Source: Anaerolineales bacterium
GTDB taxonomy: Bacteria; Chloroflexota; Anaerolineae; Anaerolineales; E44-bin32
Length of the DNA: 63,073 nt
Assembly: GCA_030606845.1 (NCBI GenBank)
Contig: JAUWFP010000001.1
Span: 1 to 63,073, forward strand
Reading direction: 5' to 3'
Shown here: piece after piece, positions 1 through 63,073 of the stretch
How the letters are laid out: each line of letters opens with the position of its first letter
How positions within the stretch are numbered: the first letter of the stretch is position 1
The notes under the pieces: model-generated
What the model was told of the DNA's origin: nothing
The model's database searches: none
The model's input: the letters and a program-made list of their open reading frames with translations, nothing else
Translations under genes and position numbers: made by a program

Positions 1-39
1 TGCGCTATACTCTTTATTGCGGGTCGCTGCAGTATCCAT
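1..39 (-). CDS. 5' end of a further cassette ORF (partial, runs off the left edge)
   Basis: ATG at 39-37 (minus) lies 5 nt after a GGAGG Shine-Dalgarno (complement of 42-50). It sits just downstream of attC 112-205 in the cassette direction. Only 13 codons are visible. Confidence 0.3.
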   Translation of the reverse strand, partial: MDTAATRNKEYSA

Positions 40-111
40 TGCTCCCTCCCTTTGTGGAGTTTTGAAGGAGCTTATACGCAGCGGCCCGTATTTTCAAATC
101 CCCCCATAGCA

Positions 112-205
112 TCTAACGGCTTCGGGATGAGCGGCCCGGTAAGTCCTGCAATCGGAATGAGAAATCGCCGCGCACCGGGTCCGCTCCATCCCGTTGTTAG
201 GCCGC
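112..205 (-). repeat. attC recombination site (closes the cassette carrying 1118-1954 and 221-1045)
   Basis: Plus strand reads TCTAACGGCTTCGGGATGAGCGGCCCGG...CCGGGTCCGCTCCATCCCGTTGTTAGGCCGC. It has AAC/GTT cores and an imperfect inverted repeat with bulges, and belongs to the same family as the sites at 2685, 3531 and 8006. Confidence 0.85.
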
Positions 206-220
206 TCTATATTAGTTGAA

Positions 221-1045
221 TTAAAAATGTTCAAACTTCTTGATGAAATCAATATCAACAATTTCAGTATCACCCAGGATTGCCTGTGTATTCTTTATTT
301 GATTAAGAACATTTGCTAGATCACGTTCCATGACAGCGACTTCACAGTAGGGGATTGGGAGAAGATGGAATAGATCTCCAAAATCTGAGAGTTTGTTAGG
401 GTCTCTTTGCCCCAGGTAATACTTATAGAAGAGTACATAAGCAAATAACCTTATTGACTGGAATACATCAACATTCAGTAGCGAAATATCTTGCTGAATT
501 CTTAAAAGAAAACACCGATGATCATATGAAAGCCATTGAAATACTTGGGCCATCGCGAATTCATTCGCCTGGCTTCTTTCATACTTGCCTGAGTTTGCAG
601 GAGGGAAGTTGGATTTAAGTTTCTTGTGCTGACTCTTCATTTGCCTGGCATGATTCAATTGATCCTCACGGGCATCAGAAAGGGCTTTTGAATTAAAGAA
701 GTTAAGAAGGTTAGCAAATCCATTATCCTCCAATAAAATTGCATTCAGGGGATACATCAGAAGTGAAGCAGTCCTCGACTCCGGGTGAGCGTCTACTTCC
801 TCAGCAATGATCTCATCCCAATTCTTTATTATGCCGGTTGGGACACTGATAAGAAACCTGGCTAGATCTGTCAAGAGACTCTTCGCGTCAGATAATTCAG
901 AAACTTGACCTCCTCCAACCCCCAGCGTAAGCCCCGATTCTCGCAGATACTCAAAGATGTTTGACCATAAATGCTCATTCTTCACGAAATGACTGATGAT
1001 ATTCGTATCCAGATAGATAAAGCGAGAGAATGTGTATTCAGTCAT
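221..1045 (-). CDS. Hypothetical protein, possible PIN-like nuclease (274 aa)
   Basis: The N-terminal FIYLDTNIIS resembles the first acidic motif of PIN domains, and there are later acidic patches (DFGDLFHLL, VMERD). This is a motif-level guess only. Confidence 0.7.
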   Translation of the reverse strand: MTEYTFSRFIYLDTNIISHFVKNEHLWSNIFEYLRESGLTLGVGGGQVSELSDAKSLLTDLARFLISVPTGIIKNWDEIIAEEVDAHPESRTASLLMYPLNAILLEDNGFANLLNFFNSKALSDAREDQLNHARQMKSQHKKLKSNFPPANSGKYERSQANEFAMAQVFQWLSYDHRCFLLRIQQDISLLNVDVFQSIRLFAYVLFYKYYLGQRDPNKLSDFGDLFHLLPIPYCEVAVMERDLANVLNQIKNTQAILGDTEIVDIDFIKKFEHF

Positions 1046-1117
1046 AATTTTCCTAAATGTGATAGAAGAGCGTCCTAAGCAGCCTCCAGAGAGACGCTAA
1101 GCCGCCAATGGTGTCAA

Positions 1118-1954
1118 TCAAGTCTTTACGGCGAACCAATTTCCGAGCATTCGGGCATTGCCTTTACCACACGGACAGAAAAACACCATTTGAGTTCTAT
1201 AGAAATCGATAGCCTCTTCTCTAAAATCCTCTGGCTCTTCCTCAACAAAAGCGATCAAGATCGCATATTCACAATCGTGTGGCGAGTCGACTCGAACAAC
1301 GTCTACATCATCTCTCTCTGCGAATTGCTTGAAATCTGAAGTGATATTGCCTTCCCATGTAACCTTACCAACCAACTTCTCAATAGGCTGGATCGTTGGT
1401 TTCCACTCAATAAGACCGATATCAGGGTCAAAAAGTGGAAAGAGATCATTTGAAATAGGAATGGTTGATGTATTACTGCAAAGGATCCAAACACCCATTC
1501 CATAGTGTTTTTCTCGACCAGCTAGAACTTGGGATGCTACAGCAGGTGCCTCCCTCTGCCAATCACTAACAGTCCAGATAGGACCAACTTGGCGTATTAG
1601 TAGAGCCGTTCTCTCACCATAAGCCGATAATAGTTTGTCCTCCAGCCGTTCAATCAGTCGCGGGATGACATCTCTTTTAAAGTCAATGACACGCGCGATA
1701 GATAGCTCATCTTTGACTTCAACCCGGCCAAGGACATATGCAACATCGTCAGGACGATCTTCCAGCAATGTAATCTCTAATTCCAGGATCTCTTGGGAAG
1801 AGCGATCTTGACACCGCACATCTGGAGTATCTTGAATCTCTACCGGCTCATAGTTTGTTCCATTACGAAGGTTATAGATCTGGAGGAATGAAGTCGCTGT
1901 TGCTATCTCGATTCGCTTTTTCTCGCTCAGACTATCAGGATCAATATCAAACAT
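1118..1954 (-). CDS. Hypothetical protein (278 aa), same cassette as 221-1045
   Basis: Long ORF in the cassette orientation, 72 nt upstream of the next ORF, with no convincing attC between them. No domain recognised. Confidence 0.7.
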   Translation of the reverse strand: MFDIDPDSLSEKKRIEIATATSFLQIYNLRNGTNYEPVEIQDTPDVRCQDRSSQEILELEITLLEDRPDDVAYVLGRVEVKDELSIARVIDFKRDVIPRLIERLEDKLLSAYGERTALLIRQVGPIWTVSDWQREAPAVASQVLAGREKHYGMGVWILCSNTSTIPISNDLFPLFDPDIGLIEWKPTIQPIEKLVGKVTWEGNITSDFKQFAERDDVDVVRVDSPHDCEYAILIAFVEEEPEDFREEAIDFYRTQMVFFCPCGKGNARMLGNWFAVKT

Positions 1955-1992
1955 GTCCTATGCATCCCCTTATTAATTTATGGGCATAGAGT

Positions 1993-2080
1993 GGCCTAGA
2001 TATTGGTTAGCGGCCTCGGCTTGTGTTAGCGGCGCTGAGCCGTAAGGCGAAGCGTCCGCTGCACGCGGCGTTAGGTCGCT
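1993..2080 (-). repeat. Degenerate or atypical attC-like element
   Basis: The right half (AGCGTCCGCTGCACGCGGCGTTAGGTCGCT) matches the attC family and is complementary (10/11) to the start of the cassette it closes (2681-2691). In the left half the expected GCCTAAC box reads GGCCTAGA, and GTTAGCGGC is duplicated at 2006 and 2025. Confidence 0.5.
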
Positions 2081-2109
2081 GAGCGAAACCGTTTTTCATT
2101 GTTCGGGGG

Positions 2110-2667
2110 CTAAATCGTATATTCGGACACAGAATCATATTTTCCATCCTTGTAATATTCAACTCGACAGATGCGTCGATTCCGATCCAATTCTACAAAA
2201 ACCCCTAGGCGGTATCCGCAGACATGCTCGGGTGGGGTGCTGCCATCGTTCATCCAAACATCATCATAGCTTTCTTTCGTTAGGGCACGTAGTCGTTCCC
2301 GATCTCTCTGTTTATCTTCCCTTGACCGATCATACTTCTTAACTTCAATCGCAATGAGATTGTCTTCTGAGATATTGGCGCCGCGTGTATGAAGAATAAG
2401 ATCGCAATTGATTGTCACGATTCGTCTATTGCCATCAAGGATTGTCTTGATTTGTCCGTCCTGTTTCCGGTTGTACTCTGTATCAGTGATGTATTCAATT
2501 AAACCCCGATCGTGAGCTTCCTGCTCTAAATATATAGCCCAGCGCGCGCAATTATTGCGCTCATTGACTCCTTCAATGATTTCCAGTGCTTCCCTTTGGA
2601 GGAAGGTTCGAAGCGAAGAAGTAAATAAGTCACGAATGAGAGTTTCTGAAATCACAGACATATTCAA
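2110..2667 (-). CDS. Hypothetical protein, PD-(D/E)XK-like motif (185 aa)
   Basis: Single-ORF cassette. The motif CDLILH...(19 aa)...IAIEVKK fits the D...(D/E)xK pattern of the restriction-endonuclease fold. Motif-level only. Confidence 0.7.
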   Translation of the reverse strand: MNMSVISETLIRDLFTSSLRTFLQREALEIIEGVNERNNCARWAIYLEQEAHDRGLIEYITDTEYNRKQDGQIKTILDGNRRIVTINCDLILHTRGANISEDNLIAIEVKKYDRSREDKQRDRERLRALTKESYDDVWMNDGSTPPEHVCGYRLGVFVELDRNRRICRVEYYKDGKYDSVSEYTI

Positions 2668-2684
2668 TGAAAATCTATTTAGCG

Positions 2685-2810
2685 GCCTAACGGCCCCGAG
2701 ATGAGCAGCGCCGATGATGCTCTCCGATGATCTTCGCGCATCCTGAAGCCTGATCCAAAACTGAATTTTCGCCTGCCATCGGCGTCTGCTCTATTGAGTT
2801 GTTCGGCGGC
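2685..2810 (-). repeat. attC recombination site
   Basis: GCCTAACGGCCCCGAGATGAGCAGCGCCGATG...CATCGGCGTCTGCTCTATTGAGTTGTTCGGCGGC. In the cassette direction R' is GTTAGGC, which matches the consensus GTTRRRY. The stems are bulged. Confidence 0.85.
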
Positions 2811-2818
2811 ATATAACA

Positions 2819-3493
2819 TTATGGCAGCTTAAAAAGGCGATTAAGCCAGTTTAGCCGATTGACGGTATCAGGCATTTCAATTTCGACCTTGCGAATTCCT
2901 GAAGCTAGCAGCTCACGAAAATAAGCAGATACTGAAAAGACCCATACGCGAGGGAAATGAGGATTCTCAATATCAACAGAGAACAACGGTCCACGGCTCC
3001 CAGTTGGATGCATAGCATCCCAATAAATTACCATGGGTTCTACTCTAATGTTTGGCTCAGGCGGTTTCATTGGAGTAAGAACTTTTCTTACACTTTTCTT
3101 GCGAAATGTAGAACCGTCCCACTCTTTCTGCCATCTTTCAATCTTGTGCGCCTCGATCTTATCAGACGACGCACCAACGTCGAGAACTCTGCCACCAATT
3201 GCATGAGCCGACCAGTTTTTTATTTCCACCTGATAGTAATTGACTTCACTACTTCGGATTGCACGAACCCATCTGTCAAGGCGAACTCCTCTTTTTGTGC
3301 CTTGAGTGCAGCGATACGGAAGCACTTCAACCCTGCATCCTTGTTCACTCAAGTAATGCGAAAGCAACCCCACAGCCATATCTTCACCAGCTACCGCAAC
3401 AACTGCGGTTGCATGATAGCGGCTAGAGAGCACTGCTTCATCAAAAAAACGAAGCGCTGACAATATATCGATTTCAACAAAACTTGCTGTCAT
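2819..3493 (-). CDS. Hypothetical protein, possible PD-(D/E)XK-like (224 aa)
   Basis: Single-ORF cassette. RLDRWV...YYQVEIKNW gives a D...ExK pattern. The cassette start (3531-3541, GCCGCCGAAC) is an exact 10-nt reverse complement of its attC inner box (2801-2810). Confidence 0.7.
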   Translation of the reverse strand: MTASFVEIDILSALRFFDEAVLSSRYHATAVVAVAGEDMAVGLLSHYLSEQGCRVEVLPYRCTQGTKRGVRLDRWVRAIRSSEVNYYQVEIKNWSAHAIGGRVLDVGASSDKIEAHKIERWQKEWDGSTFRKKSVRKVLTPMKPPEPNIRVEPMVIYWDAMHPTGSRGPLFSVDIENPHFPRVWVFSVSAYFRELLASGIRKVEIEMPDTVNRLNWLNRLFKLP

Positions 3494-3530
3494 CTACAAC
3501 CTCTATCTACAAAAACCAGTGCTTGCATTT

Positions 3531-3662
3531 TGCCGCCGAACGGCGCGAGATGAGCGGCGCCGACCCTGACGCCCCAATCATTTTCGCGCATCCAATGCCA
3601 GGTTCCAAACTTGAATTTTTAGCTACCTTCGGCGTCCGCTCCATTGGGTTGTTATACCGCCC
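3531..3662 (-). repeat. attC recombination site
   Basis: GCCGAACGGCGCGAGATGAGCGGCGCCGA...TCGGCGTCCGCTCCATTGGGTTGTTATACC. It is closely similar to the 2685-2810 site, including a shared internal ATTTTCGC(G)CA segment. Confidence 0.85.
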
Positions 3663-3682
3663 ATACTAAGGAAAGGATTGCA

Positions 3683-5344
3683 TTACTCAATATGTCTGAA
3701 TTGTACTTCTGAGAGCCGCAGTAATACACCTACCAATACAATCCCCGCCAGAAATGATGCAAGAACACTTGCCAATAGCGACAATTTATTATTTGCGATC
3801 AATATGTTTATTACAGCGGGTATAGCCACACAAAGCATGCCCAAAACCAAACCGACTGGCCCGAATAATGGTTTTCGCCCAGCCAAAAGGAAGCTTGTAT
3901 TAGATTGACGAAGCATATCAAAAATTGCAGAAAGAGTAACTCCTACCACGACAAATGGAACCATCCAAAATAAAATCGGGCTAATATTTAAACGAAGAGC
4001 ATTCCCTATCCACAATGCGATCCAGGTTATTGCTACAACACCCACAACCGGGCGCGCCACATCGTAAAGAATAATCCGCCTTAAAGACAAGGGTAAAGAA
4101 TTAACAATCCACCAGTGACCAAGATCGTCTTTAAATCGGGCACTCGTAAGCTGGGCTACCAATATTGTCCAATAAATAGCCACCACTAATCGCGTTGTAC
4201 TGTCAGGGGCGAAAAACACAGCTAGAGATATGCTGAGAATGACTATCCAAGACCAAAGCCGCGTAATGGTAAGTGGACGTAATGACTGGACCGCATCCTT
4301 CCATATCATCACCCAAGCGCCGGGGCGTTCCGGTATCCTGCTGGGTCTATGCCCTATGCCGAGGCGGTCACGATCTAGTAATTCCTGAAGACGTTCAAAT
4401 TCTCCAGCTCTAAGCGCTAACCGTTGAGCCTGCAAGCTGCGAGTCTCTTGGGCAGCACGGCTAAGATTCGTGTTCTTTGAGATTTTCAACAATAGCGCAA
4501 TGCTACATATCATCAGGAAGATTGATACAGCCAGGCCTAGCGCCCAACTCCCTCCCCCGAATGCTGCATTGAGTGGGAATCTTATATACCGTAGCGGTGT
4601 ATGCAAAGCCGTGAATAAAGGTGGAGAAATCAAAATATAGAGGCTGCCTATGAACAAGATAAAAGCCAGAATTGCAGCAATCACTCGGAGCGACATCATA
4701 GCTTTTTTATGCTCAACATCACACTGCAATCGATACACTCCAATAACCCATGTAAGGCAAAATAAGGCAAGATGTAATGGGAGAATGATGCACAATGGTT
4801 TTATTCCAGCAATAGCAATGTTACCTACGGACATCAAGCCCATGCCAGTATTTACATCAAGTTCAAGAAGTGCAAAACCGACAGTAATTGCTCCAGCCCA
4901 AAAAGGTAACGCATTACCTGGCCACTCCCCAAGGAGCCAAAATAGTATAACGGAGCGTCGATTAACCGGGGTTTGGCAAACAAGGTAAGCATCATCCTCT
5001 GAAAACACAAGTGGACTGCGATAGGTCGCTTTATAGATCGAATATAGGCTCCAAGCAAACAATATATAAGTTCCAAGGGCAGCAGCAAAGCCTGCCAGTG
5101 TAACATCCTGGGATTGAAGGAAAGGGGATACAACATTGACTAAGATATTAGTCACATAAAACATCAGTGATAATGTCCAGGCGGAAAAAAACGCGATCAG
5201 GTAGAGTAAATAAATGCGCGAGATTAATGAACGATTGCGGCTATCGTAACCAGTAATAGAAAGCCAGTAGTTAATACTCGAAGATAATTGTCTCGAGCGA
5301 ATAAGCCATACCGAGCGATTGTCAGTCGAAGTCAAGATACCCAC
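3683..5344 (-). CDS. Polytopic membrane protein, putative ABC exporter permease partner (553 aa)
   Basis: Many hydrophobic helices. Its start overlaps the 3' end of the upstream ABC ATPase gene by 23 nt, which suggests translational coupling. Confidence 0.8.
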   Translation of the reverse strand: MGILTSTDNRSVWLIRSRQLSSSINYWLSITGYDSRNRSLISRIYLLYLIAFFSAWTLSLMFYVTNILVNVVSPFLQSQDVTLAGFAAALGTYILFAWSLYSIYKATYRSPLVFSEDDAYLVCQTPVNRRSVILFWLLGEWPGNALPFWAGAITVGFALLELDVNTGMGLMSVGNIAIAGIKPLCIILPLHLALFCLTWVIGVYRLQCDVEHKKAMMSLRVIAAILAFILFIGSLYILISPPLFTALHTPLRYIRFPLNAAFGGGSWALGLAVSIFLMICSIALLLKISKNTNLSRAAQETRSLQAQRLALRAGEFERLQELLDRDRLGIGHRPSRIPERPGAWVMIWKDAVQSLRPLTITRLWSWIVILSISLAVFFAPDSTTRLVVAIYWTILVAQLTSARFKDDLGHWWIVNSLPLSLRRIILYDVARPVVGVVAITWIALWIGNALRLNISPILFWMVPFVVVGVTLSAIFDMLRQSNTSFLLAGRKPLFGPVGLVLGMLCVAIPAVINILIANNKLSLLASVLASFLAGIVLVGVLLRLSEVQFRHIE

Positions 5345-5972
5345 CTTGCATTCGAGCCGTTCGCTCGCCTAATTCGTTCATCAATAAGAGATCGTGTGTA
5401 GTGAGAATGATGGCTGCACCATTTACACTAAGATCAGCTATTTTCTTGCGCAGGATCGCAGTGCCTCCAGGATCAAGCGCAGAAGTTGGCTCATCCATCA
5501 GGAGAGCGCTAAATGGTCGAATTAGAGCGAGAACGAGGCCAAGCTTAAGACGCATACCACGTGAGAAGGCATGGGGAAACATGTCCCTAGCCTCCCAGAG
5601 TCCAAATTCGCTGAGCAGAATTTCAGCGCGTTTTTCGAATCCTTCATCGGCATTGTGAGCGAGAGCGATAAATCTTAGATGTTCCCAAGCAGTCAACCCT
5701 TGATAGAAACGAGGAACATCCGGCACAAACGCCAGTCGCTGTTTCGCCAGACGTTCTCTTTTATATAAATCATTACCTTCAATAAGGACATTCCCAGTCG
5801 TTGGACGTAAAAGGCCAGCAAGACATAACAGCAATGTGGTTTTTCCGGCACCATTCGGGCCAGCTATAACCACGGTCTCGCTTTTATCAACTCTAAATGT
5901 GGTTTCTCGAAGTGCTTGATAGGAGCCGTAAGAGTAGGTTAGATTATTGACTTCCAATATGCCATTAAGCAT
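5322..5972 (-). CDS. ABC transporter ATP-binding protein (216 aa)
   Basis: Walker A GPNGAGKTT, a signature-like FSRGMRLKLGL, and Walker B LLMDEPTSALD. Confidence 0.9.
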   Translation of the reverse strand: MLNGILEVNNLTYSYGSYQALRETTFRVDKSETVVIAGPNGAGKTTLLLCLAGLLRPTTGNVLIEGNDLYKRERLAKQRLAFVPDVPRFYQGLTAWEHLRFIALAHNADEGFEKRAEILLSEFGLWEARDMFPHAFSRGMRLKLGLVLALIRPFSALLMDEPTSALDPGGTAILRKKIADLSVNGAAIILTTHDLLLMNELGERTARMQGGYLDFD

Positions 5973-6090
5973 GAGGCTAGTTCTCCGAAATTATGAGCTA
6001 ATTCCTTTGAACAAGAATTTATAAACTACTTTCCGTCCCATCCCAGAAATCATTTTAGACGTATATTATTATTAATCTAAGGTGGATGGG

Positions 6091-6168
6091 CGGGATAACG
6101 CTATGCTGAGCCGCCTTTTTCGCCGCGCCAGCGGCGAAAAAGATCGGTCTCCAGCAATTTGTTATGTT
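6091..6168 (-). repeat. attC recombination site (short type)
   Basis: GGGATAACGCTATGCTGAGCCGCCTTTTTCGCCGC-GCCA-GCGGCGAAAAAGATCGGTCTCCAGCAATTTGTTATG. It has AAC/GTT cores and a central GC/A-T stem. Confidence 0.75.
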
Positions 6169-6173
6169 TTGCC

Positions 6174-7145
6174 CTATTGATCGATAGTTATTACTACTTG
6201 TCCCTTTTTCTGCCCTGTTTCGACATATCTGTGAGCCTCAGCAGCCTGTTCCAGCGGGTAGCGTCTATCAATGACCGATTTTATCTTCCCCTCCTCAATA
6301 AGCTCTTTGAGGAATGTTAGTTCTTCACTGGATTCTTCTACGAGCCCCATGATGACTTTGTGGCTGCTTGTCAGGCTAAGCCACAGGAACGAAAAGAGCT
6401 TTGGCAACCCAAAGGTAGTAAAAAGATAGAACCCTTCTTTCTTTAGTGATCTTTTACTTCGTAAAACTGAACTCTTGCCTACCGTGTCAAAAATAACATC
6501 ATAAGTCTGGCCGTTTTTTGTGAAGTCCTCTTTGGTGTAATCAATGACCTGATCGGCTCCCAGAGATTTCACATATTCGATTTTCGAGGTACTGCATACC
6601 CCGGTTACCTCAGCCCCAAATTGGTGCTTTGCAAGCTGTACCGCATAACCACCAACTCCTCCAGAAGCGCCGAAGATAAGGACCTTGCCCCCACTCTGGA
6701 CATTCCCTTTTCTAAGGAAATACAATGCGGTCAATGCCCCTTGAGGGACAGCCGCGGCCTCCTCATAGGTCATATTGTCCGGTTTTATCCCCACCGCACC
6801 TTCATGCAGACACATGTACTCGGCATACGCACCTAAATTCGCTGAAAATCCAAAAACCTGGTCGCCTACTTTAATTCGGGTTACATCTGCCCCGACGGCT
6901 TCAATTTCCCCGGCCAGCTCCGTCCCAAGGATAGGTTGCTTTGGAGTTCTGAAACCCGAACCTATTCGCGAGAAGAGCCAGAACCCGGGAGGGGCTGTGC
7001 TGCTTCGCGCCCAACAGTCGTATAGTGTTGCTGTGGTCGCATATATCCTTATCAGCACTTCGTCCTCTTTAGGGATCGGTTTGGCTACCTCTTTGAGTTG
7101 AAGAACATCTGGTGGTCCGTATTTTTCATATACAATGGCTTTCAT
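6174..7145 (-). CDS. NAD(P)-dependent medium-chain dehydrogenase/reductase (quinone oxidoreductase/alcohol dehydrogenase family, 323 aa)
   Basis: MKAIVYEKYGPPDVLQLKEV N-terminus and the Rossmann motif GASGGVGGYAVQLAK, both typical of the MDR family. Confidence 0.9.
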   Translation of the reverse strand: MKAIVYEKYGPPDVLQLKEVAKPIPKEDEVLIRIYATTATLYDCWARSSTAPPGFWLFSRIGSGFRTPKQPILGTELAGEIEAVGADVTRIKVGDQVFGFSANLGAYAEYMCLHEGAVGIKPDNMTYEEAAAVPQGALTALYFLRKGNVQSGGKVLIFGASGGVGGYAVQLAKHQFGAEVTGVCSTSKIEYVKSLGADQVIDYTKEDFTKNGQTYDVIFDTVGKSSVLRSKRSLKKEGFYLFTTFGLPKLFSFLWLSLTSSHKVIMGLVEESSEELTFLKELIEEGKIKSVIDRRYPLEQAAEAHRYVETGQKKGQVVITIDQ

Positions 7146-7236
7146 TTTGGTATCCTTTCATATTTAAGAGATCCTTCATTCACCTGAACTACACCAAACG
7201 TAGTGATGTGCAAGTGTCATTCAGGGTGACATTAAT

Positions 7237-7277
7237 CTGGAGTGTAACTACTCCAGGACTGAGAAGTTACACTCCAG
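7237..7277. other. Perfect 13-bp-stem hairpin between two cassette ORFs
   Basis: CTGGAGTGTAACT-(15 nt)-AGTTACACTCCAG. It contains TAAC/GTTA cores but has no bulges and is shorter than known attC sites. The T-rich tract follows it on the plus strand only. Confidence 0.5.
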
Positions 7278-7283
7278 TTGTTT

Positions 7284-7982
7284 CTATTTTACCGACTCGG
7301 AAGCGATTGCAGATGAATTAAATCCTTTAACAATAAGCCAAATTGCCATAACCTGTTCTTGCACGGCAATTAGCATCATTAATAAAACTGCTATTAATTC
7401 TGGAAAGATGTCAAATGTAGCTATTACAGAAGCAGCTAAAATAGCTACAGCACCAATGAGACCCCAGATTGATAACCATCGTGGTATAAGCCTTGATTTG
7501 TATAACGCAGAATAGAGTATCAAACCTCCAAAAGCAAAAGCAATAAGATAGATCAATCCACCATGATCGACCCAATAAACTACTGATTGAAGTGAGTTGC
7601 CTGTATTTTGAAAATATGAAGCATCCACCCCACCTCTATTTAGATAGTCCTGGCTTAGATTAACCAGTGACAGCTTATAGATTTGGGCAAGACTTAAGAG
7701 CACGGCCTCAAACACCCTGAAACTGACATACCCCAGCGCTAAGACTTCATTATGTCTCTTTAAGATGGGAAATAGGAGTACTGGTATGAGAACCACTGCA
7801 AGAGCAGATATATACTCAAGCAGTACCCCAATTATCACAGTTACTCTATTTGGATAAGCAGTATCCAGATAATCCGGAGAACCTAGTATTGGTTCGTAAA
7901 TAGCTTGTCCTATTAAAAACACAACAAGCGCCATTATAAACAATACTCCTACAATTATTGCGGTCTTTCTGTGCGTATTCAT
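7284..7982 (-). CDS. DUF4386-like integral membrane protein (232 aa)
   Basis: About 6 hydrophobic helices. The pattern LFPILKRHNEVLALGYVSFRVFEAVLL resembles the DUF4386 family as I recall it. AAGGAG lies 7 nt upstream of the ATG. Confidence 0.8.
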   Translation of the reverse strand: MNTHRKTAIIVGVLFIMALVVFLIGQAIYEPILGSPDYLDTAYPNRVTVIIGVLLEYISALAVVLIPVLLFPILKRHNEVLALGYVSFRVFEAVLLSLAQIYKLSLVNLSQDYLNRGGVDASYFQNTGNSLQSVVYWVDHGGLIYLIAFAFGGLILYSALYKSRLIPRWLSIWGLIGAVAILAASVIATFDIFPELIAVLLMMLIAVQEQVMAIWLIVKGFNSSAIASESVK

Positions 7983-8005
7983 TTTTCATCTCCTTTTTGA
8001 TCTTA

Positions 8006-8099
8006 GGTATAACGGCTGCGAACTGAGCGGCCCGGCAAAGCACTCTTTAGAATCGCGGCTCGCTGAGGCCGGGTCCACTCCAGTGAGTTTTTATGCGGC
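8006..8099 (-). repeat. attC recombination site of the first cassette
   Basis: GGTATAACGGCTGCGAACTGAGCGGCCCGG...GCCGGGTCCACTCCAGTGAGTTTTTATGCGGC, same family as 112-205. The inner box overlaps the stop codon of 8091-9692. TTATGCGGC (8091-8099) is the exact reverse complement of GCCGCATAA at the attI junction (9812-9820). Confidence 0.8.
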
Positions 8100-9692
8100 T
8101 TGCGCTGCTTTGCGCCGACGCACCCGCCGTACGATGAACCGCACCAACACCACCAGCCCGGCAATGACGACAACCACAACCGCCAACGCGATCTTGGCCA
8201 TCGCTGGGAAGCCAAGCGCCACGTGGAAGTCCATCGGCTGGTAGGTGAAGAGTGAGTCGTCCACCTCGCCGGTATCGTAGAAGGTCACCAATAGATGCCG
8301 TGTCGCTTCCGTTTGGAAGCCCCACAGGTCGCCGAAATGCCCAAACTCCGACAGGATGACCTGCTCGCCATTGCTCAAAGCAGGCAGCAATTCCTCAGCG
8401 GCAAACTGTGACGAAGTCGAATAGTCGATGCTCCCGCTCACCAGCAGCGTCTCCACTTCGGCAGGCTGCACCTCACGAAACTCGTTGGGCATTGGCGCAA
8501 CAGGCCAACCACCACTCAGTTGTGCCGCCGTGCCAATCATCAGCGAGAAGGGCGAACCCAGTATCGAATTTGGCGGGTTCATATCCGTGATCCAATCACG
8601 TGCAGGGTCATAGTCGACGCTGCCTTTGGCAACAAAGTCGCCCCAGGTGATGACCGAAGGAATCATGAAATCGGACGCCAGGGACATCACGGCCAGCCCG
8701 CTGGGGTCACCCCCTTCGGCGGCCAGATAAGCATCGAAGACTGTCGCGGCGGTCCCTCGGTGAAATAGCATAAAGTGGGTGATGAATCTCACCTTGCCGG
8801 GGTCAATCGGTATCAGCAGCCAGCGTTCGGGCACATTGTGAGATACGTTACGTACAGTCTCGGCCAGGTCATTGGTGCGGGCGCTGCATTCAGAATCTTC
8901 CGCGCACAGCTCGGCATCGTATGCTATTTGCGCGTCGACAACGTCTGGTTCCCAGACGAAGTGTCCTGGTGGGTTGACAGCAATCATTGCCGAGCGATGC
9001 AAGCTATCGGGATACATCCATGAGTAAATCATTGCCACTCGGGTGCCGTAGCTTCCACTGAGCAGGTTCACGCGCTCGTAGCCCAGCATGGCGCGAGCAG
9101 ATTCCATGTCTTCGACCACTTCGGGAATGGAGTAGCCATCCAGGTCGACCCCCTCCGCTTGCAGGCGCTCGGCGCACTGGGTCATCGCTTCGCCAAAGCT
9201 GGCCATAGACGCCTCGCTCAAAAGGTCGCCACCTACACCAGTAACTGCCCTGGCCATTTCCGGACACTCCATCACGACCGAACCATCCATGCCCCGGTAA
9301 CCCACCATCACGATGTCGTGATCCTCTATCAACCCCTTTAGGCCGGGGAAATGCATATTCGAATCGCCCGGCCCGCCAGCTAACCAGAAAATCGGCTCGG
9401 CGGGGCTATCTCCCAGAGCGTGCACGCGAATCACAGGCAGAGTAATCAGCCGCGAGTCCGGTTCGCTACGGTTCTCCGGCACGACAAGCGTGCCACAGTC
9501 GGCGGCGTACTCCACGTCGCCACGTTCGTACATGCACGGTTCCCTGCCCACAAGCTCCCCTGCCTGCGCGCCTTCGGGCACAGTCACCGGGGCTTGCTTT
9601 CCGCCGCAGGCGGCGAGCATCGTAACGACCACAACTGCGACGATTGCGAGGGTCACCCATGAACGATTAGAAGCGGCAGTCAAGTTTTCCAT
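8091..9692 (-). CDS. Alpha/beta-fold hydrolase (peptidase/esterase-like), membrane-anchored (about 533 aa; alternative GTG start at 9728)
   Basis: Nucleophile elbow LLSGSYGTR (GxSxG), WLAGGPGDS oxyanion-type motif, N-terminal signal with LAACGG lipobox, and a C-terminal hydrophobic helix with an RRVRRRK tail. It is GC-rich, unlike the other cassettes. Confidence 0.85.
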   Translation of the reverse strand: MENLTAASNRSWVTLAIVAVVVVTMLAACGGKQAPVTVPEGAQAGELVGREPCMYERGDVEYAADCGTLVVPENRSEPDSRLITLPVIRVHALGDSPAEPIFWLAGGPGDSNMHFPGLKGLIEDHDIVMVGYRGMDGSVVMECPEMARAVTGVGGDLLSEASMASFGEAMTQCAERLQAEGVDLDGYSIPEVVEDMESARAMLGYERVNLLSGSYGTRVAMIYSWMYPDSLHRSAMIAVNPPGHFVWEPDVVDAQIAYDAELCAEDSECSARTNDLAETVRNVSHNVPERWLLIPIDPGKVRFITHFMLFHRGTAATVFDAYLAAEGGDPSGLAVMSLASDFMIPSVITWGDFVAKGSVDYDPARDWITDMNPPNSILGSPFSLMIGTAAQLSGGWPVAPMPNEFREVQPAEVETLLVSGSIDYSTSSQFAAEELLPALSNGEQVILSEFGHFGDLWGFQTEATRHLLVTFYDTGEVDDSLFTYQPMDFHVALGFPAMAKIALAVVVVVIAGLVVLVRFIVRRVRRRKAAQAA

Positions 9693-9811
9693 CTGTGCCT
9701 TCTCAATGTAGCTCCTTTGGAATTTCACTCAGTGACTAGTTCAGGCTAGGGCATTAGGTCACAAATTCGAGATCATTCAACTCAGTCAATTATGCCTGTG
9801 ATGACGGCTTG

Positions 9812-10025
9812 GCCGCATAACTATTATTGAATGGGGACCATCCATTAAGCATGTTATACTACTAGACAGAACACGCGTTCTATTATATAGTAGGAGCAGT
9901 TTTAACGGGTCCAATCCATATAAACTATGTGTTATACAGGGGTGCCCCATATAGCGTTCCCACGGACGCTAATGACATTTTATAGCATCTCACAGCTAGC
10001 TACAAGCAGGGAGGGGGAAAGTAAA
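9812..10025 (-). promoter_or_regulatory. attI region with cassette junction (G/TTATGC at 9815-9821, minus) and candidate Pc promoter
   Basis: The junction is defined by complementarity to attC1. GTTATAC-type boxes lie at 9853-9859 and 9931-9937 (plus). A perfect TATAAT lies on the minus strand at 9887-9882, upstream of the junction; the -35 element is weak. Confidence 0.55.
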
Positions 10026-11000
10026 ATGGAACTACAACCTAAGATCAGGCTCCTCGATCGCGTTCGTCAGGCAATAAGACTCAAGAACTATGCATACTCA
10101 ACCGAGAAGGCCTATGTCTACTGGATCAAGCGCTTCATCCTTTTCCACAAGAAGCGGCACCCAATGACAATGGGCGGCCCAGAGATAGAGACATTCCTCA
10201 GCTACCTGGCTGTTGAAAGGAACGTCTCCGCCTCCACTCAGAACCAGGCTTTTTGTGCACTGCTTTTCCTCTATCAAGAAGTATTGGGAATCGAATTAGA
10301 TTCCCCCATTGTATCTGTTCGTGCCAAGCGACCTAAACGACTTCCCACGGTTCTCACAAGACCTGAGGTCCAGCTCCTAATAAGTGCCATGTCAGGGAAA
10401 TACCAGCTGATGGCCAAGCTACTCTACGGCAGCGGCCTGCGACTGATGGAGTGTATTCGACTGCGCATCAAGGATATCGATTTTCACCAACACCAAGTCA
10501 TGATTCGCGATGGAAAGGGGCTCAAAGATCGCGTTACCGTCTTGCCCGACGCTGCCGTGCAGGATCTGCACCGCCACCTTCGCCATGTCAAGCTGCTTCA
10601 CGAAGATGACATCGGTAATGGCTTCGGCGCGGTCTCCCTTCCATATGCACTGGCGGTCAAATATCCTAGCGCTCAATTTGAGTGGAAATGGCAGTATCTC
10701 TTTCCATCCAAGAACATATCCAAGGATCCACGCAGCGGTGAGCTAAAACGCCACCATGCTGATCCCAGCGGTCTTCAAAATGCCGTCCGACGAGCCATCA
10801 AATCTACCAATATTAACAAGCATGTCACCCCTCATGCTCTACGTCACAGCTTTGCGACCCATCTACTCGAGGGTGGTTACGACATCCGTACTGTGCAGGA
10901 ATTACTCGGGCATAAACACGTGACCACAACGATGATCTATACCCATGTTCTAAACCGCGGAGGTCTGGCTGTGCGTAGCCCTCTGGACGACGGTGAATAG
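10026..11000 (+). CDS. intI: Integron integrase IntI (tyrosine recombinase, 324 aa from the ATG at 10026)
   Basis: GGAGG RBS before the ATG. Catalytic motifs [23 protein letters not shown] and MIYTHV are present. The IntI-specific insertion [24 protein letters not shown]...[11 protein letters not shown] aligns with IntI1 [22 protein letters not shown]...DPRSGVVRRHH. Confidence 0.95.
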
Positions 11001-11119
11001 CTAACGTACAGAATGATCCCTCCAATCCCGGTGCGATTTCGACGAAAGTAGCCACTTGCTACGAATTACACCAGAAATTTAATTCGGGATCTGTTGGCTA
11101 TGAGAGAGGGCATGGGACA

Positions 11120-11623
11120 CTACAAGATTATCCCGATGAGCCAGTTTGCCATGAGGACGGAGGAAAGCGAGAGTATTCCACCGCCGATCAGCACAACTAA
11201 GCGGGTCATGGACCTCGCCACTCCACCAGGCATTCCCGTTGCGAGACTCACTTGAGCCCCAAGACCAGCATACACAGCACCCAGAGTGGTAATGATTCCG
11301 ATCCCCCCGATGACTACGCTGACTACAAACCGTGCTATTCCTCTCCATACATCAACCGCCTCCGTACCTGTCTTGGGAGCAGTTTCAGGTGAGAGGTATG
11401 CTTGTAGCGCTGGCACAAGGGCACTGGAGGAAGCAGCTACAGCGAGCAGGATGACCATCGCAACAGCCTGCTGAAGCGCATGAGCGTGGCCGATGACGTC
11501 TCCAGTTACGGTTGACAGCTGCGCCTGAGCCAAGTTGACGACCAGCGAGACAAAGAAATAGATAGCGATGATGCCTGTGATAATGGCTACCCATTCGTCG
11601 ACCGCGGTGTTCAGGGCTTCCAT
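11120..11623 (-). CDS. Small polytopic membrane protein (167 aa from the internal ATG), last gene of the tad cluster
   Basis: 4-5 hydrophobic helices. The start was chosen just downstream of the preceding gene's stop (11634). No motif recognised. Confidence 0.55.
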   Translation of the reverse strand: MEALNTAVDEWVAIITGIIAIYFFVSLVVNLAQAQLSTVTGDVIGHAHALQQAVAMVILLAVAASSSALVPALQAYLSPETAPKTGTEAVDVWRGIARFVVSVVIGGIGIITTLGAVYAGLGAQVSLATGMPGGVARSMTRLVVLIGGGILSLSSVLMANWLIGIIL

Positions 11624-11633
11624 AGAGGATCTA

Positions 11634-12140
11634 TCACCATTCCGTGTCAATCCCTGTCGCGGCCCTCGCCTTCGACACCACACTAGCATTGAAACCGCCG
11701 ATACCCAGCACCGGGAAACTTCCAAACACTGTGTCGGCGGTGCCGTTTACTATGACCTCCACCTCGGCACCAGTTACCTGGACCGAAGTAAGTGAAATTG
11801 TCATCCAATTATCTTCAGTGATCTTTCCCTGCATCGCAGCGACAGCCTCCGCCGCCCGTTGCTGAGCCCAAGTCTCGTTCAGGACGAAGTTTCCATTGGC
11901 AGCCTCGCTGAGATCCAACGCGCCAGCGGCTGCCAATGCGGCCGCATCGGCCGCGATCCTTACTTGATTGCGCATGATCTGATAGCGACCAAGGTCCAGC
12001 GAGATGAATAGGGCCATGATGAGGACAGGGATAAGGACCACGAATGCGACGACTACCTGGCCACTTTCAGACTTGCGATGCCCAGTATGAGGTCGCCGCT
12101 TCGCCCTAGGGTTTGAGCGTTCCCGGTGTGATCCACCCAT
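11634..12140 (-). CDS. TadG/TadE-like pseudopilin (Flp pilus assembly, Tad_N-type N-terminus)
   Basis: SGQVVVAFVVLIPVLIMALFISLDLGRYQIMRNQVRIAADAAALAAA matches the TadE/G-like N-terminal helix. The start is uncertain; the ORF extends to 12260. Confidence 0.7.
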   Translation of the reverse strand: MGGSHRERSNPRAKRRPHTGHRKSESGQVVVAFVVLIPVLIMALFISLDLGRYQIMRNQVRIAADAAALAAAGALDLSEAANGNFVLNETWAQQRAAEAVAAMQGKITEDNWMTISLTSVQVTGAEVEVIVNGTADTVFGSFPVLGIGGFNASVVSKARAATGIDTEW

Positions 12141-12597
12141 CTTCAGAACCTGCCGACATGAAGGGGGAGTACATGGAAAATGCGGTCCCCCGAGGGGTGT
12201 TGGCCCCTCCGACTGACTTGAAGATCTCCCAGAAATCCGACCATGCCAGGGCGGACACATATACGGTCATACCGCTCCCGCCTCGACGGGACCATCCGTA
12301 CTGCCCGTGGGTATATATGTCCACTGTACTTGATTCCCACATCTGTTTCATGCCCTCATCTGCATGTAGCGTTGATTGCTGAGCCAGCGTATTTCCAGCT
12401 AACCCATATCGCTCTCGTGGCATGAAGATTGTGCCGCTGTAGGCCGAGTTCTGTGCCGCCAGTTTCAGATATGTCCACCAGCCGGTGTAGGTGATCAGGA
12501 GCATGAAGAGCCCCAAGACCGGTAGGATGATCACGAATTCAAGCGTCGCCTGACCCTTTTCTGAGCACCTTATCAATGAGAGGATCCGTTTCTTCAT
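12106..12597 (-). CDS. TadE-like pseudopilin (163 aa)
   Basis: EKGQATLEFVIILPVLGLFMLLI, the TadE N-terminal motif. Confidence 0.8.
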   Translation of the reverse strand: MKKRILSLIRCSEKGQATLEFVIILPVLGLFMLLITYTGWWTYLKLAAQNSAYSGTIFMPRERYGLAGNTLAQQSTLHADEGMKQMWESSTVDIYTHGQYGWSRRGGSGMTVYVSALAWSDFWEIFKSVGGANTPRGTAFSMYSPFMSAGSEDGWITPGTLKP

Positions 12598-12609
12598 CCC
12601 TTTCTTCTT

Positions 12610-13065
12610 TCACTGTGCGCCGTTGAATTCCCACACCGGCACATACGTCGTCCCTCGCAGTAGGGAATCAAGGTTGATCCCCAGCGGTGCCCACGGAAGA
12701 TGAACGTTGCCCAAGATTGTGAACCGCTGCCCCCGCACCCCATTTCCGCTCAGCCATGCATACGGATACTCAGCCACCTCCGTCGTCAGGTTGGTGCTTG
12801 GGGCAACTCTTTTACCCATTGTGATGGCGAATCCCATACCATAGCCCGGCTTAGTCGCCTCAAGCGATGAGCCTTCAAGGGACAGCGAAGCGGAAAGATG
12901 ATGGACATGCCAGCCTGCTGCCAGAGCTAGGCCAAGGAAGAGAATGCCCATGAAGAGAGGGACGATGATGGTGAATTCGAGCGTTGCCTGGCCTCGTTGT
13001 GACTCTTTTCCACCAAGACGAGGCGTGTCCATCCATCGCTTCAGGATCCGACATTCTTGAATCAT
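12610..13065 (-). CDS. TadE-like pseudopilin (151 aa)
   Basis: QRGQATLEFTIIVPLFMGILFLGLALA, the TadE N-terminal motif. Confidence 0.8.
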   Translation of the reverse strand: MIQECRILKRWMDTPRLGGKESQRGQATLEFTIIVPLFMGILFLGLALAAGWHVHHLSASLSLEGSSLEATKPGYGMGFAITMGKRVAPSTNLTTEVAEYPYAWLSGNGVRGQRFTILGNVHLPWAPLGINLDSLLRGTTYVPVWEFNGAQ

Positions 13066-13084
13066 TGGTTGATCGCCGTCAACG

Positions 13085-13243
13085 TCACCAGGAGATTTCT
13101 GCCGCCCGCTGCTTGACGTAGTTGCCTACAATAGCGATCACGGCGATGGCTACAAGCACAATCAGAGCGGCGATGGCCGTCCACTCGAGAGTATCCTGGC
13201 CCTCCTGGTTGGACAGAATCCCTTGCATGAACAGGTCCTTCAT
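13085..13243 (-). CDS. flp: Flp-family (type IVb) pilin, 52 aa, absent from the ORF track
   Basis: My translation is MKDLFMQGILSNQEGQDTLEWTAIAALIVLVAIAVIAIVGNYVKQRAAEISW. AGGAGG lies 6 nt upstream. G-QDTLEW followed by a hydrophobic helix matches the Flp G/xxxxEY prepilin motif. The overlapping 87-aa track ORF (13062-13325) is in a different frame and not protein-like. Confidence 0.8.
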   Translation of the reverse strand: MKDLFMQGILSNQEGQDTLEWTAIAALIVLVAIAVIAIVGNYVKQRAAEISW

Positions 13244-13493
13244 TTGCGCCCTCCTGTGGACTATCCGACGCTTTCACGGCGCCGAGATGCAAAGTTGGCA
13301 CCACTCTAGCATGACGTAGGAGCATTGAACGTTATGCGTTCGTTAGTTGTTTTCAGAGCTAGCAACCCGGGCTATGTTGGGAGATGAAAAAGAATTGATT
13401 AAGGGAGTTAAGTTTATGCCTTGGAGGGTCCTGCGCAGCAGTCTAATCTTAGTGTTGGCTACTCTTGGAAGACCTAGAATAGGAAGTACAGGT

Positions 13494-14288
13494 TTATTGG
13501 GTAGACGTTAATGTCCAGATTGCCAGATCACGATCGAATTCCTCGTCGACGATCTCGAGCCACAGTTGGCTTTGATCAACGTTGAGTGTCCCTATGTGGA
13601 AGTACAACCAACCGCTGGTGAGGCAGTAGATTCGGGGTGATCGATAGTTACCAAAGTTCTCGTCTCTGTCAGTTAGTACAACCTGCGTCTCACCCAGGCC
13701 GCCATATGACATCCTGAGAACCCCTGCATAGTCCCGCTCATCAGGTGTTGCGCATCCCGCAAAGCCCAGGGGCGGCTCAATTGCCTCGGGTTCGACATCG
13801 ACTTTCACCATGATTAACGACGAATTCGGCGGGATAATGACCTCGGTGTTCTTGCTGAAATCGAACAGGTTGGTGCGTAGAATCTCCAGTGCCAACCTTT
13901 TTCTCCCTGTAGCCGGCTCGTAGGCCATCGGGCGGTCGCTGCCTGGTATCAGCTTGACTTCTCTTACCGTGAAGGTCTTGCCGGCGATCACCGCCGAATC
14001 GCCAATGTAACGCATCGGCGGCCAGTCAGCGAAATCCCGGCTTGTCATGCGGCCGGGGAATAGCCCTGTGGCCTCACCTCCCGGCCGGAAGCCTGGAAAG
14101 GCAAGCTGCACCCGCTCCGCAGGTCTCATCTTCGGCGGTTCGGGTTGTTGCGGGTCAGTACCGCTCCCCGTTGTGCTTGCAAGAGTGTCAAGTATGACAT
14201 CAGCTTGAGTTGCACCCACAGCCTGGACGGCAAAGAAAAGCGCAATCAAGAAGCTGGCCAGCAGGAAGGCCTTACCCCACACTCTCAT
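13494..14288 (-). CDS. Secreted hypothetical protein (264 aa)
   Basis: N-terminal signal peptide. Its start overlaps the upstream gene's stop by 4 nt. Confidence 0.7.
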   Translation of the reverse strand: MRVWGKAFLLASFLIALFFAVQAVGATQADVILDTLASTTGSGTDPQQPEPPKMRPAERVQLAFPGFRPGGEATGLFPGRMTSRDFADWPPMRYIGDSAVIAGKTFTVREVKLIPGSDRPMAYEPATGRKRLALEILRTNLFDFSKNTEVIIPPNSSLIMVKVDVEPEAIEPPLGFAGCATPDERDYAGVLRMSYGGLGETQVVLTDRDENFGNYRSPRIYCLTSGWLYFHIGTLNVDQSQLWLEIVDEEFDRDLAIWTLTSTQ

Positions 14289-16225
14289 CGTAGCCTCCAG
14301 GTCGGCCCCGTATTGCTAAGGACCAAGAATACATCGCTCAACGACACTCCCCTGGGTAGCGTCCCCAACAGGGCAAAACCCTCTTCGGCGCCTCTCACCT
14401 CAACGTGGACGCCGTAGCGCACAGCGATCTCCCCTCCGCTGCCCTGATACAACGCCACCAGCTCCGTCGGTTCCACGGTGTCGGTTCCGTCGCTAGCAGG
14501 GTACAGCAGGTAGAGGTCCCCTGCCCGATCCGTAACCGTGGCGATCTCGATGAACAGCCAGGGCTCGCTCCTCTTCTGGGGAAGGAAATCCTGACCGTGC
14601 AGATTGTCGTTGACCAGAATCGACTGGTCTGTGGTCCAAACTTTGCGAACCGAGATGCCGTTGGCATTTTCCCCAAGATCCATGACAGGGATAGGCATCT
14701 TGAGCCGTAACGCTTCTCGATCCGCAGGGTCCATGGAGAGCTCGTCGATGTCCAGACATGGTCTGGCTTCGCAGACCTCGGCCGTTGAGGTGAAACCGAA
14801 AGTCGCGTCGTAGAGCTCCACCTCCCAAACAAGAAGAGGGGTTGCCAGCCCTGCCCCATCCACATCGGTCATGGCCAACCAGACCTTTGATGTGTTATCC
14901 GGCAAATTGGTCCTCAGCCAGGTGAACTCGGACTGGATCTGTACCCCCTGGAAAGTCCTCAGCAAACCGTCCAGATCATTCTGCACGTACAGATCCAGGT
15001 TCACCCTCTCACCCAGCGCCATCCGGTCCCACGCATCCCGTAGCTCCTCCATGCCGGGGAAGGTAAATTGCAGGAAGAAGCGCCCGAAGCGTTCCTCCTC
15101 ACTCGAACGGCATACCACTTCAAAGGGCTCTTGGTGCTGGTACCACACCCCTACGTCGGGGCAATCACCTGGGGGAGGGGAGCCTGAGTAATCAATGGTG
15201 AGAGGCGCCCGGGACACGGCCCGTGTGGTTTCCTGCCGATGGGAAATCCCGATCCCCACAGAGATCCATACCGGTCCCTGGTATATGCTCTCAGCTCCCT
15301 CGGTCGAGATCGCGCTCGTCGGCGTCGCCGCAAGCCCGGGCGGCGGCACAGGACCGGCTTCAGCGACCTCCTCCTCATCCTCTATGTTCCACGCCACCAC
15401 GGCCATCTCTGGGAGCAGGTGCCAATCGCCGATTTGCAGACGATGGAGGTTCGCCCATGTCGTCATAACCCGGTCCACATGCGCATCCTCAAGCCGGATG
15501 CGCCACTCGAGCCGTGCTTCTTCCACAGGCACAGCAGAAATGCACAGTAGCCATCCCTCCCGGCTTTCTCCAGGATCAAGGCGCTGTTTCTCAGGTTCGT
15601 ACCATGGGAGGGGTGGGGCGTAGGCCTGGGGGTCAAAGCGATTGCCTGTATCCGGCGCAGCGTACGCGCCGTGCCTTGCTGCGTACTCCAGCGACACACA
15701 GGGCAGCCCATACTCGGATCGTGCATCGGCCACCTCCAATGGCGGCCATGCTCTGGAGGTATCCTCACCGATATTCTCTGACAAGAAGAATGGATCGCGA
15801 ACACGGTGGTCAGAGGGAGCCCGCACTCTCACATATACGGCGAGAGCCGAGTATCCTTCGCTCTCAAATCGATCCCGCCACGCCGACGCGTTTGGATGCA
15901 AGATCACGTCTTGACCAGCAGGCCTGGAATACAACCACCGATCAAGGGGGATATGGCGAGATTCCTCCAACACACGCAGAAGCTGTACGAAGGCCCCGCT
16001 TCCCGGATCCTGGAACTCGGGGTGGAAGATCACCTCAGGGGGTTCAGGAACGCCATCCAGCGGCAGCTCGATGACATCGTAGGGGCCGACAGTAGTCTCT
16101 GGCGCTTCGGTTGGACCGCGGGTGACAGCTCCAGGAGGCACGCCCTCAGATGGACGGCCACAACCTGCCGCTGCCAGAACAACAAGGGCCAAGAGCCATA
16201 GACATTCGACGAGACGAGTTGCCAT
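14285..16225 (-). CDS. Large putative lipoprotein, unknown function (646 aa)
   Basis: Signal with LAAAGCG lipobox. It lies within the tad operon. No domain recognised. Confidence 0.75.
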   Translation of the reverse strand: MATRLVECLWLLALVVLAAAGCGRPSEGVPPGAVTRGPTEAPETTVGPYDVIELPLDGVPEPPEVIFHPEFQDPGSGAFVQLLRVLEESRHIPLDRWLYSRPAGQDVILHPNASAWRDRFESEGYSALAVYVRVRAPSDHRVRDPFFLSENIGEDTSRAWPPLEVADARSEYGLPCVSLEYAARHGAYAAPDTGNRFDPQAYAPPLPWYEPEKQRLDPGESREGWLLCISAVPVEEARLEWRIRLEDAHVDRVMTTWANLHRLQIGDWHLLPEMAVVAWNIEDEEEVAEAGPVPPPGLAATPTSAISTEGAESIYQGPVWISVGIGISHRQETTRAVSRAPLTIDYSGSPPPGDCPDVGVWYQHQEPFEVVCRSSEEERFGRFFLQFTFPGMEELRDAWDRMALGERVNLDLYVQNDLDGLLRTFQGVQIQSEFTWLRTNLPDNTSKVWLAMTDVDGAGLATPLLVWEVELYDATFGFTSTAEVCEARPCLDIDELSMDPADREALRLKMPIPVMDLGENANGISVRKVWTTDQSILVNDNLHGQDFLPQKRSEPWLFIEIATVTDRAGDLYLLYPASDGTDTVEPTELVALYQGSGGEIAVRYGVHVEVRGAEEGFALLGTLPRGVSLSDVFLVLSNTGPTWRLR

Positions 16226-16254
16226 GCGCTCACCAGATCGCTCCGCGTAGTCTA

Positions 16255-17151
16255 TCAGACAATGCCTTCACTAGTAAGGAGGATCAGCGTGGGGAGGATC
16301 GTCACCAAGATGCTGGCCAGCAGGATGACTACCGAGGTAAGCAGGGTTACTTTGATCCTGGCTCGGTTGCCCTCCTCAACGATCTCCAGCTTCAAGCTCT
16401 GCCGCATGGCCGCGGCCCGAATCTGGAAGGGCTCGACCAGGCTCTGCCCCTTCTGGATAGCCACTGTCACCATCCCCAGGAACTCATCAAACTGGGGCGT
16501 CCTGGGCAGATCCCGGTGGACCTCCTGCGTGGCTTCCAGGATGGATCGTCCCATGCTGATGCTGGAAGCCAGCCTTCCGCAAGCCTCGCCGAACAACCCT
16601 ACGTGCCGCGTCTGCGCCACCGCGTCGGCGATGTCCGCCCCGGAGCGCAGGAAGAGAGCGATGCGATCGAGCCCGAAACCCATTTCCTTCAACAGCCGCT
16701 CCCTGCGCCTCCGGATGGTTTGGTTTACAACTCGATCCGGCAATGTGAATCCATACACGGCGCCCAGCGTGGCTAGTAGGGCGGATCCAAGGGGTATCAA
16801 TCGTACATTAAGCAACAACTCTACGGCGAAGCTGATCCCCAGCGCTATCGCCACATTGACGAGAGACAGGTACATCCTGCGGGTATGGAACTCCGCCGCG
16901 GAGCTGTAGATAAACCCGGAGCGGCGCAGCCGGTCGAGAAAGTTCTCCCCTTCCGGCTTGATCTTGTGGCTCAGATCGATCAGCAAGGCCTGTAGGATGG
17001 TCCCCTCGGCCAGGCCAACCAACCGAGGCCCGCTATCGGTTCCTCGGATGCGCTTGAAAGCCGAATGTGGCATGGCGAAGGAGACCACCATCATGAATAG
17101 GCCAAAGCCCGCCATGGCAGACAGCAACAGGGAGATCAGCGTATTAGTCAT
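16255..17151 (-). CDS. tadC: Flp pilus assembly membrane protein TadC (T2SS-F family)
   Basis: N- and C-terminal TM helices flank a cytoplasmic T2SSF-like domain. It sits directly after tadB and cpaF. Confidence 0.8.
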   Translation of the reverse strand: MTNTLISLLLSAMAGFGLFMMVVSFAMPHSAFKRIRGTDSGPRLVGLAEGTILQALLIDLSHKIKPEGENFLDRLRRSGFIYSSAAEFHTRRMYLSLVNVAIALGISFAVELLLNVRLIPLGSALLATLGAVYGFTLPDRVVNQTIRRRRERLLKEMGFGLDRIALFLRSGADIADAVAQTRHVGLFGEACGRLASSISMGRSILEATQEVHRDLPRTPQFDEFLGMVTVAIQKGQSLVEPFQIRAAAMRQSLKLEIVEEGNRARIKVTLLTSVVILLASILVTILPTLILLTSEGIV

Positions 17152-17160
17152 CAGAACTCC

Positions 17161-18108
17161 TCAGGCCTCCTCGATCTCGAGCACCCTGGCGACTTTCGCC
17201 AGCGCTTGCGTACTCAGCAAGAACCCCACCAGCGCCAGCAGATATGCTGCCATCTGAATCAACTCTCCGCTCGGCGACGCATAGATCTGCGCCAGCGCGG
17301 GCGAGGAGAAGCGCAAGAGGGCCACAAGGATCACCGGGGCGACCGCTACGATGCGCATCTGGTTGCGCACACCGGAGAGCTCGGAGTGCATGCGCCTGCG
17401 CTCGCTGGCGGTCTCACGGATGGTGGTGCTCAGCGGGCTCAGGATCTGCTGCAGCGGGATCGTGGCGCCGCGTTTGGACCACACGGCGAGGGTGTCGACG
17501 AGCAGGTCAAGCGAGTAGCTCCGCCGCGCCCGCTGCACCTCCTCGAAAGCCCCATGGATGCTCGCTCCCGAGGTGATCTGGCCGGTAATGTAGACGAAGT
17601 CCTCCTTTGCGACCCAAGGGGCCATCTCCGCCGCGTGGCTCATCGCTCCTTTGAGGGAGCCGTAGAGCTGGGCGCCCACGCCGAGCCGATCGCACATGTC
17701 CGCCAGTACCTCCTCGTACTCGATACGTTTGCCGTTCCTCCTTTGGTACAGCCATTGGACATACAGGATCAGGCCGATGAACCCCATCAAGATCGACACG
17801 CCGATCGCGCCCGTCAACAGGAAGGTGGCCAGAAAGGCCAGGAGGTCGATTATGAGTCCGACCCTGATAAACCCGGTCGGCGTCACCGGCAGGTCTGCCT
17901 GAGCAATGGCGGCGGCGAGTCCCTGTTTGCGGAAGGTCTTCAGGGGACCTTCGCCGGGATCAGCGGGGAACTGTCTGACCCCCTCGTTTTCCCCCGTCAG
18001 GCGCGCTATACGGTCGAAGCCGACGGGCTTGCGCTTATGGGTCAACGACAGGACGATGAGGAAGACACCCACAGCTCCGAGGAAGGACAAAAAGATGCTA
18101 GTGAGCAT
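17161..18108 (-). CDS. tadB: Flp pilus assembly membrane protein TadB (T2SS-F family)
   Basis: Same architecture as TadC; follows the CpaF ATPase. Confidence 0.8.
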   Translation of the reverse strand: MLTSIFLSFLGAVGVFLIVLSLTHKRKPVGFDRIARLTGENEGVRQFPADPGEGPLKTFRKQGLAAAIAQADLPVTPTGFIRVGLIIDLLAFLATFLLTGAIGVSILMGFIGLILYVQWLYQRRNGKRIEYEEVLADMCDRLGVGAQLYGSLKGAMSHAAEMAPWVAKEDFVYITGQITSGASIHGAFEEVQRARRSYSLDLLVDTLAVWSKRGATIPLQQILSPLSTTIRETASERRRMHSELSGVRNQMRIVAVAPVILVALLRFSSPALAQIYASPSGELIQMAAYLLALVGFLLSTQALAKVARVLEIEEA

Positions 18109-18122
18109 TGGTCACCCCTCCT

Positions 18123-19676
18123 TCACGAAGGTTCCATCATGGCCTCGGTCATGCCGACCTCCCGCAGCGCAGCAGCGTGCGTCGAGGCTGTCAGGGGACC
18201 GTCCAACTTCCGGCCGTCGTGCCGGTAGATGGCCTGCATCTCGGGTTCATAGGTCCCGCCCTTCTGGATCACCTCGCCGGTTAGCTCGGCGATGGTGCGC
18301 ACGCGCCGTACCGTCCGACCGTTATTTCGGGTGACCTCCAGCGAGACGGCGATGTCCAGCGTGGAAGCGACCATATGGGCGGCTCTCCAGGTGTCCAGGA
18401 AACGGCCCCGGACGCTCTGGGCTAGCATGAGGAAGATCCGCCCGAAGAGTTCCTCGACGCCATACGCGTGGATGCTGGTCAATCCGTTCTTATGCCCCGT
18501 GTTCAAGGCGTTGAGCAGGTCGAAGACCTCCGCGCCGCGCGCCTCGCCCAACGTCAGGGCGTCCGGACGGTGGCGCAGCGCCAGCTTGACCAGGTCTTCC
18601 TGGTTGATGGGCGGCACGCCCTCCAGTGATTCGGGGCGCGTCCGCAGGTAAAGCACGTTGTTGGGTTTGTCCTCATGGGGGTGCAGGACGATCTCAGGCG
18701 TGTCCTCGATGATCAGGAGACGCTTCCCCCTGGGGATCTTGCGGCCAAGGGCCATGAGCAACGTCGTCTTGCCTGACCCCGTCGGCCCGACGGCCACGAT
18801 GTTCAACCCCGCCAGCACGGCGCCGTGCAAATAGGCCGCCGCCTCAGGAGAGAGCATACCGACCGTCTCCCCCTCCAGCAAGGTGCTGTAATCTGGGATT
18901 CCGTGTTCTTCGTCCCACATCTTCACCGCGTTCCCGTCTGTATGTACCATGTCCTCCAGGTTGATTTCCCGAGCCCTGGGAATGCGGATCACGGCCGTCG
19001 GCCAGGGCGTGGCGATCGGGTGTGTGACCACCCCGATGCGCTCCTTTCCCGGCAGGACAGCGTCGGCGATGGGCATGACCATGTTGACCTGGCGGTTGGA
19101 GTCAGCGATGCCCCGGTTGAGCATCTCGAGCAGCCGGTCCGGGGATTCGAAGTGTATGTCCGTCGCCTCCCACCCGCCCCCGCGGTAGACCATCACCTCG
19201 TCCGGGCCGTTAACGGCGATGTCTTCCACCGTCTCGTCGTCCAGCAATGGCTCCAGCGGCCCCATCCCCAGCAGGTCAGCTAGCACCCGGCTGACGAACA
19301 AATCCGGTTCGACGGGAATCCTCTCCCGGTTCTCCCGCAGGGCCTGGTCGTTGAAGGAGATGTAGACCTGGCTGGCCAACCTCGTGGCCTCGTCTGTGAC
19401 TCTCGGTCCAGCTACGCCCAGCTGGTCCGGTGTGAAGGTTTCAGTTAACCGCCGCCGCACCATGGCGAGCGCCTCCTGGTAGGGGTCCTGGCCCACTACC
19501 GCTATGTCCGCCGTTTTAATGGCGAATTCCTCCTCAAAGTATGTCTGTCCCAACGCTAAACTCCTCGAATATCTGTAGCCGTGAACAACAGGCACTAGTC
19601 GTATGCCTTTGTGCGTAGCTTTCGAAAGAGACCGAAGCCGCGTTTTACCCGTCCGTTCCTCATCCGTTCCACCCAT
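18123..19676 (-). CDS. cpaF: CpaF/TadA secretion ATPase (start uncertain; the ORF overlaps the upstream gene by 82 nt)
   Basis: Walker A VGPTGSGKTT, LLIIEDTPE (Walker B/Asp box), and the GEARGAE and TGH motifs of the VirB11/CpaF family. Confidence 0.9.
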   Translation of the reverse strand: MGGTDEERTGKTRLRSLSKATHKGIRLVPVVHGYRYSRSLALGQTYFEEEFAIKTADIAVVGQDPYQEALAMVRRRLTETFTPDQLGVAGPRVTDEATRLASQVYISFNDQALRENRERIPVEPDLFVSRVLADLLGMGPLEPLLDDETVEDIAVNGPDEVMVYRGGGWEATDIHFESPDRLLEMLNRGIADSNRQVNMVMPIADAVLPGKERIGVVTHPIATPWPTAVIRIPRAREINLEDMVHTDGNAVKMWDEEHGIPDYSTLLEGETVGMLSPEAAAYLHGAVLAGLNIVAVGPTGSGKTTLLMALGRKIPRGKRLLIIEDTPEIVLHPHEDKPNNVLYLRTRPESLEGVPPINQEDLVKLALRHRPDALTLGEARGAEVFDLLNALNTGHKNGLTSIHAYGVEELFGRIFLMLAQSVRGRFLDTWRAAHMVASTLDIAVSLEVTRNNGRTVRRVRTIAELTGEVIQKGGTYEPEMQAIYRHDGRKLDGPLTASTHAAALREVGMTEAMMEPS

Positions 19677-21034
19677 GCCGCGCCGATGGGTGGGTAGAAC
19701 TGCGCCGCCAGCTCGGCGATCGCCTGGAGGGTGGCCTCCGTCTGAGGTGGATTCCTGCGCTCGTTGGCGTATTTGGCGATGTAGGAGATGCCCTCGTTGC
19801 CGGCTCGGGTGACGTTCCCCGTGGTGTCAAGCGGGAGGATGCCCAGCGCCGAGACCTTGGCGAAATTGGCAGCCTCCTGCAGCGAGACCCCCAGGTTCTC
19901 CTGCCACTTGTTTATCACCAAGCCGAAGCGTTGGACGTTGATCCCGACCCGCGGGACCACGCTCTGATGGACGCCCTCTCTTACGTCGGCGATGCTGGTC
20001 ATGTCAGGCTCGCAGACTACCAGGATGTAATCGACCTCATGCAGTACTCCCTGATGGAGACCCACATTCACCGAGCTTCCCGGGTCGGCGATGACGAAGT
20101 CATAATTCCTGGATAGTAGGGGCAGCAGAAAGCGGGCGAATTCGACGCCGGCTTCGCCGGCCAAGTGCTCATGCCGCGACTGCTCCATGTTCGTCACACC
20201 GGCCAGCACCTTTAGATTGGGCGCTCCCTTCACCGCCGCCATGAGCCCATCGATGCGCTGGGGCAGGTCGACCTCGAGTGAGGCGTGCCCCTTGCTCGTG
20301 TGATATGCAGAGGCGGCGTTGAGGATCCCGTAGGGCGCGTCCAAGTTGAGTCGCAGGCGCACGTGCCCTCCGTTCATGTTGGCATCCACCAGGGCTACCT
20401 TCCGACCGCCGACGGCAGCCAGCGTCACGGCGAGCTCGCAGGCGATGGTCGTCTTTCCTACGCCGCCTTTCGGGGCCCACACCCCGATGACCTGGCGCTG
20501 CCATGCGCTGCCACCGGTGGCCGCTGTAGCGGCGCGAATGGTTTCCGGGGCGCCGGCTCCCCACGCGCCTTTTCCCCACTGCGCCTCAAGCGCATTGAAT
20601 TGGGTCGGTAGCTCGTCGCAGATCCTCTCGATCGTACCTCTGTTCATCGGCAGGCTGAAAACTGCGTCAAGGTGGACTTCGAGCATAGCCTCCATCTTTC
20701 GGGATCCCGCCTGCGCCAGACCTACAATGACGAGAGGGAACTTCGCCTCATGTCGTAAGCTCAGCACGTCGGCCAGGTTGTATCCATCGACCTCGGCGTC
20801 GACCAGGACGAGCTGCGGCCGCATCTGATCGAGCATACGCTGGGCGCTGCCCTTCTCGAAGATGGGCAGGGTCGTGATCACGCGGACCGGGCGGTCAGTG
20901 GCTACGTGAAGCTCGCCGAGGAGCTGCTGACCCAGTTCCGGTCGGGTGAAGGCGAGCGAGCTGATATATTCAAGTTCCATAGTCGGCGCTCCTGGAGGGT
21001 ATCTCCAATGCTGGGAGCCTCCTGAGAATGCCAT
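19595..21034 (-). CDS. CpaE/TadZ-like ParA/MinD-family ATPase with a receiver-like N-terminal domain
   Basis: Deviant Walker A GVWAPKGGVGKTTIACELA. The N-terminal roughly 130 aa resemble an REC-like fold, as in TadZ. Confidence 0.85.
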   Translation of the reverse strand: MAFSGGSQHWRYPPGAPTMELEYISSLAFTRPELGQQLLGELHVATDRPVRVITTLPIFEKGSAQRMLDQMRPQLVLVDAEVDGYNLADVLSLRHEAKFPLVIVGLAQAGSRKMEAMLEVHLDAVFSLPMNRGTIERICDELPTQFNALEAQWGKGAWGAGAPETIRAATAATGGSAWQRQVIGVWAPKGGVGKTTIACELAVTLAAVGGRKVALVDANMNGGHVRLRLNLDAPYGILNAASAYHTSKGHASLEVDLPQRIDGLMAAVKGAPNLKVLAGVTNMEQSRHEHLAGEAGVEFARFLLPLLSRNYDFVIADPGSSVNVGLHQGVLHEVDYILVVCEPDMTSIADVREGVHQSVVPRVGINVQRFGLVINKWQENLGVSLQEAANFAKVSALGILPLDTTGNVTRAGNEGISYIAKYANERRNPPQTEATLQAIAELAAQFYPPIGAAWVERMRNGRVKRGFGLFRKLRTKAYD

Positions 21035-21054
21035 ACCGCATCACCATCGAATCT

Positions 21055-22083
21055 CTACGGTGTGGTCGTGGTCGCCATCGGGCTGGCCGTCGCCTTCTGC
21101 ACTGCCGTCGGCGTGGGAGTCGGCGCCAGCGCCTCCCGGTCGGCGTAGAACAAGTCGAGCAGGTCCTGGAGAGAAGCGCCCATGGTGGGACTGTCGATCT
21201 CGCCCTCGGCCAGCGGCGACAGGATCCCGATTTGAAGGATACCGGCACTGGAAGCCATGGTGACCATTTCGAAAGTATCGCGTGGGATGATGACCTCGAG
21301 CCCGATGACGTCCCCCAGTTCGATCGTCGTGTCACCCGCCGAGGTGAAGGAGGTCACATTCCGCTCCCGGATCACCCTCACCACAGGCGCCCCGTGCACG
21401 ATCACCTTGGCCAACGGCTCGCGGATGTCTGGTAGAGGGGTCGGCGTTGGTATCGCCGTCGGTGTTTCCTCGTCCAGGGGAAGGTCGACCCCACTTTCCT
21501 CGGCCAGCTCCTCTAGCAATTTCTCAGGCGAGGCGCTGACCGGGTTGATGAAGCCTCCAGCGCTTGGTGGCCTCGGCATGAGCTCAGCTCGATTCATCAC
21601 TACAGGGTCACTTATCTGGTCGATGGCCACCGCCAGATCCACCCGATCTCCGGCAGAGACGCTTTCCGGCGCGGTACCCCGGGTCGAGATCACCACCAAC
21701 ATCAAATTGGGGTCGTCCATCCCCAGGCGGACCAGACGGGCTGCGGCCGGGTTGTCCGGTGCGACGACCGAGCTTAGCAGGATAGGCTCGAACTTGAGCA
21801 CATCCTGGATGAGAATGCCGCCCGAAGCCCTCATAGACTCCAGGTCTTCGGGTTTCATCAGAGACTGGAGAATGGGCCTGGCGGAGGTTTTGAGCTGAAC
21901 TGGCACCAGCACTAGTAGTTCATCGGGGATGTCCATCAATCTGGTCCCAGCCGGGATGTCCTCCCGTGCCGCTACTACCAGGGAGGGGGTGGGCGCCAGG
22001 ACTGAGTTCATCAAGAAGATGGCTCCTCCGCCGATCAGGGCGAACACCAAACCGACTACGAGCATGAAGCGATTGAATCTCAT
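21055..22083 (-). CDS. cpaB: CpaB/RcpC Flp pilus assembly protein (SAF domain)
   Basis: N-terminal TM helix followed by VVAAREDIPAGTRL, the SAF-domain motif typical of CpaB. Confidence 0.8.
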   Translation of the reverse strand: MRFNRFMLVVGLVFALIGGGAIFLMNSVLAPTPSLVVAAREDIPAGTRLMDIPDELLVLVPVQLKTSARPILQSLMKPEDLESMRASGGILIQDVLKFEPILLSSVVAPDNPAAARLVRLGMDDPNLMLVVISTRGTAPESVSAGDRVDLAVAIDQISDPVVMNRAELMPRPPSAGGFINPVSASPEKLLEELAEESGVDLPLDEETPTAIPTPTPLPDIREPLAKVIVHGAPVVRVIRERNVTSFTSAGDTTIELGDVIGLEVIIPRDTFEMVTMASSAGILQIGILSPLAEGEIDSPTMGASLQDLLDLFYADREALAPTPTPTAVQKATASPMATTTTP

Positions 22084-22122
22084 GATTCCGCGGCCTCCTC
22101 TTCCATGTCCGTTTTTCTGACC

Positions 22123-22419
22123 TCACCAAAAACGAGCCTTGATCTTCTCGGTCACCCCTTCCAGCACAAGCCTCAGGGTCTCCAGCTGCATCGGGGACAG
22201 GTCGCTCACATCCGAAACCTCCAAGGCAATCCACCCACGTGTGAACCATTCCAATCCCTGCCCCGCATCCAGAGCCCTGCTGAGATCCCGCGCTCGGGCG
22301 GAGGCGATGGCTGTCGAACAACCCGTCACCTGCTGAATGGCTTCCCCGAGCGACACGACCCACTCGGGCGTCTCCCCAAGCGCCTGCAGGTGGTCCCGGA
22401 TAGTGGGCTTTCCTCGCAT
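22123..22419 (-). CDS. Hypothetical protein (98 aa) between parB and cpaB
   Basis: ORF in operon orientation, 5 nt after the parB stop. No motif recognised. Confidence 0.5.
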   Translation of the reverse strand: MRGKPTIRDHLQALGETPEWVVSLGEAIQQVTGCSTAIASARARDLSRALDAGQGLEWFTRGWIALEVSDVSDLSPMQLETLRLVLEGVTEKIKARFW

Positions 22420-22424
22420 GGGTC

Positions 22425-23663
22425 CTACGCCTCGAAGAAGATCGTCTGGAGAAATCCTGCCACCTCTGGATCCTCCTCGCCTGCGATCAGACCGCGCGCC
22501 CGCTCAAGGGTGTCAAGATGTCTCTGGATGACACTTTTGATCCTCCGGTTTCCGGCAGCCCTGGAGGCGAGCTCCAGAGATCGTGACGTCTCGCCGCCGG
22601 CAGCCGCGTGGACGCAGGCCATGGTGAGGGTGGCGTAGTCGGTCTTCATTCTGAGGGCGGTCCTAGTCAGGCGGTGGGCGATGGACTTCGAGGCGCCTGT
22701 GCGGTTCGAGAGCGCCAGCAGGCTGTCCTCGTCCTCCGGATCCGGGATGCGCGGTGAGACCTTGTTCTTCTGCGAGTTCTTGGAATTAGCCCTGTTCGCC
22801 CTGGCGCCAGCCTTCCCAGCTGCAGGTCTCACTTGTCTTTGATTGGGGTCGTCAGCGTTTTTATCGACTGCCTCCACAAATCCCATCGCCAACTTCGCTG
22901 CGGCGATAGGTTCGACACCGCTTTCCACCATCTGTCGGAAGGTTGCAGCTTGAGGTTGCGATGCCTTTCCAAGGATAGTCGCCAGTTCCATCTGGGTAGT
23001 TTCCGGGATCCCCTTGAAGAGCGGCTGCATCTCCTGAACGGCTCGGGGCGCCATGCCTTCGGCGAAGCACCTTCGCAGGACAGGGGTGCTCTTCTCGTAG
23101 GCGCTGATAAGGCTTGACACGGTGCCGAAGGGAAGTCCGCTTCGTCTCGCCATATTTCGCAGGCTCAAACTCGGATCGCTCCCTTTCAATGCCATCAAGC
23201 TCAGGGCTTTCTCGTACGCAGTGAGCTCGCGATGTCCCAGGTTCTCCGCCAGGGCGAATGCCTGGATGTCGTCCTCCTCTTTGGCGATGATGGCGTCGAT
23301 GGTTTCCTGACCTGCGAGACGAGCGGCGGCTAAGCGCCTGTGCCCTGCGATGGGGCGATAGCGGCTCGGCTCGCCCAATCTGGCGGACAACTTCTCCAGG
23401 TAGATCGGTTCGAGCACGCCGTGGTTCTTGACGCTCTCGAGTAGCTCGGCGTCCTTTGGGAACCTCTCCGGATCAAAGGTGACGAGCCGGCTTTGGTGGG
23501 GCGAGTCCTCGGCGATGTTCTCGATGGGGACGGGCATGTGCGATCGTTCCAGCCTAAAGCCCTCTTCCCTTCTGGTTTCAGCGTGACCCAGACCGCCAAA
23601 TCCCCCCTCCTCCAGAGAGAGTTCCTCCAGCAGGCTTTCGGGCGCAGCTTCCCTACGCGCCAT
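22425..23663 (-). CDS. parB: ParB-like partition/nuclease-domain protein (412 aa)
   Basis: ParB N-terminal motifs GVLEPIYLEK and YRPIAGHRRLAAARLAG. Confidence 0.85.
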   Translation of the reverse strand: MARREAAPESLLEELSLEEGGFGGLGHAETRREEGFRLERSHMPVPIENIAEDSPHQSRLVTFDPERFPKDAELLESVKNHGVLEPIYLEKLSARLGEPSRYRPIAGHRRLAAARLAGQETIDAIIAKEEDDIQAFALAENLGHRELTAYEKALSLMALKGSDPSLSLRNMARRSGLPFGTVSSLISAYEKSTPVLRRCFAEGMAPRAVQEMQPLFKGIPETTQMELATILGKASQPQAATFRQMVESGVEPIAAAKLAMGFVEAVDKNADDPNQRQVRPAAGKAGARANRANSKNSQKNKVSPRIPDPEDEDSLLALSNRTGASKSIAHRLTRTALRMKTDYATLTMACVHAAAGGETSRSLELASRAAGNRRIKSVIQRHLDTLERARGLIAGEEDPEVAGFLQTIFFEA

Positions 23664-24558
23664 GTGCTGCCTCCGCGGGGTATTGCAGCGCTTCAGCCAA
23701 TTCAGCTGATCGACCGTCTTCCCGCATTACCTTCTCATCTTCACTAATCATAAGGAGTGGCACGTCCTCTCTTGCTTCTGCTTCCTCGGTTGACCCCTGG
23801 AAGATGAATTGACAGATACCATCCATGGTGGACTCGAACCGCTTGGGGAATTTGCCGTAACGCCAGCGGCCGCGCAGGATGATCCGGGAGTAGGGCAGAC
23901 CTGGTAGCACCTCAAATCCCATCGCGATAAGCGCCTCGCTGGCCCGGAGCTTGCGCTGCCACCGTTCCAGTTCTCGGGCTTCCCAGTTGGCGTTCCCGAT
24001 TCCTATTGGTATGAGTGCTCCCTTCCGTTGGTGATTATGGAGGGCCACTTTCAGCGTGTTGATTGTCGGCCTGGCCGTCTGCTGGGAGAGCATGACCGGG
24101 ATGAGCACAATATCGGCGGCGACGATCCCTATCGCTACAAGAGAGGGATGGGTCCCCGTGTCAATGATCACTATCGTGTTGTCGGGGAGGGTGGCACTTT
24201 CGAGTGAGTAATTCAGCGATCTGAGAGGTGGGTTTGCGTTCGCGAGGTCGGCCAGATCTGCGTCCCCGGGCACAACAAAGATCCTTTCGTCGTGCCGGCT
24301 CCGCCGTGCCGCCTCGCTCATGAGCTCACCGGAAGGGATGCCTTCAACCTCCAATCGGAGCACGTCGACCAGGGTGGGCGGGTCGATCTGACCGCCAAGG
24401 AGGATGGATGATGCGCCTCCCTGGGGATCCATGTCAATGACGACGATCTCAAGGTCTTCTCTGTCCGCAAGATAACGGGCGAGCATGGCGGCGATGGTTG
24501 TCTTACCGACACCACCTTTCATGGATGTGACTGTGACGACCATGCACTCTCCAATCAT
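23653..24558 (-). CDS. parA: ParA-family partition ATPase (301 aa)
   Basis: Deviant Walker A SMKGGVGKTTIAAMLA and IDMDPQG. It overlaps the parB start by 11 nt. Confidence 0.9.
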   Translation of the reverse strand: MIGECMVVTVTSMKGGVGKTTIAAMLARYLADREDLEIVVIDMDPQGGASSILLGGQIDPPTLVDVLRLEVEGIPSGELMSEAARRSRHDERIFVVPGDADLADLANANPPLRSLNYSLESATLPDNTIVIIDTGTHPSLVAIGIVAADIVLIPVMLSQQTARPTINTLKVALHNHQRKGALIPIGIGNANWEARELERWQRKLRASEALIAMGFEVLPGLPYSRIILRGRWRYGKFPKRFESTMDGICQFIFQGSTEEAEAREDVPLLMISEDEKVMREDGRSAELAEALQYPAEAAHGA

Positions 24559-24789
24559 TAGATGGAACTGAGGTGGAGGAGCTGCTCACTGGATCACGAT
24601 CTCATTCTTGTATATGTGATGCAGTGGGAAATCGTCCGGATTCCTCCTCGTAGAGGTGACTATAGCACCATGGAGGGACACTGTGCGTTAGGTGATCGTT
24701 ATTTGGGTGTGGGAATGCGGGATGGTCTGCGGGTGGAGACCTATTCCAGAATGGTAGAGCTCACTCTATGCTTTTTTGGTTTATCCGGT

Positions 24790-24803
24790 GTATGTATACA
24801 TAC
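24790..24803. other. Perfect 14-bp palindrome GTATGTATACATAC about 230 nt upstream of parA
   Basis: I checked by hand that it is self-complementary. It is a candidate operator or centromere-like site only. Confidence 0.3.
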
Positions 24804-25482
24804 AAATGTGACGTCATTCACAAAGCACGGCTATATCTGGACAGGCACATCGTTCTCAAGGGATCTCTCCGGAGCTCCCTACGATCTCCATTCTATGGTA
24901 ATCGGATCGGTTAAATAGAACCACGTGATCTTCGAAGGGGAAGGGGATTCCTTACAAGTCTGTCCTTATCGAGAGCATTGTTCGAAACATGACAAGCGGG
25001 AGTCAGTACGAAGAAACTCAGCAGCTTGAGAAGCAAGATAATGTCAACCAACAATGATATGAAGGTCACCCATTTTGATTATGGTGTTCGCAAGAAAGGA
25101 GTAGCTACGACATCAGCGGATGTATTACGAAGTCACACAGATTGCAAACCAATTTTATGTGAGCATCAACATGAATAATGTTTCCAATGTGAATTAAGAT
25201 ATAAGTCGGCCTGTTTTACCTTGGGGCCTCTTTCCTCCTGTATATAAGGAAGCGTCTTATTTGAGTCTGGTCATCTCAAGCGACCAATTTTCCCCTGAAA
25301 ATCCCCGGCCTTCAGATTATTTTTCCATGCTTTGTCTGACAGCCCTTCCCAGCCTGGGGTGAGATGCGCAGTCAATTTCATATCTTAGATTGAGGGCTCC
25401 AGCCGGATAATCTTCTTCGTGCAGGAACGCAATCTTCCTCTATCATCTGCTTGCAACTAACGATGGAGTAACGCGAGATTCC

Positions 25483-25511
25483 TTGACTTCAGGGGTCTCT
25501 ACGTCTAAGAT
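25483..25511 (+). promoter_or_regulatory. Sigma70-like promoter candidate
   Basis: TTGACT, 17-nt spacer, TAAGAT. No ORF of 60 aa or more lies downstream on this strand. Confidence 0.3.
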
Positions 25512-25553
25512 GCAAGAACCAATAAATCAGTGAGCAACAAAATACGTTCGAAA

Positions 25554-25599
25554 ATTCCGCCCCGAAGCGGTGCTTTGCGTTTGAGTTGCGGGGCGGAAT
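25554..25599 (+). terminator. 11-bp GC-rich hairpin, possible terminator or structured RNA element
   Basis: ATTCCGCCCCG-(24 nt)-CGGGGCGGAAT followed by CTTCTTT. It lies about 40 nt downstream of the promoter candidate. Confidence 0.3.
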
Positions 25600-25956
25600 C
25601 TTCTTTAAGCCAGGTCCGTACATGGAAGCGCAACATGAGCAGAGCTACCCAGAAACGCCGCACAATTCATGAAGGTAGTCTCACTTCAAAGGTCCGGTAG
25701 ATCCCAGGACAACTCAAAGGTGGTCCAGTATGATGCGATAGTTTGGGGTTTTGGTCATCGCTAGATTACCGCGTTGAAGTAAAGAAGGATGACCGAGGGT
25801 ACCATTGATGGGGTCGCCGTGATGAATAATTAGATGATGATCCAGCCGTTCATTTGACCTTATCCCGCGTGAGAAATCCGCACTCGGCGGATGGGTTATC
25901 TCGCACAACCTCATGGACAACATAAGATAAGAACGGAGGCCCGGTCGGGTTCACAT

Positions 25957-25980
25957 GCCCGCATCGGGCTTTTTTGCTTT
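25957..25980 (+). terminator. Intrinsic terminator candidate (plus strand)
   Basis: GCCCG-CAT-CGGGC followed by TTTTTTGCTTTT. The upstream GGCCCG could extend the stem. Confidence 0.4.
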
Positions 25981-26165
25981 TCGATCTCGGTCTGTGTGAG
26001 ATCGAATGCAAGCCTTCATCGACCGATAGATCAGCGTAGCTATGGAGAAAGGAGGTGACTTTGCCAAGATGTAAGGAACTGCGACGTAAATCCGATGGCT
26101 AAGGGATCCCCGGCCGATCGGGTTATTTCGGATTCAAACCAAGAACCATTCCCAGGAGATGCACC

Positions 26166-26378
26166 ATGAACAAGCATTGTAAATATCAAAGGGATCGAAG
26201 TTCATATTCGCTCGAGGATGTTCTCTCGGATGATATCCGTCACGTGATCCAACGTACGGTTCAGGAAGGAAGAACCTCCATACGTGAAGGATACATCTGG
26301 CGCAATTGCGCCTCGAGTCCTGAATTCATTCTGGCATGCGAGGCTGCCAAGGAATCAGGACTACAGGTGACCGTGTAG
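26166..26378 (+). CDS. Hypothetical small protein (70 aa)
   Basis: AGGAG lies 7 nt upstream of the ATG. No motif recognised. Confidence 0.35.
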   Translation: MNKHCKYQRDRSSYSLEDVLSDDIRHVIQRTVQEGRTSIREGYIWRNCASSPEFILACEAAKESGLQVTV

Positions 26379-26450
26379 TTATTCAGAGAATAGGGCCGCC
26401 GGGATTTCTCACTAGCGGCACTTGCATGATTCACTGGAAAGGAGCCTAAG

Positions 26451-26654
26451 ATGCTTACCTCTGCAAATCTGAAAGCACGTTCTTGTCGCAGCAATTACTG
26501 GCGACGCCGGCGGATCGAACGTCGGCGCAAGGAACGAGGCAGGCTGATCTACGCTGTCCTCGAGCACCTTTACGGCGGGGACCAGGCTCGCAGCATGTGG
26601 TCCGCCTACCTGCGGTCTAAGCAGGGTAACGACCGCTTGGGGCGAGTCTCATGA
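26451..26654 (+). CDS. Hypothetical small arginine-rich protein (67 aa)
   Basis: AAGGAG lies 7 nt upstream of the ATG. It contains an RRRRIERRRKERGR basic stretch. Confidence 0.35.
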   Translation: MLTSANLKARSCRSNYWRRRRIERRRKERGRLIYAVLEHLYGGDQARSMWSAYLRSKQGNDRLGRVS

Positions 26655-26786
26655 GAACGCCTCGGTTGGTAGTTCATTCCGAAGGGTCTGGGAGCACATG
26701 AGATGGGAAGTCTGGGAATAATAGGGTGGAGGCCATTGCGCCATTGCTTTGAGGAGGCCCCCCATGTCTTATAGGAGTACATTGGT

Positions 26787-28499
26787 ATGAAGTTGATCAC
26801 AGGAGCTCCCGGGGCCGGCAAGACCAACCGGTTGGTGGCTGAGATTCGGAAACGTCTGGCAGAGGGTGTGTCCCCTTACATGATCCTGGCCACGACCTTC
26901 AGCCGGCAAGCGGCCCGGGAAATCGCAGATCGCGTCGGTAGCGATGTACCCGTCCGGACCATCCACGGCATGGCCTACTGGCTAATCCGGCTGGCCCGAC
27001 AGGCGCGAGGGCAGAAGGTGCCGCAGGTCATCTCGGAGGACAGGGCGCTTTCCCTGATGGAGCGCGCCGCAAAGGAGCTTGACGTCAGGTTCATCGAGCC
27101 GCGGCTGGCCATGCAGGACATGGAGCGGATCCGTGCGCGGGGTGGAAGTTATAATGCTTTGCATCCTCAGGTGCAGCAGATCATCCAGCGATATTTCCGC
27201 ATCCTGCGTGCCGAGAACTTGGTCGACTTCACAGGGCTGGTGGAGGAGTGCTCGAGGGAACTGGGCGATGCCGAGCTGCGCGAGTTCCTAAAGGGCGTCT
27301 ACGTCTTCGTCGACGAGGGTCAGGATATCAACCCGGTCACCGAGTGGCCCATCCTGGACGTGTTGTTGGGAGGGTCGAAGGAGTTCGTGGTGTTGGCTTC
27401 CCCCTCCCAATCCATCTATGGTTTCCGAGGGGCGGATTGGGAGAAGCTGGTGGCGCGCTTTCCTCAGGATCTCCAGACTGAGGTGATGCAGGAGAACCAT
27501 CGCTCGACACCTGAGATCGTGAGCGCCGCGCGCCCGTTGGCAGGTCCAGACGCCAGCGGTATGCGCTCCGTCCGGCGATCGCTCGGCATACCGGTGGTCG
27601 CCGTGGACGCCATCAACCCTGAGTTGGAAGTGGACTACGTCGGGCGCCAGATCGCCCAGTGGATCGAGCTCTTCCGCGGGGAGGGCACCAAGGTGACGGA
27701 GATCGCCTTGCTGACCAGGATCCACGCCCAGCAAAACTCGCTGCAGATCGCGCTTCGCATGCGGGGAATTCCCTATCAGATCGTCGGGTCCGAAAAGGAC
27801 GTCTTCCTGCGTGAGGAGACGCAGGCTATCGTGGGTTATCTGCGGCTGACTCTCGATCCCATGGATGACACTGTGCTTGAGTCGATCGTCAATTACCCAC
27901 CGTGTGGGATCGGGACCAGGACTAGATACCAGCTGCGCCGTGATGAGGTCATGACCTGGGATCACCTGATCGCGGTCCTGGGACAACCCGACAGGTATCG
28001 CGAGCAGGTAGTAAGGCGCGTGCACCTGATCCTCAACCTCCGAGAGATGTTCGATGACCTGCGCAGAAAGGACCTGCCGGTTGCGCATCTGGTGTCCAGG
28101 GTCATCCAGCTGAGCGAGATATCGAGCTACCTCAACAGCGAGGGCGACTTCGCGGCTGCACGAGCGCTCAACGATCTGGTGGCAACCAGCGTCGAGTTCG
28201 GTACCTTGGGCCAGTTCGTGGATTACCTGGAAGGGCAGGTGGACCGACCGCGACAGGCAATGGGGATTCAGCTTTCCACACTCCACGCCTCGAAGGGGAG
28301 GGAGTGGCGGGCGGTCATCATCCCTGGATTTTACGATGGCTTACTCCCCTTGGAGGGATCAGACCTCCGGGAGGAGCAGAATCTAGCCTTCGTGGGCATG
28401 ACCCGGGCTAAGGACCATCTCGTTCTGACCATGTCTCGGTCTATGACCACGAGCCCGTTGCTGGCTGGCGTTCCGTTGACCCAGGTGCGATGGCCCTAG
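26787..28499 (+). CDS. UvrD/Rep-family superfamily-1 helicase (short form, 570 aa)
   Basis: Walker A GAPGAGKTN, FVDEGQD (motif II), SIYGFRGA (motif III), STLHASKGREWRAVII and FVGMTRAKDHLVL (motifs V/VI). Confidence 0.9.
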   Translation: MKLITGAPGAGKTNRLVAEIRKRLAEGVSPYMILATTFSRQAAREIADRVGSDVPVRTIHGMAYWLIRLARQARGQKVPQVISEDRALSLMERAAKELDVRFIEPRLAMQDMERIRARGGSYNALHPQVQQIIQRYFRILRAENLVDFTGLVEECSRELGDAELREFLKGVYVFVDEGQDINPVTEWPILDVLLGGSKEFVVLASPSQSIYGFRGADWEKLVARFPQDLQTEVMQENHRSTPEIVSAARPLAGPDASGMRSVRRSLGIPVVAVDAINPELEVDYVGRQIAQWIELFRGEGTKVTEIALLTRIHAQQNSLQIALRMRGIPYQIVGSEKDVFLREETQAIVGYLRLTLDPMDDTVLESIVNYPPCGIGTRTRYQLRRDEVMTWDHLIAVLGQPDRYREQVVRRVHLILNLREMFDDLRRKDLPVAHLVSRVIQLSEISSYLNSEGDFAAARALNDLVATSVEFGTLGQFVDYLEGQVDRPRQAMGIQLSTLHASKGREWRAVIIPGFYDGLLPLEGSDLREEQNLAFVGMTRAKDHLVLTMSRSMTTSPLLAGVPLTQVRWP

Positions 28500-28630
28500 A
28501 TCTTCATTGGATTTGATTCCGAATCTAGTAGTGACCAATGGTCTTGGCTTTGAGGCTCACGATCGTGTCACGTTCAATCTCTTGACTCAAACCAGCAACA
28601 TAGAAGACTATATGGAAGGCGGACTGTGAT

Positions 28631-29713
28631 ATGGATGATAGAAAACCTGATCTCGTTGAGGTCATGAAACAAGCCGGAGTCGAAGTACCAACGCGTGGAA
28701 ATCGGGCAAATGTCATGGTCCGGTGCCCGTTCCACCACGATACAGGCAGGCCCAACATGAGCATCAGCCTCCACGCTGGCCTGTTCCACTGCTTTCGCTG
28801 TGACCGCGGGGGCGACGTCTACGACTTCGAGGGACTGCTCATCTACGGCGACGCGTGGAACAACCGGGACCCCGAGATGTTCAAGGAGGTACTCCGTCGA
28901 TTGGAGGTCTTGGACGTTCCCCTTGTCGATGTAAAGCCGCCGCCTCCGCCCAAGGAACTGACCAGGGGGATCGCCCAGGTGCTCGCGCTGGCCAGCCGCG
29001 TCTACCATCTGGCGCTGATGAGCGAGGCAGGTGGGGAGGCCAGGAAGTATCTCCGTTTGCGCCGAATCGACATTGATGCGATGCGCAGATTCCGCATCGG
29101 ATACGCCTCCCAAGGGGCGATTGTCGGGGCGTTGGCAGGCTACCCGCCGGAGCTGAGACAGGGGGCAGAGCTGGCAGGCCTCTTTGTGAGGAACGAGCGG
29201 GACGAGCCCCGCGAGTGGCTTATCGGGCGGATCGTCTTTCCCGACGTTTCGAGAAACGGAACAGTCCGCCACATGATCGGCAGATCCCTGGAAAGGAGTG
29301 CCTCTCTCAAATACCTCAGCCTCGGCGGCCTGCCCAAGACCATCTGGGGCCTTGGTGACGTCAGTAGAAACAAGCCGGTCATCCTGACTGAAAGCATAAT
29401 CGACGCCGTGAACCTGCGGCAGATGGGCTTGCAGGGCGCAGCGGTCAACGGCACGGGCATCGCCGGTTACCTGCTGCCCGGGCTTGGCAAGGTGCCCGTG
29501 CTCGTGCTTCTACCGCAGAATGACTCCGCAGGGAGGGAGGCCGTCGCCCGATGGAAGGAGAAGCTGCCGAAAGCAAGGATCCTTGAGCATGCCTTTTCGG
29601 AAGGCGAAAAGGATCTGAACGATCAGGTGGCTGCGTGTGGCATGGAAAGGACCGCCGACCTCATCCGCCAATCCATAGTGAAGGTGGGTGTAGAGATCGA
29701 GGTGGGCAATTGA
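28631..29713 (+). CDS. DNA primase, CHC2 zinc finger with Toprim domain (360 aa)
   Basis: CPFHHDTGRPNMSISLHAGLFHCFRCDRGGDVYDF (CHC2). Toprim is indicated by ILTESIIDAV and LPQNDSAGRE. Confidence 0.85.
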   Translation: MDDRKPDLVEVMKQAGVEVPTRGNRANVMVRCPFHHDTGRPNMSISLHAGLFHCFRCDRGGDVYDFEGLLIYGDAWNNRDPEMFKEVLRRLEVLDVPLVDVKPPPPPKELTRGIAQVLALASRVYHLALMSEAGGEARKYLRLRRIDIDAMRRFRIGYASQGAIVGALAGYPPELRQGAELAGLFVRNERDEPREWLIGRIVFPDVSRNGTVRHMIGRSLERSASLKYLSLGGLPKTIWGLGDVSRNKPVILTESIIDAVNLRQMGLQGAAVNGTGIAGYLLPGLGKVPVLVLLPQNDSAGREAVARWKEKLPKARILEHAFSEGEKDLNDQVAACGMERTADLIRQSIVKVGVEIEVGN

Positions 29714-29884
29714 TCTAACGCTGTACGAACAGATCTGAAGATTCCGGAGGTGGTTGCGTTGCTGTGATGGGCGCAGCCGCTTAGTTTTTCAAGACAGGAG
29801 ATGAGAAGCAATGGATGTCTACAGTCCGGATGTTCGCTCGCCCTATATCATCGACATCTTCGAGGTGAATGGTAGGAGGCAGCG

Positions 29885-30145
29885 ATGTGTGCGCGCCCTC
29901 GCCCGGTAATACGGTTATCCTTCAATAAGAACTCGCCGCTCACCGATGGTCGCCTTCCCATACACCGGCAGCAGAAGGATGGCGAGATCCTGGTGGAGCT
30001 CGATCCAGTCTCGATGTCGGCGCTCCTCACCAGCGTGGGCAGGCCATGCACCGTCGAACAGGCTGCCGAAGAGATACCTGGGATGGCTCGTTCCAGTGAA
30101 CAGGCTCCGAAGAGCGATACGGGACCTGCCGGGGAGGGTGCATGA
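29885..30145 (+). CDS. Hypothetical protein (86 aa)
   Basis: AGGAGG lies 5 nt upstream. Its stop overlaps the next start (ATGA). Confidence 0.4.
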   Translation: MCARPRPVIRLSFNKNSPLTDGRLPIHRQQKDGEILVELDPVSMSALLTSVGRPCTVEQAAEEIPGMARSSEQAPKSDTGPAGEGA

Positions 30146-30378
30146 GGACGGTCAAGCTAGTAGCCTCCGGCTACACCTGGAGCTGCGCAGAGTGCGGCAG
30201 TGAGAACTACACCGGCGAGGCCCCCAGGCAGGTCGTGTGTGATCGTTGTCAGGCTCAGTTCGCCGTTGCAGATCTGGCTCATCGGATGGCTGACTTACAG
30301 GAGAAGCAGATGAATCTGTTCGATCTGGAGGGGGAGGAGTCGAGGAGGGTGGCTCTGTCAGATGAATCGACCTTCTGA
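30142..30378 (+). CDS. Small zinc-ribbon protein (78 aa)
   Basis: CAEC...(20 aa)...CDRC four-cysteine ribbon; coupled to the upstream ORF. Confidence 0.5.
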   Translation: MRTVKLVASGYTWSCAECGSENYTGEAPRQVVCDRCQAQFAVADLAHRMADLQEKQMNLFDLEGEESRRVALSDESTF

Positions 30379-30858
30379 CCCCAAATTGCGCCGAAGATCG
30401 CCAATCCATCCGTTCGTTGTTGTCCCTCTCGGCGGGTACAGCTGTGGTTCGAGACGAGGTTGAATACGGGAATGTGTGGTGGTCGATTGCGTGACTGGGT
30501 CCGGCACGTGTTTAAAGGATGGTTGTGGAGAAGACTCCCTGTCAAGGCGAGGTATAGCCAATGCCAGGGAGGGCACATCAGTGCAGTCCGAGCCCTATGA
30601 ATCTCACCAGCAAGGTCATGTCCCCATTCCGGCATCTCTAAAAAAAAGTAAGTGTGATAACAGGCTCATAGCAACGCACTTCGAGCCTTAGAAGTGGAGC
30701 GTCCTATGGTCTGGTGATGTAGGAAGCTCGATATTCGACAAAAGGAACCGCGCTAACCGGCGACAGATAGGCCATCGCCTGTCTGCCGTCTTTCGATTTC
30801 TTGGGAAATCGTGTCCAGTATCGGTCCACAACCGCAACAACTTAAGGAGCATAGGACA

Positions 30859-31302
30859 ATGAATAAGAAACATGTGATCGAGATGCTGGAGAAGCATCTG
30901 AAGTCCAATGACTGGATGATCCTGGCGGTGGGCAATTCGAGCTACCCTGCGGACCACGACCATTTCCAGATCGGTCAGACCCTCCATAACAATCAGGATG
31001 CAGTGGTTGAACTAGTTGGATATGGCTATTTCCCGGAAGGTACCATCTTCGCCGTCAGGCCTCGACCACGGCGGAAAGGTGATGTTAATGCGACCCTTCT
31101 CTTTACAGAAGTGATTGGTTGCGACATCGTGCACAATGAGCTCAGCGAGATCTTTGATCGGGTGAACTGGAGTCGTGTTTGTAATCTCATCTCGGTGCGC
31201 ACACGCCGGCAGAAAAGGATGGCTGAAAACCGGGCGTTCGAGCTGGAGATGCAGAAGGAGCTGCGCCTAGAGATCCAAATCTTCGCATCCGATCCGAGTT
31301 GA
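30859..31302 (+). CDS. Hypothetical protein (147 aa from the internal ATG)
   Basis: AAGGAG lies 9 nt upstream of the ATG at 30859. The track ORF starts at 30811. Confidence 0.5.
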   Translation: MNKKHVIEMLEKHLKSNDWMILAVGNSSYPADHDHFQIGQTLHNNQDAVVELVGYGYFPEGTIFAVRPRPRRKGDVNATLLFTEVIGCDIVHNELSEIFDRVNWSRVCNLISVRTRRQKRMAENRAFELEMQKELRLEIQIFASDPS

Positions 31303-31495
31303 TAGATCAACTTCCATCTCCCGATGCGACAGGATTCCGAAGCATGATCCTTGCCCTGTCTAGGAAGCTCCTCGCGAAAGGGGTGAAGAGAGGCAAAATC
31401 ATAAGCAGCAAGGGAGGAATGACATATAACGAACGAATAACGTTGATCGAAATCAGGAGAACCTAGAATAAGTGAACGGTTAGATTCGAGACCAG

Positions 31496-32638
31496 ATGCC
31501 GCGCACACGTAGTCATGGATGGAGGCGATGGATGCGGAATTGGCTGACAGCTCTCCTGGTGAGCGTAGTGGCACTTGTGTCGCCCTTGTCTGAAGGAAAG
31601 ACACATGTTGCTGCTGTCCCTTCTCTCGACTACTCCGACATCCACTGGTTGATAAACACCCCATGCCAGGGCTGGCAGCTCGTCGAAACGGGAGTTAGCC
31701 AGGCGTACGTGTTTTGTAGCGGCGTCTTTGCCAGCGACCAGGCCACTATCAACATCCCCACACCCTACATCAACTACCGCGTGCCGCATCTGGCCTTCGT
31801 CGACATCCCGCTCGTGGTCCAGGTCGGTTGGACTCCCGGAACTTTCGGTTGGGTGGACAGCGATCCCAGGACCATCGAGTGGTCCGCCAACAGGATCGAA
31901 GGCTACCGCATCGAGCTGGGGCTGTCACCCGATTCAACCACGCCGACAATCACCTGGAGCCTGGCTAGTGATGGGAACCTCGCTGCCTTCTCCCTCGACG
32001 CAAGGATTAGGCTATACAGCGAAAACCAGTACTCTGAGGCGTGCGCCTCCTCCTCGCTTGGCAAGCTACCACAGAGCCTCGGTGGTCTGAAGCTCTGCCC
32101 CGCTTCTGCGGTGGAGGGACTCCTGCCGGGCGGGCTCCTCACCGGACCCTCAGGAGAACAGTTGAATCGATACACGTGGGATGGCCCCGGCGTATTTCGG
32201 GGAGGCTGGTTCGGCGGACTATCTCAGTGGGCCTCGGTGACCGGCTCCGGCAGTGTGGACGGGCAGCCGGCCTATCGGACGCAGTTCATGACCGGGTGGG
32301 CGCTCTATGCCCGGGTGCAATGGGACTACCACTGGAAGCAGTTCGATGAGACGGTTCAGTACTGCGGGTGGGAGTACTATGGCAAACCTGGATGGTACTG
32401 GGATTGGTTACAGTGGCCTCCCATCTGCATCGATGTGTTCGAGACCTACTGGGAGAAGTTCTGTCCCCCGAACAATCCTGAGGCAGGATGCCCCCTCATC
32501 ACCTATGGGATCACCTCCGACTGGTGGCGGTACATGGGAAGCCTGGAGGCGCGCACGATTTACGTGCCCGATCGAGGCTATCAGCCTCACCTAGATCTGG
32601 TGGTCTTGCAGTCTCAGTCACTTCTGACGGGCCCATAG
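31496..32638 (+). CDS. Secreted hypothetical protein, Trp/Gly-rich (380 aa)
   Basis: N-terminal basic segment with a hydrophobic signal (WLTALLVSVVALVSPLSEG). No domain recognised. Confidence 0.55.
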   Translation: MPRTRSHGWRRWMRNWLTALLVSVVALVSPLSEGKTHVAAVPSLDYSDIHWLINTPCQGWQLVETGVSQAYVFCSGVFASDQATINIPTPYINYRVPHLAFVDIPLVVQVGWTPGTFGWVDSDPRTIEWSANRIEGYRIELGLSPDSTTPTITWSLASDGNLAAFSLDARIRLYSENQYSEACASSSLGKLPQSLGGLKLCPASAVEGLLPGGLLTGPSGEQLNRYTWDGPGVFRGGWFGGLSQWASVTGSGSVDGQPAYRTQFMTGWALYARVQWDYHWKQFDETVQYCGWEYYGKPGWYWDWLQWPPICIDVFETYWEKFCPPNNPEAGCPLITYGITSDWWRYMGSLEARTIYVPDRGYQPHLDLVVLQSQSLLTGP

Positions 32639-32855
32639 TTGTTGGTCGGTTTCGGCTCAGGTGAAGAGGCAACCAGGTCCCTGGATATCCGGGGGCTGGT
32701 TCCGTTAACCGAAGGCCTTGACCCAGAGGGCGAGAGCGTGGAATAACCCAATGACCATAACAGATGGCTAACGGTTGGTTCACATCGACCTAACACATGG
32801 CTGAGAAGTCAGGTGCTAGTGTGGGATAGAGAACAGGGACCGGAGGAAAGTCAAC

Positions 32856-33008
32856 ATGAATATCAGCGACATTCTCATCGGTGGAGGGATCGTCCTGCTG
32901 TTCACGAGTTTCGTGCTGTATACCGTACGGACCATTGCATATGTGCTGAGCGATCGACCGATCATCGAAGAGCGTCTGCGTAGATATGCCGGTGTAAGAG
33001 ACGCTTAG
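32856..33008 (+). CDS. Small single-pass membrane protein (50 aa), not in the ORF track
   Basis: My translation is MNISDILIGGGIVLLFTSFVLYTVRTIAYVLSDRPIIEERLRRYAGVRDA. GGAGG lies 9 nt upstream. Confidence 0.35.
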   Translation: MNISDILIGGGIVLLFTSFVLYTVRTIAYVLSDRPIIEERLRRYAGVRDA

Positions 33009-33134
33009 TTAAAGGCAGCGATGGTGCTTTTTGAAGAGGGATGAGTTCGCTGAGCGTCGCTTAGGAAACCGCTTCTACAGTAAGTCATGTACGAGAGATC
33101 GATTACTGCATCCTGTAGAAAAGGAGGTGGGCGC

Positions 33135-33380
33135 ATGGAGCCAACTATCCGTGTAGGAGACAGAGTCCGGATCCGGGAGGGCGCTCGGGATGATTTCCTC
33201 TCAAGTGGCGAAGAAGGACCGCATATCGAGGCGGTCCGTCAGAACCGGATCGGCGTGGTTTGCGCCCAGGTGGGTGAGAGAGGCCGTCACTTGGTCATCG
33301 CGTACGAAGTGGACTTTGGTGACGTGGTGATGACGATCCCGGAGGAGGATCTGGAGAAAGTGCAGGAGGCAGTGGAGTAG
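33135..33380 (+). CDS. Hypothetical protein (81 aa from the ATG at 33135)
   Basis: A strong AAGGAGGTGG RBS at 33121-33130 favours this start over 33087. Confidence 0.55.
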   Translation: MEPTIRVGDRVRIREGARDDFLSSGEEGPHIEAVRQNRIGVVCAQVGERGRHLVIAYEVDFGDVVMTIPEEDLEKVQEAVE

Positions 33381-33659
33381 GGATAGTACTGGTCATTCTC
33401 TAACCGACCATTGTGGCGGTCACATACAAAGCGGTAGCCGGGGCTACGACGGTTATCGATCCACGGCCGCTGTCCTATCCACTCCGTGGTTTCGACGCTT
33501 CCCATTGGCTGATGAGATAGTTGAGTAATTGAGTAGATATCGCTGACCTGACAATCAGCAATTGCATCGTAAAGGAAAGCCGTCGTCGGCGGAATTATCG
33601 TTTCGCTGGCGGCGGTTTTCTCATTTCCCCACATATAGTTTGAAATCAGAGAAACAGAT

Positions 33660-34415
33660 ATGACCTTACAACGTTCGTTCTTGGACGAAGTGTGCGGTTC
33701 ATCCGCTGAGACACAGCGAAGGGAGTTGACTCATGAGAGCAGGGGTTATCTTCTCCAGGCAATACCAATGCGAGAGAGGCCCGCGTATCGGGTGAGCTAC
33801 CAGGCGAGGGACTGTAGCGTGCTCGAGCTTATGGCCGCCCTCGTGGGAGGGAAGGATCAGCTGGAGGTAGCTAGTGCAGTCCTCAGACGCTTTGGATCGC
33901 TACGGGGTCTTTCCCGCGCAAACATCCACGAGCTGACCTCGATCTACGGCATCGGGCTTGCCAGGGCTGCTTGCATCAAGGCGGCGATTGAGATGGGACA
34001 GCGAAGTATGGCCACATGGGATGATGATGCTCCGGCCATACAATCTCCAGATGACGCCGCAAACCTTCTGATCCCTCTGATGCAGGATCTCGAGCAGGAG
34101 CATCTATTTGTCCTGAACCTGGACACGCGCAATCGCGTGATTGGTGAGCCCATCGAGATCTATCATGGGTCGCTCAATACATCGCTGGTGAGGGTAGCGG
34201 AGCTATTCCGCCCGGCGATCCAGGCTAACGCCGCCGCGATCCTGGCTGCTCATAATCACCCGTCGGGAGACCCAACTCCGAGCCCAGAGGATGTGGCTAT
34301 CACCAGGGCCATTGTCCAGGCGGGTAAGCTACTGGATATCATCTGCCTCGACCATGTGATAATTGGTCGGGGGCGGTTTGTTTCCCTCAAGAGCAAGGGG
34401 CTTGGCTTCAATTGA
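33660..34415 (+). CDS. radC: RadC-family JAB/MPN-domain protein (251 aa)
   Basis: RERPAYRV...LELMAALVGG N-terminal HhH region. The JAMM motif is AHNHPSGDPTPSPEDVAITRAI...LDHVIIG. Confidence 0.9.
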   Translation: MTLQRSFLDEVCGSSAETQRRELTHESRGYLLQAIPMRERPAYRVSYQARDCSVLELMAALVGGKDQLEVASAVLRRFGSLRGLSRANIHELTSIYGIGLARAACIKAAIEMGQRSMATWDDDAPAIQSPDDAANLLIPLMQDLEQEHLFVLNLDTRNRVIGEPIEIYHGSLNTSLVRVAELFRPAIQANAAAILAAHNHPSGDPTPSPEDVAITRAIVQAGKLLDIICLDHVIIGRGRFVSLKSKGLGFN

Positions 34416-34590
34416 GGGATCTGGTCTGCGCGGGTAAAGAAGACACTTCGATCGGGAGACACTTTCAAAACGGTAATCGCTATCGACTATAGCGAGTAGG
34501 CCTCTCTAAACTAACAGTTTGTGCGAGGTATGAAAGGGAGTCTGACTGTATGGCGGGCTCCCTTTCTCTCATTTTAAATAGGAGGTTGAA

Positions 34591-35613
34591 ATGACAGAGA
34601 AAATGGAGATCGAAAAGCCTGACAAAGGACCGTGGGTTTCCGATCTCCAATTGGGAATGGAGTTCATCGGCTTCTACGTAACCCGCAATCCGCGTCTCGA
34701 TCACTTTCGGGATCCCAGCCGGGGAAAATACCTGCGCATGCAGCTCGTAGACCGGACTGGTTTCATCGAAGCCCGGATGTGGGAAGGAGCCGAGGAGATC
34801 TTCGAGGGGATCAATGGAGGAGCTCCGGTCAAGGTGGCTGGAGTTGTGGAGAGCTTCCGCGAGGATCTGCAGGTTAATGTCTGGCGAATACGGGCTGCCA
34901 AGGATGGGGAGGTCGACATCGCTGATATGATGCGTGCCACGGAACGGGATATCGGAGAGATGTGGGATATTTTGCAAGAGGTGATCAACGATTTCCAGGA
35001 TCATCATCTGTCCACACTTGTACGCCACTTCTACACCGACTCGGATTGGGTCGCCAGCTTCATGGAGGCTCCCTCGGCTCGCCGTGTTCATCATTCTTAC
35101 TACAATGGCTTTCTCGAGCACACCTACGAGCTCCTGGTGCTTGCTCAGCCCCTGATGACGCTCTATCCGGAGATCGACAGAGATCTGCTGGTCGCCGGAA
35201 TCCTGCTGCACGATATCGGTAAGTTGGAGGAGCTCTCTTGGGGCTTCGACACGAACTACACCGACGAGGGACGCCTATTGGGTCACATCATATTGGGCGA
35301 GAGGATGATAAGCAGGGTTATCGAGACGATGGATGGGTTTCCAAAGGATCGCGCCCTTGAGATCTTGCACCTCGTGATTTCGCACCATGGCCGGTATGAG
35401 TGGGGTTCGCCCCGTCGACCCAAGTCCATCGAGGCCGTCGCTCTCCACTACCTGGATAACCTGGACGCTCAGGTCAACCGCTTCAAGCTGCTTACAGAGA
35501 ACGCCCGAGCTAACGGTGAATCCTGGACCTCCTACGACCGCATGCTGCGCCGCTCGCTCTATGCGGGGAATGGATTGGATCTTACGGTCGAGGAGAAAGG
35601 GCTCGCGGAGTAG
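34591..35613 (+). CDS. OB-fold with HD-domain nuclease, YhaM-like 3'-5' exoribonuclease family (340 aa)
   Basis: N-terminal OB-fold region, then HHSYYNGFLEHT, LLHDIGK, ISHHGRYEWGSP and HYLDNLDAQV (HD superfamily, YhaM pattern). Confidence 0.85.
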   Translation: MTEKMEIEKPDKGPWVSDLQLGMEFIGFYVTRNPRLDHFRDPSRGKYLRMQLVDRTGFIEARMWEGAEEIFEGINGGAPVKVAGVVESFREDLQVNVWRIRAAKDGEVDIADMMRATERDIGEMWDILQEVINDFQDHHLSTLVRHFYTDSDWVASFMEAPSARRVHHSYYNGFLEHTYELLVLAQPLMTLYPEIDRDLLVAGILLHDIGKLEELSWGFDTNYTDEGRLLGHIILGERMISRVIETMDGFPKDRALEILHLVISHHGRYEWGSPRRPKSIEAVALHYLDNLDAQVNRFKLLTENARANGESWTSYDRMLRRSLYAGNGLDLTVEEKGLAE

Positions 35614-36040
35614 AGGGACGATTTACCGACGACGGACCTTAGTCATCTTTGACTCTCTGGCTCCAACAAAAGCGTGCGTTGCTCGAGCATCGAGGGCTTA
35701 AACCCATATCACGCTGTACAATCGTGTGCTGGGGGATAGCTTATCGAAGGTAGCTGTCCCCCAGCCTTCTACCATGATTATCAACTGACCGTGACTCGAG
35801 GGGTGTGGGAATCTTTTTTCATTTAACGAGATGGGCCTGAGCACGATCAATGCCCGAATTCCCTCAAAGATGATTTGGTCACACGCCGCGACAACGCCTC
35901 GCAATTGGAGCGAGGCGTTGCCTTACCGAGAGATGTACCTCCACTGCTCGGCATTGGGGCAATATCATGGTTGATAAGTTAACCTATGACATTGAGAACA
36001 TCAGCCCTTCTCTTGGCTTATTCCGACTGCCCATTTCTCC

Positions 36041-36069
36041 TTGACGTGATGGGACATTAAATCTACAAT
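36041..36069 (+). promoter_or_regulatory. Near-consensus sigma70-like promoter candidate in an ORF-free region
   Basis: TTGACG, 17-nt spacer, TACAAT. Confidence 0.35.
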
Positions 36070-36114
36070 CGAGCATAAGGTGGGATTAAGCTCTCAGAGC
36101 ATGATCCTGTCTAG

Positions 36115-36156
36115 GCCCTGGGTGTGCCCCCCTCATATCCAGGGCTTATTTATATT
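36115..36156 (+). terminator. Weak terminator-like hairpin about 45 nt downstream of the promoter candidate
   Basis: GCCCTGG-(17 nt)-CCAGGGC followed by TTATTTATATT. Together with the promoter it would delimit an RNA of about 80 nt. Confidence 0.25.
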
Positions 36157-36531
36157 GAGCCACCGACTTCAGCCGTAATCGGAAGCTGGTTTGGATTTCA
36201 CTTTAATCTAGTGACCGATGTAAATTGAACATTCATTCACCCAGTGTTTTGATATTAGTGTGCTTCCTCACATCCGGGGCTTTCTTTGATCAACGGACCC
36301 GATCTTCAACTATTATCAAGAGCTGATTTGCAGGTTACAGAGAGATATATGTAATGATTATCGACAGCGAATCCAACTTGGCCGATAGACTACATTCCCC
36401 TTGATCCATAAGCACATCTAATGCACCATGACTATCAGTAGATTGCAATAGCGAGAAATAAATTGTAAATTAGTATTGCATTGTGTCTAAGGGGGATCAT
36501 TCTGGATTCAATTGGGTTTGTGAGGTGAAGC

Positions 36532-36735
36532 ATGGCGGAAGAGCATCACATGGTCATGACTGTTGAGGAGGTAGCTGAGTATTTACGTATCCCTCGATCA
36601 TCGGTCTATAAACTGGCTCAGGAGGGTAGAATACCATGTCAGAAGGCGGGAAGGCGTTGGAGATTTCATCGTCAGGCGATCGATCGGTGGCTAGGAAATG
36701 GAGAAGTACAAAACTTCCCTAGGCAGAATGAGTGA
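36532..36735 (+). CDS. Excisionase-family (HTH_17/MerR-like) DNA-binding protein (67 aa)
   Basis: MTVEEVAEYLRIPRSSVYKLAQEGRIPCQKAGRRWRFHRQAIDRWL matches the excisionase-type HTH consensus. GAGGTGAAGC lies before the ATG. Confidence 0.85.
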   Translation: MAEEHHMVMTVEEVAEYLRIPRSSVYKLAQEGRIPCQKAGRRWRFHRQAIDRWLGNGEVQNFPRQNE

Positions 36736-36796
36736 ATTAATAGATTTCTCTTTTGCTCAATTGATAGACATTGGAAATGATAAAGATTGGTCCATT

Positions 36797-37948
36797 ATGA
36801 TCCATTTTCTTCACCTCGCGGATTTGCACCTTGGTGCGAAAACCTCGTATCTCGGCAGCAGAGCTACTGAGCGAGGCCGAGATTTCTTGGAGGCGTTCAA
36901 GCGAGCTGTTGACTTTGCCATCAGGGAGGAGATCGACTTTCTCGTTATTGCAGGCGACTTCTTCGATACTCCAAACCCCTCTGATGAAACCCTACGATTC
37001 GCCATAGCTGAGCTGAAGAAGCTGTATCAAGCAAACATTCCGGTGATTCTCACTCCTGGCAATCACGACGCAATCGGCATGCCCGGATCCGTCTATACAG
37101 ATCCCAATTCAGAGATACGAAGGCTGGTAAATTTTGTCGATACCCCGAACCCCCGTCATGTTGCCACAGAAATCATCCATGGTGAATTGGTGCACTTCTA
37201 TAGCATGGCCTGGGACTTTCAGCGTTCTAAGCCTCCTTTCGATGATTTCCATGCCCTTGATGAGCCCGGATATCACATAGCTGTGCTCCACGGCACCTTG
37301 GAAGAAGGTCGTTTTACCGATGTCCATTCGAGGGAGGTTCCTCTCAAGCTATCCAATCTAAGTGAGACATGTATGGATTACATCGCTCTGGGACATATTC
37401 ATGCGCCGCAGGAGCATGCAGCTGGTCCAATACCGGTGGTTTATCCGGGTACGCTAGAAGGTAAGCGATTCACGCCTGGGGAAGAGGGCACACGGAGTCT
37501 AGTCGTAGTTACTCTAGATGGAAAAGCTCGCCCTCAGATTGAGCGCATTCCCTGGAATCAACGCATCTTACTGAGTGCGGAAATCAACTTGAGTGAGGAG
37601 GCGGTTGAATCGGACGATGATGTGGTAGCAATAATTTGTGATAGCTACGGGGATCCTAACAAATTGCTACGCATCAAATTTACTGGAACACCGCCATTTT
37701 TCCTGGATGTGGATAAGCTATATGAAAGACTCAGCGGAGACCTCTATTGGATCGATATTCGCGATGATACGGATGTCTTTGACAGCCGACTGATTGATGA
37801 ATGGGGTCAGGAAGAGACAATTCGAGGCCTACTAGTGCGGAAGCTGAGGGATCGAATGGTGAGTATCGAAGGTGAGGAAGCCAGGCAAAAGGTCGAACTC
37901 GCAATGAAGCTGGCGATCCAAGCGCTGCAGAAATCTGTGGAGAGGTGA
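36797..37948 (+). CDS. Mre11/SbcD/YhaO-like calcineurin-type metallophosphoesterase (start uncertain: 36698, 36728 or 36797)
   Basis: MIHFLHLADLHLG (motif I), IAGDFFD (II), TPGNHD (III), VLHG, LGHIH. Confidence 0.85.
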   Translation: MIHFLHLADLHLGAKTSYLGSRATERGRDFLEAFKRAVDFAIREEIDFLVIAGDFFDTPNPSDETLRFAIAELKKLYQANIPVILTPGNHDAIGMPGSVYTDPNSEIRRLVNFVDTPNPRHVATEIIHGELVHFYSMAWDFQRSKPPFDDFHALDEPGYHIAVLHGTLEEGRFTDVHSREVPLKLSNLSETCMDYIALGHIHAPQEHAAGPIPVVYPGTLEGKRFTPGEEGTRSLVVVTLDGKARPQIERIPWNQRILLSAEINLSEEAVESDDDVVAIICDSYGDPNKLLRIKFTGTPPFFLDVDKLYERLSGDLYWIDIRDDTDVFDSRLIDEWGQEETIRGLLVRKLRDRMVSIEGEEARQKVELAMKLAIQALQKSVER

Positions 37949-37951
37949 TCG

Positions 37952-40441
37952 GTGTTTATCAAGGAGGTAAATGTCATTGGGTTGGGACCATTGAAAGATT
38001 TAACGGTGGGATTTGATGCTCCTGGGCTAAACCTGATCCTCGGCCCTAACGAATGTGGCAAATCTACATTGTGTCGTGCGATCGAGGCCATTCTGTATGG
38101 ATTTGAGAGTAAGATAGACGTAGAGGCTCAGCGCTCATGGGCCGGCGGAGATCGCATGACCGGAAGCTTGCTCCTGGAAGTGAATGGGGATTCATATTCT
38201 GTCGAAAGAGATTTTGAAACTGATCATACGAGAGTTGTGCGGTTTTCAAATGGGGAAGAGGATGTCTTATTTGATGGTGATGCGAATCCACGCGGCAGGA
38301 CAGAAGAGCCGCGACGCTATGCCGAACTACTGACACACGAATTGGGATTGCCGAGCAGAAGTATTTTCCAGAGCAGCGGTTATGTTGAACAACTGCAGCT
38401 TGAGCTCGAGATCGACGATGAACTAAGGCGACAAATTTCCGGGGCGGGGCAAGCAGATTATAAGAAAGCAGAAGAGATCTTGCGTGAGCAGTACTACTCA
38501 TTGACACGGGTTGCCCTGCCAGGCGAGCGGGCTCGCCAAAGCGATCGCAGAATCGAGGAACTTGAATCGGAAATTGAAGTCCTAAATTCAGATTTGAACG
38601 ATGCACGTGAGTACACAGAGCGAATGGCGGACCTTACAGATGAAAGGGAAAAGCTTCAAGCAGAGCAGCGTTTAAACATGGCTCAGGCAAGTGAGCTCGA
38701 TAACGAGGTCGAGGCTCTGAAAGAATACCTGGCTCTGCTAAAACGAGGGGATGAGGTTTACAAACGTGATCAAGCGGAAAAGAAACACAGGTCGCAAATT
38801 GAGAAACTGCAAAAAGAAATCAAGTTGATTGATAAAGAATTGGGAAACCAGCGGTTCTTGGTCTTTCGGGTTCAGAAAAGAGAGACAACAGATAAGCTTC
38901 GTCAATATCTACATTCCGACGCAGAGAGGACGATCGCCAAAATCGAGGGATTGCGTCAGCAGGAAAAGGCGTTACATAGAGAGATCGAAGAGGATCGTTT
39001 CACACCATTGCGACAGGCCCCAGATAACTCCAGGGAACTCTTGATGGCTCTCAAGCGGCAGCGAAGCGCGGTTTCAAATCTCGAAAAGAAGCTAGCCATC
39101 TCCGGCAGGGAAATAAAAAGGCCATCTCGACTAAGCTTGTGGGCGATTCCGTTGGGGATGCTCCTTCTTGGAGCCATTATCGGCGCCGGAATTGGGCTGT
39201 TGCTTAGAGAGACCCTCAGTTCACAAATCAATCCCTCAATCACCCCGGTATTTGGATCGTTAATTTGCGGCTCGGCATCGTTGTTTATTGGGCTGCTGTT
39301 CGTTGCATTCCTTAGCGCACGCGCGAATAAGAGATCGGTGGATCAAGTTGCCGATGAAGCCCGTCTCGAGGACATTCGAAAAGCGCTTCATGAGACTGAG
39401 GAGAAGCTGCAACCGGTCTTGTTTGCGGCTAGGGGCGAGATAGCGGTCAACGTTCTTCTGGAACGATGGGAGGCCTTGAAGGAGAAGAGAGAGGCGCTCG
39501 ATAAACTGCTTGCTGAAAGGCAGGTTCATGAGACGCGCGATGTATTGAAGCTCCGCAAAGATCCTGAGCTAATGAAGATACTCGGCACGGCAAGCGCTGA
39601 AGTTCTGCGCGAGCGCCTCGGCCATTTTGATGAATTGCAAGGCAGGAGAAAGGCAAGTCTGGAAACCCTGAGTGGATTGGATCATGGAGAGACTATCGCT
39701 GAGGAATCTGAAAATCCTGAAAGGGAGCTGCAAGAGATTCTAGCACGGATTGGCAGCATCCAGAGAACTTATCCTTCGTTTGAAGGATATAAGAAAAATA
39801 CGGATGCAGGCCGCGCCCGGCTGGAGAGGAAACAAAAGGAGCTAGAAAAAGTTCGAACCGCTCAGCAGGGTATTGAGAATGGTTTGCATCAAATTGATAT
39901 CGATGAAACGGAATTGCGCGTAAGCTTTAAAGCAAGCGTGGTTTTGTTGGAGGAAGAAATCGAGCAGAACGAAAATCAACTCACATTCCTTAAGTCTCGC
40001 GGTGAGGCTTTAGGGATTGCGATTGAGGTGTTGCGTGAATCGATTGAAGAATACGAGAGGGGCCATCTCGCGCGGCTTTCTCGCTGTACATCGGACTACT
40101 TCAGCAGGTTTACGTCGGGCCGTTATGCGGCGGTGGATATTGAGCACGGACACGATCTTCGTGTAGATCGAGCCGATGAAGATTACTTCTCCATCGATTT
40201 GCTTAGTATTGGTGCGCGGGATCAGCTTTTTTTCGCTTTGCGACTCGCCGTTGCGGATCTCTTGGCCTCCGATGTTAAGCTTCCACTTGTGCTCGACGAT
40301 CCATTTGTCAATTTTGATGATGAACGCTTGATCGCAGTGAAAGGCGTGGTGGTAGAGATTGCCAAAGAGCGCCAAGTGATTCTTTTGGTCCACGATTACC
40401 GCTTTAAGGAATGGCCCGGAACGTTTTTCGAGTTTCGCTAG
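37952..40441 (+). CDS. Rad50/SbcC/YhaN-like AAA ATPase with a long coiled coil interrupted by two predicted TM helices (829 aa, GTG start)
   Basis: Walker A GPNECGKST, C-terminal Walker B/D-loop PLVLDDPFVNFD, extensive heptad-like E/K/L/R sequence, and a hydrophobic hairpin LWAIPLGMLLLGAIIGAGIGLLL...FGSLICGSASLFIGLLFVAFL at about nt 39120-39340. GGAGGTGA RBS. Confidence 0.85.
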   Translation: MFIKEVNVIGLGPLKDLTVGFDAPGLNLILGPNECGKSTLCRAIEAILYGFESKIDVEAQRSWAGGDRMTGSLLLEVNGDSYSVERDFETDHTRVVRFSNGEEDVLFDGDANPRGRTEEPRRYAELLTHELGLPSRSIFQSSGYVEQLQLELEIDDELRRQISGAGQADYKKAEEILREQYYSLTRVALPGERARQSDRRIEELESEIEVLNSDLNDAREYTERMADLTDEREKLQAEQRLNMAQASELDNEVEALKEYLALLKRGDEVYKRDQAEKKHRSQIEKLQKEIKLIDKELGNQRFLVFRVQKRETTDKLRQYLHSDAERTIAKIEGLRQQEKALHREIEEDRFTPLRQAPDNSRELLMALKRQRSAVSNLEKKLAISGREIKRPSRLSLWAIPLGMLLLGAIIGAGIGLLLRETLSSQINPSITPVFGSLICGSASLFIGLLFVAFLSARANKRSVDQVADEARLEDIRKALHETEEKLQPVLFAARGEIAVNVLLERWEALKEKREALDKLLAERQVHETRDVLKLRKDPELMKILGTASAEVLRERLGHFDELQGRRKASLETLSGLDHGETIAEESENPERELQEILARIGSIQRTYPSFEGYKKNTDAGRARLERKQKELEKVRTAQQGIENGLHQIDIDETELRVSFKASVVLLEEEIEQNENQLTFLKSRGEALGIAIEVLRESIEEYERGHLARLSRCTSDYFSRFTSGRYAAVDIEHGHDLRVDRADEDYFSIDLLSIGARDQLFFALRLAVADLLASDVKLPLVLDDPFVNFDDERLIAVKGVVVEIAKERQVILLVHDYRFKEWPGTFFEFR

Positions 40442-40587
40442 CATGAGAGGCGTTCAGCTTTCGATTTATAGGAGATTGGTTCTTCGTTTTCGGCTTTTGA
40501 AAGAATAGGGATGGGAAAGTAATGTACATCCTGATTAGATGTATAAGTGCATCATTAATGCAACACGATCTGAACATCCAGAGATAA

Positions 40588-40686
40588 ATCCCCTGCAGGA
40601 AGGCGGGGAGGCGCTGGAGGTTTCATCGCGAGGCAATCGATAGATGGCTGGGGAATAATCCTCAATCTCGTGAGCTCCCAAAATAG
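40588..40686 (+). pseudogene. Truncated 3' remnant of a second excisionase-family HTH gene
   Basis: It translates to IPCRKAGRRWRFHREAIDRWLGNN..., compared with RIPCQKAGRRWRFHRQAIDRWLGNG in 36532-36735. An in-frame TAA lies immediately upstream and no N-terminal HTH is recoverable in frame. Confidence 0.7.
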
Positions 40687-40730
40687 CCATGTAATTTGTC
40701 CCGTGCTTGAATTTACTGAAGGGTTGCTAA

Positions 40731-43700
40731 ATGGATGTCTTTGCACTTCGTAATAAGCTCATTGATGACTACGCCTCATATGTCACCAGCTTTATAGAAA
40801 TTAAAGACGAACACATCCTTGAAGTTGTCCGTCGAGAAATCGCCGATGGCTTGATGTGGCCAGACCCGCTCATTCAACTTAACCCAGCCTTCGAGCCAGG
40901 AGCTTCAATTGATGAACTTGCCTCGGAAGGATTACTTCACGAAGAGTGCAGCAAGATTTTCAGACTCAAAGATGATCCTAAGAACCATGGTAAATCGTTA
41001 CGCCTTCATAAGCATCAGGATGAAGCAATAAGGATTGGCCTTGAGGGCTACAACTTTGTTCTGACCACTGGCACTGGATCTGGAAAAAGCCTGGCTTATA
41101 TCATTCCAATTGTGAATCATGTATTACAACGGGGCAGCGGAAAAGGGACGCAAGCGATTATCGTTTACCCGATGAATGCGCTTGCAAACAGCCAGATCGG
41201 TGAGCTGGAGAAGTTTATTAACTATGGATATCCGGACGAAAAGGGGCCGATAACTTTTGAGCGGTATACAGGACAGGAGAACTTCGAAGAGAAAAACCGC
41301 ATAATGTCTGACCCTCCGGACATTCTCCTCACCAACTATGTCATGTTGGAACTCATCCTCACCCGACCTCAAGAGAGGAGGACGTTAGTAAACGCGGCGA
41401 AAGGACTCCGTTTCCTGGTACTCGATGAGCTTCATACCTATCGAGGGAGGCAAGGGGCAGACGTAGCAATGCTTGTGCGGCGTGTTCGTGATGCCCTCTT
41501 GTCGGAAGACATGCAGTGTATAGGTACTTCAGCAACGTTGGCTGGTTCTGGAACCTACGAAGAGCAACGAAGAGAGGTCGCGGCTGTTGCTTCACAAATC
41601 TTTGGAGAACACGTTAAACCCGAGCATATCATTGGGGAAACCCTAAGGCGTGCTACCCCCGAAAGGGATTTAAACGATCCGGTATTTGTAGACCAGCTTC
41701 GAGAGCGCATCCAAGGCATTGATCAGATGGCGCCCACTGACTATGAAACCTTTGTCCGTGATCCACTCTCTATATGGATTGAAAGCATGTTTGGGATTCG
41801 TAAGGAGCCAGGAAATGGTCGACTCATACGGGCGGTGCCGCGAAGCATATCAGGTGATAATGGCGCAGCGGGGGAAATGAGCCGGCTCATAGATCTTGAG
41901 GAGTCAAAGTGCGGGAAGGCTTTAGAGGAAGGTCTATTGGCTGCCTATCGCTTCCATACCAATTCTGATTTAGGCTTCCCGCCATTTGCTTTTCGTCTTC
42001 ACCAATTCATTAGGCGTGGCGATACGGTGTACGCATCGCTTGAAGGAGAGGAAAAGCGCCACATTACAGTTTATGGTCAACAATTCGTTCCCGGAGATCG
42101 GAAACGGATTCTCCTACCATTAGTCTTTTGCCGAGAATGTGGTCAGGAGTACTATTCTGTGCGCTTGGGAGTTGGTGAAGATGAAAGGAGAGTGCTCTTC
42201 CCGCGTGATCTTTCCGACCGTCAGAAAGATGACACAGGAGAGGCTGGTTTTGTTTTCTTCAGCACTTCCGATCCGTGGCCAGACGACTCTGAGGCTGTTC
42301 TCGAGCGGTTGCCTGATGATTGGGTCGAGGAACATAGGGGAGCGTTGCGAGTTCGTAGAAACCGGAAGAAGGATTTACCACGCAAGGTAAGATTTGCCAC
42401 CAGTGGATGGGAATCCGATGAGGGCATCGATACCTGCTTTATCGGAGCACCGTTCCGTTTCTGCTTAAGCTGCGGTGTTGCTTATGATTTTCGTCAGCGG
42501 TCCGATTTCATGAAGCTCACGGCATTAGGGACCGGAGGGCGTAGTACCGCGACGACCATATTGAGTCTAGCCGCAATCCGAAGCTTACGTAAAGACGAGT
42601 CCCTACCCGAAGAGGCGAGAAAGCTTCTCAGCTTCACCGACAACCGACAGGACGCGGCGTTGCAGTCTGGGCACTTTAATGACTTTGTCGAAGTGGCGAT
42701 CCTTCGTGCAGGTCTCTACCATTCAGCCGTAGCTGCAGGCAAAGATGGCATAAGCCACGACGAGTTAACCCAAAAAGTCTTCGACGCCTTGCAGTTACCA
42801 CTTGAGATCTACGCTGTAGATCCAGTAGTACGATTTCAGGCTAAGGCTGAAACGGAACAAGCTTTTCGGGATGTACTTGGGTATCGTTTATACCGGGACC
42901 TGAGGCGAGGTTGGCGTATCATCTCTCCTAATCTTGAGCAATGTGGATTGCTTGAGATCCATTACAAGTCCCTTGAGGATGTCTGCCAGGCTGAAGATGT
43001 TTGGGAAGGTAAACATCCTGCTTTAGTCTCCGCTAGCGTAGATATCCGTATCAAGGTCGCAAAAACTTTATTGGACTTCATGCGAAGAGAGTTGGCGATT
43101 AAGGTTGATTATCTGGATCGGACCTATCAAGAACGGATTCAACAGCGCAGCAGCCAGCGTTTGATCGCACCCTGGGCTATCGATGAGAACGAGAAGTTGG
43201 AATTCGCTGCCGAACTCTATCCAAGACCGAGAGGGCAGTGGGATTCCCGTGAGAATGTTTTTCTTTCAGCTCGTGGTGGATTTGGGCAATACCTTCGAAG
43301 ATCGCCAACCTTTCCAGAGTATGGCGATAAATTAAAACTCGAAGATACTCGATTGATCATTGAGGATTTGCTTGAAGGACTCAAGGTCGCCGGTCTTGTT
43401 GAGGTTGTCAGAGAACCTAAGAATAAGGACGACGTTCCGGGATATCAGCTTCCGGCATCAGCTTTAACGTGGAGGGCAGGGGATGGCATAAGAGCTTTCC
43501 ATGATCCTATAAGGATACCCGCTCAGCCCGAAGAAGGTGGTCAGACGAACCGTTTCTTCGTGGAGTTCTATAAAAATGTCGCTGGTAGCCTGCAAGGTAT
43601 TGAAGCCAGAGAGCACACTGCGCAAGTTGATTATGATGACCGTCAAGATCGCGAAGAAAGATTTCGTGATGCAAGACTTCCAATTCTTTTCTGTTCACCA

Positions 43701-45905
43701 ACCATGGAGCTTGGCGTCGATATCTCAGAGCTCAATGTGGTCAACATGCGGAACATTCCGCCGACTCCATCCAACTATGCGCAACGAAGTGGTCGCGCAG
43801 GACGTAGCGGTCAACCGGCGCTCGTCTATTCCTATTGTGCGGTCGGCAATTCGCATGATCAGTACTTCTTCAAACGACCAAACCTCATGGTGGCCGGAGC
43901 GGTTACGCCGCCCCGCCTGGATCTTGCCAATGAAGACCTGGTTCGCGCGCACATTCAAGCGATCTGGCTCGCGGAAACGAATGTCTCTCTTGGTTCTTCG
44001 CTAAAAGACGTCCTTGACCTTGAAAGCGAAGATCCTTCCCTTGAACTCCTGGATTTCGTGAGAGGTAGCATCGAAAGCGATAGGCCGCGGCAGCGTGCCA
44101 AAGAAAGAGCGAAAAAGCTTCTGGGATCGATCGAGAATGAGCTACAAGCGTCCGATTGGCACAGCGATCACTGGCTGGATGAGGTCTTTGATCAGATCAT
44201 TCTCAGATTTGACCAGGCTTGTGATCGGTGGCGAGGGTTGTACCGTTCAGCACTTCAGCAGAGCAACCTTCAAACCCGGGTTGTTCAGGATGCGTCGCGG
44301 AGCCAGAGAGATAAGAATCAAGCCAAGCGCCTCCGTCGAGAAGCCGAGAGCCAGCTTGATCTCCTAACGGATGCGAAGAGCGTGGTTCAATCCGATTTCT
44401 ACAGTTACCGTTATTTCGCCAGTGAGGGGTTTCTCCCAGGATATAGCTTTCCGAGGCTGCCATTATCCGCCTATATTCCAGGTCGCCGTCGCAAGAAGTC
44501 GGATGGCGAATATATCAACCGACCTCGTTTCCTGGCGATCTCGGAGTTCGGCCCGCGGTCAATTGTCTACCACGAAGGCTCTCGCTACATTATCAATAAA
44601 GTGATTCTGCCTGTAGAGGCCGAGGAGGAGCAACCCGCCACAGGGATGGCAAAGCAATGTCCGCTTTGCAGCTACTTGCATCCAATCGCTGAGGGGGATG
44701 GTCCAGATCTTTGTGAACACTGCCGGGCGCCTCTGGATCAACCAATGCGGAATCTGTTCCGTTTGCAAAACGTCTCCACAAAGCGTCGCGATCGGATTAG
44801 TTCCGACGAAGAGGAGCGTCTGCGGCAAGGGTATGAAATCTGTACAGGTATCCGTTTCAGCGAGCAGGATGGTCGGCCCAAATTTAGATCAGCGGCGGTT
44901 GAACGAGATGGCGAAGTGTTGTTGAGGTTCAAGTATGGCAGTGCGGCAACGTTGTGGCGTATCAACCTTGGATGGAGGCGTCGAGCGAATCCGAATCTAT
45001 TCGGTTTCGTGCTTGATCTTGAACGAGGTTATTGGGCGCGGAGTGAACAACAAGCCGAAGAAGATCCTGAGGATCCGATGAGCGTTCGCACAAAGCGCGT
45101 GATCCCCTACGTCGAAGACCGACGCAATTGCTTAATCCTTGAACCGACCGAGACCTTGGATGGAGCTGTCATGGCATCCCTCCAGGCGGCGTTGAAAAAC
45201 GCGATCCAGGTTGAGTATCAGCTCGAAGATAATGAGCTGGCAGCGGAACCACTCCCCAGCCGCGACAAGCGCAAAATGATCCTGTTTTACGAAGCAGCAG
45301 AGGGTGGCGCTGGCGTTCTGAGACGACTCGTGGATGACAATGATGCGTTTTCAAAGGTTGCCAAACAGGCATTGTCGCTTTGTCACTTCGATCCTGAGAC
45401 CGGTGAAGATCTTCGCCGGGCGCCACGGTCGCGAGAAGACTGCGAGGCGGCCTGCTACGACTGCATGATGAGCTACACCAATCAAATGGATCACCAGCTC
45501 CTAGACCGGCAAGAAATCAAAGATATCCTTTTGAAGTTTGCTGGATCAAAGGTGAAGAGCGCTCCGGCTCCGACTTCGAGGGCCGAGCATCTGGCTCGAC
45601 TGATGAATCTTGCCGGATCGGAGCTCGAGAAAAACTGGCTTCAATTTCTCGAGGAGCATAATTACCGTTTGCCATCACATGCCCAGAGGTTCGTTGATAA
45701 ATGCAAAACCAGACCTGACTTCTTCTATAAGGACTATCTCACTGCGATTTATATTGACGGTCCCCATCACGACTATCCTGACCGAGCGGAACGAGATAAG
45801 GAAAGACAAGAGTGCATGGAAGACTTGGGATTTACCGTGATCCGCTTCAGCCATACAGATGACTGGGAGCCCATTGTGGGAAGATATCCGAATATTTTTG
45901 GATAG
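40731..45905 (+). CDS. Giant DEAD/DEAH-box helicase fused to DUF1998 (MrfA-type Zn module) and a C-terminal DUF559/Vsr-like endonuclease fold (1724 aa); DrmA/DrmB- or DruE-like
   Basis: Motif I TGTGSGKS, II LDELH, III TSAT, VI QRSGRAGRSGQ, with about 700 aa inserted between the RecA lobes. The DUF1998-like part is FLPGYSFPRLPL...CPLCSY...CEHC. The C-terminus is RPDFFYKDYLTAIYIDGPHHDYPDRAERDKERQECMEDLGFTVIRF. Confidence 0.9.
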   Translation: MDVFALRNKLIDDYASYVTSFIEIKDEHILEVVRREIADGLMWPDPLIQLNPAFEPGASIDELASEGLLHEECSKIFRLKDDPKNHGKSLRLHKHQDEAIRIGLEGYNFVLTTGTGSGKSLAYIIPIVNHVLQRGSGKGTQAIIVYPMNALANSQIGELEKFINYGYPDEKGPITFERYTGQENFEEKNRIMSDPPDILLTNYVMLELILTRPQERRTLVNAAKGLRFLVLDELHTYRGRQGADVAMLVRRVRDALLSEDMQCIGTSATLAGSGTYEEQRREVAAVASQIFGEHVKPEHIIGETLRRATPERDLNDPVFVDQLRERIQGIDQMAPTDYETFVRDPLSIWIESMFGIRKEPGNGRLIRAVPRSISGDNGAAGEMSRLIDLEESKCGKALEEGLLAAYRFHTNSDLGFPPFAFRLHQFIRRGDTVYASLEGEEKRHITVYGQQFVPGDRKRILLPLVFCRECGQEYYSVRLGVGEDERRVLFPRDLSDRQKDDTGEAGFVFFSTSDPWPDDSEAVLERLPDDWVEEHRGALRVRRNRKKDLPRKVRFATSGWESDEGIDTCFIGAPFRFCLSCGVAYDFRQRSDFMKLTALGTGGRSTATTILSLAAIRSLRKDESLPEEARKLLSFTDNRQDAALQSGHFNDFVEVAILRAGLYHSAVAAGKDGISHDELTQKVFDALQLPLEIYAVDPVVRFQAKAETEQAFRDVLGYRLYRDLRRGWRIISPNLEQCGLLEIHYKSLEDVCQAEDVWEGKHPALVSASVDIRIKVAKTLLDFMRRELAIKVDYLDRTYQERIQQRSSQRLIAPWAIDENEKLEFAAELYPRPRGQWDSRENVFLSARGGFGQYLRRSPTFPEYGDKLKLEDTRLIIEDLLEGLKVAGLVEVVREPKNKDDVPGYQLPASALTWRAGDGIRAFHDPIRIPAQPEEGGQTNRFFVEFYKNVAGSLQGIEAREHTAQVDYDDRQDREERFRDARLPILFCSPTMELGVDISELNVVNMRNIPPTPSNYAQRSGRAGRSGQPALVYSYCAVGNSHDQYFFKRPNLMVAGAVTPPRLDLANEDLVRAHIQAIWLAETNVSLGSSLKDVLDLESEDPSLELLDFVRGSIESDRPRQRAKERAKKLLGSIENELQASDWHSDHWLDEVFDQIILRFDQACDRWRGLYRSALQQSNLQTRVVQDASRSQRDKNQAKRLRREAESQLDLLTDAKSVVQSDFYSYRYFASEGFLPGYSFPRLPLSAYIPGRRRKKSDGEYINRPRFLAISEFGPRSIVYHEGSRYIINKVILPVEAEEEQPATGMAKQCPLCSYLHPIAEGDGPDLCEHCRAPLDQPMRNLFRLQNVSTKRRDRISSDEEERLRQGYEICTGIRFSEQDGRPKFRSAAVERDGEVLLRFKYGSAATLWRINLGWRRRANPNLFGFVLDLERGYWARSEQQAEEDPEDPMSVRTKRVIPYVEDRRNCLILEPTETLDGAVMASLQAALKNAIQVEYQLEDNELAAEPLPSRDKRKMILFYEAAEGGAGVLRRLVDDNDAFSKVAKQALSLCHFDPETGEDLRRAPRSREDCEAACYDCMMSYTNQMDHQLLDRQEIKDILLKFAGSKVKSAPAPTSRAEHLARLMNLAGSELEKNWLQFLEEHNYRLPSHAQRFVDKCKTRPDFFYKDYLTAIYIDGPHHDYPDRAERDKERQECMEDLGFTVIRFSHTDDWEPIVGRYPNIFG

Positions 45906-45929
45906 TGAGTGAAGAAAGGAAGGATTAGA

Positions 45930-46904
45930 ATGAGTAAGATGGTGAGCAAAGATCATGAGGAAGGAAAGCCACGCTGGTCCTATCCACGTCACAAAGAGTT
46001 CAGGAAAGAGTTAGAGGCCGCCGCTTCAAGCTGGTTTTCTGATAATAAGAAACCAATAGGAAATAAAGCCCCTTATATCCTTGCCTCTCACAAAGACTGG
46101 CCAGAAAACATAATCCTGCCTTGTGTTGCAGAGTATGTGCTTTCTGAGCAAGACTCACGGTCGGAAAGAGGTGAGGGGTTTCCGCTCCATAGGTGGATCC
46201 ATCACGGTCTCAGCAGCCAGGCCATGCTATTCAATCTTGTGGGTCCACTCATTATCTCTAATGATCTTGAGCCACTGCGTGAAACTCTCAAAGCCTTTTA
46301 TATTCCTTGGCCTAAAGGGAATACAGTGGGCCGGTTCGAAATTGAGGATCGGGAGGTATTCCATGAGTGGCAAGGTCAACCAACATCGATTGATCTCGCA
46401 ATTGAGGACGGCCCTGACAGCCACACAATCTTTGTAGAAGCAAAGTTAGTCGAGCAAGAATTTGGAGGGTGCTCTGTCTTTTCTAACGGTGATTGTGATG
46501 GTCAGAACCCGGCCTCTGACCATTCACTTTGTTATCTACACCACATTGGCCGTTCTTATTGGGAGCGACTTGATGAATTCGGCTTCCTGTTTGGGCCGAT
46601 GAAAGACAGCCCGGTCTGTCTATTGTCGCAGTACTATCAATTCTTTCGGGAGATCCTGTTTACATTTGTCAAGTACGGCTATTTCATTCTGCTGGTTGAT
46701 AGGCGTAACCCCACTTTCTCAAGAGAGGGAGACCATGGAACCCGTGGACTCTTCCCCTTTTTGATCAGTTTTGTGCCTGAAGAGCACAGGAATCGAATAT
46801 GGCTTGTCACTGTGCAAGACCTTTTGAAGTCGATCCAGGATTCAGGGAGACACAACGATTGGGTTAGTGAGTTCAGGAGCAAATATGGGATTTATGTGGT
46901 CTAA
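45930..46904 (+). CDS. Hypothetical PD-(D/E)XK-like nuclease (324 aa from the ATG at 45930)
   Basis: HHGLSSQAMLFNLVGPL and IDLAIED...IFVEAKLVEQE (D...ExK). GAAAGGAAGG RBS. Confidence 0.7.
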   Translation: MSKMVSKDHEEGKPRWSYPRHKEFRKELEAAASSWFSDNKKPIGNKAPYILASHKDWPENIILPCVAEYVLSEQDSRSERGEGFPLHRWIHHGLSSQAMLFNLVGPLIISNDLEPLRETLKAFYIPWPKGNTVGRFEIEDREVFHEWQGQPTSIDLAIEDGPDSHTIFVEAKLVEQEFGGCSVFSNGDCDGQNPASDHSLCYLHHIGRSYWERLDEFGFLFGPMKDSPVCLLSQYYQFFREILFTFVKYGYFILLVDRRNPTFSREGDHGTRGLFPFLISFVPEEHRNRIWLVTVQDLLKSIQDSGRHNDWVSEFRSKYGIYVV

Positions 46905-46973
46905 ATGCATTCAAGGGTTGATGAGAACAAGTCCGGCCTGCTTATCGTTTCAGATGTTTGAAGGATTAGGCGA

Positions 46974-49805
46974 ATGACTTTTTCTGTGGGTTCTCTTGTC
47001 AAAGCCAGAGGCAGGGAATGGGTTGTCTTACCCGAGTCAGAAAAGGATTTCCTCGTGCTGCGCCCGCTAGGTGGGACGGAGGACGAGATCGCCGGCATCC
47101 ACACCGACCTGGAGGCTGTCGAAACCGCTCATTTCGATCTACCGGATCCGTCGCTCGTAGGAGACTACCGCTCCGCGCGCCTGCTACGTGATGCGGTCCG
47201 TCTTGGATTTCGCTCCAGCGCCGGTCCCTTTCGTTCATTCGGGAGGCTCGGATGCGAGCCCCGGCCCTACCAATTGGTGCCGTTGCTTGTGGCTTTAAAG
47301 CTGGATCCGATTCGCATCCTGATTGCGGACGATGTCGGTATCGGAAAAACGATCGAAGCTTGTCTCATTGCTCGAGAATTGCTCGATCGAGGTGAAGTTG
47401 CCCGCTTGGCTGTGCTCTGCCCTCCGGCTCTAGCGGAACAGTGGCAGTCGGAGCTCAGGGAGAAGTTCCATATCGAGGCGGAACTTGTGCTTTCCAGCAC
47501 GGCTGCTCGCCTAGAGAGAGGGCTGAGTCTCGGACAATCCCTCTTTGATGTCTATCCATTTGTTGTAGTTTCTACTGATTACATTAAATCTGACGTTCGG
47601 CGTGACGAATTCCTGCGGACTTGCCCTGAATTGGTGATCGTCGATGAAGCGCATACATGTGCCTTTGGACACAAAGGTCGGGGGGGTCGGCAGCAGCGCC
47701 ACGAACTGGTCTCCGGTCTTGCGACAGATGAGGATCGCCACCTTATCCTCGTCACAGCCACACCTCACAGCGGGAAGGAAGAAGCGTTCCGTTCTCTGTT
47801 GACATTCCTAACCCCAGATTTTGCTGATCTCCCTGATGAACTGAGCGGCCCGGATAACGTACAACACCGTCGGCATCTAGCGCAGCACTTCGTTCAGCGT
47901 AGAAGGGCTGACATTCGCCATTACCTTGATGCGGATACGAAATTCCCAAAACGACAGGACGCAGAGGATACCTACAATCTCTCTGATGAGTACAAGCACC
48001 TCTTCAACCGGGTTCTTCACTACGCCCGGGAGACGGTCCTGGATCCGAGCGGTGAGCATTACCGCCAACGGGTACGCTGGTGGTCGGCATTGGCTCTGCT
48101 TCGTTCGCTTGCTTCCAGCCCAGCTGCGGCAGCGGCGACCCTGCGTACACGAGCTTCCACAACAGACGCGGAGACCACAAAGGACGTGGACGAAATCGGT
48201 CGAAGAGCTGTACTGGATTTGTTGGAGGACGAGGCGGCGGAGGGAACGGACGTTGTACCAGGAGGGGACATCGGCGAACTGGCGATGGACGAGAATGCAA
48301 ATCGGCGTCGCCTGCTCGATATGGCTCGTGAGGCGGAATCTCTTATTGGTGATCAGGATACGAAGCTCATTAAAGCAATAGACATTGTCAAGAAGTTTCT
48401 CAAGGATGGATACCATCCCATCGTGTTCTGTCGTTTCATTCCTACTGCGGAATATGTGGCGGAAGAATTTCGCAAACGGCTTCCCGGGGGTATTGAAGTT
48501 GCTGCTATTACGGGCACTTTGCCACCCTCTGAACGAATGGCACGCGTGGAGCAATTGGGAAATGCAAAGAAGCGGATACTTGTCTGCACGGATTGTCTGA
48601 GTGAGGGTATCAATCTTCAGGACTATTTTGATGCCGTCATGCATTACGATCTCTCCTGGAACCCGACCCGCCATGAGCAGCGTGAGGGACGTGTGGACCG
48701 CTTCGGGCAACCAAAAGATCTCGTACGAGTTATGACTTACTACGGTGTGGATAACCAAATCGATGGCATTGTGCTGGATGTATTACTCCGCAAGCATCGC
48801 ACAATTCGGAATTCCCTAGGGATCTCCGTACCGGTTCCGGTCGACGCAGAGCAGGTAATTGAGGCGATCTTCGAAGGGCTTCTTCTGCGCGAGACCGCGG
48901 ATGCCACAGCAAAATACCTCCCAGGTTTTGAAGAGTACATCAAACCGAAGAAGGACGAACTATATCGTGAGTGGGAGGCGGCGGAAGCACGCGAGAAACG
49001 CTCTAGAACCATGTTCGCCCAAGAGACGATTATGCCCGAAGAGGTAGCAAATGAGCTGCACGCGGCCCAGGATGCCATCGGTCTTGGCGTGGATGTCAGT
49101 CGATTTTTCAATGACGCCCTCCGTGCACATAAGGGGGTCGTCCAATCGAAGAATGGTGCCTGGAGTTATCAAATCCAGGAAGTGCCGCAGGCGTTGCGAG
49201 AAATGATGGGAGCGGAAGAGGCGTTCGATGCAAAGTTTCAACTTCCTGTCCAAACAGGACAGATCCACCTCATGCGTACGCACCCGATGGTTGAAGGTCT
49301 TGCGAGCTACTTGATGGACACAGCTCTGGATCCTCTCCTAGAGAGTGCTGCGAGACGATGTGGTGTCATACGAACGAACATCGTAAATCGGAGGACGACT
49401 TTGCTGCTTGTGCGATTCCGGTATCACATCCGCACCGACGGTGGAAGTGACGATCATGCGCTTCTAGCTGAAGACATCCAAGCTTACGCTTTTGCGGGAA
49501 GCCCTGAAAAAGCGGAATGGTTAGGTACGACAGACGCCGAAGAGCTGATGATGTCCGAGCCGGAGGCCAATATCGCTCGCGAGCAAGCAAGTGGATTTAT
49601 ACACAAGGTCATTGATGGATACGCAGAGTTGGCTCCACAATTGGAGGCTTTCGCTCAGGAGCGGGGGGCCTTGCTCCTGGATGCGCACATGCGTGTACGG
49701 CAGGCAGCTCGGATGAGGGGACGGCGACCTCGAGTGGAGCCACACTTGCCCCCGGATGTCTTAGGGATTTACGTTTTCCTTCCTGCAGCCAAGTCATCTG
49801 ATTAG
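46974..49805 (+). CDS. SNF2-family helicase (943 aa), DrmD-like
   Basis: DDVGIGKTIEA (I), VIVDEAHTC (II), VTATPHSGK (III), SEGINLQ (V), QREGRVDRFGQ (VI). Confidence 0.9.
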   Translation: MTFSVGSLVKARGREWVVLPESEKDFLVLRPLGGTEDEIAGIHTDLEAVETAHFDLPDPSLVGDYRSARLLRDAVRLGFRSSAGPFRSFGRLGCEPRPYQLVPLLVALKLDPIRILIADDVGIGKTIEACLIARELLDRGEVARLAVLCPPALAEQWQSELREKFHIEAELVLSSTAARLERGLSLGQSLFDVYPFVVVSTDYIKSDVRRDEFLRTCPELVIVDEAHTCAFGHKGRGGRQQRHELVSGLATDEDRHLILVTATPHSGKEEAFRSLLTFLTPDFADLPDELSGPDNVQHRRHLAQHFVQRRRADIRHYLDADTKFPKRQDAEDTYNLSDEYKHLFNRVLHYARETVLDPSGEHYRQRVRWWSALALLRSLASSPAAAAATLRTRASTTDAETTKDVDEIGRRAVLDLLEDEAAEGTDVVPGGDIGELAMDENANRRRLLDMAREAESLIGDQDTKLIKAIDIVKKFLKDGYHPIVFCRFIPTAEYVAEEFRKRLPGGIEVAAITGTLPPSERMARVEQLGNAKKRILVCTDCLSEGINLQDYFDAVMHYDLSWNPTRHEQREGRVDRFGQPKDLVRVMTYYGVDNQIDGIVLDVLLRKHRTIRNSLGISVPVPVDAEQVIEAIFEGLLLRETADATAKYLPGFEEYIKPKKDELYREWEAAEAREKRSRTMFAQETIMPEEVANELHAAQDAIGLGVDVSRFFNDALRAHKGVVQSKNGAWSYQIQEVPQALREMMGAEEAFDAKFQLPVQTGQIHLMRTHPMVEGLASYLMDTALDPLLESAARRCGVIRTNIVNRRTTLLLVRFRYHIRTDGGSDDHALLAEDIQAYAFAGSPEKAEWLGTTDAEELMMSEPEANIAREQASGFIHKVIDGYAELAPQLEAFAQERGALLLDAHMRVRQAARMRGRRPRVEPHLPPDVLGIYVFLPAAKSSD

Positions 49806-49816
49806 AGGTTGGTGCA

Positions 49817-52800
49817 ATGCAAACGCGTAAACGAGCTGAATTCACAACGATACGAACAGAAGGGGCGATCCTGCCCCCAGATCTCCTGGAACGGGTACGG
49901 GAAGGGGAGAGCGACCTTGAAGGGATGCGCCCTGATGATTACCGCCTTGAAGCAAACGAGAAGCTGAACGAACGAATCAGCCGATCGTGGAGCCGACTAG
50001 TAGGAGCCTGGGCATCGTTTCAGTCGCATATTACAGATATCCCAGATAATGAACCAGGGACGACGGAGACACGCGAGCGTTGGCTGCTTCCACTCTTCCG
50101 TGAGCTGGACTTCGGTCGGCTGAGGACGGCGAAGGCTTATAAGCTAAATGGGAAGAGTTATCCCATCTCGCATGGATATGAGAAGGTGCCCATTCATCTC
50201 GTTGGAGCACGGGTAGCGCTGGACAGACGAAGGGCTGGGGTGGCAGGTGCAGCTCGCGCCAGCCCGCACAGCCTGGTGCAGGAACTACTCAACCGCTCGG
50301 ATGACCACCTGTGGGCATTTCTATCGAACGGTTTACGGCTCCGTATCCTGCGGGACAATGCTAGCCTAACGCGTCAGGCGTATGTAGAGTTCGATCTGGA
50401 GGCGATGATGGAGGGTGAGGTCTATGCTGACTTCGCTCTTTTGTGGCTCTTGTGTCATCAGTCGCGGGTGGAGGGGGAGATCCCAGAGGAGTTCTGGCTG
50501 GAGCGCTGGTCACTAATGGCGCAAGAGCAGGGGACTCGAGCACTGGAGCAATTGCGCGAAGGCGTGGAGGAGGCGATCCGCATCTTTGGCGAAGGATTCC
50601 TTGCACATCCTGGGAACTATACTCTTAAGGAACGACTGAGGGAAGGGGATCTAGATCCGCAGGAATATTATCGTCAGCTGTTGCGGATGGTCTACCGTCT
50701 GATCTTCCTATTTGTGGCAGAGGATCGCGGGTTGCTATTTAACCCCGCTTCAAAAACGGCAGCACGAGAACGCTATCGAGAACACTATTCGACAGCCAGA
50801 TTGCGACGCCTGGCAGAACGGCGGCGGGGGACGCGACATCCAGACCTCTATCGGGGTCTTTGGGTGGTGATGGAGAAACTCGGTTCAGATGCTGGTTGTC
50901 CGGAGTTGGGGTTGCCAGGATTGGGTGGGTTTCTTTGGTCTGAACAAGCTGTCGCAGATCTGGCGGAGTGCCAACTGGCTAATCATGATCTCTTGTATGT
51001 TGTTCGCAGCCTGGCGTTCACAGAAGAGGGACGGGTACGGCGAGCGGTGGACTACAAGAACCTGGGTCCGGAGGAGCTGGGCAGTGTGTACGAATCACTA
51101 CTGGAGCTGCAGCCCGAGATGAACGTGGATGCACCAACCTTTGATTTGAAGGTGGTGGGCGGCAGCGAACGCAAGACGACGGGTAGCTATTACACACCTA
51201 CGAGCTTAATCCAGTGCTTATTAGACAGCGCCCTAGATCCCGTGATCGAGGAAGCCTTGAAAGAAGACGATCCAGAAGAAGCCTTACTGAACCTAAAGAT
51301 CTGCGATCCGGCAACGGGAAGTGGACATTTCCTGGTGTCGGCGGCGCATCGCGTGGCGCGGAGCCTGGCTGCGGTGCGCACCGGGGATGCGGAGCCCTCG
51401 CCGGAAGCGCAGCGGACGGCGCTGAGGGAGGTGATAGGGCGCTGCCTCTACGGAGTAGACATCAACCCGGATGCGGTGGAGCTGTGCAAGGTGAACCTGT
51501 GGCTAGAGGCCATCGACCCTGGCAAGCCGCTGACGTTCCTCGATGATCAGATTCTATGCGGGAATAGCTTGTTGGGCACGACGCCGGCGCTGATGGAGAA
51601 GGGCATCCCGGATGAGGCCTTCAAGCCGATTGAGGGCGATGACAAGAAATTCGCTTCTTCACTGAAGAAGCAGAACAAGCGAGAACGACCCAAGGAAGAT
51701 CTTCTTGAGCAAGGCATTGAAAGCGCGCAATCAAGTATGTTCGCCGAATTTGAGCGCGAAGAGCGTTTTAACTATGCTCTGCTGCAGAAAGTGGCGATCG
51801 GCATTGCAGAGACGGATGACAGCAGTGTGAGCGTTGTGAGGGAGAAGGGGGAGAAGTATCGAGCGTTGCTTGAATCCGAAGCCTACCAACATTCCAAGCT
51901 AATTGCGGATGCTTGGTGTTCTGCGTTTGTGTGGCACAAGACGACCGATGCACCGGAACCGATCACGGAGGCGAGCTATCGCAAGCTGGCGAGTAATCCC
52001 AAATCAATATCGGTAAGGACAAAGAATGAGATCGAACGCCTCTCAGAACAATATCAGTTCTTCCACTGGCATCTGGCATTTGCGGGGGTCGTCTGGCTGG
52101 CGGCGGGTGGGTATGCGCCGGAGCCGGAGGTGACCGGTTGGAGCGGGGGTTTCAGTGTTGTCTTGGGAAATCCGCCCTGGGAGCGAATAAAACTACAGGA
52201 GAAGGAGTGGTTTGCAGGACGAGATGATGAGATTGTTAAAGCACGAAATAAAAATGAGCGGATGCGTTTAATCAGAAATCTTCAGGAGGAAGACCCATCT
52301 CTATATTCGGCGTTTCTTTCTGCAAAAAGAGTAGCAGAGGGTCAGAGTCATCTTATTCGAGTTTCAGGTAAATATCCTCTGTGTGGGAGAGGGGATTTCA
52401 ATACTTATGCCATTTTTTCTGAATGTTTCCGGTTAATCCTAGCGGCTATTGGAAGGGCTGGCATCATTGTTCCTTCTGGGATCGCAACTGAACAGACAAC
52501 AAAACTGTTCTTTATAGATCTGATGAAATCGTTCAAATTAATAAGCCTCTTTGATTTTCAAAATACGATGTCCCTCTTTCCCGCAGTAGATCGGAACCAG
52601 AAATTCAGTTTGTTAACGATGAGTGGGATAGAACTGAATTTCATCCAACCGAGATTTAGTTTTGCAATAGAGGACCCAATTGAATTGTCGAGAAAAGGGA
52701 GAGGCTACTCCCTCACAAATGAGGATATGCTTCTACTTAATCCAAATACAGGCACTTGCCCAACATTTCGGACGGAACGGGACGCAAAGATTATTTTGGA

Positions 52801-53923
52801 TATTTATTCACGAACACCTATCCTAATCCGAGAAGTACAAAAAATCGATAACCTTTGGGGTATCGATTTCTTTACAATGTTCCATATGTCTGGTGCGTCT
52901 AATCTATTTCGAGGAAGAGAGTATATGGAACGGGAGGGAATGGCTTCTGATGGGAATTTGTATGTGAAAGGTAATGAGGTCTATTTACCACTTTATGAAG
53001 GAAAGATGATATGGCAATACGACCATAGATACTCACAAGTTGTGCATAGCTCGGCAGGGCAAAGATTGCGAGGCAGTTCTGAGAGGGCTAGCGAAACTGA
53101 CCATCTTAATCCTGGCTTCTATCCTTTACCGAGGTACTGGGTATCTGAGAAACATACTAATCCTGAAGTTCAAGAAAGGGGTTGGGTGTTGGGATTCCGT
53201 CGTGTCGCAGGCTCTGTCTCAAATATCCGAACGGCAGTTTTTGTGATACTACCTAGCGCCGCCGTAAGTGACAGTATATTCCTTATAAATTGTGATAATG
53301 CAGAAATTGCTTGCTTATTGTTAGGGAATTTCAACTGTTTCGCCTTAGATTACATACTGAGGAACAAGATTTCCGGAATTAATCTCAGTTTCTATTTTAT
53401 TAAACAATTGCCGATTATTCCACCCGTGAATTACTCTGCGGAAATGAGAAATTTCGTTCTGTCTCGAGTTTTAGAACTTTCATATACCGCATGGGATTTG
53501 TATCGCTTTGGTATGGATTTAGGCTACGACGGACCTCCTTTTCGGTGGGACGAGTATCGCCGGTTCCTCCTTCACTGCGAGCTGGACGCGGCCTTCTTTC
53601 ATCTCTACCTGCCGGCCACGCCCGATCGCCGATGGCGACCTGCCCGCATCGCCGAGGGCGCCATGCGCGACGAGTCCGACGAGGAACTGGCCGAGCTTGA
53701 GAAACACTTCCCCATGCCGCGCCACGCGGTGGACTACATCCTGGACACCTTCCCCATCGTCCGTCGCAGGGATGAGGCTGAGTACGGCGAGTACCGCACC
53801 AAGCGCGTCATCCTGGAGATCTACGACGACATGCAGCGGGCCATCGCCACCGGCGAGCCCTACCAAACCCGTCTCGATCCCCCACCAGCGGATCCGAGGG
53901 TGGCGCATCCGGCGAGAGAGTAA
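49817..53923 (+). CDS. Large N6-adenine DNA methyltransferase, Eco57I/type IIG-L-like (1368 aa), DrmMI/PglX-like
   Basis: GSYYTP, motif I DPATGSGHFL, motif IV GNPPW, and a conserved C-terminal tail FPIVRRRDEAEYGEYRTKRVILEIYD. Confidence 0.9.
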   Translation: MQTRKRAEFTTIRTEGAILPPDLLERVREGESDLEGMRPDDYRLEANEKLNERISRSWSRLVGAWASFQSHITDIPDNEPGTTETRERWLLPLFRELDFGRLRTAKAYKLNGKSYPISHGYEKVPIHLVGARVALDRRRAGVAGAARASPHSLVQELLNRSDDHLWAFLSNGLRLRILRDNASLTRQAYVEFDLEAMMEGEVYADFALLWLLCHQSRVEGEIPEEFWLERWSLMAQEQGTRALEQLREGVEEAIRIFGEGFLAHPGNYTLKERLREGDLDPQEYYRQLLRMVYRLIFLFVAEDRGLLFNPASKTAARERYREHYSTARLRRLAERRRGTRHPDLYRGLWVVMEKLGSDAGCPELGLPGLGGFLWSEQAVADLAECQLANHDLLYVVRSLAFTEEGRVRRAVDYKNLGPEELGSVYESLLELQPEMNVDAPTFDLKVVGGSERKTTGSYYTPTSLIQCLLDSALDPVIEEALKEDDPEEALLNLKICDPATGSGHFLVSAAHRVARSLAAVRTGDAEPSPEAQRTALREVIGRCLYGVDINPDAVELCKVNLWLEAIDPGKPLTFLDDQILCGNSLLGTTPALMEKGIPDEAFKPIEGDDKKFASSLKKQNKRERPKEDLLEQGIESAQSSMFAEFEREERFNYALLQKVAIGIAETDDSSVSVVREKGEKYRALLESEAYQHSKLIADAWCSAFVWHKTTDAPEPITEASYRKLASNPKSISVRTKNEIERLSEQYQFFHWHLAFAGVVWLAAGGYAPEPEVTGWSGGFSVVLGNPPWERIKLQEKEWFAGRDDEIVKARNKNERMRLIRNLQEEDPSLYSAFLSAKRVAEGQSHLIRVSGKYPLCGRGDFNTYAIFSECFRLILAAIGRAGIIVPSGIATEQTTKLFFIDLMKSFKLISLFDFQNTMSLFPAVDRNQKFSLLTMSGIELNFIQPRFSFAIEDPIELSRKGRGYSLTNEDMLLLNPNTGTCPTFRTERDAKIILDIYSRTPILIREVQKIDNLWGIDFFTMFHMSGASNLFRGREYMEREGMASDGNLYVKGNEVYLPLYEGKMIWQYDHRYSQVVHSSAGQRLRGSSERASETDHLNPGFYPLPRYWVSEKHTNPEVQERGWVLGFRRVAGSVSNIRTAVFVILPSAAVSDSIFLINCDNAEIACLLLGNFNCFALDYILRNKISGINLSFYFIKQLPIIPPVNYSAEMRNFVLSRVLELSYTAWDLYRFGMDLGYDGPPFRWDEYRRFLLHCELDAAFFHLYLPATPDRRWRPARIAEGAMRDESDEELAELEKHFPMPRHAVDYILDTFPIVRRRDEAEYGEYRTKRVILEIYDDMQRAIATGEPYQTRLDPPPADPRVAHPARE

Positions 53924-53945
53924 GGAGATTCTTTTCGGGGGAATT

Positions 53946-54662
53946 ATGGAAATTCCATATCTCAGGATCTATCAGCAAGAACGGATTACCCATATCCGGA
54001 ACTGGTATCAGATGTGGAGTGATCTACATCTAGATAAAGAACTCGATTCGAGCGTCCGCTACCTTCTTGCTTGGACGGTATTCAACGCGCTCTACAATGT
54101 CGCCGATATGCCCAATAGAAAACCTAAAAAACCCAGTCAAAGTACTGGGCAGCCGCGGGTTAGTTGGACTCGCGAACGCAGCAAATTGAAGAAAATTGCT
54201 CATCGGTTAGCTGCGAACGGTGATTTCATCCAAGATCTATATAGAAGGAATCGCGATTTCTGTGATCAGCTTGCAAGTCGAACTCCCCAAGTTTCTCAGC
54301 CGGATCCTGTAGACGAGATCCCGTATGAGGTCGATGGGGAGGTATTTATATTTCATTCCAACGAGATCCGAGGTGTAGCGAGTCTTGACAACCGTGTCAT
54401 TCTCGATGGTGGGTATAAGCTATTCGAATATGAAACCTTAGTGATCGAAAAGAGAAAAGATGGAACCCTTATAGATCCCAAAATCTTTATCCGACACATG
54501 GTATTCGTCCTCTACCAGATTAGAAACAATGTTGCACATGGCGGATCGGCTGCCTTCTTTTTACGAGGGAATAAAGTGTCAGAGGGAGCCATAACGGTTC
54601 TTGATCATATTGTTCGGCATCTCCTTAAGAATCAAGACATTCTGTTGAGTAACGAGGAATGA
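53946..54662 (+). CDS. HEPN-domain protein (238 aa from the ATG at 53946)
   Basis: The C-terminal LYQIRNNVAHGG fits the HEPN Rx4-6H (RNxxxH) motif. The track ORF start at 53697 would overlap the methyltransferase by 227 nt, so I rejected it. Confidence 0.7.
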   Translation: MEIPYLRIYQQERITHIRNWYQMWSDLHLDKELDSSVRYLLAWTVFNALYNVADMPNRKPKKPSQSTGQPRVSWTRERSKLKKIAHRLAANGDFIQDLYRRNRDFCDQLASRTPQVSQPDPVDEIPYEVDGEVFIFHSNEIRGVASLDNRVILDGGYKLFEYETLVIEKRKDGTLIDPKIFIRHMVFVLYQIRNNVAHGGSAAFFLRGNKVSEGAITVLDHIVRHLLKNQDILLSNEE

Positions 54663-54731
54663 AGAAGTCAAACGATAAGCTTGAAGGGCAATTATCCTCT
54701 ATATAGCTTTCTAAAGAATGTAGGCGGCTTG

Positions 54732-54959
54732 ATGGCGACCTACCAACAAATCCAGGATTATGTGCGAAGAAACAACGGCTTCACACCGAAAACGTGTTGG
54801 ATCGCACACGTCAAAGACGAATTGGGATTACCAATGAGGAAGGCGTCCAATCGCCTTGGAGCTGAACGCAAGTATCCTTGCCCTGAAGATAAGAAGTCTG
54901 AGATTGAGGCTGCGTTACGTCATTTCGGGATGATCGACTTTGACCGACTACTGGGCTGA
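54732..54959 (+). CDS. Small conserved-looking hypothetical protein (75 aa; alternative TTG start at 54681)
   Basis: MATYQQIQDYVRRNNGFTPKTCWIAHVKDELGLPMRKASNR...ALRHFGMI. It lies 12 nt upstream of the next gene. I cannot name a family. Confidence 0.55.
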   Translation: MATYQQIQDYVRRNNGFTPKTCWIAHVKDELGLPMRKASNRLGAERKYPCPEDKKSEIEAALRHFGMIDFDRLLG

Positions 54960-54971
54960 AAGGGATTTCAT

Positions 54972-57017
54972 ATGGGGGAAACGATAGATACTAACATACA
55001 AGATTTTTGTAACTACATATCCACTAAAGGTTTCCGGATTTTAAGTGACAATACAATTGATTATGGCCGTCAATTGCTTGTAACGGATGATACGCATAGA
55101 TGTCCTGTGAATTTCTACGATTCAGGGAAGATTGTTGTTGGAGGGAAGAGCTCCTCCCTCAAAGATGATTTAACCGAATGGGCGAATTTACAGCAATCAG
55201 GGATCAAAGATACTGTACGCGTTAGTCCACAGATCAGGAACCGCATCGCTAAGTTTCTAGTTATTCCTGAAAATATTGAGAATGTACGAAAAACAATCCT
55301 TCCAGGATTACCAGGTGAAGTAGAGGAAAAAAGTCCATCTGGTTCCGCAGAACTCTACCGATTAGAGGTACGTCGAGATCCTCATAGGGTTACCGTAACA
55401 CAGTATCAATCCGGCACTTTGATGATTCAAGGATTATCAAGTCCCCTATTTGACGATGTGTGTGATGTCCTTGACACCCATCTTAGTCAGTCCTTCTCTG
55501 CCCGTGCTGCTCGATATATCCCCGGAAATGATGAGGAATTGAGCAAGGCTGAATCCTATTTAGATAGCGCTGAAGCTGAAAACGAAGCTGTATCGTGGCT
55601 CCATGAACAAATCGGTCAACGAGCAATCGAATTTTGTTTCCAAAATGACCAAAATACCCTAATTGCTGCTGCTGGGGTTCGGAATGCAATCAAGTCAACC
55701 AAATTAAACTTGCCTGATTATTCTGTAGTCGTCATGCCATTTGCCAAAGCGTTTGAGGGGTTTCTCATTCGTCTTGCGATTCACCTCAGTGTTGCGGAAG
55801 AAGCTGTTGTTCGAGAAAAAGCGAGCGAGATTGTAGTTGCTAATTGGCTGGTTGAAATTGAGAAGAGAATTCCAGATCGACGGCGGTATGGCGAGTCAAT
55901 TATTGCATTGAAAGCCGCTTGGGAATGTAGACACAAGGCTATTCACTCCGACCCCGAATATCCATATTCCATCCTACCAACGCTTACAGATGCTGAGGCA
56001 GAGATATCTACGATTGTGCGAGCTATCCGAAGAGCGTATGGTGTGTTTTGTGAGGAGGGATTAGCACTACCACAAGACGGAAAGGAAGCTACTGGGGTTC
56101 CTGACCCTAACAAATTCACATATACAAACGTAGATCGACAGGCACTCTATGATCAGTTAATACGGGATAGTTACGAGGTTGTTCCTCAAGAGAAAGGGAA
56201 GCGGAATGAGTGGGAAATCCTCTCCCCTCCAGATCTCATCGTTGTTGCCCCTTCTGTTAATCCTGGTTTGATCATTGTTGAGGGGAATGACGCTCCGTTA
56301 TTTATTTCACGGTACCGCCAATTACTAGAGGCTAGGACAATACCGAAAGAGCCCCAACCTTCAGAGAGACCTATGCTCAGGATCGGGGTCGATGAGTCTG
56401 GCAAAGGAGACCTGTTCGGTCCATTAGTGATTGCTGGTGTCGTCCTCACACCCGAAAGTGAGATCGTTGTCGCGAAACATGGTGTCAAGGATAGCAAATC
56501 ATTATCCGATTCGAGGATCCTTGATCTATCTGCGGTGATTCGCCAGTTCTGCGAGCACGAAGTCATTACCCTGCTCCCTCCTGAGTACAACCAAGCCTAT
56601 TCTGAGCATAACCAAAACCTAAACAACTTGTTAGCATGGGGGCACGCCGAGATCATCTCGCGATTGCATGGTCGCACTCAAGCGCGGATTGCCGTGTCTG
56701 ATCAGTTTGCGGACGAGAACCTGATTCTTAGGGAGCTTGAGGGGCGAGGTATCACGATCGACCTTGAACAACGTCCTCACGCTGAAGATGATCTGGCAGT
56801 AGCAGCTGCTTCGATCTTGGCAAGGGCAGCGTTCATAAAAGCGATCCAGGATTACACAATTAAATCCGGGATTGAAATACCACGCGGATCGTCATCCCAT
56901 GAGGTCAAGAAGGTTGCGGACAGGATCTACGATAAATGGGGCCTGAAGGGTTTAGAGAGGATTTGCAAGATGCATTTTAAGACGATCAAGCAAGTGATCT
57001 CTGAGGGGAAGAAATGA
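54972..57017 (+). CDS. RNase HIII-family protein with repeated N-terminal DUF3378/TBP-like modules and a roughly 200-aa helical insert (681 aa)
   Basis: The C-terminus carries IGVDESGKGDLFGPLVIAGV, GVKDSKSLSD, VSDQFAD, DDLAVAAASILAR, IPRGSSSHEV and KMHFKT, which align with B. subtilis RnhC as I recall it. The N-terminus has NFYDSGKIVVGGK and TQYQSGTLMIQG (compare RnhC TAYQSGKVLFQGK). The insert contains RHKAIH (Rx4H). Confidence 0.85.
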   Translation: MGETIDTNIQDFCNYISTKGFRILSDNTIDYGRQLLVTDDTHRCPVNFYDSGKIVVGGKSSSLKDDLTEWANLQQSGIKDTVRVSPQIRNRIAKFLVIPENIENVRKTILPGLPGEVEEKSPSGSAELYRLEVRRDPHRVTVTQYQSGTLMIQGLSSPLFDDVCDVLDTHLSQSFSARAARYIPGNDEELSKAESYLDSAEAENEAVSWLHEQIGQRAIEFCFQNDQNTLIAAAGVRNAIKSTKLNLPDYSVVVMPFAKAFEGFLIRLAIHLSVAEEAVVREKASEIVVANWLVEIEKRIPDRRRYGESIIALKAAWECRHKAIHSDPEYPYSILPTLTDAEAEISTIVRAIRRAYGVFCEEGLALPQDGKEATGVPDPNKFTYTNVDRQALYDQLIRDSYEVVPQEKGKRNEWEILSPPDLIVVAPSVNPGLIIVEGNDAPLFISRYRQLLEARTIPKEPQPSERPMLRIGVDESGKGDLFGPLVIAGVVLTPESEIVVAKHGVKDSKSLSDSRILDLSAVIRQFCEHEVITLLPPEYNQAYSEHNQNLNNLLAWGHAEIISRLHGRTQARIAVSDQFADENLILRELEGRGITIDLEQRPHAEDDLAVAAASILARAAFIKAIQDYTIKSGIEIPRGSSSHEVKKVADRIYDKWGLKGLERICKMHFKTIKQVISEGKK

Positions 57018-58309
57018 CTGAAACTAGGTCGACTTACGAGGACGCAGAATCCCTGCGAAAAGCGAAGAAGTATAGCGAAGCCGCAGCCATCTTTAGTGCA
57101 CTCTGGAAAGATGAGCCATCCCCGATGGTTGGATGGCGCTATGCATATTCCTTGCGTAAACAGAGGGAATTTGAAGCAGCAGAAGAAATCATCCTTTCAG
57201 CTCTAGAGCTTTATCCCGAAGACAAATGGACGGTTAGTGAGTATGTGTGGATCCTGAATGACAAAGAGATCAAGCCTGCGATTGATCAGAAAGACTTAGG
57301 CCGAGTATTAAACGCAGCCAATGCTCTTGTGGCCTACAATCCACAGGAAATGGCCTTGCATCGCCTTTGTTTTCAGGTCATGAAGGCGGCAAAAACCCGA
57401 AATCGATGGGATGTGGTGTTGGAATGGGTGGGGAAATTGCGGCCAAGCCAGCTCAGTATCGAGCCCCCTCAATTCTCGGGCAAGCGCGGGATGTCAGATC
57501 GTGAGCAGTGGTACGTAGCTTGTTCGCGTGCCTATCTCGAATTGGATCAATTCAAGGAGGCTCGAGCTGCAGCTGAAGAAGGGTTGCGGGAATTTCCGAA
57601 TGAAGTCTTTCTGAAGCGAACTGCATCACTTGCTCTGGCTAGGATGGGATCGCAGCAGGAAGCTGCAGATGAATTGCGTGCTTTGTTATCACATCCAAGA
57701 GCGGATTGGTATTTTAAAGCGGATTTAGCTGGGATTGAATACCAAATCGGCAACTTGGACGAGGCTTACCTGCTTTTATGTGACGCAGTTTCGAATTCTC
57801 AAGACCCCCAATTTAAATTGAGATATTTCACAACGCTTGTCGAAATCTCTTTGCAGCTCGGCGAGCTAGATACGGCTTCAGAGCACATAGCGCTCATTCG
57901 AGCGATCCGTGAAGCCGAGGGTTGGTTGATCCCTGAGGAGATAGTATTCCTTGAGCAGAAGCTGGAAAAAGACTATCAAGAAACGGGTGAGCAGCGTCCC
58001 GAGTTGCCTAGTGGGGTTCGCGAACTTGAGAGATTGTGCGCTAGGAGATGGTCTATAGGAAAAACGAAAGGGTTGGAGAGAGGTACCGGAACGATTAAAT
58101 TCATTGTGGATGAGAAGTCATTTACGTTCATTTCCCGTGACGATGGCGGTGAGGATATTTTTGCATTGGTTAAGGACATCCCACCAAAACTGAAACATGA
58201 AGGCGCAAGGGTGGATTTTGCGATTACGGAGAGCTTTGATAGGAAGAAAGGCAAGAAGTCTGTCCGGGCTATTGATATCCGATCATTAGGAGTTCAGCAA
58301 AGACCTTGA
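57014..58309 (+). CDS. TPR-repeat protein with a C-terminal cold-shock/S1-like OB domain (431 aa)
   Basis: Helical repeat N-terminus. The C-terminal GTGTIKFIVDEKSFTFISRDDGGEDIFALV...GARVDFAI resembles the CspA pattern GTVKWFNxxKGFGFIxxDDGxDVFVH. It shares an ATGA overlap with the upstream gene. Confidence 0.8.
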   Translation: MTETRSTYEDAESLRKAKKYSEAAAIFSALWKDEPSPMVGWRYAYSLRKQREFEAAEEIILSALELYPEDKWTVSEYVWILNDKEIKPAIDQKDLGRVLNAANALVAYNPQEMALHRLCFQVMKAAKTRNRWDVVLEWVGKLRPSQLSIEPPQFSGKRGMSDREQWYVACSRAYLELDQFKEARAAAEEGLREFPNEVFLKRTASLALARMGSQQEAADELRALLSHPRADWYFKADLAGIEYQIGNLDEAYLLLCDAVSNSQDPQFKLRYFTTLVEISLQLGELDTASEHIALIRAIREAEGWLIPEEIVFLEQKLEKDYQETGEQRPELPSGVRELERLCARRWSIGKTKGLERGTGTIKFIVDEKSFTFISRDDGGEDIFALVKDIPPKLKHEGARVDFAITESFDRKKGKKSVRAIDIRSLGVQQRP

Positions 58310-58364
58310 ATAATTCGCACAGTTTTGTGGACTATAGATCTATATGCATAGAGAGGAAAGCCCC

Positions 58365-61223
58365 ATGAATATTATTCCTATTAGGCAAGCTATTCGACAA
58401 TTCGTCGAGAACTTTGAGTCGGATCAAGAGATTACGAGTCATGACTTGGAACACCAACAGCGAATCGCAAATGCGCAACGGATATTCCATCAAAATTACT
58501 TGGAGAATGTGTCGCGCGAAGATCTTGAAGAATTCCTAAAAGATACAGACGCATTTTTTGGTGTGCGCGGGAAGGTCCGGCTCTTTCGTGAGCTCTTCGG
58601 AGAAGAAGGAGAGCGTTTACCCGGGGTCAGAGCACTTTTTTCGGATCTCATCCAGCGTGCAGAAGTCGGACTTACCCCACAGGATCTAAACGAGATTCGC
58701 CCACAGCTGCGCTATATTGGCGATGCGTTTCTCTCTGAAATCTTATCTTTACGGTTCCCAGTGAAGTACTGGATCTGGAATGGTCAGGTCCGACGTTTCC
58801 TGGAGGGTCTTGGTGTTGATATCAAGGAGGATCTACCTTACGGCAAGAAAGGTGATCGCGGCGAGCAATATTTTGCGGCAGGGAAGCACATCGTTGAGCT
58901 TCGAAGGGCTCTGAGTGAAGTCATCGGCAAGCCTGTCGATTACATGAAAACAGACTTATTTATCTTCTGGTATAACCAGCGAACAGAGCCCGACCCATTG
59001 GTAGAGCGGGTCGCTGCGTGGCTTAAAGAAAGTTTCCCTGAAGATCGGTTGAAGATTCGGCTAAAGGGGGAGGAAAAAGCACGGGAGTTACTCAAGAAGA
59101 AAGCCGGCAAATTCACCGAGGAAGACCTGCGAGATTTTGCCATTCTCATCAATCGGGACTTGGTCAAGGGGAAAGAACGCAAAGATCGATTCATGCCGGG
59201 GCTCTACGGTCATCAAATCAACCAGATGGCAAGTGATTTGGGCTCATTTAATCGATGGGTCAAACGCATATGGGAGTCTGGTGAGGATGACCTCGATTCA
59301 ACACTTGATGCGTTCTGGGAGGCTGGGGAGGTCTCTGGCGCTGGGACATCGCTACCTACTGCGCTTCTCTATCTGCGTGATCCAAAGAAATTCAACGTCT
59401 GGCTCCCCATCATGGAAGGCGGCTTGAGTGTTGCAGCTGGCTTTGACCCGGGACGGAAAAGACGCGCGCGCGCGTATCGTCTTTATAACGAGAATCTCAT
59501 CCAATTTCGCGACAAGTATGGACTGCCGCCACAAAGTTTAGATGTGATCCTGTGGTATTTCGCCAAATTGGATCAGACGGATGGCGTTGATTTTGATTTT
59601 GCGGGTTTTACGGAGGAGACCTTCCAATTCTTGAAGGAATTGGAAAAGAATAACTCCAAAGAATGGATGAACAAGGATGACGGTGCAAACAAGCGTAGGT
59701 ATCAAGAACATCTGAGAGAACCATTGCGCCAGCTCTTTCAGGCGGTGGCCCCAAAGATCCAATCCCTGGATCCGAGTTTGGAAACCGAAGCGAAATCCGG
59801 GAAGGTTATGGCTGGGTTCTATAAGCGATTTCCTGATGAGAAGGGTGATTACTATCCCTATCTGTGGGGGGCTTTTTACCGACGGGATCGTAAGAAGCAA
59901 ACGGACGCCCAGTTGTTTATTAATGTACATACTAATCATGTGAATATTGGACTCTCTGTTGCAGGGTCGCGAGGTTCGGATGTCCTCGCTAATTTTCAAA
60001 AAAACTTGCGCGAAGAGCCGAAGGTATTCTTGGAACTCATCAAGGATCTTCCGGATAATTTAGAGATCGTGACGGCTGAAGGTCATGGAAAACAAGAGAA
60101 GGTCATCGTCGAAATCCAGAATGAACAGGATATCGAGAAGATAGCAAATCTAGAAGTGATCGATATCCAACGGCGATATCTTGAGGAAGAGGACATTCTC
60201 TATACACCTGATCTTGCTCTAGAAGCCGAGGAGATCTTCGTTGCGCTTCACCCACTTTTCCGCTTTATAACGATCGAAGATACAAAGCAACTCATTGACT
60301 TGATTGACGAAGATGACCTGATTATCGATGAAGTTCCGCAGGGTGAGCTTTACACTGTTGATGCCTTTGCTCAAGACACCTTCCTTGATGATTCCGTCAT
60401 AAAGCAGCTCGAGTTCCTCCTCCGAGATAAAAGACAACTTATCTTCTTCGGACCACCAGGTACTGGTAAAACGTGGATCGCCAAGAAATTTGCCAAGTAT
60501 TGGGTAGATTCAGCCCCAGAGTTAGGTGGAGAAGTCCGCACGATTCAGTTCCACCCCTCTTATGCCTATGAAGAGTTCATGGAGGGTATTCGTCCTGAGA
60601 GTGTCGAGATAGCAGATGGCCGACATGAAATTGCCTATCCCGTTCGCGCCGGCGTATTCCGTGAGTTTTGCGATAAAGCACGAGCTCAACCGCAACGGCG
60701 GTTTATGCTGATCGTCGATGAGATCAATCGCGGCGAATTGCCGAGGATCTTCGGCGAGTTGATGTACCTACTTGAATACCGCCAGGAAGTCATTGCCTTG
60801 CCTTACTCAAAGCAGTCCTTCTCGATCCCCCAAAATGTGTTCATTCTGGGAACGATGAACACAGCCGATCGCTCGATCGCGCTTGTCGATCATGCATTGC
60901 GTCGTCGTTTTCACTTCTTCAAGTTAGTGCCTAGTCCAGAGATTTTGCGGAGTTATCTTGAGGCCACAAACCAGTTGGAGATGATCTGGGCGGCCGATCT
61001 CTTGGATGAGGTCAATCGCCAACTTGAATCAGACGGGATCGAGTGGCATCTCCACGTTGGTCATAGTCATTTTATGCGACCGGCGCTGGATGAAACTCAA
61101 GTTCGCATGACCTGGCGTCATAGCATCATGCCGACGCTTGAGGAGTACTTCTACAGGCAGCCGGAGCGTCTTGGAGCCTACCAAATCGACAGCTTATTAG
61201 AAGCCTTGGGTGTGATTGCATGA
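58365..61223 (+). CDS. mcrB: McrB-family AAA+ GTPase with a roughly 640-aa N-terminal extension that includes a DUF2461-like region (952 aa)
   Basis: FFGPPGTGKTW, LIVDEINRGELPRIFGELMYLLEYR and GTMNTADRSIALVDHALRRRFHF (AAA_5/McrB). The central FQFLKELEKNNSKEWMNKDD...YYPYLWGAFYR resembles TIGR02453/DUF2461. Confidence 0.85.
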   Translation: MNIIPIRQAIRQFVENFESDQEITSHDLEHQQRIANAQRIFHQNYLENVSREDLEEFLKDTDAFFGVRGKVRLFRELFGEEGERLPGVRALFSDLIQRAEVGLTPQDLNEIRPQLRYIGDAFLSEILSLRFPVKYWIWNGQVRRFLEGLGVDIKEDLPYGKKGDRGEQYFAAGKHIVELRRALSEVIGKPVDYMKTDLFIFWYNQRTEPDPLVERVAAWLKESFPEDRLKIRLKGEEKARELLKKKAGKFTEEDLRDFAILINRDLVKGKERKDRFMPGLYGHQINQMASDLGSFNRWVKRIWESGEDDLDSTLDAFWEAGEVSGAGTSLPTALLYLRDPKKFNVWLPIMEGGLSVAAGFDPGRKRRARAYRLYNENLIQFRDKYGLPPQSLDVILWYFAKLDQTDGVDFDFAGFTEETFQFLKELEKNNSKEWMNKDDGANKRRYQEHLREPLRQLFQAVAPKIQSLDPSLETEAKSGKVMAGFYKRFPDEKGDYYPYLWGAFYRRDRKKQTDAQLFINVHTNHVNIGLSVAGSRGSDVLANFQKNLREEPKVFLELIKDLPDNLEIVTAEGHGKQEKVIVEIQNEQDIEKIANLEVIDIQRRYLEEEDILYTPDLALEAEEIFVALHPLFRFITIEDTKQLIDLIDEDDLIIDEVPQGELYTVDAFAQDTFLDDSVIKQLEFLLRDKRQLIFFGPPGTGKTWIAKKFAKYWVDSAPELGGEVRTIQFHPSYAYEEFMEGIRPESVEIADGRHEIAYPVRAGVFREFCDKARAQPQRRFMLIVDEINRGELPRIFGELMYLLEYRQEVIALPYSKQSFSIPQNVFILGTMNTADRSIALVDHALRRRFHFFKLVPSPEILRSYLEATNQLEMIWAADLLDEVNRQLESDGIEWHLHVGHSHFMRPALDETQVRMTWRHSIMPTLEEYFYRQPERLGAYQIDSLLEALGVIA

Positions 61224-62455
61224 GCACGGTTCTTCAATTACGCGAGCATCGGGAGGTTGAATATAGGCTCTCGCAAGAGCAAGTTGCTGTCATCCAGAAG
61301 AGCTTCAAAGATGAAGTTGTGCTCACGCCCACGCTCATTAAGGATCATTACATACTTCGAGCCGGTTCACACGTCGGGTTCCTCCAGCTGCCAGGGGGCC
61401 TAACGCTTGTCATCGAGCCAAAAATCCCGATCGACACTATTTTCTTCCTGCTCACTTTTGTGTATGACCCGACCAAAGAGATCTTCCGCCAGGAAGAACA
61501 GCGCTATACGACAATAGATGGTTTGTTTGAATATGTTGTCGAGGTCTTTACGCATCAAGTCGAGGATCTCATCGCCCGTGGCATATTAAGAAACTATCAA
61601 GTTCGGCATGATGATTTGCTGGCGATCCGGGGCAAGCTTCAAATCATGGAAACGCTCAGGCGAAGACCTGTCATTCGAGATCGCCACTGGTGTTCTTTCA
61701 GCCATTTCACCCCTGACGTTCCCGAGAATGTGATCCTGCGAGCAACCGTCCATATGTTGAAGTTCCATGCGTATCGAGCGGCCGATTTACCAAGTCGGTT
61801 GAGGCGCCTCGAACGCGCCTTAGCCGAAGTTGCCCTCGACCCTGAGCCGCTCGACTTATTCGATCTGCTCGAGTTCCATCGCCTCAATGAGCATTATCGG
61901 CCGACGCTCAGTCTAGCCTGTCTGCTCCTTGAGCACATCACCTTCACTGGGGCAGTAGGAAGACAAGCGTTTTTGTCCTTCTTAATCGATATGGATTGGC
62001 TCTTCGAAAAAGTGATTGAAGCGTTCTTGCAGCGCTGGAGTCCGATGGGCCTTCAAGCGGTGGGGCAAAGACAGTATGCGCTTGATCGAGGAGCGCATGT
62101 GAAGGTTAGGCCTGACGTGATTCTACTGCGGGGACGAAAGCCGGTTTTCGCCTTAGACGCCAAATACAAGTTGGATCCCAATAGAGCCGATATCTACCAG
62201 ATCCTTGCGTATTGCCATGCCCTCGGCATTCAAGAAGCAGCCCTGGCTTACCCGTACACCGAAAAAGTGCCCGTGGGACGACTATCCATCCGGGAACCCG
62301 GCAATGTGGGCATCCATTATGTCCCCATAGATCTCAGCGGCACACCGGAAGAGATCGAGGTCAAGGGAAAAGCGTTCGCTGAGAGGATCGGGCAGTTGAT
62401 CCACTACGCGTATAGCAGAGAAGATCAGAGTGTTACTTATGCTGTGAAGGCTTAA
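61220..62455 (+). CDS. mcrC: McrC-family restriction endonuclease subunit (411 aa)
   Basis: VRPDVILL...FALDAKYK PD-(D/E)xK motif. It shares a 4-nt overlap with mcrB. Confidence 0.85.
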   Translation: MSTVLQLREHREVEYRLSQEQVAVIQKSFKDEVVLTPTLIKDHYILRAGSHVGFLQLPGGLTLVIEPKIPIDTIFFLLTFVYDPTKEIFRQEEQRYTTIDGLFEYVVEVFTHQVEDLIARGILRNYQVRHDDLLAIRGKLQIMETLRRRPVIRDRHWCSFSHFTPDVPENVILRATVHMLKFHAYRAADLPSRLRRLERALAEVALDPEPLDLFDLLEFHRLNEHYRPTLSLACLLLEHITFTGAVGRQAFLSFLIDMDWLFEKVIEAFLQRWSPMGLQAVGQRQYALDRGAHVKVRPDVILLRGRKPVFALDAKYKLDPNRADIYQILAYCHALGIQEAALAYPYTEKVPVGRLSIREPGNVGIHYVPIDLSGTPEEIEVKGKAFAERIGQLIHYAYSREDQSVTYAVKA

Positions 62456-62490
62456 ATCCATTCGAGGTATGAAAACTTATAGGTGAAATC

Positions 62491-62931
62491 TTGGAAGGTT
62501 TATATTTTCTTGAACTCCTTCGAAAGCTTCGATCAAGCTATGAGAATCACCTGTTCGAATATTCAGACCATCAATGCAGGTGGAGCGTGGTTGTTAGGGA
62601 GCATTTTAATCGATTGGGCATTTATCATCTCTATGGTGTCTATATTGTTCGCGCTCGCAAGGATGGAGAGATTCTTTATATTGGTAAGGCAGGCACGCTT
62701 ACACAGAAGGGTGATTTCAAAGGGCAGGATCTGGTAAGGAGGTTGACAAATATTCGAGGGAAGGTACGAGCCAACATGTGGTTTTCGGATCTTTGCCGAA
62801 AATTCGGTCCCATTGAGATTGAATATTTCATCCTTTCAAAGCGAGAAGCACCTGCATTGGTTGAGGCAATGCTATTGCAGGGATATTTTAATGAATCTGG
62901 TCATTTGCCAAGAGAAAATAAATCCTTTTAA
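62491..62931 (+). CDS. GIY-YIG-like nuclease-domain protein (146 aa, TTG start)
   Basis: LYGVYIVRARKDGEILYIGKAG fits GIY-(10-11 aa)-YIG, with a later R and E (LVEAMLL). AGGTGA lies 5 nt upstream of the TTG. Confidence 0.55.
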   Translation: MEGLYFLELLRKLRSSYENHLFEYSDHQCRWSVVVREHFNRLGIYHLYGVYIVRARKDGEILYIGKAGTLTQKGDFKGQDLVRRLTNIRGKVRANMWFSDLCRKFGPIEIEYFILSKREAPALVEAMLLQGYFNESGHLPRENKSF

Positions 62932-63020
62932 CGACCAAGTATTTTATTGATCAAGAATCAATTCGACATTCTTAATAATGCTGCGAAATTGCGAGATATC
63001 TCGAAGGAGAGATGAGAGCC

Positions 63021-63073
63021 ATGAGTATTATCATTACCCGCGAAGGAAGGGATGCTCGGAAAATTGAACCTAT
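63021..63073 (+). CDS. 5' end of a further ORF (partial, runs off the right edge)
   Basis: GAAGGAGAG RBS about 10 nt upstream; translates MSIIITREGRDARKIEP... Confidence 0.3.
   Translation, partial: MSIIITREGRDARKIEP

Follow-up and report, generated by a model that had tools for sequence, protein, structure and literature searches.

A probable ARMADA Type I anti-phage locus with an extra REase-ARP nuclease gene nested in its operon

Analysis of the window, a stretch of 63,073 nucleotides from an Anaerolineales bacterium, revealed four intact, co-directional genes between positions 40731 and 53923, with ORFs where the first-pass annotation had placed them. In order, these genes encode a giant helicase-nuclease, a small protein with a D...ExK motif, an SNF2 helicase and an N6-adenine DNA methyltransferase (Table 1). 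Gene lengths and catalytic motifs agree with those of homologues, and no sign of degradation was found in the four genes. The four ORFs are genuine, conserved genes and did not arise by chance, as homologues number at least 8000 for the helicase and 1072 for the small protein. All gaps inside the operon are 69 nt or shorter; the only sizeable gap lies directly before it and presumably holds the operon promoter. A scan for consensus promoters and terminators found nothing above background. The operon sits on a plasmid- or ICE-like backbone, and the neighbourhood is a defence island, with an SbcCD-like pair upstream and TOTE-like and McrBC modules downstream.

Table 1. Features of the four-gene locus, in positions of the window
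Feature	Position	Strand	Size	Basis or remark
Upstream intergenic region	40442..40730	.	289 bp	ORF map; sole sizeable gap before operon; presumed promoter region
ArmC-like YprA-family DExH helicase-nuclease	40731..45905	+	1724 aa	Pfam, PADLOC, motifs, homologues
Vsr-type (DUF559-like) PD-(D/E)xK-superfamily nuclease domain	45558..45902	+		Helicase residues 1610-1724
D...ExK gene, longest ORF	45909..46904	+	331 aa	From GTG
REase-ARP PD-(D/E)xK gene	45930..46904	+	324 aa	From ATG; Pfam REase-ARP (PF22558), 157 bits
ArmA-like SNF2 (BrxHII/RapA/DrmD-like) helicase	46974..49805	+	943 aa	Pfam SNF2-rel_dom + Helicase_C
ArmB-like PglX/DrmMI-like N6-adenine DNA methyltransferase	49817..53923	+	1368 aa	Pfam Eco57I + N6_Mtase

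Pfam analysis of the giant helicase identified DEAD (RecA1) at residues 94-271, Helicase_C (the C-terminal part of RecA2) at 943-1027 and MZB/DUF1998 at 1484-1579. The RecA lobes are separated by 671 aa, close to the 700 aa estimated earlier. Comparison with 23 homologues revealed two invariant CxxC pairs in this insertion (C467/C470 and C578/C581) and a zinc module of invariant cysteines in the OB region (C1310/C1313 and C1328/C1331). Walker A (GSGKS) is found at 116 and the DELH motif at 232. Among PADLOC profiles, DruE3 (343 bits) and DruE1 (310 bits) score about six times higher than DrmA (57 bits), which bears out the earlier suggestion of a DruE-like protein, with matches that span only part of the longer DruE profiles. 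In the locus, DpdJ is also matched, at 77 bits in PADLOC and at 67 bits in NCBIfam (cut-off 800). Five full-length homologues (P0165, P0167, P0194, P0221 and P0226), 62-64% identical to the window helicase, appear by accession in Table S1 of PMC12458937 under the label "ARMADA Type I helicase".

The C-terminus of the helicase carries the invariant motif R-P-D1663-F ... D1676-G-x-x-H1680 ... R1705-F of a Vsr-type domain. An AlphaFold2 model of this domain (pLDDT 94.5) gave as its best Foldseek matches the Vsr endonuclease 1CW0 (probability 1.00) and I-Bth0305I, 3R3P (probability 0.99), while a profile search with the C-terminus found 3HRL (E 0.024) and Pfam DUF559 matched weakly, at 22.5 bits (cut-off 20.6). 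The domain is predicted to supply the core system with its own nuclease effector.

The SNF2 protein has Walker A (GIGKT) at 122 and DEAH at 224. Its highest PADLOC score came from PDLC02853 'DpdE' (885 bits over the full length), followed by DrmD (265 bits) and BrxHI/II (177-217 bits); NCBIfam gave DrmD 300 bits (cut-off 610), DpdE 186 bits (cut-off 500) and RapA 115 bits. The methyltransferase gene starts 11 nt past the SNF2 stop and encodes the SAM-binding motif DPATGSG at 497 and NPPW at 785, with PADLOC matches to DrmMI (209 bits), type IIG (124 bits) and, weakly, PglX. The pairing of an SNF2 helicase with an NPPW methyltransferase, noted earlier as shared with class 1 DISARM, is present. 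Comparison with the sister locus L001 revealed that the window locus is a mosaic, with a recombination breakpoint within the SNF2 gene at about 47,500.

The small protein gene is read here from ATG 45930, which has AAGGAAGG as a ribosome-binding site just 5' of it and gives the 324 aa originally proposed. The gene begins 24 nt past the helicase stop and ends 69 nt ahead of the SNF2 start. Its product is a full-length match to REase-ARP, a family labelled 'PGN_0703 family putative restriction endonuclease', and has neither a PADLOC nor an NCBIfam match. The family's D...ExK motif is invariant (D155, E170 and K172 in 324-aa numbering; D162, E177 and K179 in 331-aa numbering), as is a cysteine cluster (C181, C189 and C201, 324-aa numbering). 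Its homologues are roughly 50-57% identical across phyla. The AlphaFold2 model (pLDDT 93.7) has weak PDB matches, all of them PD-(D/E)xK nucleases; the search of the PDB with this model found no solved structure closely like it, and no member of the family appears to have been characterised.

Occurrence of this family was compared with that of ARMADA, the disARM-related Antiviral Defense Array, whose Type I was named by Bell et al. 2025 (PMC12458937; bioRxiv 10.1101/2025.09.15.676423). REase-ARP is solitary in 55 of 56 evaluable metagenomic loci, in varied contexts and with no conserved partner gene, and within an ARMADA operon it occurs only in the window, L001 and L090, the latter two copies both being about 90% identical to that of the window. 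Eighty species-representative ARMADA I loci do not carry it, save for a distant family member (24% identity) at the SNF2/methyltransferase junction of L088; overall, it occurs in 2 of 85 ARMADA I loci. The main text of PMC12458937 and the supplements consulted hold no mention of the gene as a part of ARMADA I. Across the loci compared, the family is thus distributed independently of ARMADA and is not part of its conserved core, and the window's copy is an insertion, specific to its lineage, at the helicase/SNF2 junction, where it breaks the overlapping stop/start (ATGA) found in insert-free relatives. The gene is under purifying selection (dN/dS 0.24 against the L001 copy) and for this reason is most likely functional; it is also most likely co-transcribed.

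The remaining three genes have the content and order of a described system. In ARMADA Type I the usual order is YprA-like helicase, SNF2 helicase and PglX-like methyltransferase, and its helicase is defined as Druantia-like, with a large inter-RecA insertion and a C-terminal Vsr nuclease (PMC12458937). The window matches it in its three core genes and in their order, including a BrxHII/RapA-like SNF2 protein, a helicase of about 1725 aa with the insertion, CxxC zinc modules, fused DUF1998 and Vsr-type nuclease, and a mobile-element-like backbone. It differs from the type in its nested REase-ARP gene and in its mosaic structure relative to the sister locus. Among 85 related loci, counted over evaluable ones only, SNF2 lies directly downstream of the helicase in 63/63 and the methyltransferase comes next after SNF2 in 53/54. 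The genes present, their order, their intact motifs, the Vsr fold and the family membership are established, and we consider that the locus is very probably (about 85%) an intact anti-phage system of ARMADA Type I, whose operon holds one additional, nested nuclease gene. The assignment to Type I is based on the labels of close homologues in the authors' accession table, conserved synteny and domain features. It was not reached by clean HMM scores: none of the cluster proteins reached a curated NCBIfam cut-off, and PADLOC-DB 2023 predates ARMADA and has no models for it, so that its labels are the nearest ones only.

The cluster is hence a known kind of system, with a fourth gene from a separately distributed family, and not an undescribed DISARM hybrid. 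The earlier placement of the locus between DISARM and Druantia stands, whereas the proposal of a new hybrid does not. The gene order, regarded as inverted, is the usual one for ARMADA Type I, and the fusion of helicase and DUF1998, regarded as non-canonical, is normal in the YprA family, among which only DISARM stands apart by having the genes split (PMC12458937). Nor does the D...ExK protein take the place of a PLD protein. No PLD domain or gene was indeed found in the 12 ORFs scanned (36.7-62.5 kb), but the conserved core lacks any such D...ExK gene, and nothing needs to stand in for PLD because the helicase C-terminus is itself a Vsr-type nuclease.

Among the alternatives, a four-gene subtype of ARMADA Type I, in which REase-ARP plays an active accessory part, such as that of a second nuclease effector or of a DNA-end processor working alongside the helicase, is doubtful but deserves the most weight. 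The same strand, the tight spacing, the absence of promoter or terminator signals above background, the intact motif and the purifying selection are consistent with it. The gene has stayed with the helicase on the same side of the 47.5-kb breakpoint and is kept in three independent sequences, and the distant L088 member, together with a NucS-like PD-(D/E)xK gene at the SNF2/methyltransferase junction of L082, suggests repeated recruitment of nucleases. However, the gene is rare in ARMADA I loci, members of its family stand overwhelmingly alone in unrelated settings, a conserved Vsr nuclease is already part of the core, and the three carriers form one close lineage and so count as a single event. 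Furthermore, both operon junctions in other ARMADA I loci often carry assorted defence-type genes (GajB-like helicase, Fic, DUF3800, Schlafen-type, STAND NTPases, PDC-S11 and MazE), so that position alone is no proof of cooperation. REase-ARP most likely acts as a solitary nuclease in its own right, or else as an optional accessory; in view of the spacing, the retention with the helicase across the breakpoint and the L088 member, it may cooperate functionally with ARMADA.

A variant of class 1 DISARM (DrmD, DrmMI, DrmA, DrmB, DrmC), with DrmA and DrmB fused, DrmC replaced by the PD-(D/E)xK protein and the order rearranged, is very unlikely. The SNF2 helicase and methyltransferase are homologous to DrmD and DrmMI, as their scores indicate, and the helicase is of the YprA family with a DUF1998 function and weak DrmA matches. 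Yet DruE far outscores DrmA, DrmB is absent from the best 25 of 30 matching PADLOC families, and DrmD reaches under half its curated NCBIfam cut-off. The DrmA/DrmB split is the signature of the DISARM branch (PMC12458937), whereas the window helicase is fused and belongs to the Druantia/ARMADA branch, in another gene order, with a Vsr domain as nuclease in place of a PLD DrmC; the D...ExK gene is missing from almost all relatives, and close homologues are labelled ARMADA Type I. These results contradict the variant.

Least probable of all is a variant of Druantia or a restriction module of the Dpd type, to which the DruE scores, the lineage-specific inter-RecA insertion and the zinc modules shared with Druantia, the full-length 'DpdE' match and DpdJ point, since no DruA-D, DruM/F/G or DruH partner lies among the neighbours, the helicase being paired instead with SNF2 and methyltransferase, the DruE matches are partial, the C-terminal Vsr domain is conserved and predicted active (PLD in Druantia III, inactivated Vsr in Druantia I and II), the NCBIfam DpdE and DpdJ scores lie far below their cut-offs, the ORFs scanned contain no DpdA/B/C or 7-deazaguanine genes, and PADLOC 2023 offers only nearest labels.

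The experimentally validated type is ARMADA Type II (armABCD; E. coli NCTC 12900, EDL933 and ATCC 8739), in which defence is non-abortive and depends on every gene and on the Walker and NPPW motifs (PMC12458937; mBio 2026). In the literature searched, anti-phage activity is reported for Type II only and no test of Type I was found. The window shares with Type II homologues of the SNF2 protein (ArmA), the methyltransferase (ArmB) and the YprA helicase with Vsr nuclease (ArmC), and it has the Walker A/B and NPPW motifs on which Type II defence depends. Type II differs in its strict ArmA-ArmB-ArmC-ArmD order, the window having the helicase first, and in its requirement for ArmD (a RelE-GajB/UvrD helicase), which the window operon lacks. 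In Type II, ArmC frequently bears additional, inactive EEP and Vsr domains, which the window helicase lacks.

From the genetics of ARMADA Type II and the biochemistry of DISARM and Druantia, we infer by analogy the following function and mechanism for ARMADA Type I. The core consists of the ArmC-like YprA-family DExH helicase, with its fused OB-CON-DUF1998 region, several zinc modules and Vsr-type nuclease, the ArmA-like SNF2 translocase and the ArmB-like PglX-type methyltransferase. The methyltransferase may mark host DNA and/or act within the complex as a subunit that confers specificity. Both the SNF2 ATPase and the YprA helicase would load onto phage DNA that is invading or replicating, at forks or at ssDNA ends. 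The helicase would translocate and its Vsr-type domain would cut the DNA, and the resulting defence would be direct and non-abortive.

Comparison of the four-gene operon with published systems places it within ARMADA (short for disARM-related Antiviral Defense Array), a family named from an analysis of about 52,000 YprA-family helicases (Bell et al. 2025, PMC12458937). Judged from its sequence, the locus is a real, intact member of this family, published in 2025, and not the new DISARM hybrid proposed in the first-pass annotation. The ARMADA clades have an SNF2 helicase and a PglX-like methyltransferase in common with DISARM, their helicases are Druantia-like, and they were described as a 'missing link' (PMC12458937). 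Inserted between the RecA lobes of their helicases are BrxA-like and MarR-like domains together with a beta-barrel rich in CxxC motifs, and the C-terminus is a Vsr-type nuclease predicted to be active (PMC12458937, Table S2). Analysis of the window operon revealed a YprA-family DExH helicase with fused OB-CON-DUF1998, and an adjacent BrxHII/RapA-like SNF2 protein and PglX-like methyltransferase in the order helicase-SNF2-methyltransferase. Five full-length homologues, 62-64% identical to the window helicase (MBW2072408.1, HXG08670.1, MCP4607530.1, MDA2923116.1 and MBW2032151.1), are labelled 'ARMADA Type I helicase' by accession in Table S1 (PMC12458937), and membership of the Type I clade was judged by proxy through these labels. 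Table S1 lists at least 1999 helicases as Type I (PMC12458937).

Gene order, the lack of ArmD and the authors' table are the grounds for calling Type I and not Type II. In Type II the order ArmA-ArmB-ArmC-ArmD is strict and the added RelE-GajB helicase, ArmD, lies at the 3' end (PMC12458937), whereas in the window the methyltransferase is followed by a 238-aa ORF, a 92-aa ORF, a TBP/RNase HIII protein and a TPR-CSD protein. The sole GajB-like helicase of the window lies 12 kb upstream, and since its UvrD domain starts at residue 3 there is no room for an N-terminal RelE-like domain. A sensitive blastn search of E. coli with the helicase core found no ARMADA II match. In the literature searched no experiments on Type I defence were found, Type II alone having been tested.

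Features of the window, with the ARMADA operon and its flanks
Feature	Coordinates	Strand	Remarks
Tyrosine integrase	9927-11000		mobile-element-like backbone
VirB11/T2SSE ATPase	18123-19676		backbone
ParB and ParA	22425-24558		backbone
GajB-like UvrD helicase	26787-28499		backbone
DnaG-like primase	28631-29713		backbone
RadC	33660-34415		backbone
HD+OB protein	34591-35613		backbone
SbcD/Mre11-like phosphoesterase and SbcC/Rad50/LmuB-like SMC ATPase	36698-40441		416 aa and 829 aa; directly upstream of the ARMADA operon
ArmC-like helicase-DUF1998	40731-45905	+	1724 aa, single ORF
REase-ARP (PF22558)	ORF 45909-46904, likely ATG 45930	+	324 aa; Pfam 157 bits
ArmA-like SNF2 helicase	46974-49805	+	943 aa
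ArmB-like methyltransferase	49817-53923	+	1368 aa
Two ORFs between the methyltransferase and the TOTE-like genes	53950-54959		about 238 aa (MEIPYLR...) and 92 aa (54681-54959)
TBP/RNase HIII protein and overlapping TPR-cold-shock protein	54972-58309		681 aa and 431 aa; TOTE-like
McrB-like protein (DUF2461 N-terminal region and AAA_5 GTPase domain) and overlapping McrC	58344-62455		959 aa and 411 aa; type IV restriction pair, island end

The ORF map recovered the four plus-strand genes where the first-pass annotation had placed them. In the first of these Pfam identified a DEAD domain (94-271), a Helicase_C domain (943-1027) and an MZB (MrfA Zn-binding)/DUF1998 domain (1484-1579); the helicase motifs are GSGKS at 116 and DELH at 232, and C1571, C1575 and C1578 of DUF1998 are invariant among homologues. 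By the Pfam borders the RecA lobes are 671 aa apart, in agreement with the earlier estimate of about 700 aa. The sequence of this insertion after RecA1 contains invariant CxxC pairs at 467/470 and 578/581, and the OB region adds two more; these match the CxxC zinc modules described for ARMADA helicases (Bell et al.). At least 8000 homologues were found, the best 120 of which are about 1721-1848 aa long, 62-69% identical and distributed over many phyla.

Alignment of the homologues revealed the invariant motif RPD1663F...D1676GxxH1680 within residues 1610-1724. A sequence-only PDB search with this C-terminus returned nothing meaningful, and the domain was then identified by profile and fold searches: the profile search matched 3HRL, and for the AlphaFold2 model (pLDDT 94.5) Foldseek placed at the top 1CW0, the Vsr endonuclease of E. 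coli (probability 1.00), and 3R3P, a domain of I-Bth0305I that is Vsr-like (probability 0.99). On this model, the helicase C-terminus is a Vsr-type nuclease, predicted to be active. As the core already holds a nuclease of the PD-(D/E)xK superfamily, no separate gene is required 'in place of PLD', the position that had been given to the D...ExK protein.

Library scans of the helicase gave PADLOC matches to DruE at 343 and 310 bits against 57 bits for DrmA; of the 30 PADLOC families that matched, 25 were listed, none of them a DrmB model. By these scores the helicase is placed with Druantia-type and not with DISARM-type helicases. The SNF2 protein (GIGKT at 122, DEAH at 224) matched the PADLOC 'DpdE' sub-model PDLC02853 over its full length at 885 bits, with DrmD at 265 bits and BrxHI/II also lower than 885; the methyltransferase (DPATGSG at 497, NPPW at 785) was nearest to DrmMI (209 bits) and type IIG enzymes. 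Among NCBIfam models DISARM_DrmD scored 300 bits (cut-off 610), DpdE 186 bits (cut-off 500) and DpdJ 67 bits (cut-off 800), no DrmMI-type match was found, and none of the four proteins reached a curated cut-off. The 2023 libraries therefore give no clean label to the locus; the scans upheld the first-pass suggestion of a DruE-like helicase. The ARMADA I SNF2 protein is covered from end to end by PDLC02853, whereas NCBIfam DpdE scores far lower. ARMADA-type SNF2 proteins were probably the source from which PDLC02853 was made, and ARMADA I loci may in consequence receive a partial Dpd label from PADLOC 2023.

Three described systems were weighed against ARMADA and rejected. For Druantia I-III, the helicase matches DruE models (343 bits, partial coverage), but no neighbour matches a Dru partner model (DruA-D, DruM/F/G, DruH). 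For DISARM class 1, the DrmD and DrmMI scores in PADLOC represent homology only and DrmD is below its curated cut-off; the DrmA/DrmB functions reside in one 1724-aa ORF and not in separate adjacent genes; and a PLD-family DrmC is missing, no PLD domain being present in the four genes and 8 flanking ORFs, as had been read at first. Dpd was dismissed, with DpdE and DpdJ below their cut-offs, no TGT-like or ParB-like Dpd genes beside the operon and a high 'DpdE' score from one sub-model.

Comparative analysis of related loci defined the conserved part of the operon. On each of four long contigs an SNF2 protein of about 943 aa and then an Eco57I-type methyltransferase of about 1340 aa come after the helicase, all on one strand. 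A one-genome-per-species scan found at least 596 genomes with a relative, and 80 of these loci were fetched, which together with five earlier ones gave 85. SNF2 lies directly downstream of the helicase in all 63 evaluable loci and the methyltransferase is next after SNF2 in 53 of 54; the conserved unit is three genes, not four. Cultured examples on Deinococcus radiodurans R1 pMP1 and a Rhodococcus qingshengii plasmid are annotated with generic names only. The Deinococcus locus (L170, NZ_CP038665.1 157069-168565) is ARMADA Type I, lies on the megaplasmid of this model organism and is flanked by IS elements; its methyltransferase is annotated as two CDS (609 and 540 aa) and may be disrupted.

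The gap between helicase and SNF2 is 100 bp or less in 45 of the 63 loci, often with an ATGA stop/start overlap, and above 250 bp in 15; that between SNF2 and methyltransferase is above 250 bp in 18 of 53. Genes inserted at the junctions encode Fic, DUF3800, a Schlafen-type ATPase, an Hsp70/actin-like protein, two STAND NTPases, an AAA_21 ATPase, NucS-like PDC-S11, MazE and bAvd. The NucS-like PD-(D/E)xK protein, which matches the PADLOC candidate PDC-S11, lies at an SNF2/methyltransferase junction (L082:8948-9937). A GajB-like UvrD helicase of about 690 aa is found between the YprA helicase and SNF2 in six of the 63 loci (L011, L021, L037, L045, L063 and L064). The N-terminal 230 aa or so of these proteins are without an assigned domain, and they recall the Type II ArmD; in the available part of Bell et al. 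(PMC12458937) an ArmD-like gene is described for Type II only. The REase-ARP gene is one of many nested genes in these permissive ARMADA I junctions.

The second gene of the operon most likely starts at ATG 45930, which is preceded by the ribosome-binding site AAGGAAGG and yields the 324 aa counted in the first-pass annotation. The D...ExK protein described there corresponds to Pfam REase-ARP (gathering cut-off 27; profile positions 3-270 of 270 covered), and D, ExK and E are invariant across 57 sequences of the family. After the catalytic motif there is an invariant Cys cluster (C181, C189, C201 and H204 or C230, 324-aa numbering), a pattern that suggests a metal or Fe-S site. The family comprises 1072 homologues of about 317 aa, about 50-57% identical across phyla, one of which is named 'PGN_0703 family putative restriction endonuclease'. 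Many JGI records call these 317-aa proteins 'POLQ-like helicase', an apparent mis-annotation. No PADLOC match was obtained for the protein, and a literature search for 'REase-ARP' found no papers. The AlphaFold2 model (pLDDT 93.7) had no significant match in a fold search against the PDB (best E 0.07), the weak matches all being PD-(D/E)xK nucleases, and no functional analogue can therefore be named.

Distribution of the family does not follow the operon. Solitary REase-ARP genes occur amid housekeeping genes in a Zixibacteria genome and amid toxin-antitoxin genes in another. Among 80 metagenomic REase-ARP loci scanned, 56 had usable flanks, and in only one of these, L090 from the same lineage as the window (about 90%), is the gene embedded between helicase and SNF2; in two others an ARMADA-like methyltransferase is encoded on the opposite strand at a distance of several kb. 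No conserved partner gene was found, neighbour clusters spanning at most five closely related contigs. In four unrelated loci (L004, L093, L145 and L164) the gene next to REase-ARP groups with an ADP-ribosylglycohydrolase-like protein. When every ORF of the 85 ARMADA I loci was searched with a profile, the family was found only in the sister locus L001, a near-identical relative, and in L088, where a distant member (PF22558 47 bits; 24% identical to that of the window) lies at the SNF2/methyltransferase junction (18118-19026). A contig scan with the single REase sequence found nothing and alignment-based scans later succeeded; tblastn of the REase against plasmids found nothing. A search of annotated collections for near-identical DNA was without a match among E. 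coli genomes, and among plasmids the match was trivial. The nested REase-ARP gene is a lineage-specific addition to the ARMADA operon, and its functional tie is putative.

With intact motifs and a dN/dS of 0.24 against L001, close to the 0.21 of the helicase, the gene is probably functional. Sliding comparison with L001 revealed a sharp recombination breakpoint at about 47,500, inside SNF2: identity reaches 91-100% over the helicase, the REase and roughly the first 500 nt of SNF2, then falls to 58-75% across the remainder of SNF2 and to about 80% in the methyltransferase. The dS values are 0.12 for the helicase, 0.20 for the REase, 2.8 for SNF2 and 1.0 for the methyltransferase. Being low for helicase and REase and high past the breakpoint, they indicate that the REase travels with the helicase and that the C-terminal part of SNF2 and the methyltransferase were swapped, a pattern suggesting that the part which probably gives the system its specificity is exchanged as a module. 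L001 carries a DUF3800 gene between SNF2 and methyltransferase that is absent from the window. The 10-mer GAAGGATTAG, which has its only two occurrences in the 63-kb window before the REase ATG (45919-45928) and the SNF2 ATG (46960-46969), was considered as an insertion scar and rejected, the upstream copy being absent in L001 and L090, which hold it before SNF2 only, and both copies being ribosome-binding regions; the two copies probably reflect ribosome-binding-site similarity. A promoter and terminator scan was uninformative, with counts at or below shuffle expectation.

A mobile-element-like backbone occupies 9927-35613, and GC content is 0.60-0.63 at 14-23 kb against 0.44-0.55 elsewhere. 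The integrase, ParA/ParB, VirB11-type ATPase, primase, RadC and GajB-like helicase in the left half of the window fit a defence island borne on an element of plasmid or ICE type; the ends of the window show no overlap. The SbcCD-like pair upstream, whose ATPase has weak PADLOC matches to LmuB, mad3 and GajA, may be another defence module. Downstream, the two ORFs next to the methyltransferase have no Pfam match. About 1 kb downstream of ARMADA I, two genes resemble a TOTE (TPR-OB-TBP-effector) conflict system: in the 681-aa protein two TBP-like repeats of the RNase HIII N-terminal type accompany the catalytic domain of an RNase HIII (TIGR00716, 201 bits), and the 431-aa protein matches PADLOC 'TPR' PDLC01170 (107 bits) and DUF7017. 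Rare TALON systems pair an ARMADA-like helicase with TPR-CSD and TBP genes (Bell et al. PMC12458937); no homologues of the two genes were found among the 85 other ARMADA I loci.

Defence by ARMADA II is direct and non-abortive and depends on each of the four genes, on the Walker motifs in ArmA and ArmC and on NPPW in ArmB (PMC12458937). A second ARMADA II study also found each gene essential and proposed that ArmC recognises DNA structure and not sequence. The nearest characterised helicase, DruE of Druantia III, is reported as engaging ssDNA-containing replication intermediates. By analogy, the methyltransferase of the window would mark host DNA and/or serve as specificity subunit, the SNF2 ATPase and YprA helicase would engage phage DNA, and the Vsr domain of the helicase would cut it. 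REase-ARP might act apart as a solitary nuclease, or supply a second cutting activity. It is possible, though we consider it unlikely, that ARMADA I operons are platforms repeatedly capturing nuclease or defence genes at their two junctions, and that REase-ARP here is a working fourth subunit travelling with the helicase. Such capture fits the linkage of REase and helicase across the recombination breakpoint, the independent acquisition of a distant REase-ARP at the other junction in L088, and the GajB-like, ArmD-like helicase that occupies the first junction of 6 among 63 loci. If true, a new ARMADA subtype of four genes would be defined, and REase-ARP, an uncharacterised family, would gain its first functional context.

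For the locus taken as ARMADA, the architecture is already published and named, and the main value of this analysis is correct classification; the DISARM-Druantia 'missing link' architecture had been spotted in the first-pass annotation independently of the publication, and one ARMADA type is already predicted by DefenseFinder. Type I is found very widely, in at least 596 species-representative genomes and with some 2000 or more helicases listed, and the window operon, intact and compact, is a candidate for testing. The locus is a mosaic in which helicase and REase move together while the C-terminal part of SNF2 and the methyltransferase are exchanged. It also offers a context for studying REase-ARP, a nuclease family that is large and highly conserved, has a Cys cluster and lacks a close structural relative. 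Between about one quarter and one third of the loci hold other defence-type genes at their junctions, which is relevant to the assembly of defence islands and composite systems.

Follow-up and report, generated by a model that had tools for sequence, protein, structure and literature searches.

A candidate two-gene TOTE-type conflict cassette encoding an RnlA-type toxin fused to RNase HIII and a TPR-cold-shock protein in an Anaerolineales bacterium

The window analysed here, a stretch of 63,073 nucleotides of contig JAUWFP010000001.1 from an Anaerolineales bacterium (assembly GCA_030606845.1), carries a run of four co-directional genes, A to D, in which the functional unit is probably the C-D pair, a two-gene cassette of the TOTE type of conflict systems that is predicted to act as an RnlAB-like, nucleic-acid-triggered anti-phage RNase. 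Genes A and B are separated by 69 nt and B and C by 12 nt, C and D share an ATGA overlap, and no convincing terminator or promoter was found between the four genes, whose exact proteins are all (4/4) present as gene calls in a public collection. Profile searches place a PglX/DrmMI-like methylase on the upstream flank, and a McrB-like gene (DUF2461+AAA_5) together with McrC on the downstream flank. The initial annotation of this locus had given the coordinates, spacing and motifs of the four genes, which were borne out (Table 1), and had read them as one module, of which only C-D proves to be conserved. It had also stated that the locus is not a retron, and our searches agree: no Rfam family was found and no retron signature was seen in the window, and the match of the cold-shock domain (CSD) to the Se72 retron effector falls far below the cutoff.

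Table 1. Genes and protein domains of the A-D locus; positions are those of the window.
Feature	Position	Strand	Basis or remark
Gene A, 238 aa, probable HEPN protein (WxxFNALYN ... LYQxRNNxxHGG)	53946..54662	+	Family motifs, weak PF18735
Gene B, 75 aa, small mobile-element protein, 12 nt upstream of C	54732..54959	+	phrog_27283
Gene C, 681 aa, RnlA/RNase LS-like toxin and RNase HIII	54972..57017	+	Effector of the two-gene unit
C residues 1-76, first TBP-like domain (= RnlA NTD/TBP1)	54972..55199	+	Model secondary structure, motif, LsoA match
C residues 90-168, second TBP-like domain (= RnlA NRD/TBP2)	55239..55475	+	Model, Foldseek, weak Pfam matches
C residues 175-361, RnlA-type HEPN domain with K259, E262, R320, H325	55494..56054	+	Motif alignment with E. 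coli RnlA
C residues 381-452, third TBP-like domain, native N-terminal hybrid-binding domain of RNase HIII	56112..56327	+	PDB alignments, rnhC profile, model
C residues 470-681, RNase HIII catalytic domain with D474, E475, D577, E605	56379..57014	+	PF01351, TIGR00716
Gene D, 431 aa, TPR-CSD partner, translationally coupled to C via the ATGA overlap	57014..58309	+	PADLOC PDLC01170, AF2
D residues 8-350, TPR superhelix including DUF7017 region 199-316	57035..58063	+	Profiles, AF2 model
D residues 356-424, cold-shock/OB domain	58079..58285	+	PF00313 CSD; five strands in model

The first half of C corresponds, in a confident AF2 model (pLDDT 87.8), to a complete toxin of the RnlA/RNase LS family, comprised of two TBP-like domains and a HEPN endoribonuclease, and its second half is an entire RNase HIII, in which a type-2 RNase H catalytic domain is preceded by a TBP-like domain of its own for binding RNA/DNA hybrids. 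C had been described as an oversized RNase HIII with a helical insert; the RNase HIII part of that description stands, while the insert is better read as part of the toxin that makes up the N-terminal half. The catalytic domain is recognized by TIGR00716 (rnhC; 201 bits against a cutoff of 161, the match beginning at residue 432), by PF01351 (E 3e-25) and by RNase HIII structures of the PDB (E down to 8e-30, with alignments beginning at residues 414-432), and Foldseek matches the model to RNase HIII 3asm/4py5 (E ~1e-16). The three suspected copies of the substrate-binding motif (NFYDSGKIVVGGK at residue 47, TQYQSGTLMIQG at 143 and GLIIVEGNDAP at 432) are all real and fall, in the AlphaFold model, in three separate beta-rich TBP-like domains, the third having strands at 381-437.

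Several lines of comparison link the N-terminal half to RnlA. Foldseek aligns the model of C with full-length RnlA (6y2p/6y2r/4i8o; E ~1e-8 over ~375 columns), a phage 'RNaseLS-like protein' is the viral-library entry that C matches best (E 1e-10), and the C family profile matches LsoA 5hy3 in the first TBP-like domain (E 7e-4). The second TBP-like region matches PF11858 DUF3378 and PF15935 RnlA_toxin, weakly in C itself and in 31/37 and 32/37 family members, respectively, and contains the residues G148, Q153 and G154, which are invariant in the family alignment; PF15935 and PF01351 occur together in ~100 homologues of ~680 aa. The RHKAIH motif (residues 320-325) was correctly expected to lie within a HEPN fold, since the model and Foldseek identify the surrounding helical region as an RnlA-type HEPN domain. 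Its two motifs, LPDYSVVVMPFAK259AFE262GF and CR320HKAIH325, have LPDYCMLLYPELR255TIE258GV and ER318HSLFH323 as counterparts in E. coli RnlA, so that K259, E262, R320 and H325 correspond residue for residue to R255, E258, R318 and H323, the catalytic/substrate residues of RnlA (PMC8266594). E262, R320 and H325 are invariant in 37 sequences, as are the acidic residues D474, E475, D577 and E605 of the RNase HIII site, and K259 is invariant only in the 10-sequence alignment of the main clade (A3).

For D, profiles and a model with a pLDDT of 92.5 and a pTM of 0.81 agree with the earlier description as TPR repeats joined to a cold-shock-like OB domain, displaying a TPR superhelix followed by a C-terminal OB/CSD. 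The PADLOC profile PDLC01170 ('TPR repeats containing protein fused to cold shock-like domain (OB-fold)') covers D over its full length (E 4e-31), against the expectation that none of the four genes would have a PADLOC match. Foldseek returned generic TPR structures only, and PF00313 CSD scores 27.1 bits against a cutoff of 27. Both DUF7017 and the CSD are present in 25/25 D family members, and a weak PF22707 S1CSD-TOTE-2 match is present in 8/25. At the level of domains, the initial annotation had been right to see nucleic-acid-binding modules (CSD, TBP-like/DUF3378) combined with a HEPN RNase and a nuclease for RNA/DNA hybrids.

As summarised in PMC12458937, TOTE (TPR, OB, TBP, Effector) conflict systems (Aravind, Iyer & Burroughs 2022) combine TBP proteins with a protein in which TPR and CSD are fused, and frequently have RNase H domains too. 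The C-D operon possesses a TPR-cold-shock/OB protein (D), three TBP-like domains (C) and effector domains, and effectors change around the TPR-CSD gene, as in the Lon-protease variant L122. C-D fits the definition in that summary and is therefore a member of an already named, computationally predicted kind, contrary to the initial view that this gene set had no name; Pfam also holds TOTE-named models. The placement is by the summarised definition, and C-D, with its fusion of RnlA-HEPN and RNase HIII, differs in that the TBP and effector parts all lie within one polypeptide of 681 aa. PADLOC-DB v2 contains the D-family profile only, and C-D is not entered there as a system.

C-D also resembles the E. 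coli anti-phage toxin-antitoxin pairs RnlA-RnlB and LsoA-LsoB, in the TBP1-TBP2-HEPN architecture and fold of C, in the four key residues at the same spacing, and in gene order, as rnlB lies 3' of rnlA and overlaps it, and D takes rnlB's position with an overlap of 4 nt. A link to RNase H activity is common to both as well: RNase HI is needed for the activation of E. coli RnlA and for the recruitment of RnlB via the NRD domain (PMC5308261). However, RNase HI acts in trans for RnlA, whereas the RNase H of C is of type 2 (RNase HIII) and is provided in cis or from the same operon. D, with 431 aa, shows no similarity to the 123-aa RnlB, and C of the window scores below the Pfam cutoffs of the RnlA families (15.3 and 13.8 bits against 27). 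The 'two-headed' RNase LS proteins (Anantharaman et al. 2013, PMC3710099) likewise combine an RNase LS HEPN with RNase H and/or TBP-like hybrid-binding domains, and are read there as targeting RNA in DNA-RNA duplexes. The RNase H described for them is caulimovirus-like (type 1, RNase HI fold) and N-terminal, whereas C has a complete RNase HIII (PF01351) at its C-terminus and a TPR-CSD partner, which the RNase LS account in PMC3710099 does not mention.

D is located directly 3' of C in 28/30 related loci, down to ~25% identity, so that the anticipated co-occurrence of C with a TPR-CSD gene holds across genomes, while that with HEPN gene A (0/30) does not. The same order was found in 5 distinct loci from look-up, in 20/20 distinct metagenome loci with downstream DNA, and in L120, from a clade at 32% identity. 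Fused and split forms both occur: in L011 and L066, C is replaced by an rnlA-like gene (365/370 aa), which scores above the Pfam curated cutoff for RnlA-toxin_DBD, and an rnhC-like gene (310/315 aa), followed by D-like genes of 441/422 aa. In L122, beside a type I R-M operon, the gene ahead of a D-like TPR-CSD gene (26% identity) encodes a Lon-protease+TBP+RNase HIII protein, the effector being swapped from the HEPN of the window to a Lon protease. The Halanaerocella clade (L010) has the fused nuclease without D. L105 and L109 have lost the RNase HIII catalytic domain and kept the RnlA-like gene and D, so some lineages, at least, can do without the RNase HIII head. Family lengths are bimodal (~360 aa and ~600-700 aa), with the RNase H motif DESGKG in 29/36 long forms.

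From its gene position and domain logic, D is proposed to be the regulatory and sensor partner of C, whose mechanism is likely that of an RnlAB-like, nucleic-acid-triggered RNase. A different role for D, somewhat unlikely in our judgement, is that of a substrate-recognition subunit, its CSD and TPR array guiding C to R-loops or single-stranded nucleic acid and RNase HIII being the principal head; C-D would in that case attack intermediates of phage replication or transcription directly, by a non-abortive route. This would suit a single-strand nucleic-acid binder retained throughout the D family, a D-like protein that stays constant while the non-RNase-H head varies (HEPN or Lon protease), the invariant RNase HIII site, and the reading of RNase LS-RNase H/TBP fusions given by Anantharaman et al. 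It is at odds with L105 and L109, with known RnlA family members being toxins that need an antitoxin, and with a C-D order and overlap that mirror rnlA-rnlB.

The C-D pair behaves as a mobile accessory cassette with a patchy distribution. The C family comprises only 372 clusters in 1.84 billion representatives, and among 185,579 species genomes scanned, at least 596 RNase HIII-type relatives were recovered, of whose best 80 loci only two (L011, L066) carry the RnlA-like half. Hosts include Nitrospirales, Blastocatellia and, at ~50% identity, a Methanomethylicaceae archaeon; truncated and frameshifted copies occur, and neighbourhoods are not conserved. The supposed defence-island setting applies to several copies, with GmrSD, methylase and WYL (L003), a TIR protein (L005), WYL and an SNF2-NOV_C helicase (L113) or HepT/MNT (L001) as neighbours, and a methylase beside C-D in L007, L009 and the window, but not to about half of the related loci, which lie amid metabolic or regulatory genes (L066, L100, L102, L106). 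That C is a housekeeping RNase HIII variant for R-loop or primer removal, with D as a cold-shock-type RNA chaperone and no conflict role, is improbable, even though the rnhC profile matches above cutoff, the C-terminal 300 residues form a complete RNase HIII (TBP-like N-domain and DEDE site), relatives are named 'ribonuclease HIII' in public sources and several loci are set among ordinary genes. Unlike rnhC, C bears an extra 370-aa RnlA toxin with an invariant HEPN site, keeps a TPR-CSD neighbour and belongs to a tiny, horizontally spread family, in which relatives at ~50% identity extend over distant phyla and archaea. We conclude that C-D is not a housekeeping rnhC, as it behaves like a mobile accessory cassette with several copies among defence genes.

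Genes A and B are neighbours of this cassette rather than parts of it. The A family is rare (16 proteins), with invariant motifs (RNNVAH at residues 193-198 of A) and a weak PF18735 HEPN_RiboL-PSP match in 7/16 members. Genes related to A are found after an Eco57I/PglX-like methylase (L093), after what remains of such a methylase, itself downstream of a type I R-M operon (L092), or after BrxL (L091). Operons of the PglX/DrmMI-type methylase, BREX and type I R-M kinds thus carry A relatives at their 3' ends, so A belongs with the upstream system, as a separate cassette tied to the methylase. B matches phrog_27283 over its full length (E 2e-17), with homologues on 109 plasmids and 7 phages, none adjoining C-D in the records inspected; it recurs in 1/30 related C-D loci (L009, the nearest relative, 75% identity), and is probably co-transcribed with C in the window without being a conserved component of the unit. 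A joint four-gene defence operon of two HEPN RNases, RNase HIII and sensors, suggested by the tight co-directional spacing without convincing terminators or promoters in between, is hardly tenable given these counts for A and B, the other genes that fill A's slot between methylase and C-D in the syntenic L007 and L009, the A relatives in operons without C-D, and the scatter of B over plasmids and phages.

As an RnlAB-like two-gene system, C-D would be expected to work as follows. In uninfected cells, C would be kept inactive, or at least controlled, by D. Infection would generate a nucleic-acid cue, e.g. RNA/DNA hybrids, R-loops or single-stranded nucleic acid, which the CSD of D may sense together with the three TBP-like domains of C. 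The two heads of C would then cut different substrates, mRNA in the case of HEPN and the RNA strand of hybrids in that of RNase HIII, and phage gene expression and replication would be halted, possibly at the cost of the cell.

Four co-directional genes of the window, here called A to D, had been proposed as one defence module, and comparison with related loci in other genomes and metagenomes shows that the observation was correct and the interpretation partly right: the conserved unit consists of two genes, C and D, and not of four. The gene positions and quoted motifs of the initial annotation were each recovered in place, and the four proteins are identical to gene calls in a public collection. 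A is separated from B by 69 nt and B from C by 12 nt, and C and D share an ATGA stop/start overlap. The C-D pair is conserved, but A has no homologue at any of the 30 related C-D loci, and B recurs at a single one of them (L009).

Genes of the locus in the window, and domains of protein C resolved in its structural model
Feature	Position	Strand	Length	Source
A	53946-54662	+	238 aa	
B	54732-54959	+	75 aa	
C	54972-57017	+	681 aa	
D	57014-58309	+	431 aa	
First TBP-like domain	C residues 1-76			AlphaFold model
Second TBP-like domain	C residues 90-168			AlphaFold model
All-helical domain	C residues 175-361			AlphaFold model
Third TBP-like domain	C residues 381-452			AlphaFold model
RNase H catalytic domain	C residues 470-681			AlphaFold model

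The RNase HIII catalytic domain recognised earlier at the C-terminus of C is part of a complete RNase HIII: residues 471-671 match PF01351 (Pfam, E 3e-25), the NCBIfam model TIGR00716 (rnhC) scores 201.2 bits from residue 432 onwards (cutoff 161.2), and RNase HIII sequences of the PDB align with a best E of 8e-30. The N-terminal 370 residues gave only sub-threshold Pfam hints of RnlA_toxin, RnlA-toxin_DBD and DUF3378, with C scoring 13.8 and 15.3 bits for PF15935 and PF19034 (gathering score 27); of 37 family members, 31 match DUF3378 and 32 match RnlA_toxin. An AlphaFold model of C, for which 37 homologues served as input (pLDDT 87.8), resolved five domains. When these were compared with the PDB using Foldseek, the last two matched whole RNase HIII (3asm and 4py5, E about 1e-16), and the first three matched whole E. 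coli RnlA, the toxin of the RNase LS anti-phage pair RnlA-RnlB (6y2p, 6y2r and 4i8o; E about 1e-8 over some 375 columns). The sole significant match to C in a viral library was a phage protein named 'RNaseLS-like protein' (E 1e-10).

The HEPN motifs of the two proteins can be aligned, LPDYSVVVMPFAK259AFE262GF and CR320HKAIH325 in C with LPDYCMLLYPELR255TIE258GV and ER318HSLFH323 in RnlA, where R255, E258, R318 and H323 matter for catalysis and substrate binding (PMC8266594). The replacement of R255 by K259 is conservative, and E262, R320 and H325 of the HEPN site, as well as D474, E475, D577 and E605 of the RNase HIII site, are invariant in the 37-sequence alignment. On these motifs and the model, C joins a complete RnlA/RNase LS toxin and a complete RNase HIII in one polypeptide, with two nuclease sites that both look active, and is not an oversized RNase HIII. 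Accordingly, the three motif copies read as substrate-binding repeats are present but correspond to three TBP-like domains in the model, and the segment carrying RHKAIH is helical as described, yet it is not an insert but the RnlA-type HEPN domain.

The presence of TPR repeats and a cold-shock OB domain in D, proposed from the sequence, was seen both in the families matched and in the model. The PADLOC model PDLC01170, 'TPR repeats containing protein fused to cold shock-like domain (OB-fold)', matches D over its full length (E 4e-31), and Pfam assigns DUF7017, several TPR families and, at cutoff, the cold-shock domain (CSD) PF00313, which is found in all 25 members of the D family. In the structural model (pLDDT 92.5, pTM 0.81) residues 8-350 form a TPR superhelix and residues 356-424 an OB domain of five strands; for D, Foldseek returned generic TPR proteins and no specific structural relative. 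Similarity between D and RnlB was not detected (BLASTP E 20). The PADLOC candidate system PDC-M16 was excluded: the PDC-M16B models match D over the DUF7017 region only (E 7.5e-9 to 3e-5), and its second required component, PDC-M16A, had no match among the proteins scanned with PADLOC models. The literature searched gave nothing on the parent system of PDLC01170 and PDC-M16. The D homologues of L001 (10040-11328) and L114 (6170-7431) are each cut into two pieces by a frameshift, suggesting that the partner gene decays from time to time.

About 100 homologues of C are known, mostly of some 680 aa and annotated with PF15935 and PF01351, in very diverse hosts that include Nitrospirales, Blastocatellia and one Methanomethylicaceae archaeon; the public name 'ribonuclease HIII' conceals the toxin half of these relatives. 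A D homologue lies 3' of C, usually with a 4-nt overlap, in five distinct loci obtained by exact look-up, in each of the 20 distinct metagenome loci with sequence beyond C, and in L120, a clade at 32% identity. The metagenome loci were found with an alignment of the N-terminal half of C only; in an earlier scan of genome contigs the search patterns lay in the RNase HIII domain, and most of what it returned was ordinary RNase HIII. Co-occurrence across genomes holds for D, but not for the probable HEPN gene A, and a defence context is found in only about half of the C-D loci. An exhaustive profile search with the N-terminal half of C yielded only 372 clusters among 1.84 billion representatives, with a bimodal length distribution (about 360 aa for stand-alone and 600-700 aa for fused forms) and the RNase H motif DESGKG in 29 of 36 long forms. 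An RnlA-like part occurred in only two of the best 80 RNase HIII loci from 185,579 species genomes. C-like genes were not found on the plasmids and viral contigs searched, and scans of the region for promoters, terminators, repeats and Rfam families gave nothing above chance.

Several variants of the unit exist in nature. C is encoded by two separate genes in two distant genomes, Deltaproteobacteria RBG_16_54_11 (L011) and Reichenbachiella agariperforans DSM 26134 (L066, 8001-11330), the gene order being rnlA-like (365 and 370 aa), rnhC-like (310 and 315 aa) and D-like (441 and 422 aa, 25-27% identity to D). The split rnlA-like protein of L011 passes the Pfam cutoffs of both RnlA_toxin and RnlA-toxin_DBD (38.3 and 36.4 bits), and that of L066 passes the cutoff of PF19034, RnlA-toxin_DBD (28.1 bits). 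A Halanaerocella-type clade (L010) carries a C-type fusion without D, and in L105 and L109 the RNase HIII catalytic domain is decayed and D is kept. L122 (5001-8653) is an effector-swapped relative of the C-D unit: a 775-aa protein combines a Lon_C/ChlI-type protease domain with TBP-like and RNase HIII domains, its gene precedes one for a D-like TPR-CSD protein (26% identical to D), and a type I R-M operon lies alongside. Finally, L121 contains a frameshifted C copy without D, whose RNase HIII domain is joined to an ADP-ribosylglycohydrolase domain (4213-6749, P0080); this copy has either decayed or represents another variant.

Gene A belongs to a rare family of 16 proteins with invariant WxxFNALYN and LYQxRNNxxHGG motifs. 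It is probably a HEPN protein, since RNNxxHGG is invariant, PF18735 matches weakly in 7 of the 16 relatives and one of these was named 'Apea-like HEPN' by its source. A itself had no match in Pfam, PADLOC, NCBIfam or PHROGs, its profile returned only noise against the PDB, and its hhalign probability with the HEPN region of C was 0.4%. Of its relatives, that in L093 lies directly 3' of an Eco57I/PglX-type methylase, that in L091 follows the BrxL gene in a BREX system, and that in L092 lies behind an 87-residue C-terminal remnant of the L093 methylase family, where a type I R-M/Kiwa cluster ends. The window has A 22 nt downstream of a homologous 1368-aa methylase. In L007 and L009, the two loci most closely related to that of the window, C-D lies downstream of a homologous methylase, and the slot of A is occupied by a PDDEXK_3 gene and an 85-aa ORF or by an unrelated 248-aa gene and B, respectively. 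Co-occurrence and the contexts of its own relatives rule out A as a component of C-D, and the most plausible role for it is that of a HEPN-type companion to methylase-based systems, a class covered by Anantharaman et al. 2013 (PMC3710099). Gene B is a full-length match to phrog_27283 (E 2e-17); its relatives occur on 109 plasmids and 7 phages in unrelated contexts, which rules it out as a C-D-specific regulator. In Streptococcus phage YS162 (L117, 1423-1635) an annotated SAM-dependent methyltransferase CDS ends in 70 residues that are B-like, and B may be a detachable domain.

The window is mosaic. The upstream region had been described as DISARM-like; its gene order (40731-53923), a YprA/DruE-like helicase (1724 aa, DruE E 1e-102), a 331-aa ORF, a BrxHII/DrmD/DpdE-like SNF2 helicase (DpdE E 1e-266) and a PglX/DrmMI-like methylase, is that of ARMADA type I as given in PMC12458937, and not of classical DISARM. 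The GC content drops within the methylase gene (49817-53923), being about 0.56 at 50-52 kb and about 0.47 at 52-54 kb, and the C-terminal half may accordingly be recombinant. Just upstream of the first helicase lies a gene pair encoding a Metallophos (SbcD-like) protein and an SMC/LmuB-like ATPase (36698-40441); weak relatives of the former are found directly 3' of D in L008 and L009. Downstream, 34 nt after D, starts a gene for a 959-aa McrB-like protein (58344-62455) having a long N-terminal region with DUF2461 followed by an AAA_5 GTPase module; no McrB or McrC homologue adjoins any other C-D locus, and McrBC was ruled out as a partner. The region 8000-24500, with a GC content of 55-63% compared to 44-50% elsewhere, encodes a tyrosine integrase (9927-11000), a T2SSE/VirB11-type ATPase (18123-19676) and a ParB-like protein (22425-23663), and the window may represent an integrative or conjugative element carrying a defence island.

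The initial annotation knew of no named system with this gene set. The C-D architecture corresponds to each letter of TOTE (TPR, OB, TBP, Effector), a family of predicted bacterial conflict systems in which RNase H domains are frequent, as defined in the summary of a citing paper (PMC12458937): D is a TPR-OB fusion, C contributes three TBP-like domains to the operon (model and Foldseek), and the linked effector is provided by the invariant HEPN and RNase HIII sites. Effector exchange is expected of TOTE systems, and the Lon-protease variant L122 displays it. The TOTE-named CSD model of Pfam, PF22707 (S1CSD-TOTE-2), matches weakly in 8 of 25 D-family members (best E 0.024) and does not match D of the window at E<=1, and the D-like protein of L066 reaches 16.9 bits with a TOTE-named Pfam model (cutoff 27). 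Membership is therefore by architecture under the definition relayed by PMC12458937, and not by curated score. The literature searched contained no experiments on TOTE, which stands as a prediction. A retron is unlikely, in agreement with the initial annotation: no RT domain was present among the proteins scanned (part of the window ORFs), no Rfam msr/msd or other family reached its gathering score in the window, and the CSD of D scored 23.9 bits with the retron Se72 effector model (cutoff 82).

With RnlA/RNase LS the first half of C shares the three-domain fold TBP1-TBP2-HEPN. Gene order and overlap are also alike, rnlB overlapping the end of rnlA in E. coli as D overlaps C, but the downstream gene encodes the TPR-CSD protein and no RnlB/LsoB-type antitoxin. 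With stand-alone RNase HIII, a housekeeping enzyme of about 300 aa, C shares a TIGR00716 score above cutoff and the DEDE active site, and it differs in its toxin half. Fusions of RnlA/RNase LS proteins to RNase HI-type or TBP-like domains are already described in PMC3710099, which calls them 'two-headed RNases' and sees the RNA of DNA-RNA duplexes as their target.

The unit combines two conserved nuclease sites, three TBP-like domains and a CSD with strict operon linkage and mobility. We consider it rather likely that C-D is an RnlAB-like, nucleic-acid-triggered RNase system, in which D would control C and help to sense RNA/DNA hybrids or single-stranded nucleic acid. Both the activation of RnlA in E. 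coli and the recruitment of RnlB to the second TBP-like domain of RnlA depend on RNase HI acting in trans (PMC5308261). A more tentative extension is that the fused RNase HIII would be the built-in counterpart of this RNase HI and D a nucleic-acid-sensing antitoxin replacing RnlB, so that the RnlA-RNase H circuit would be hard-wired in two proteins (three where C is split), with RNA/DNA hybrids as the infection signal. The main alternative, with D as a targeting subunit and the system acting directly on phage R-loops or primers, seems rather improbable. A housekeeping role is unlikely for a unit that is patchily distributed, carries a toxin site and has changing neighbours.

C-D is thus a member of a named, experimentally untested predicted family, with an RnlA toxin fused to RNase HIII as its effector, and a vague four-gene candidate has become a precise, clonable two-gene unit. 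The natural fusion or operon linkage of RnlA and RNase H lends independent support to the dependence of RnlA on RNase HI in E. coli, where this control circuit is still puzzling; if the tentative reading is true, C-D would be its hard-wired form. The unit offers a simpler system for studying the control of a HEPN toxin by RNase H or RNA/DNA hybrids, with both catalytic sites conserved and with natural split and fused forms and effector-swapped relatives for comparison, and its value lies mainly in giving clean experimental access to TOTE systems and to the link between RnlA and RNase H.
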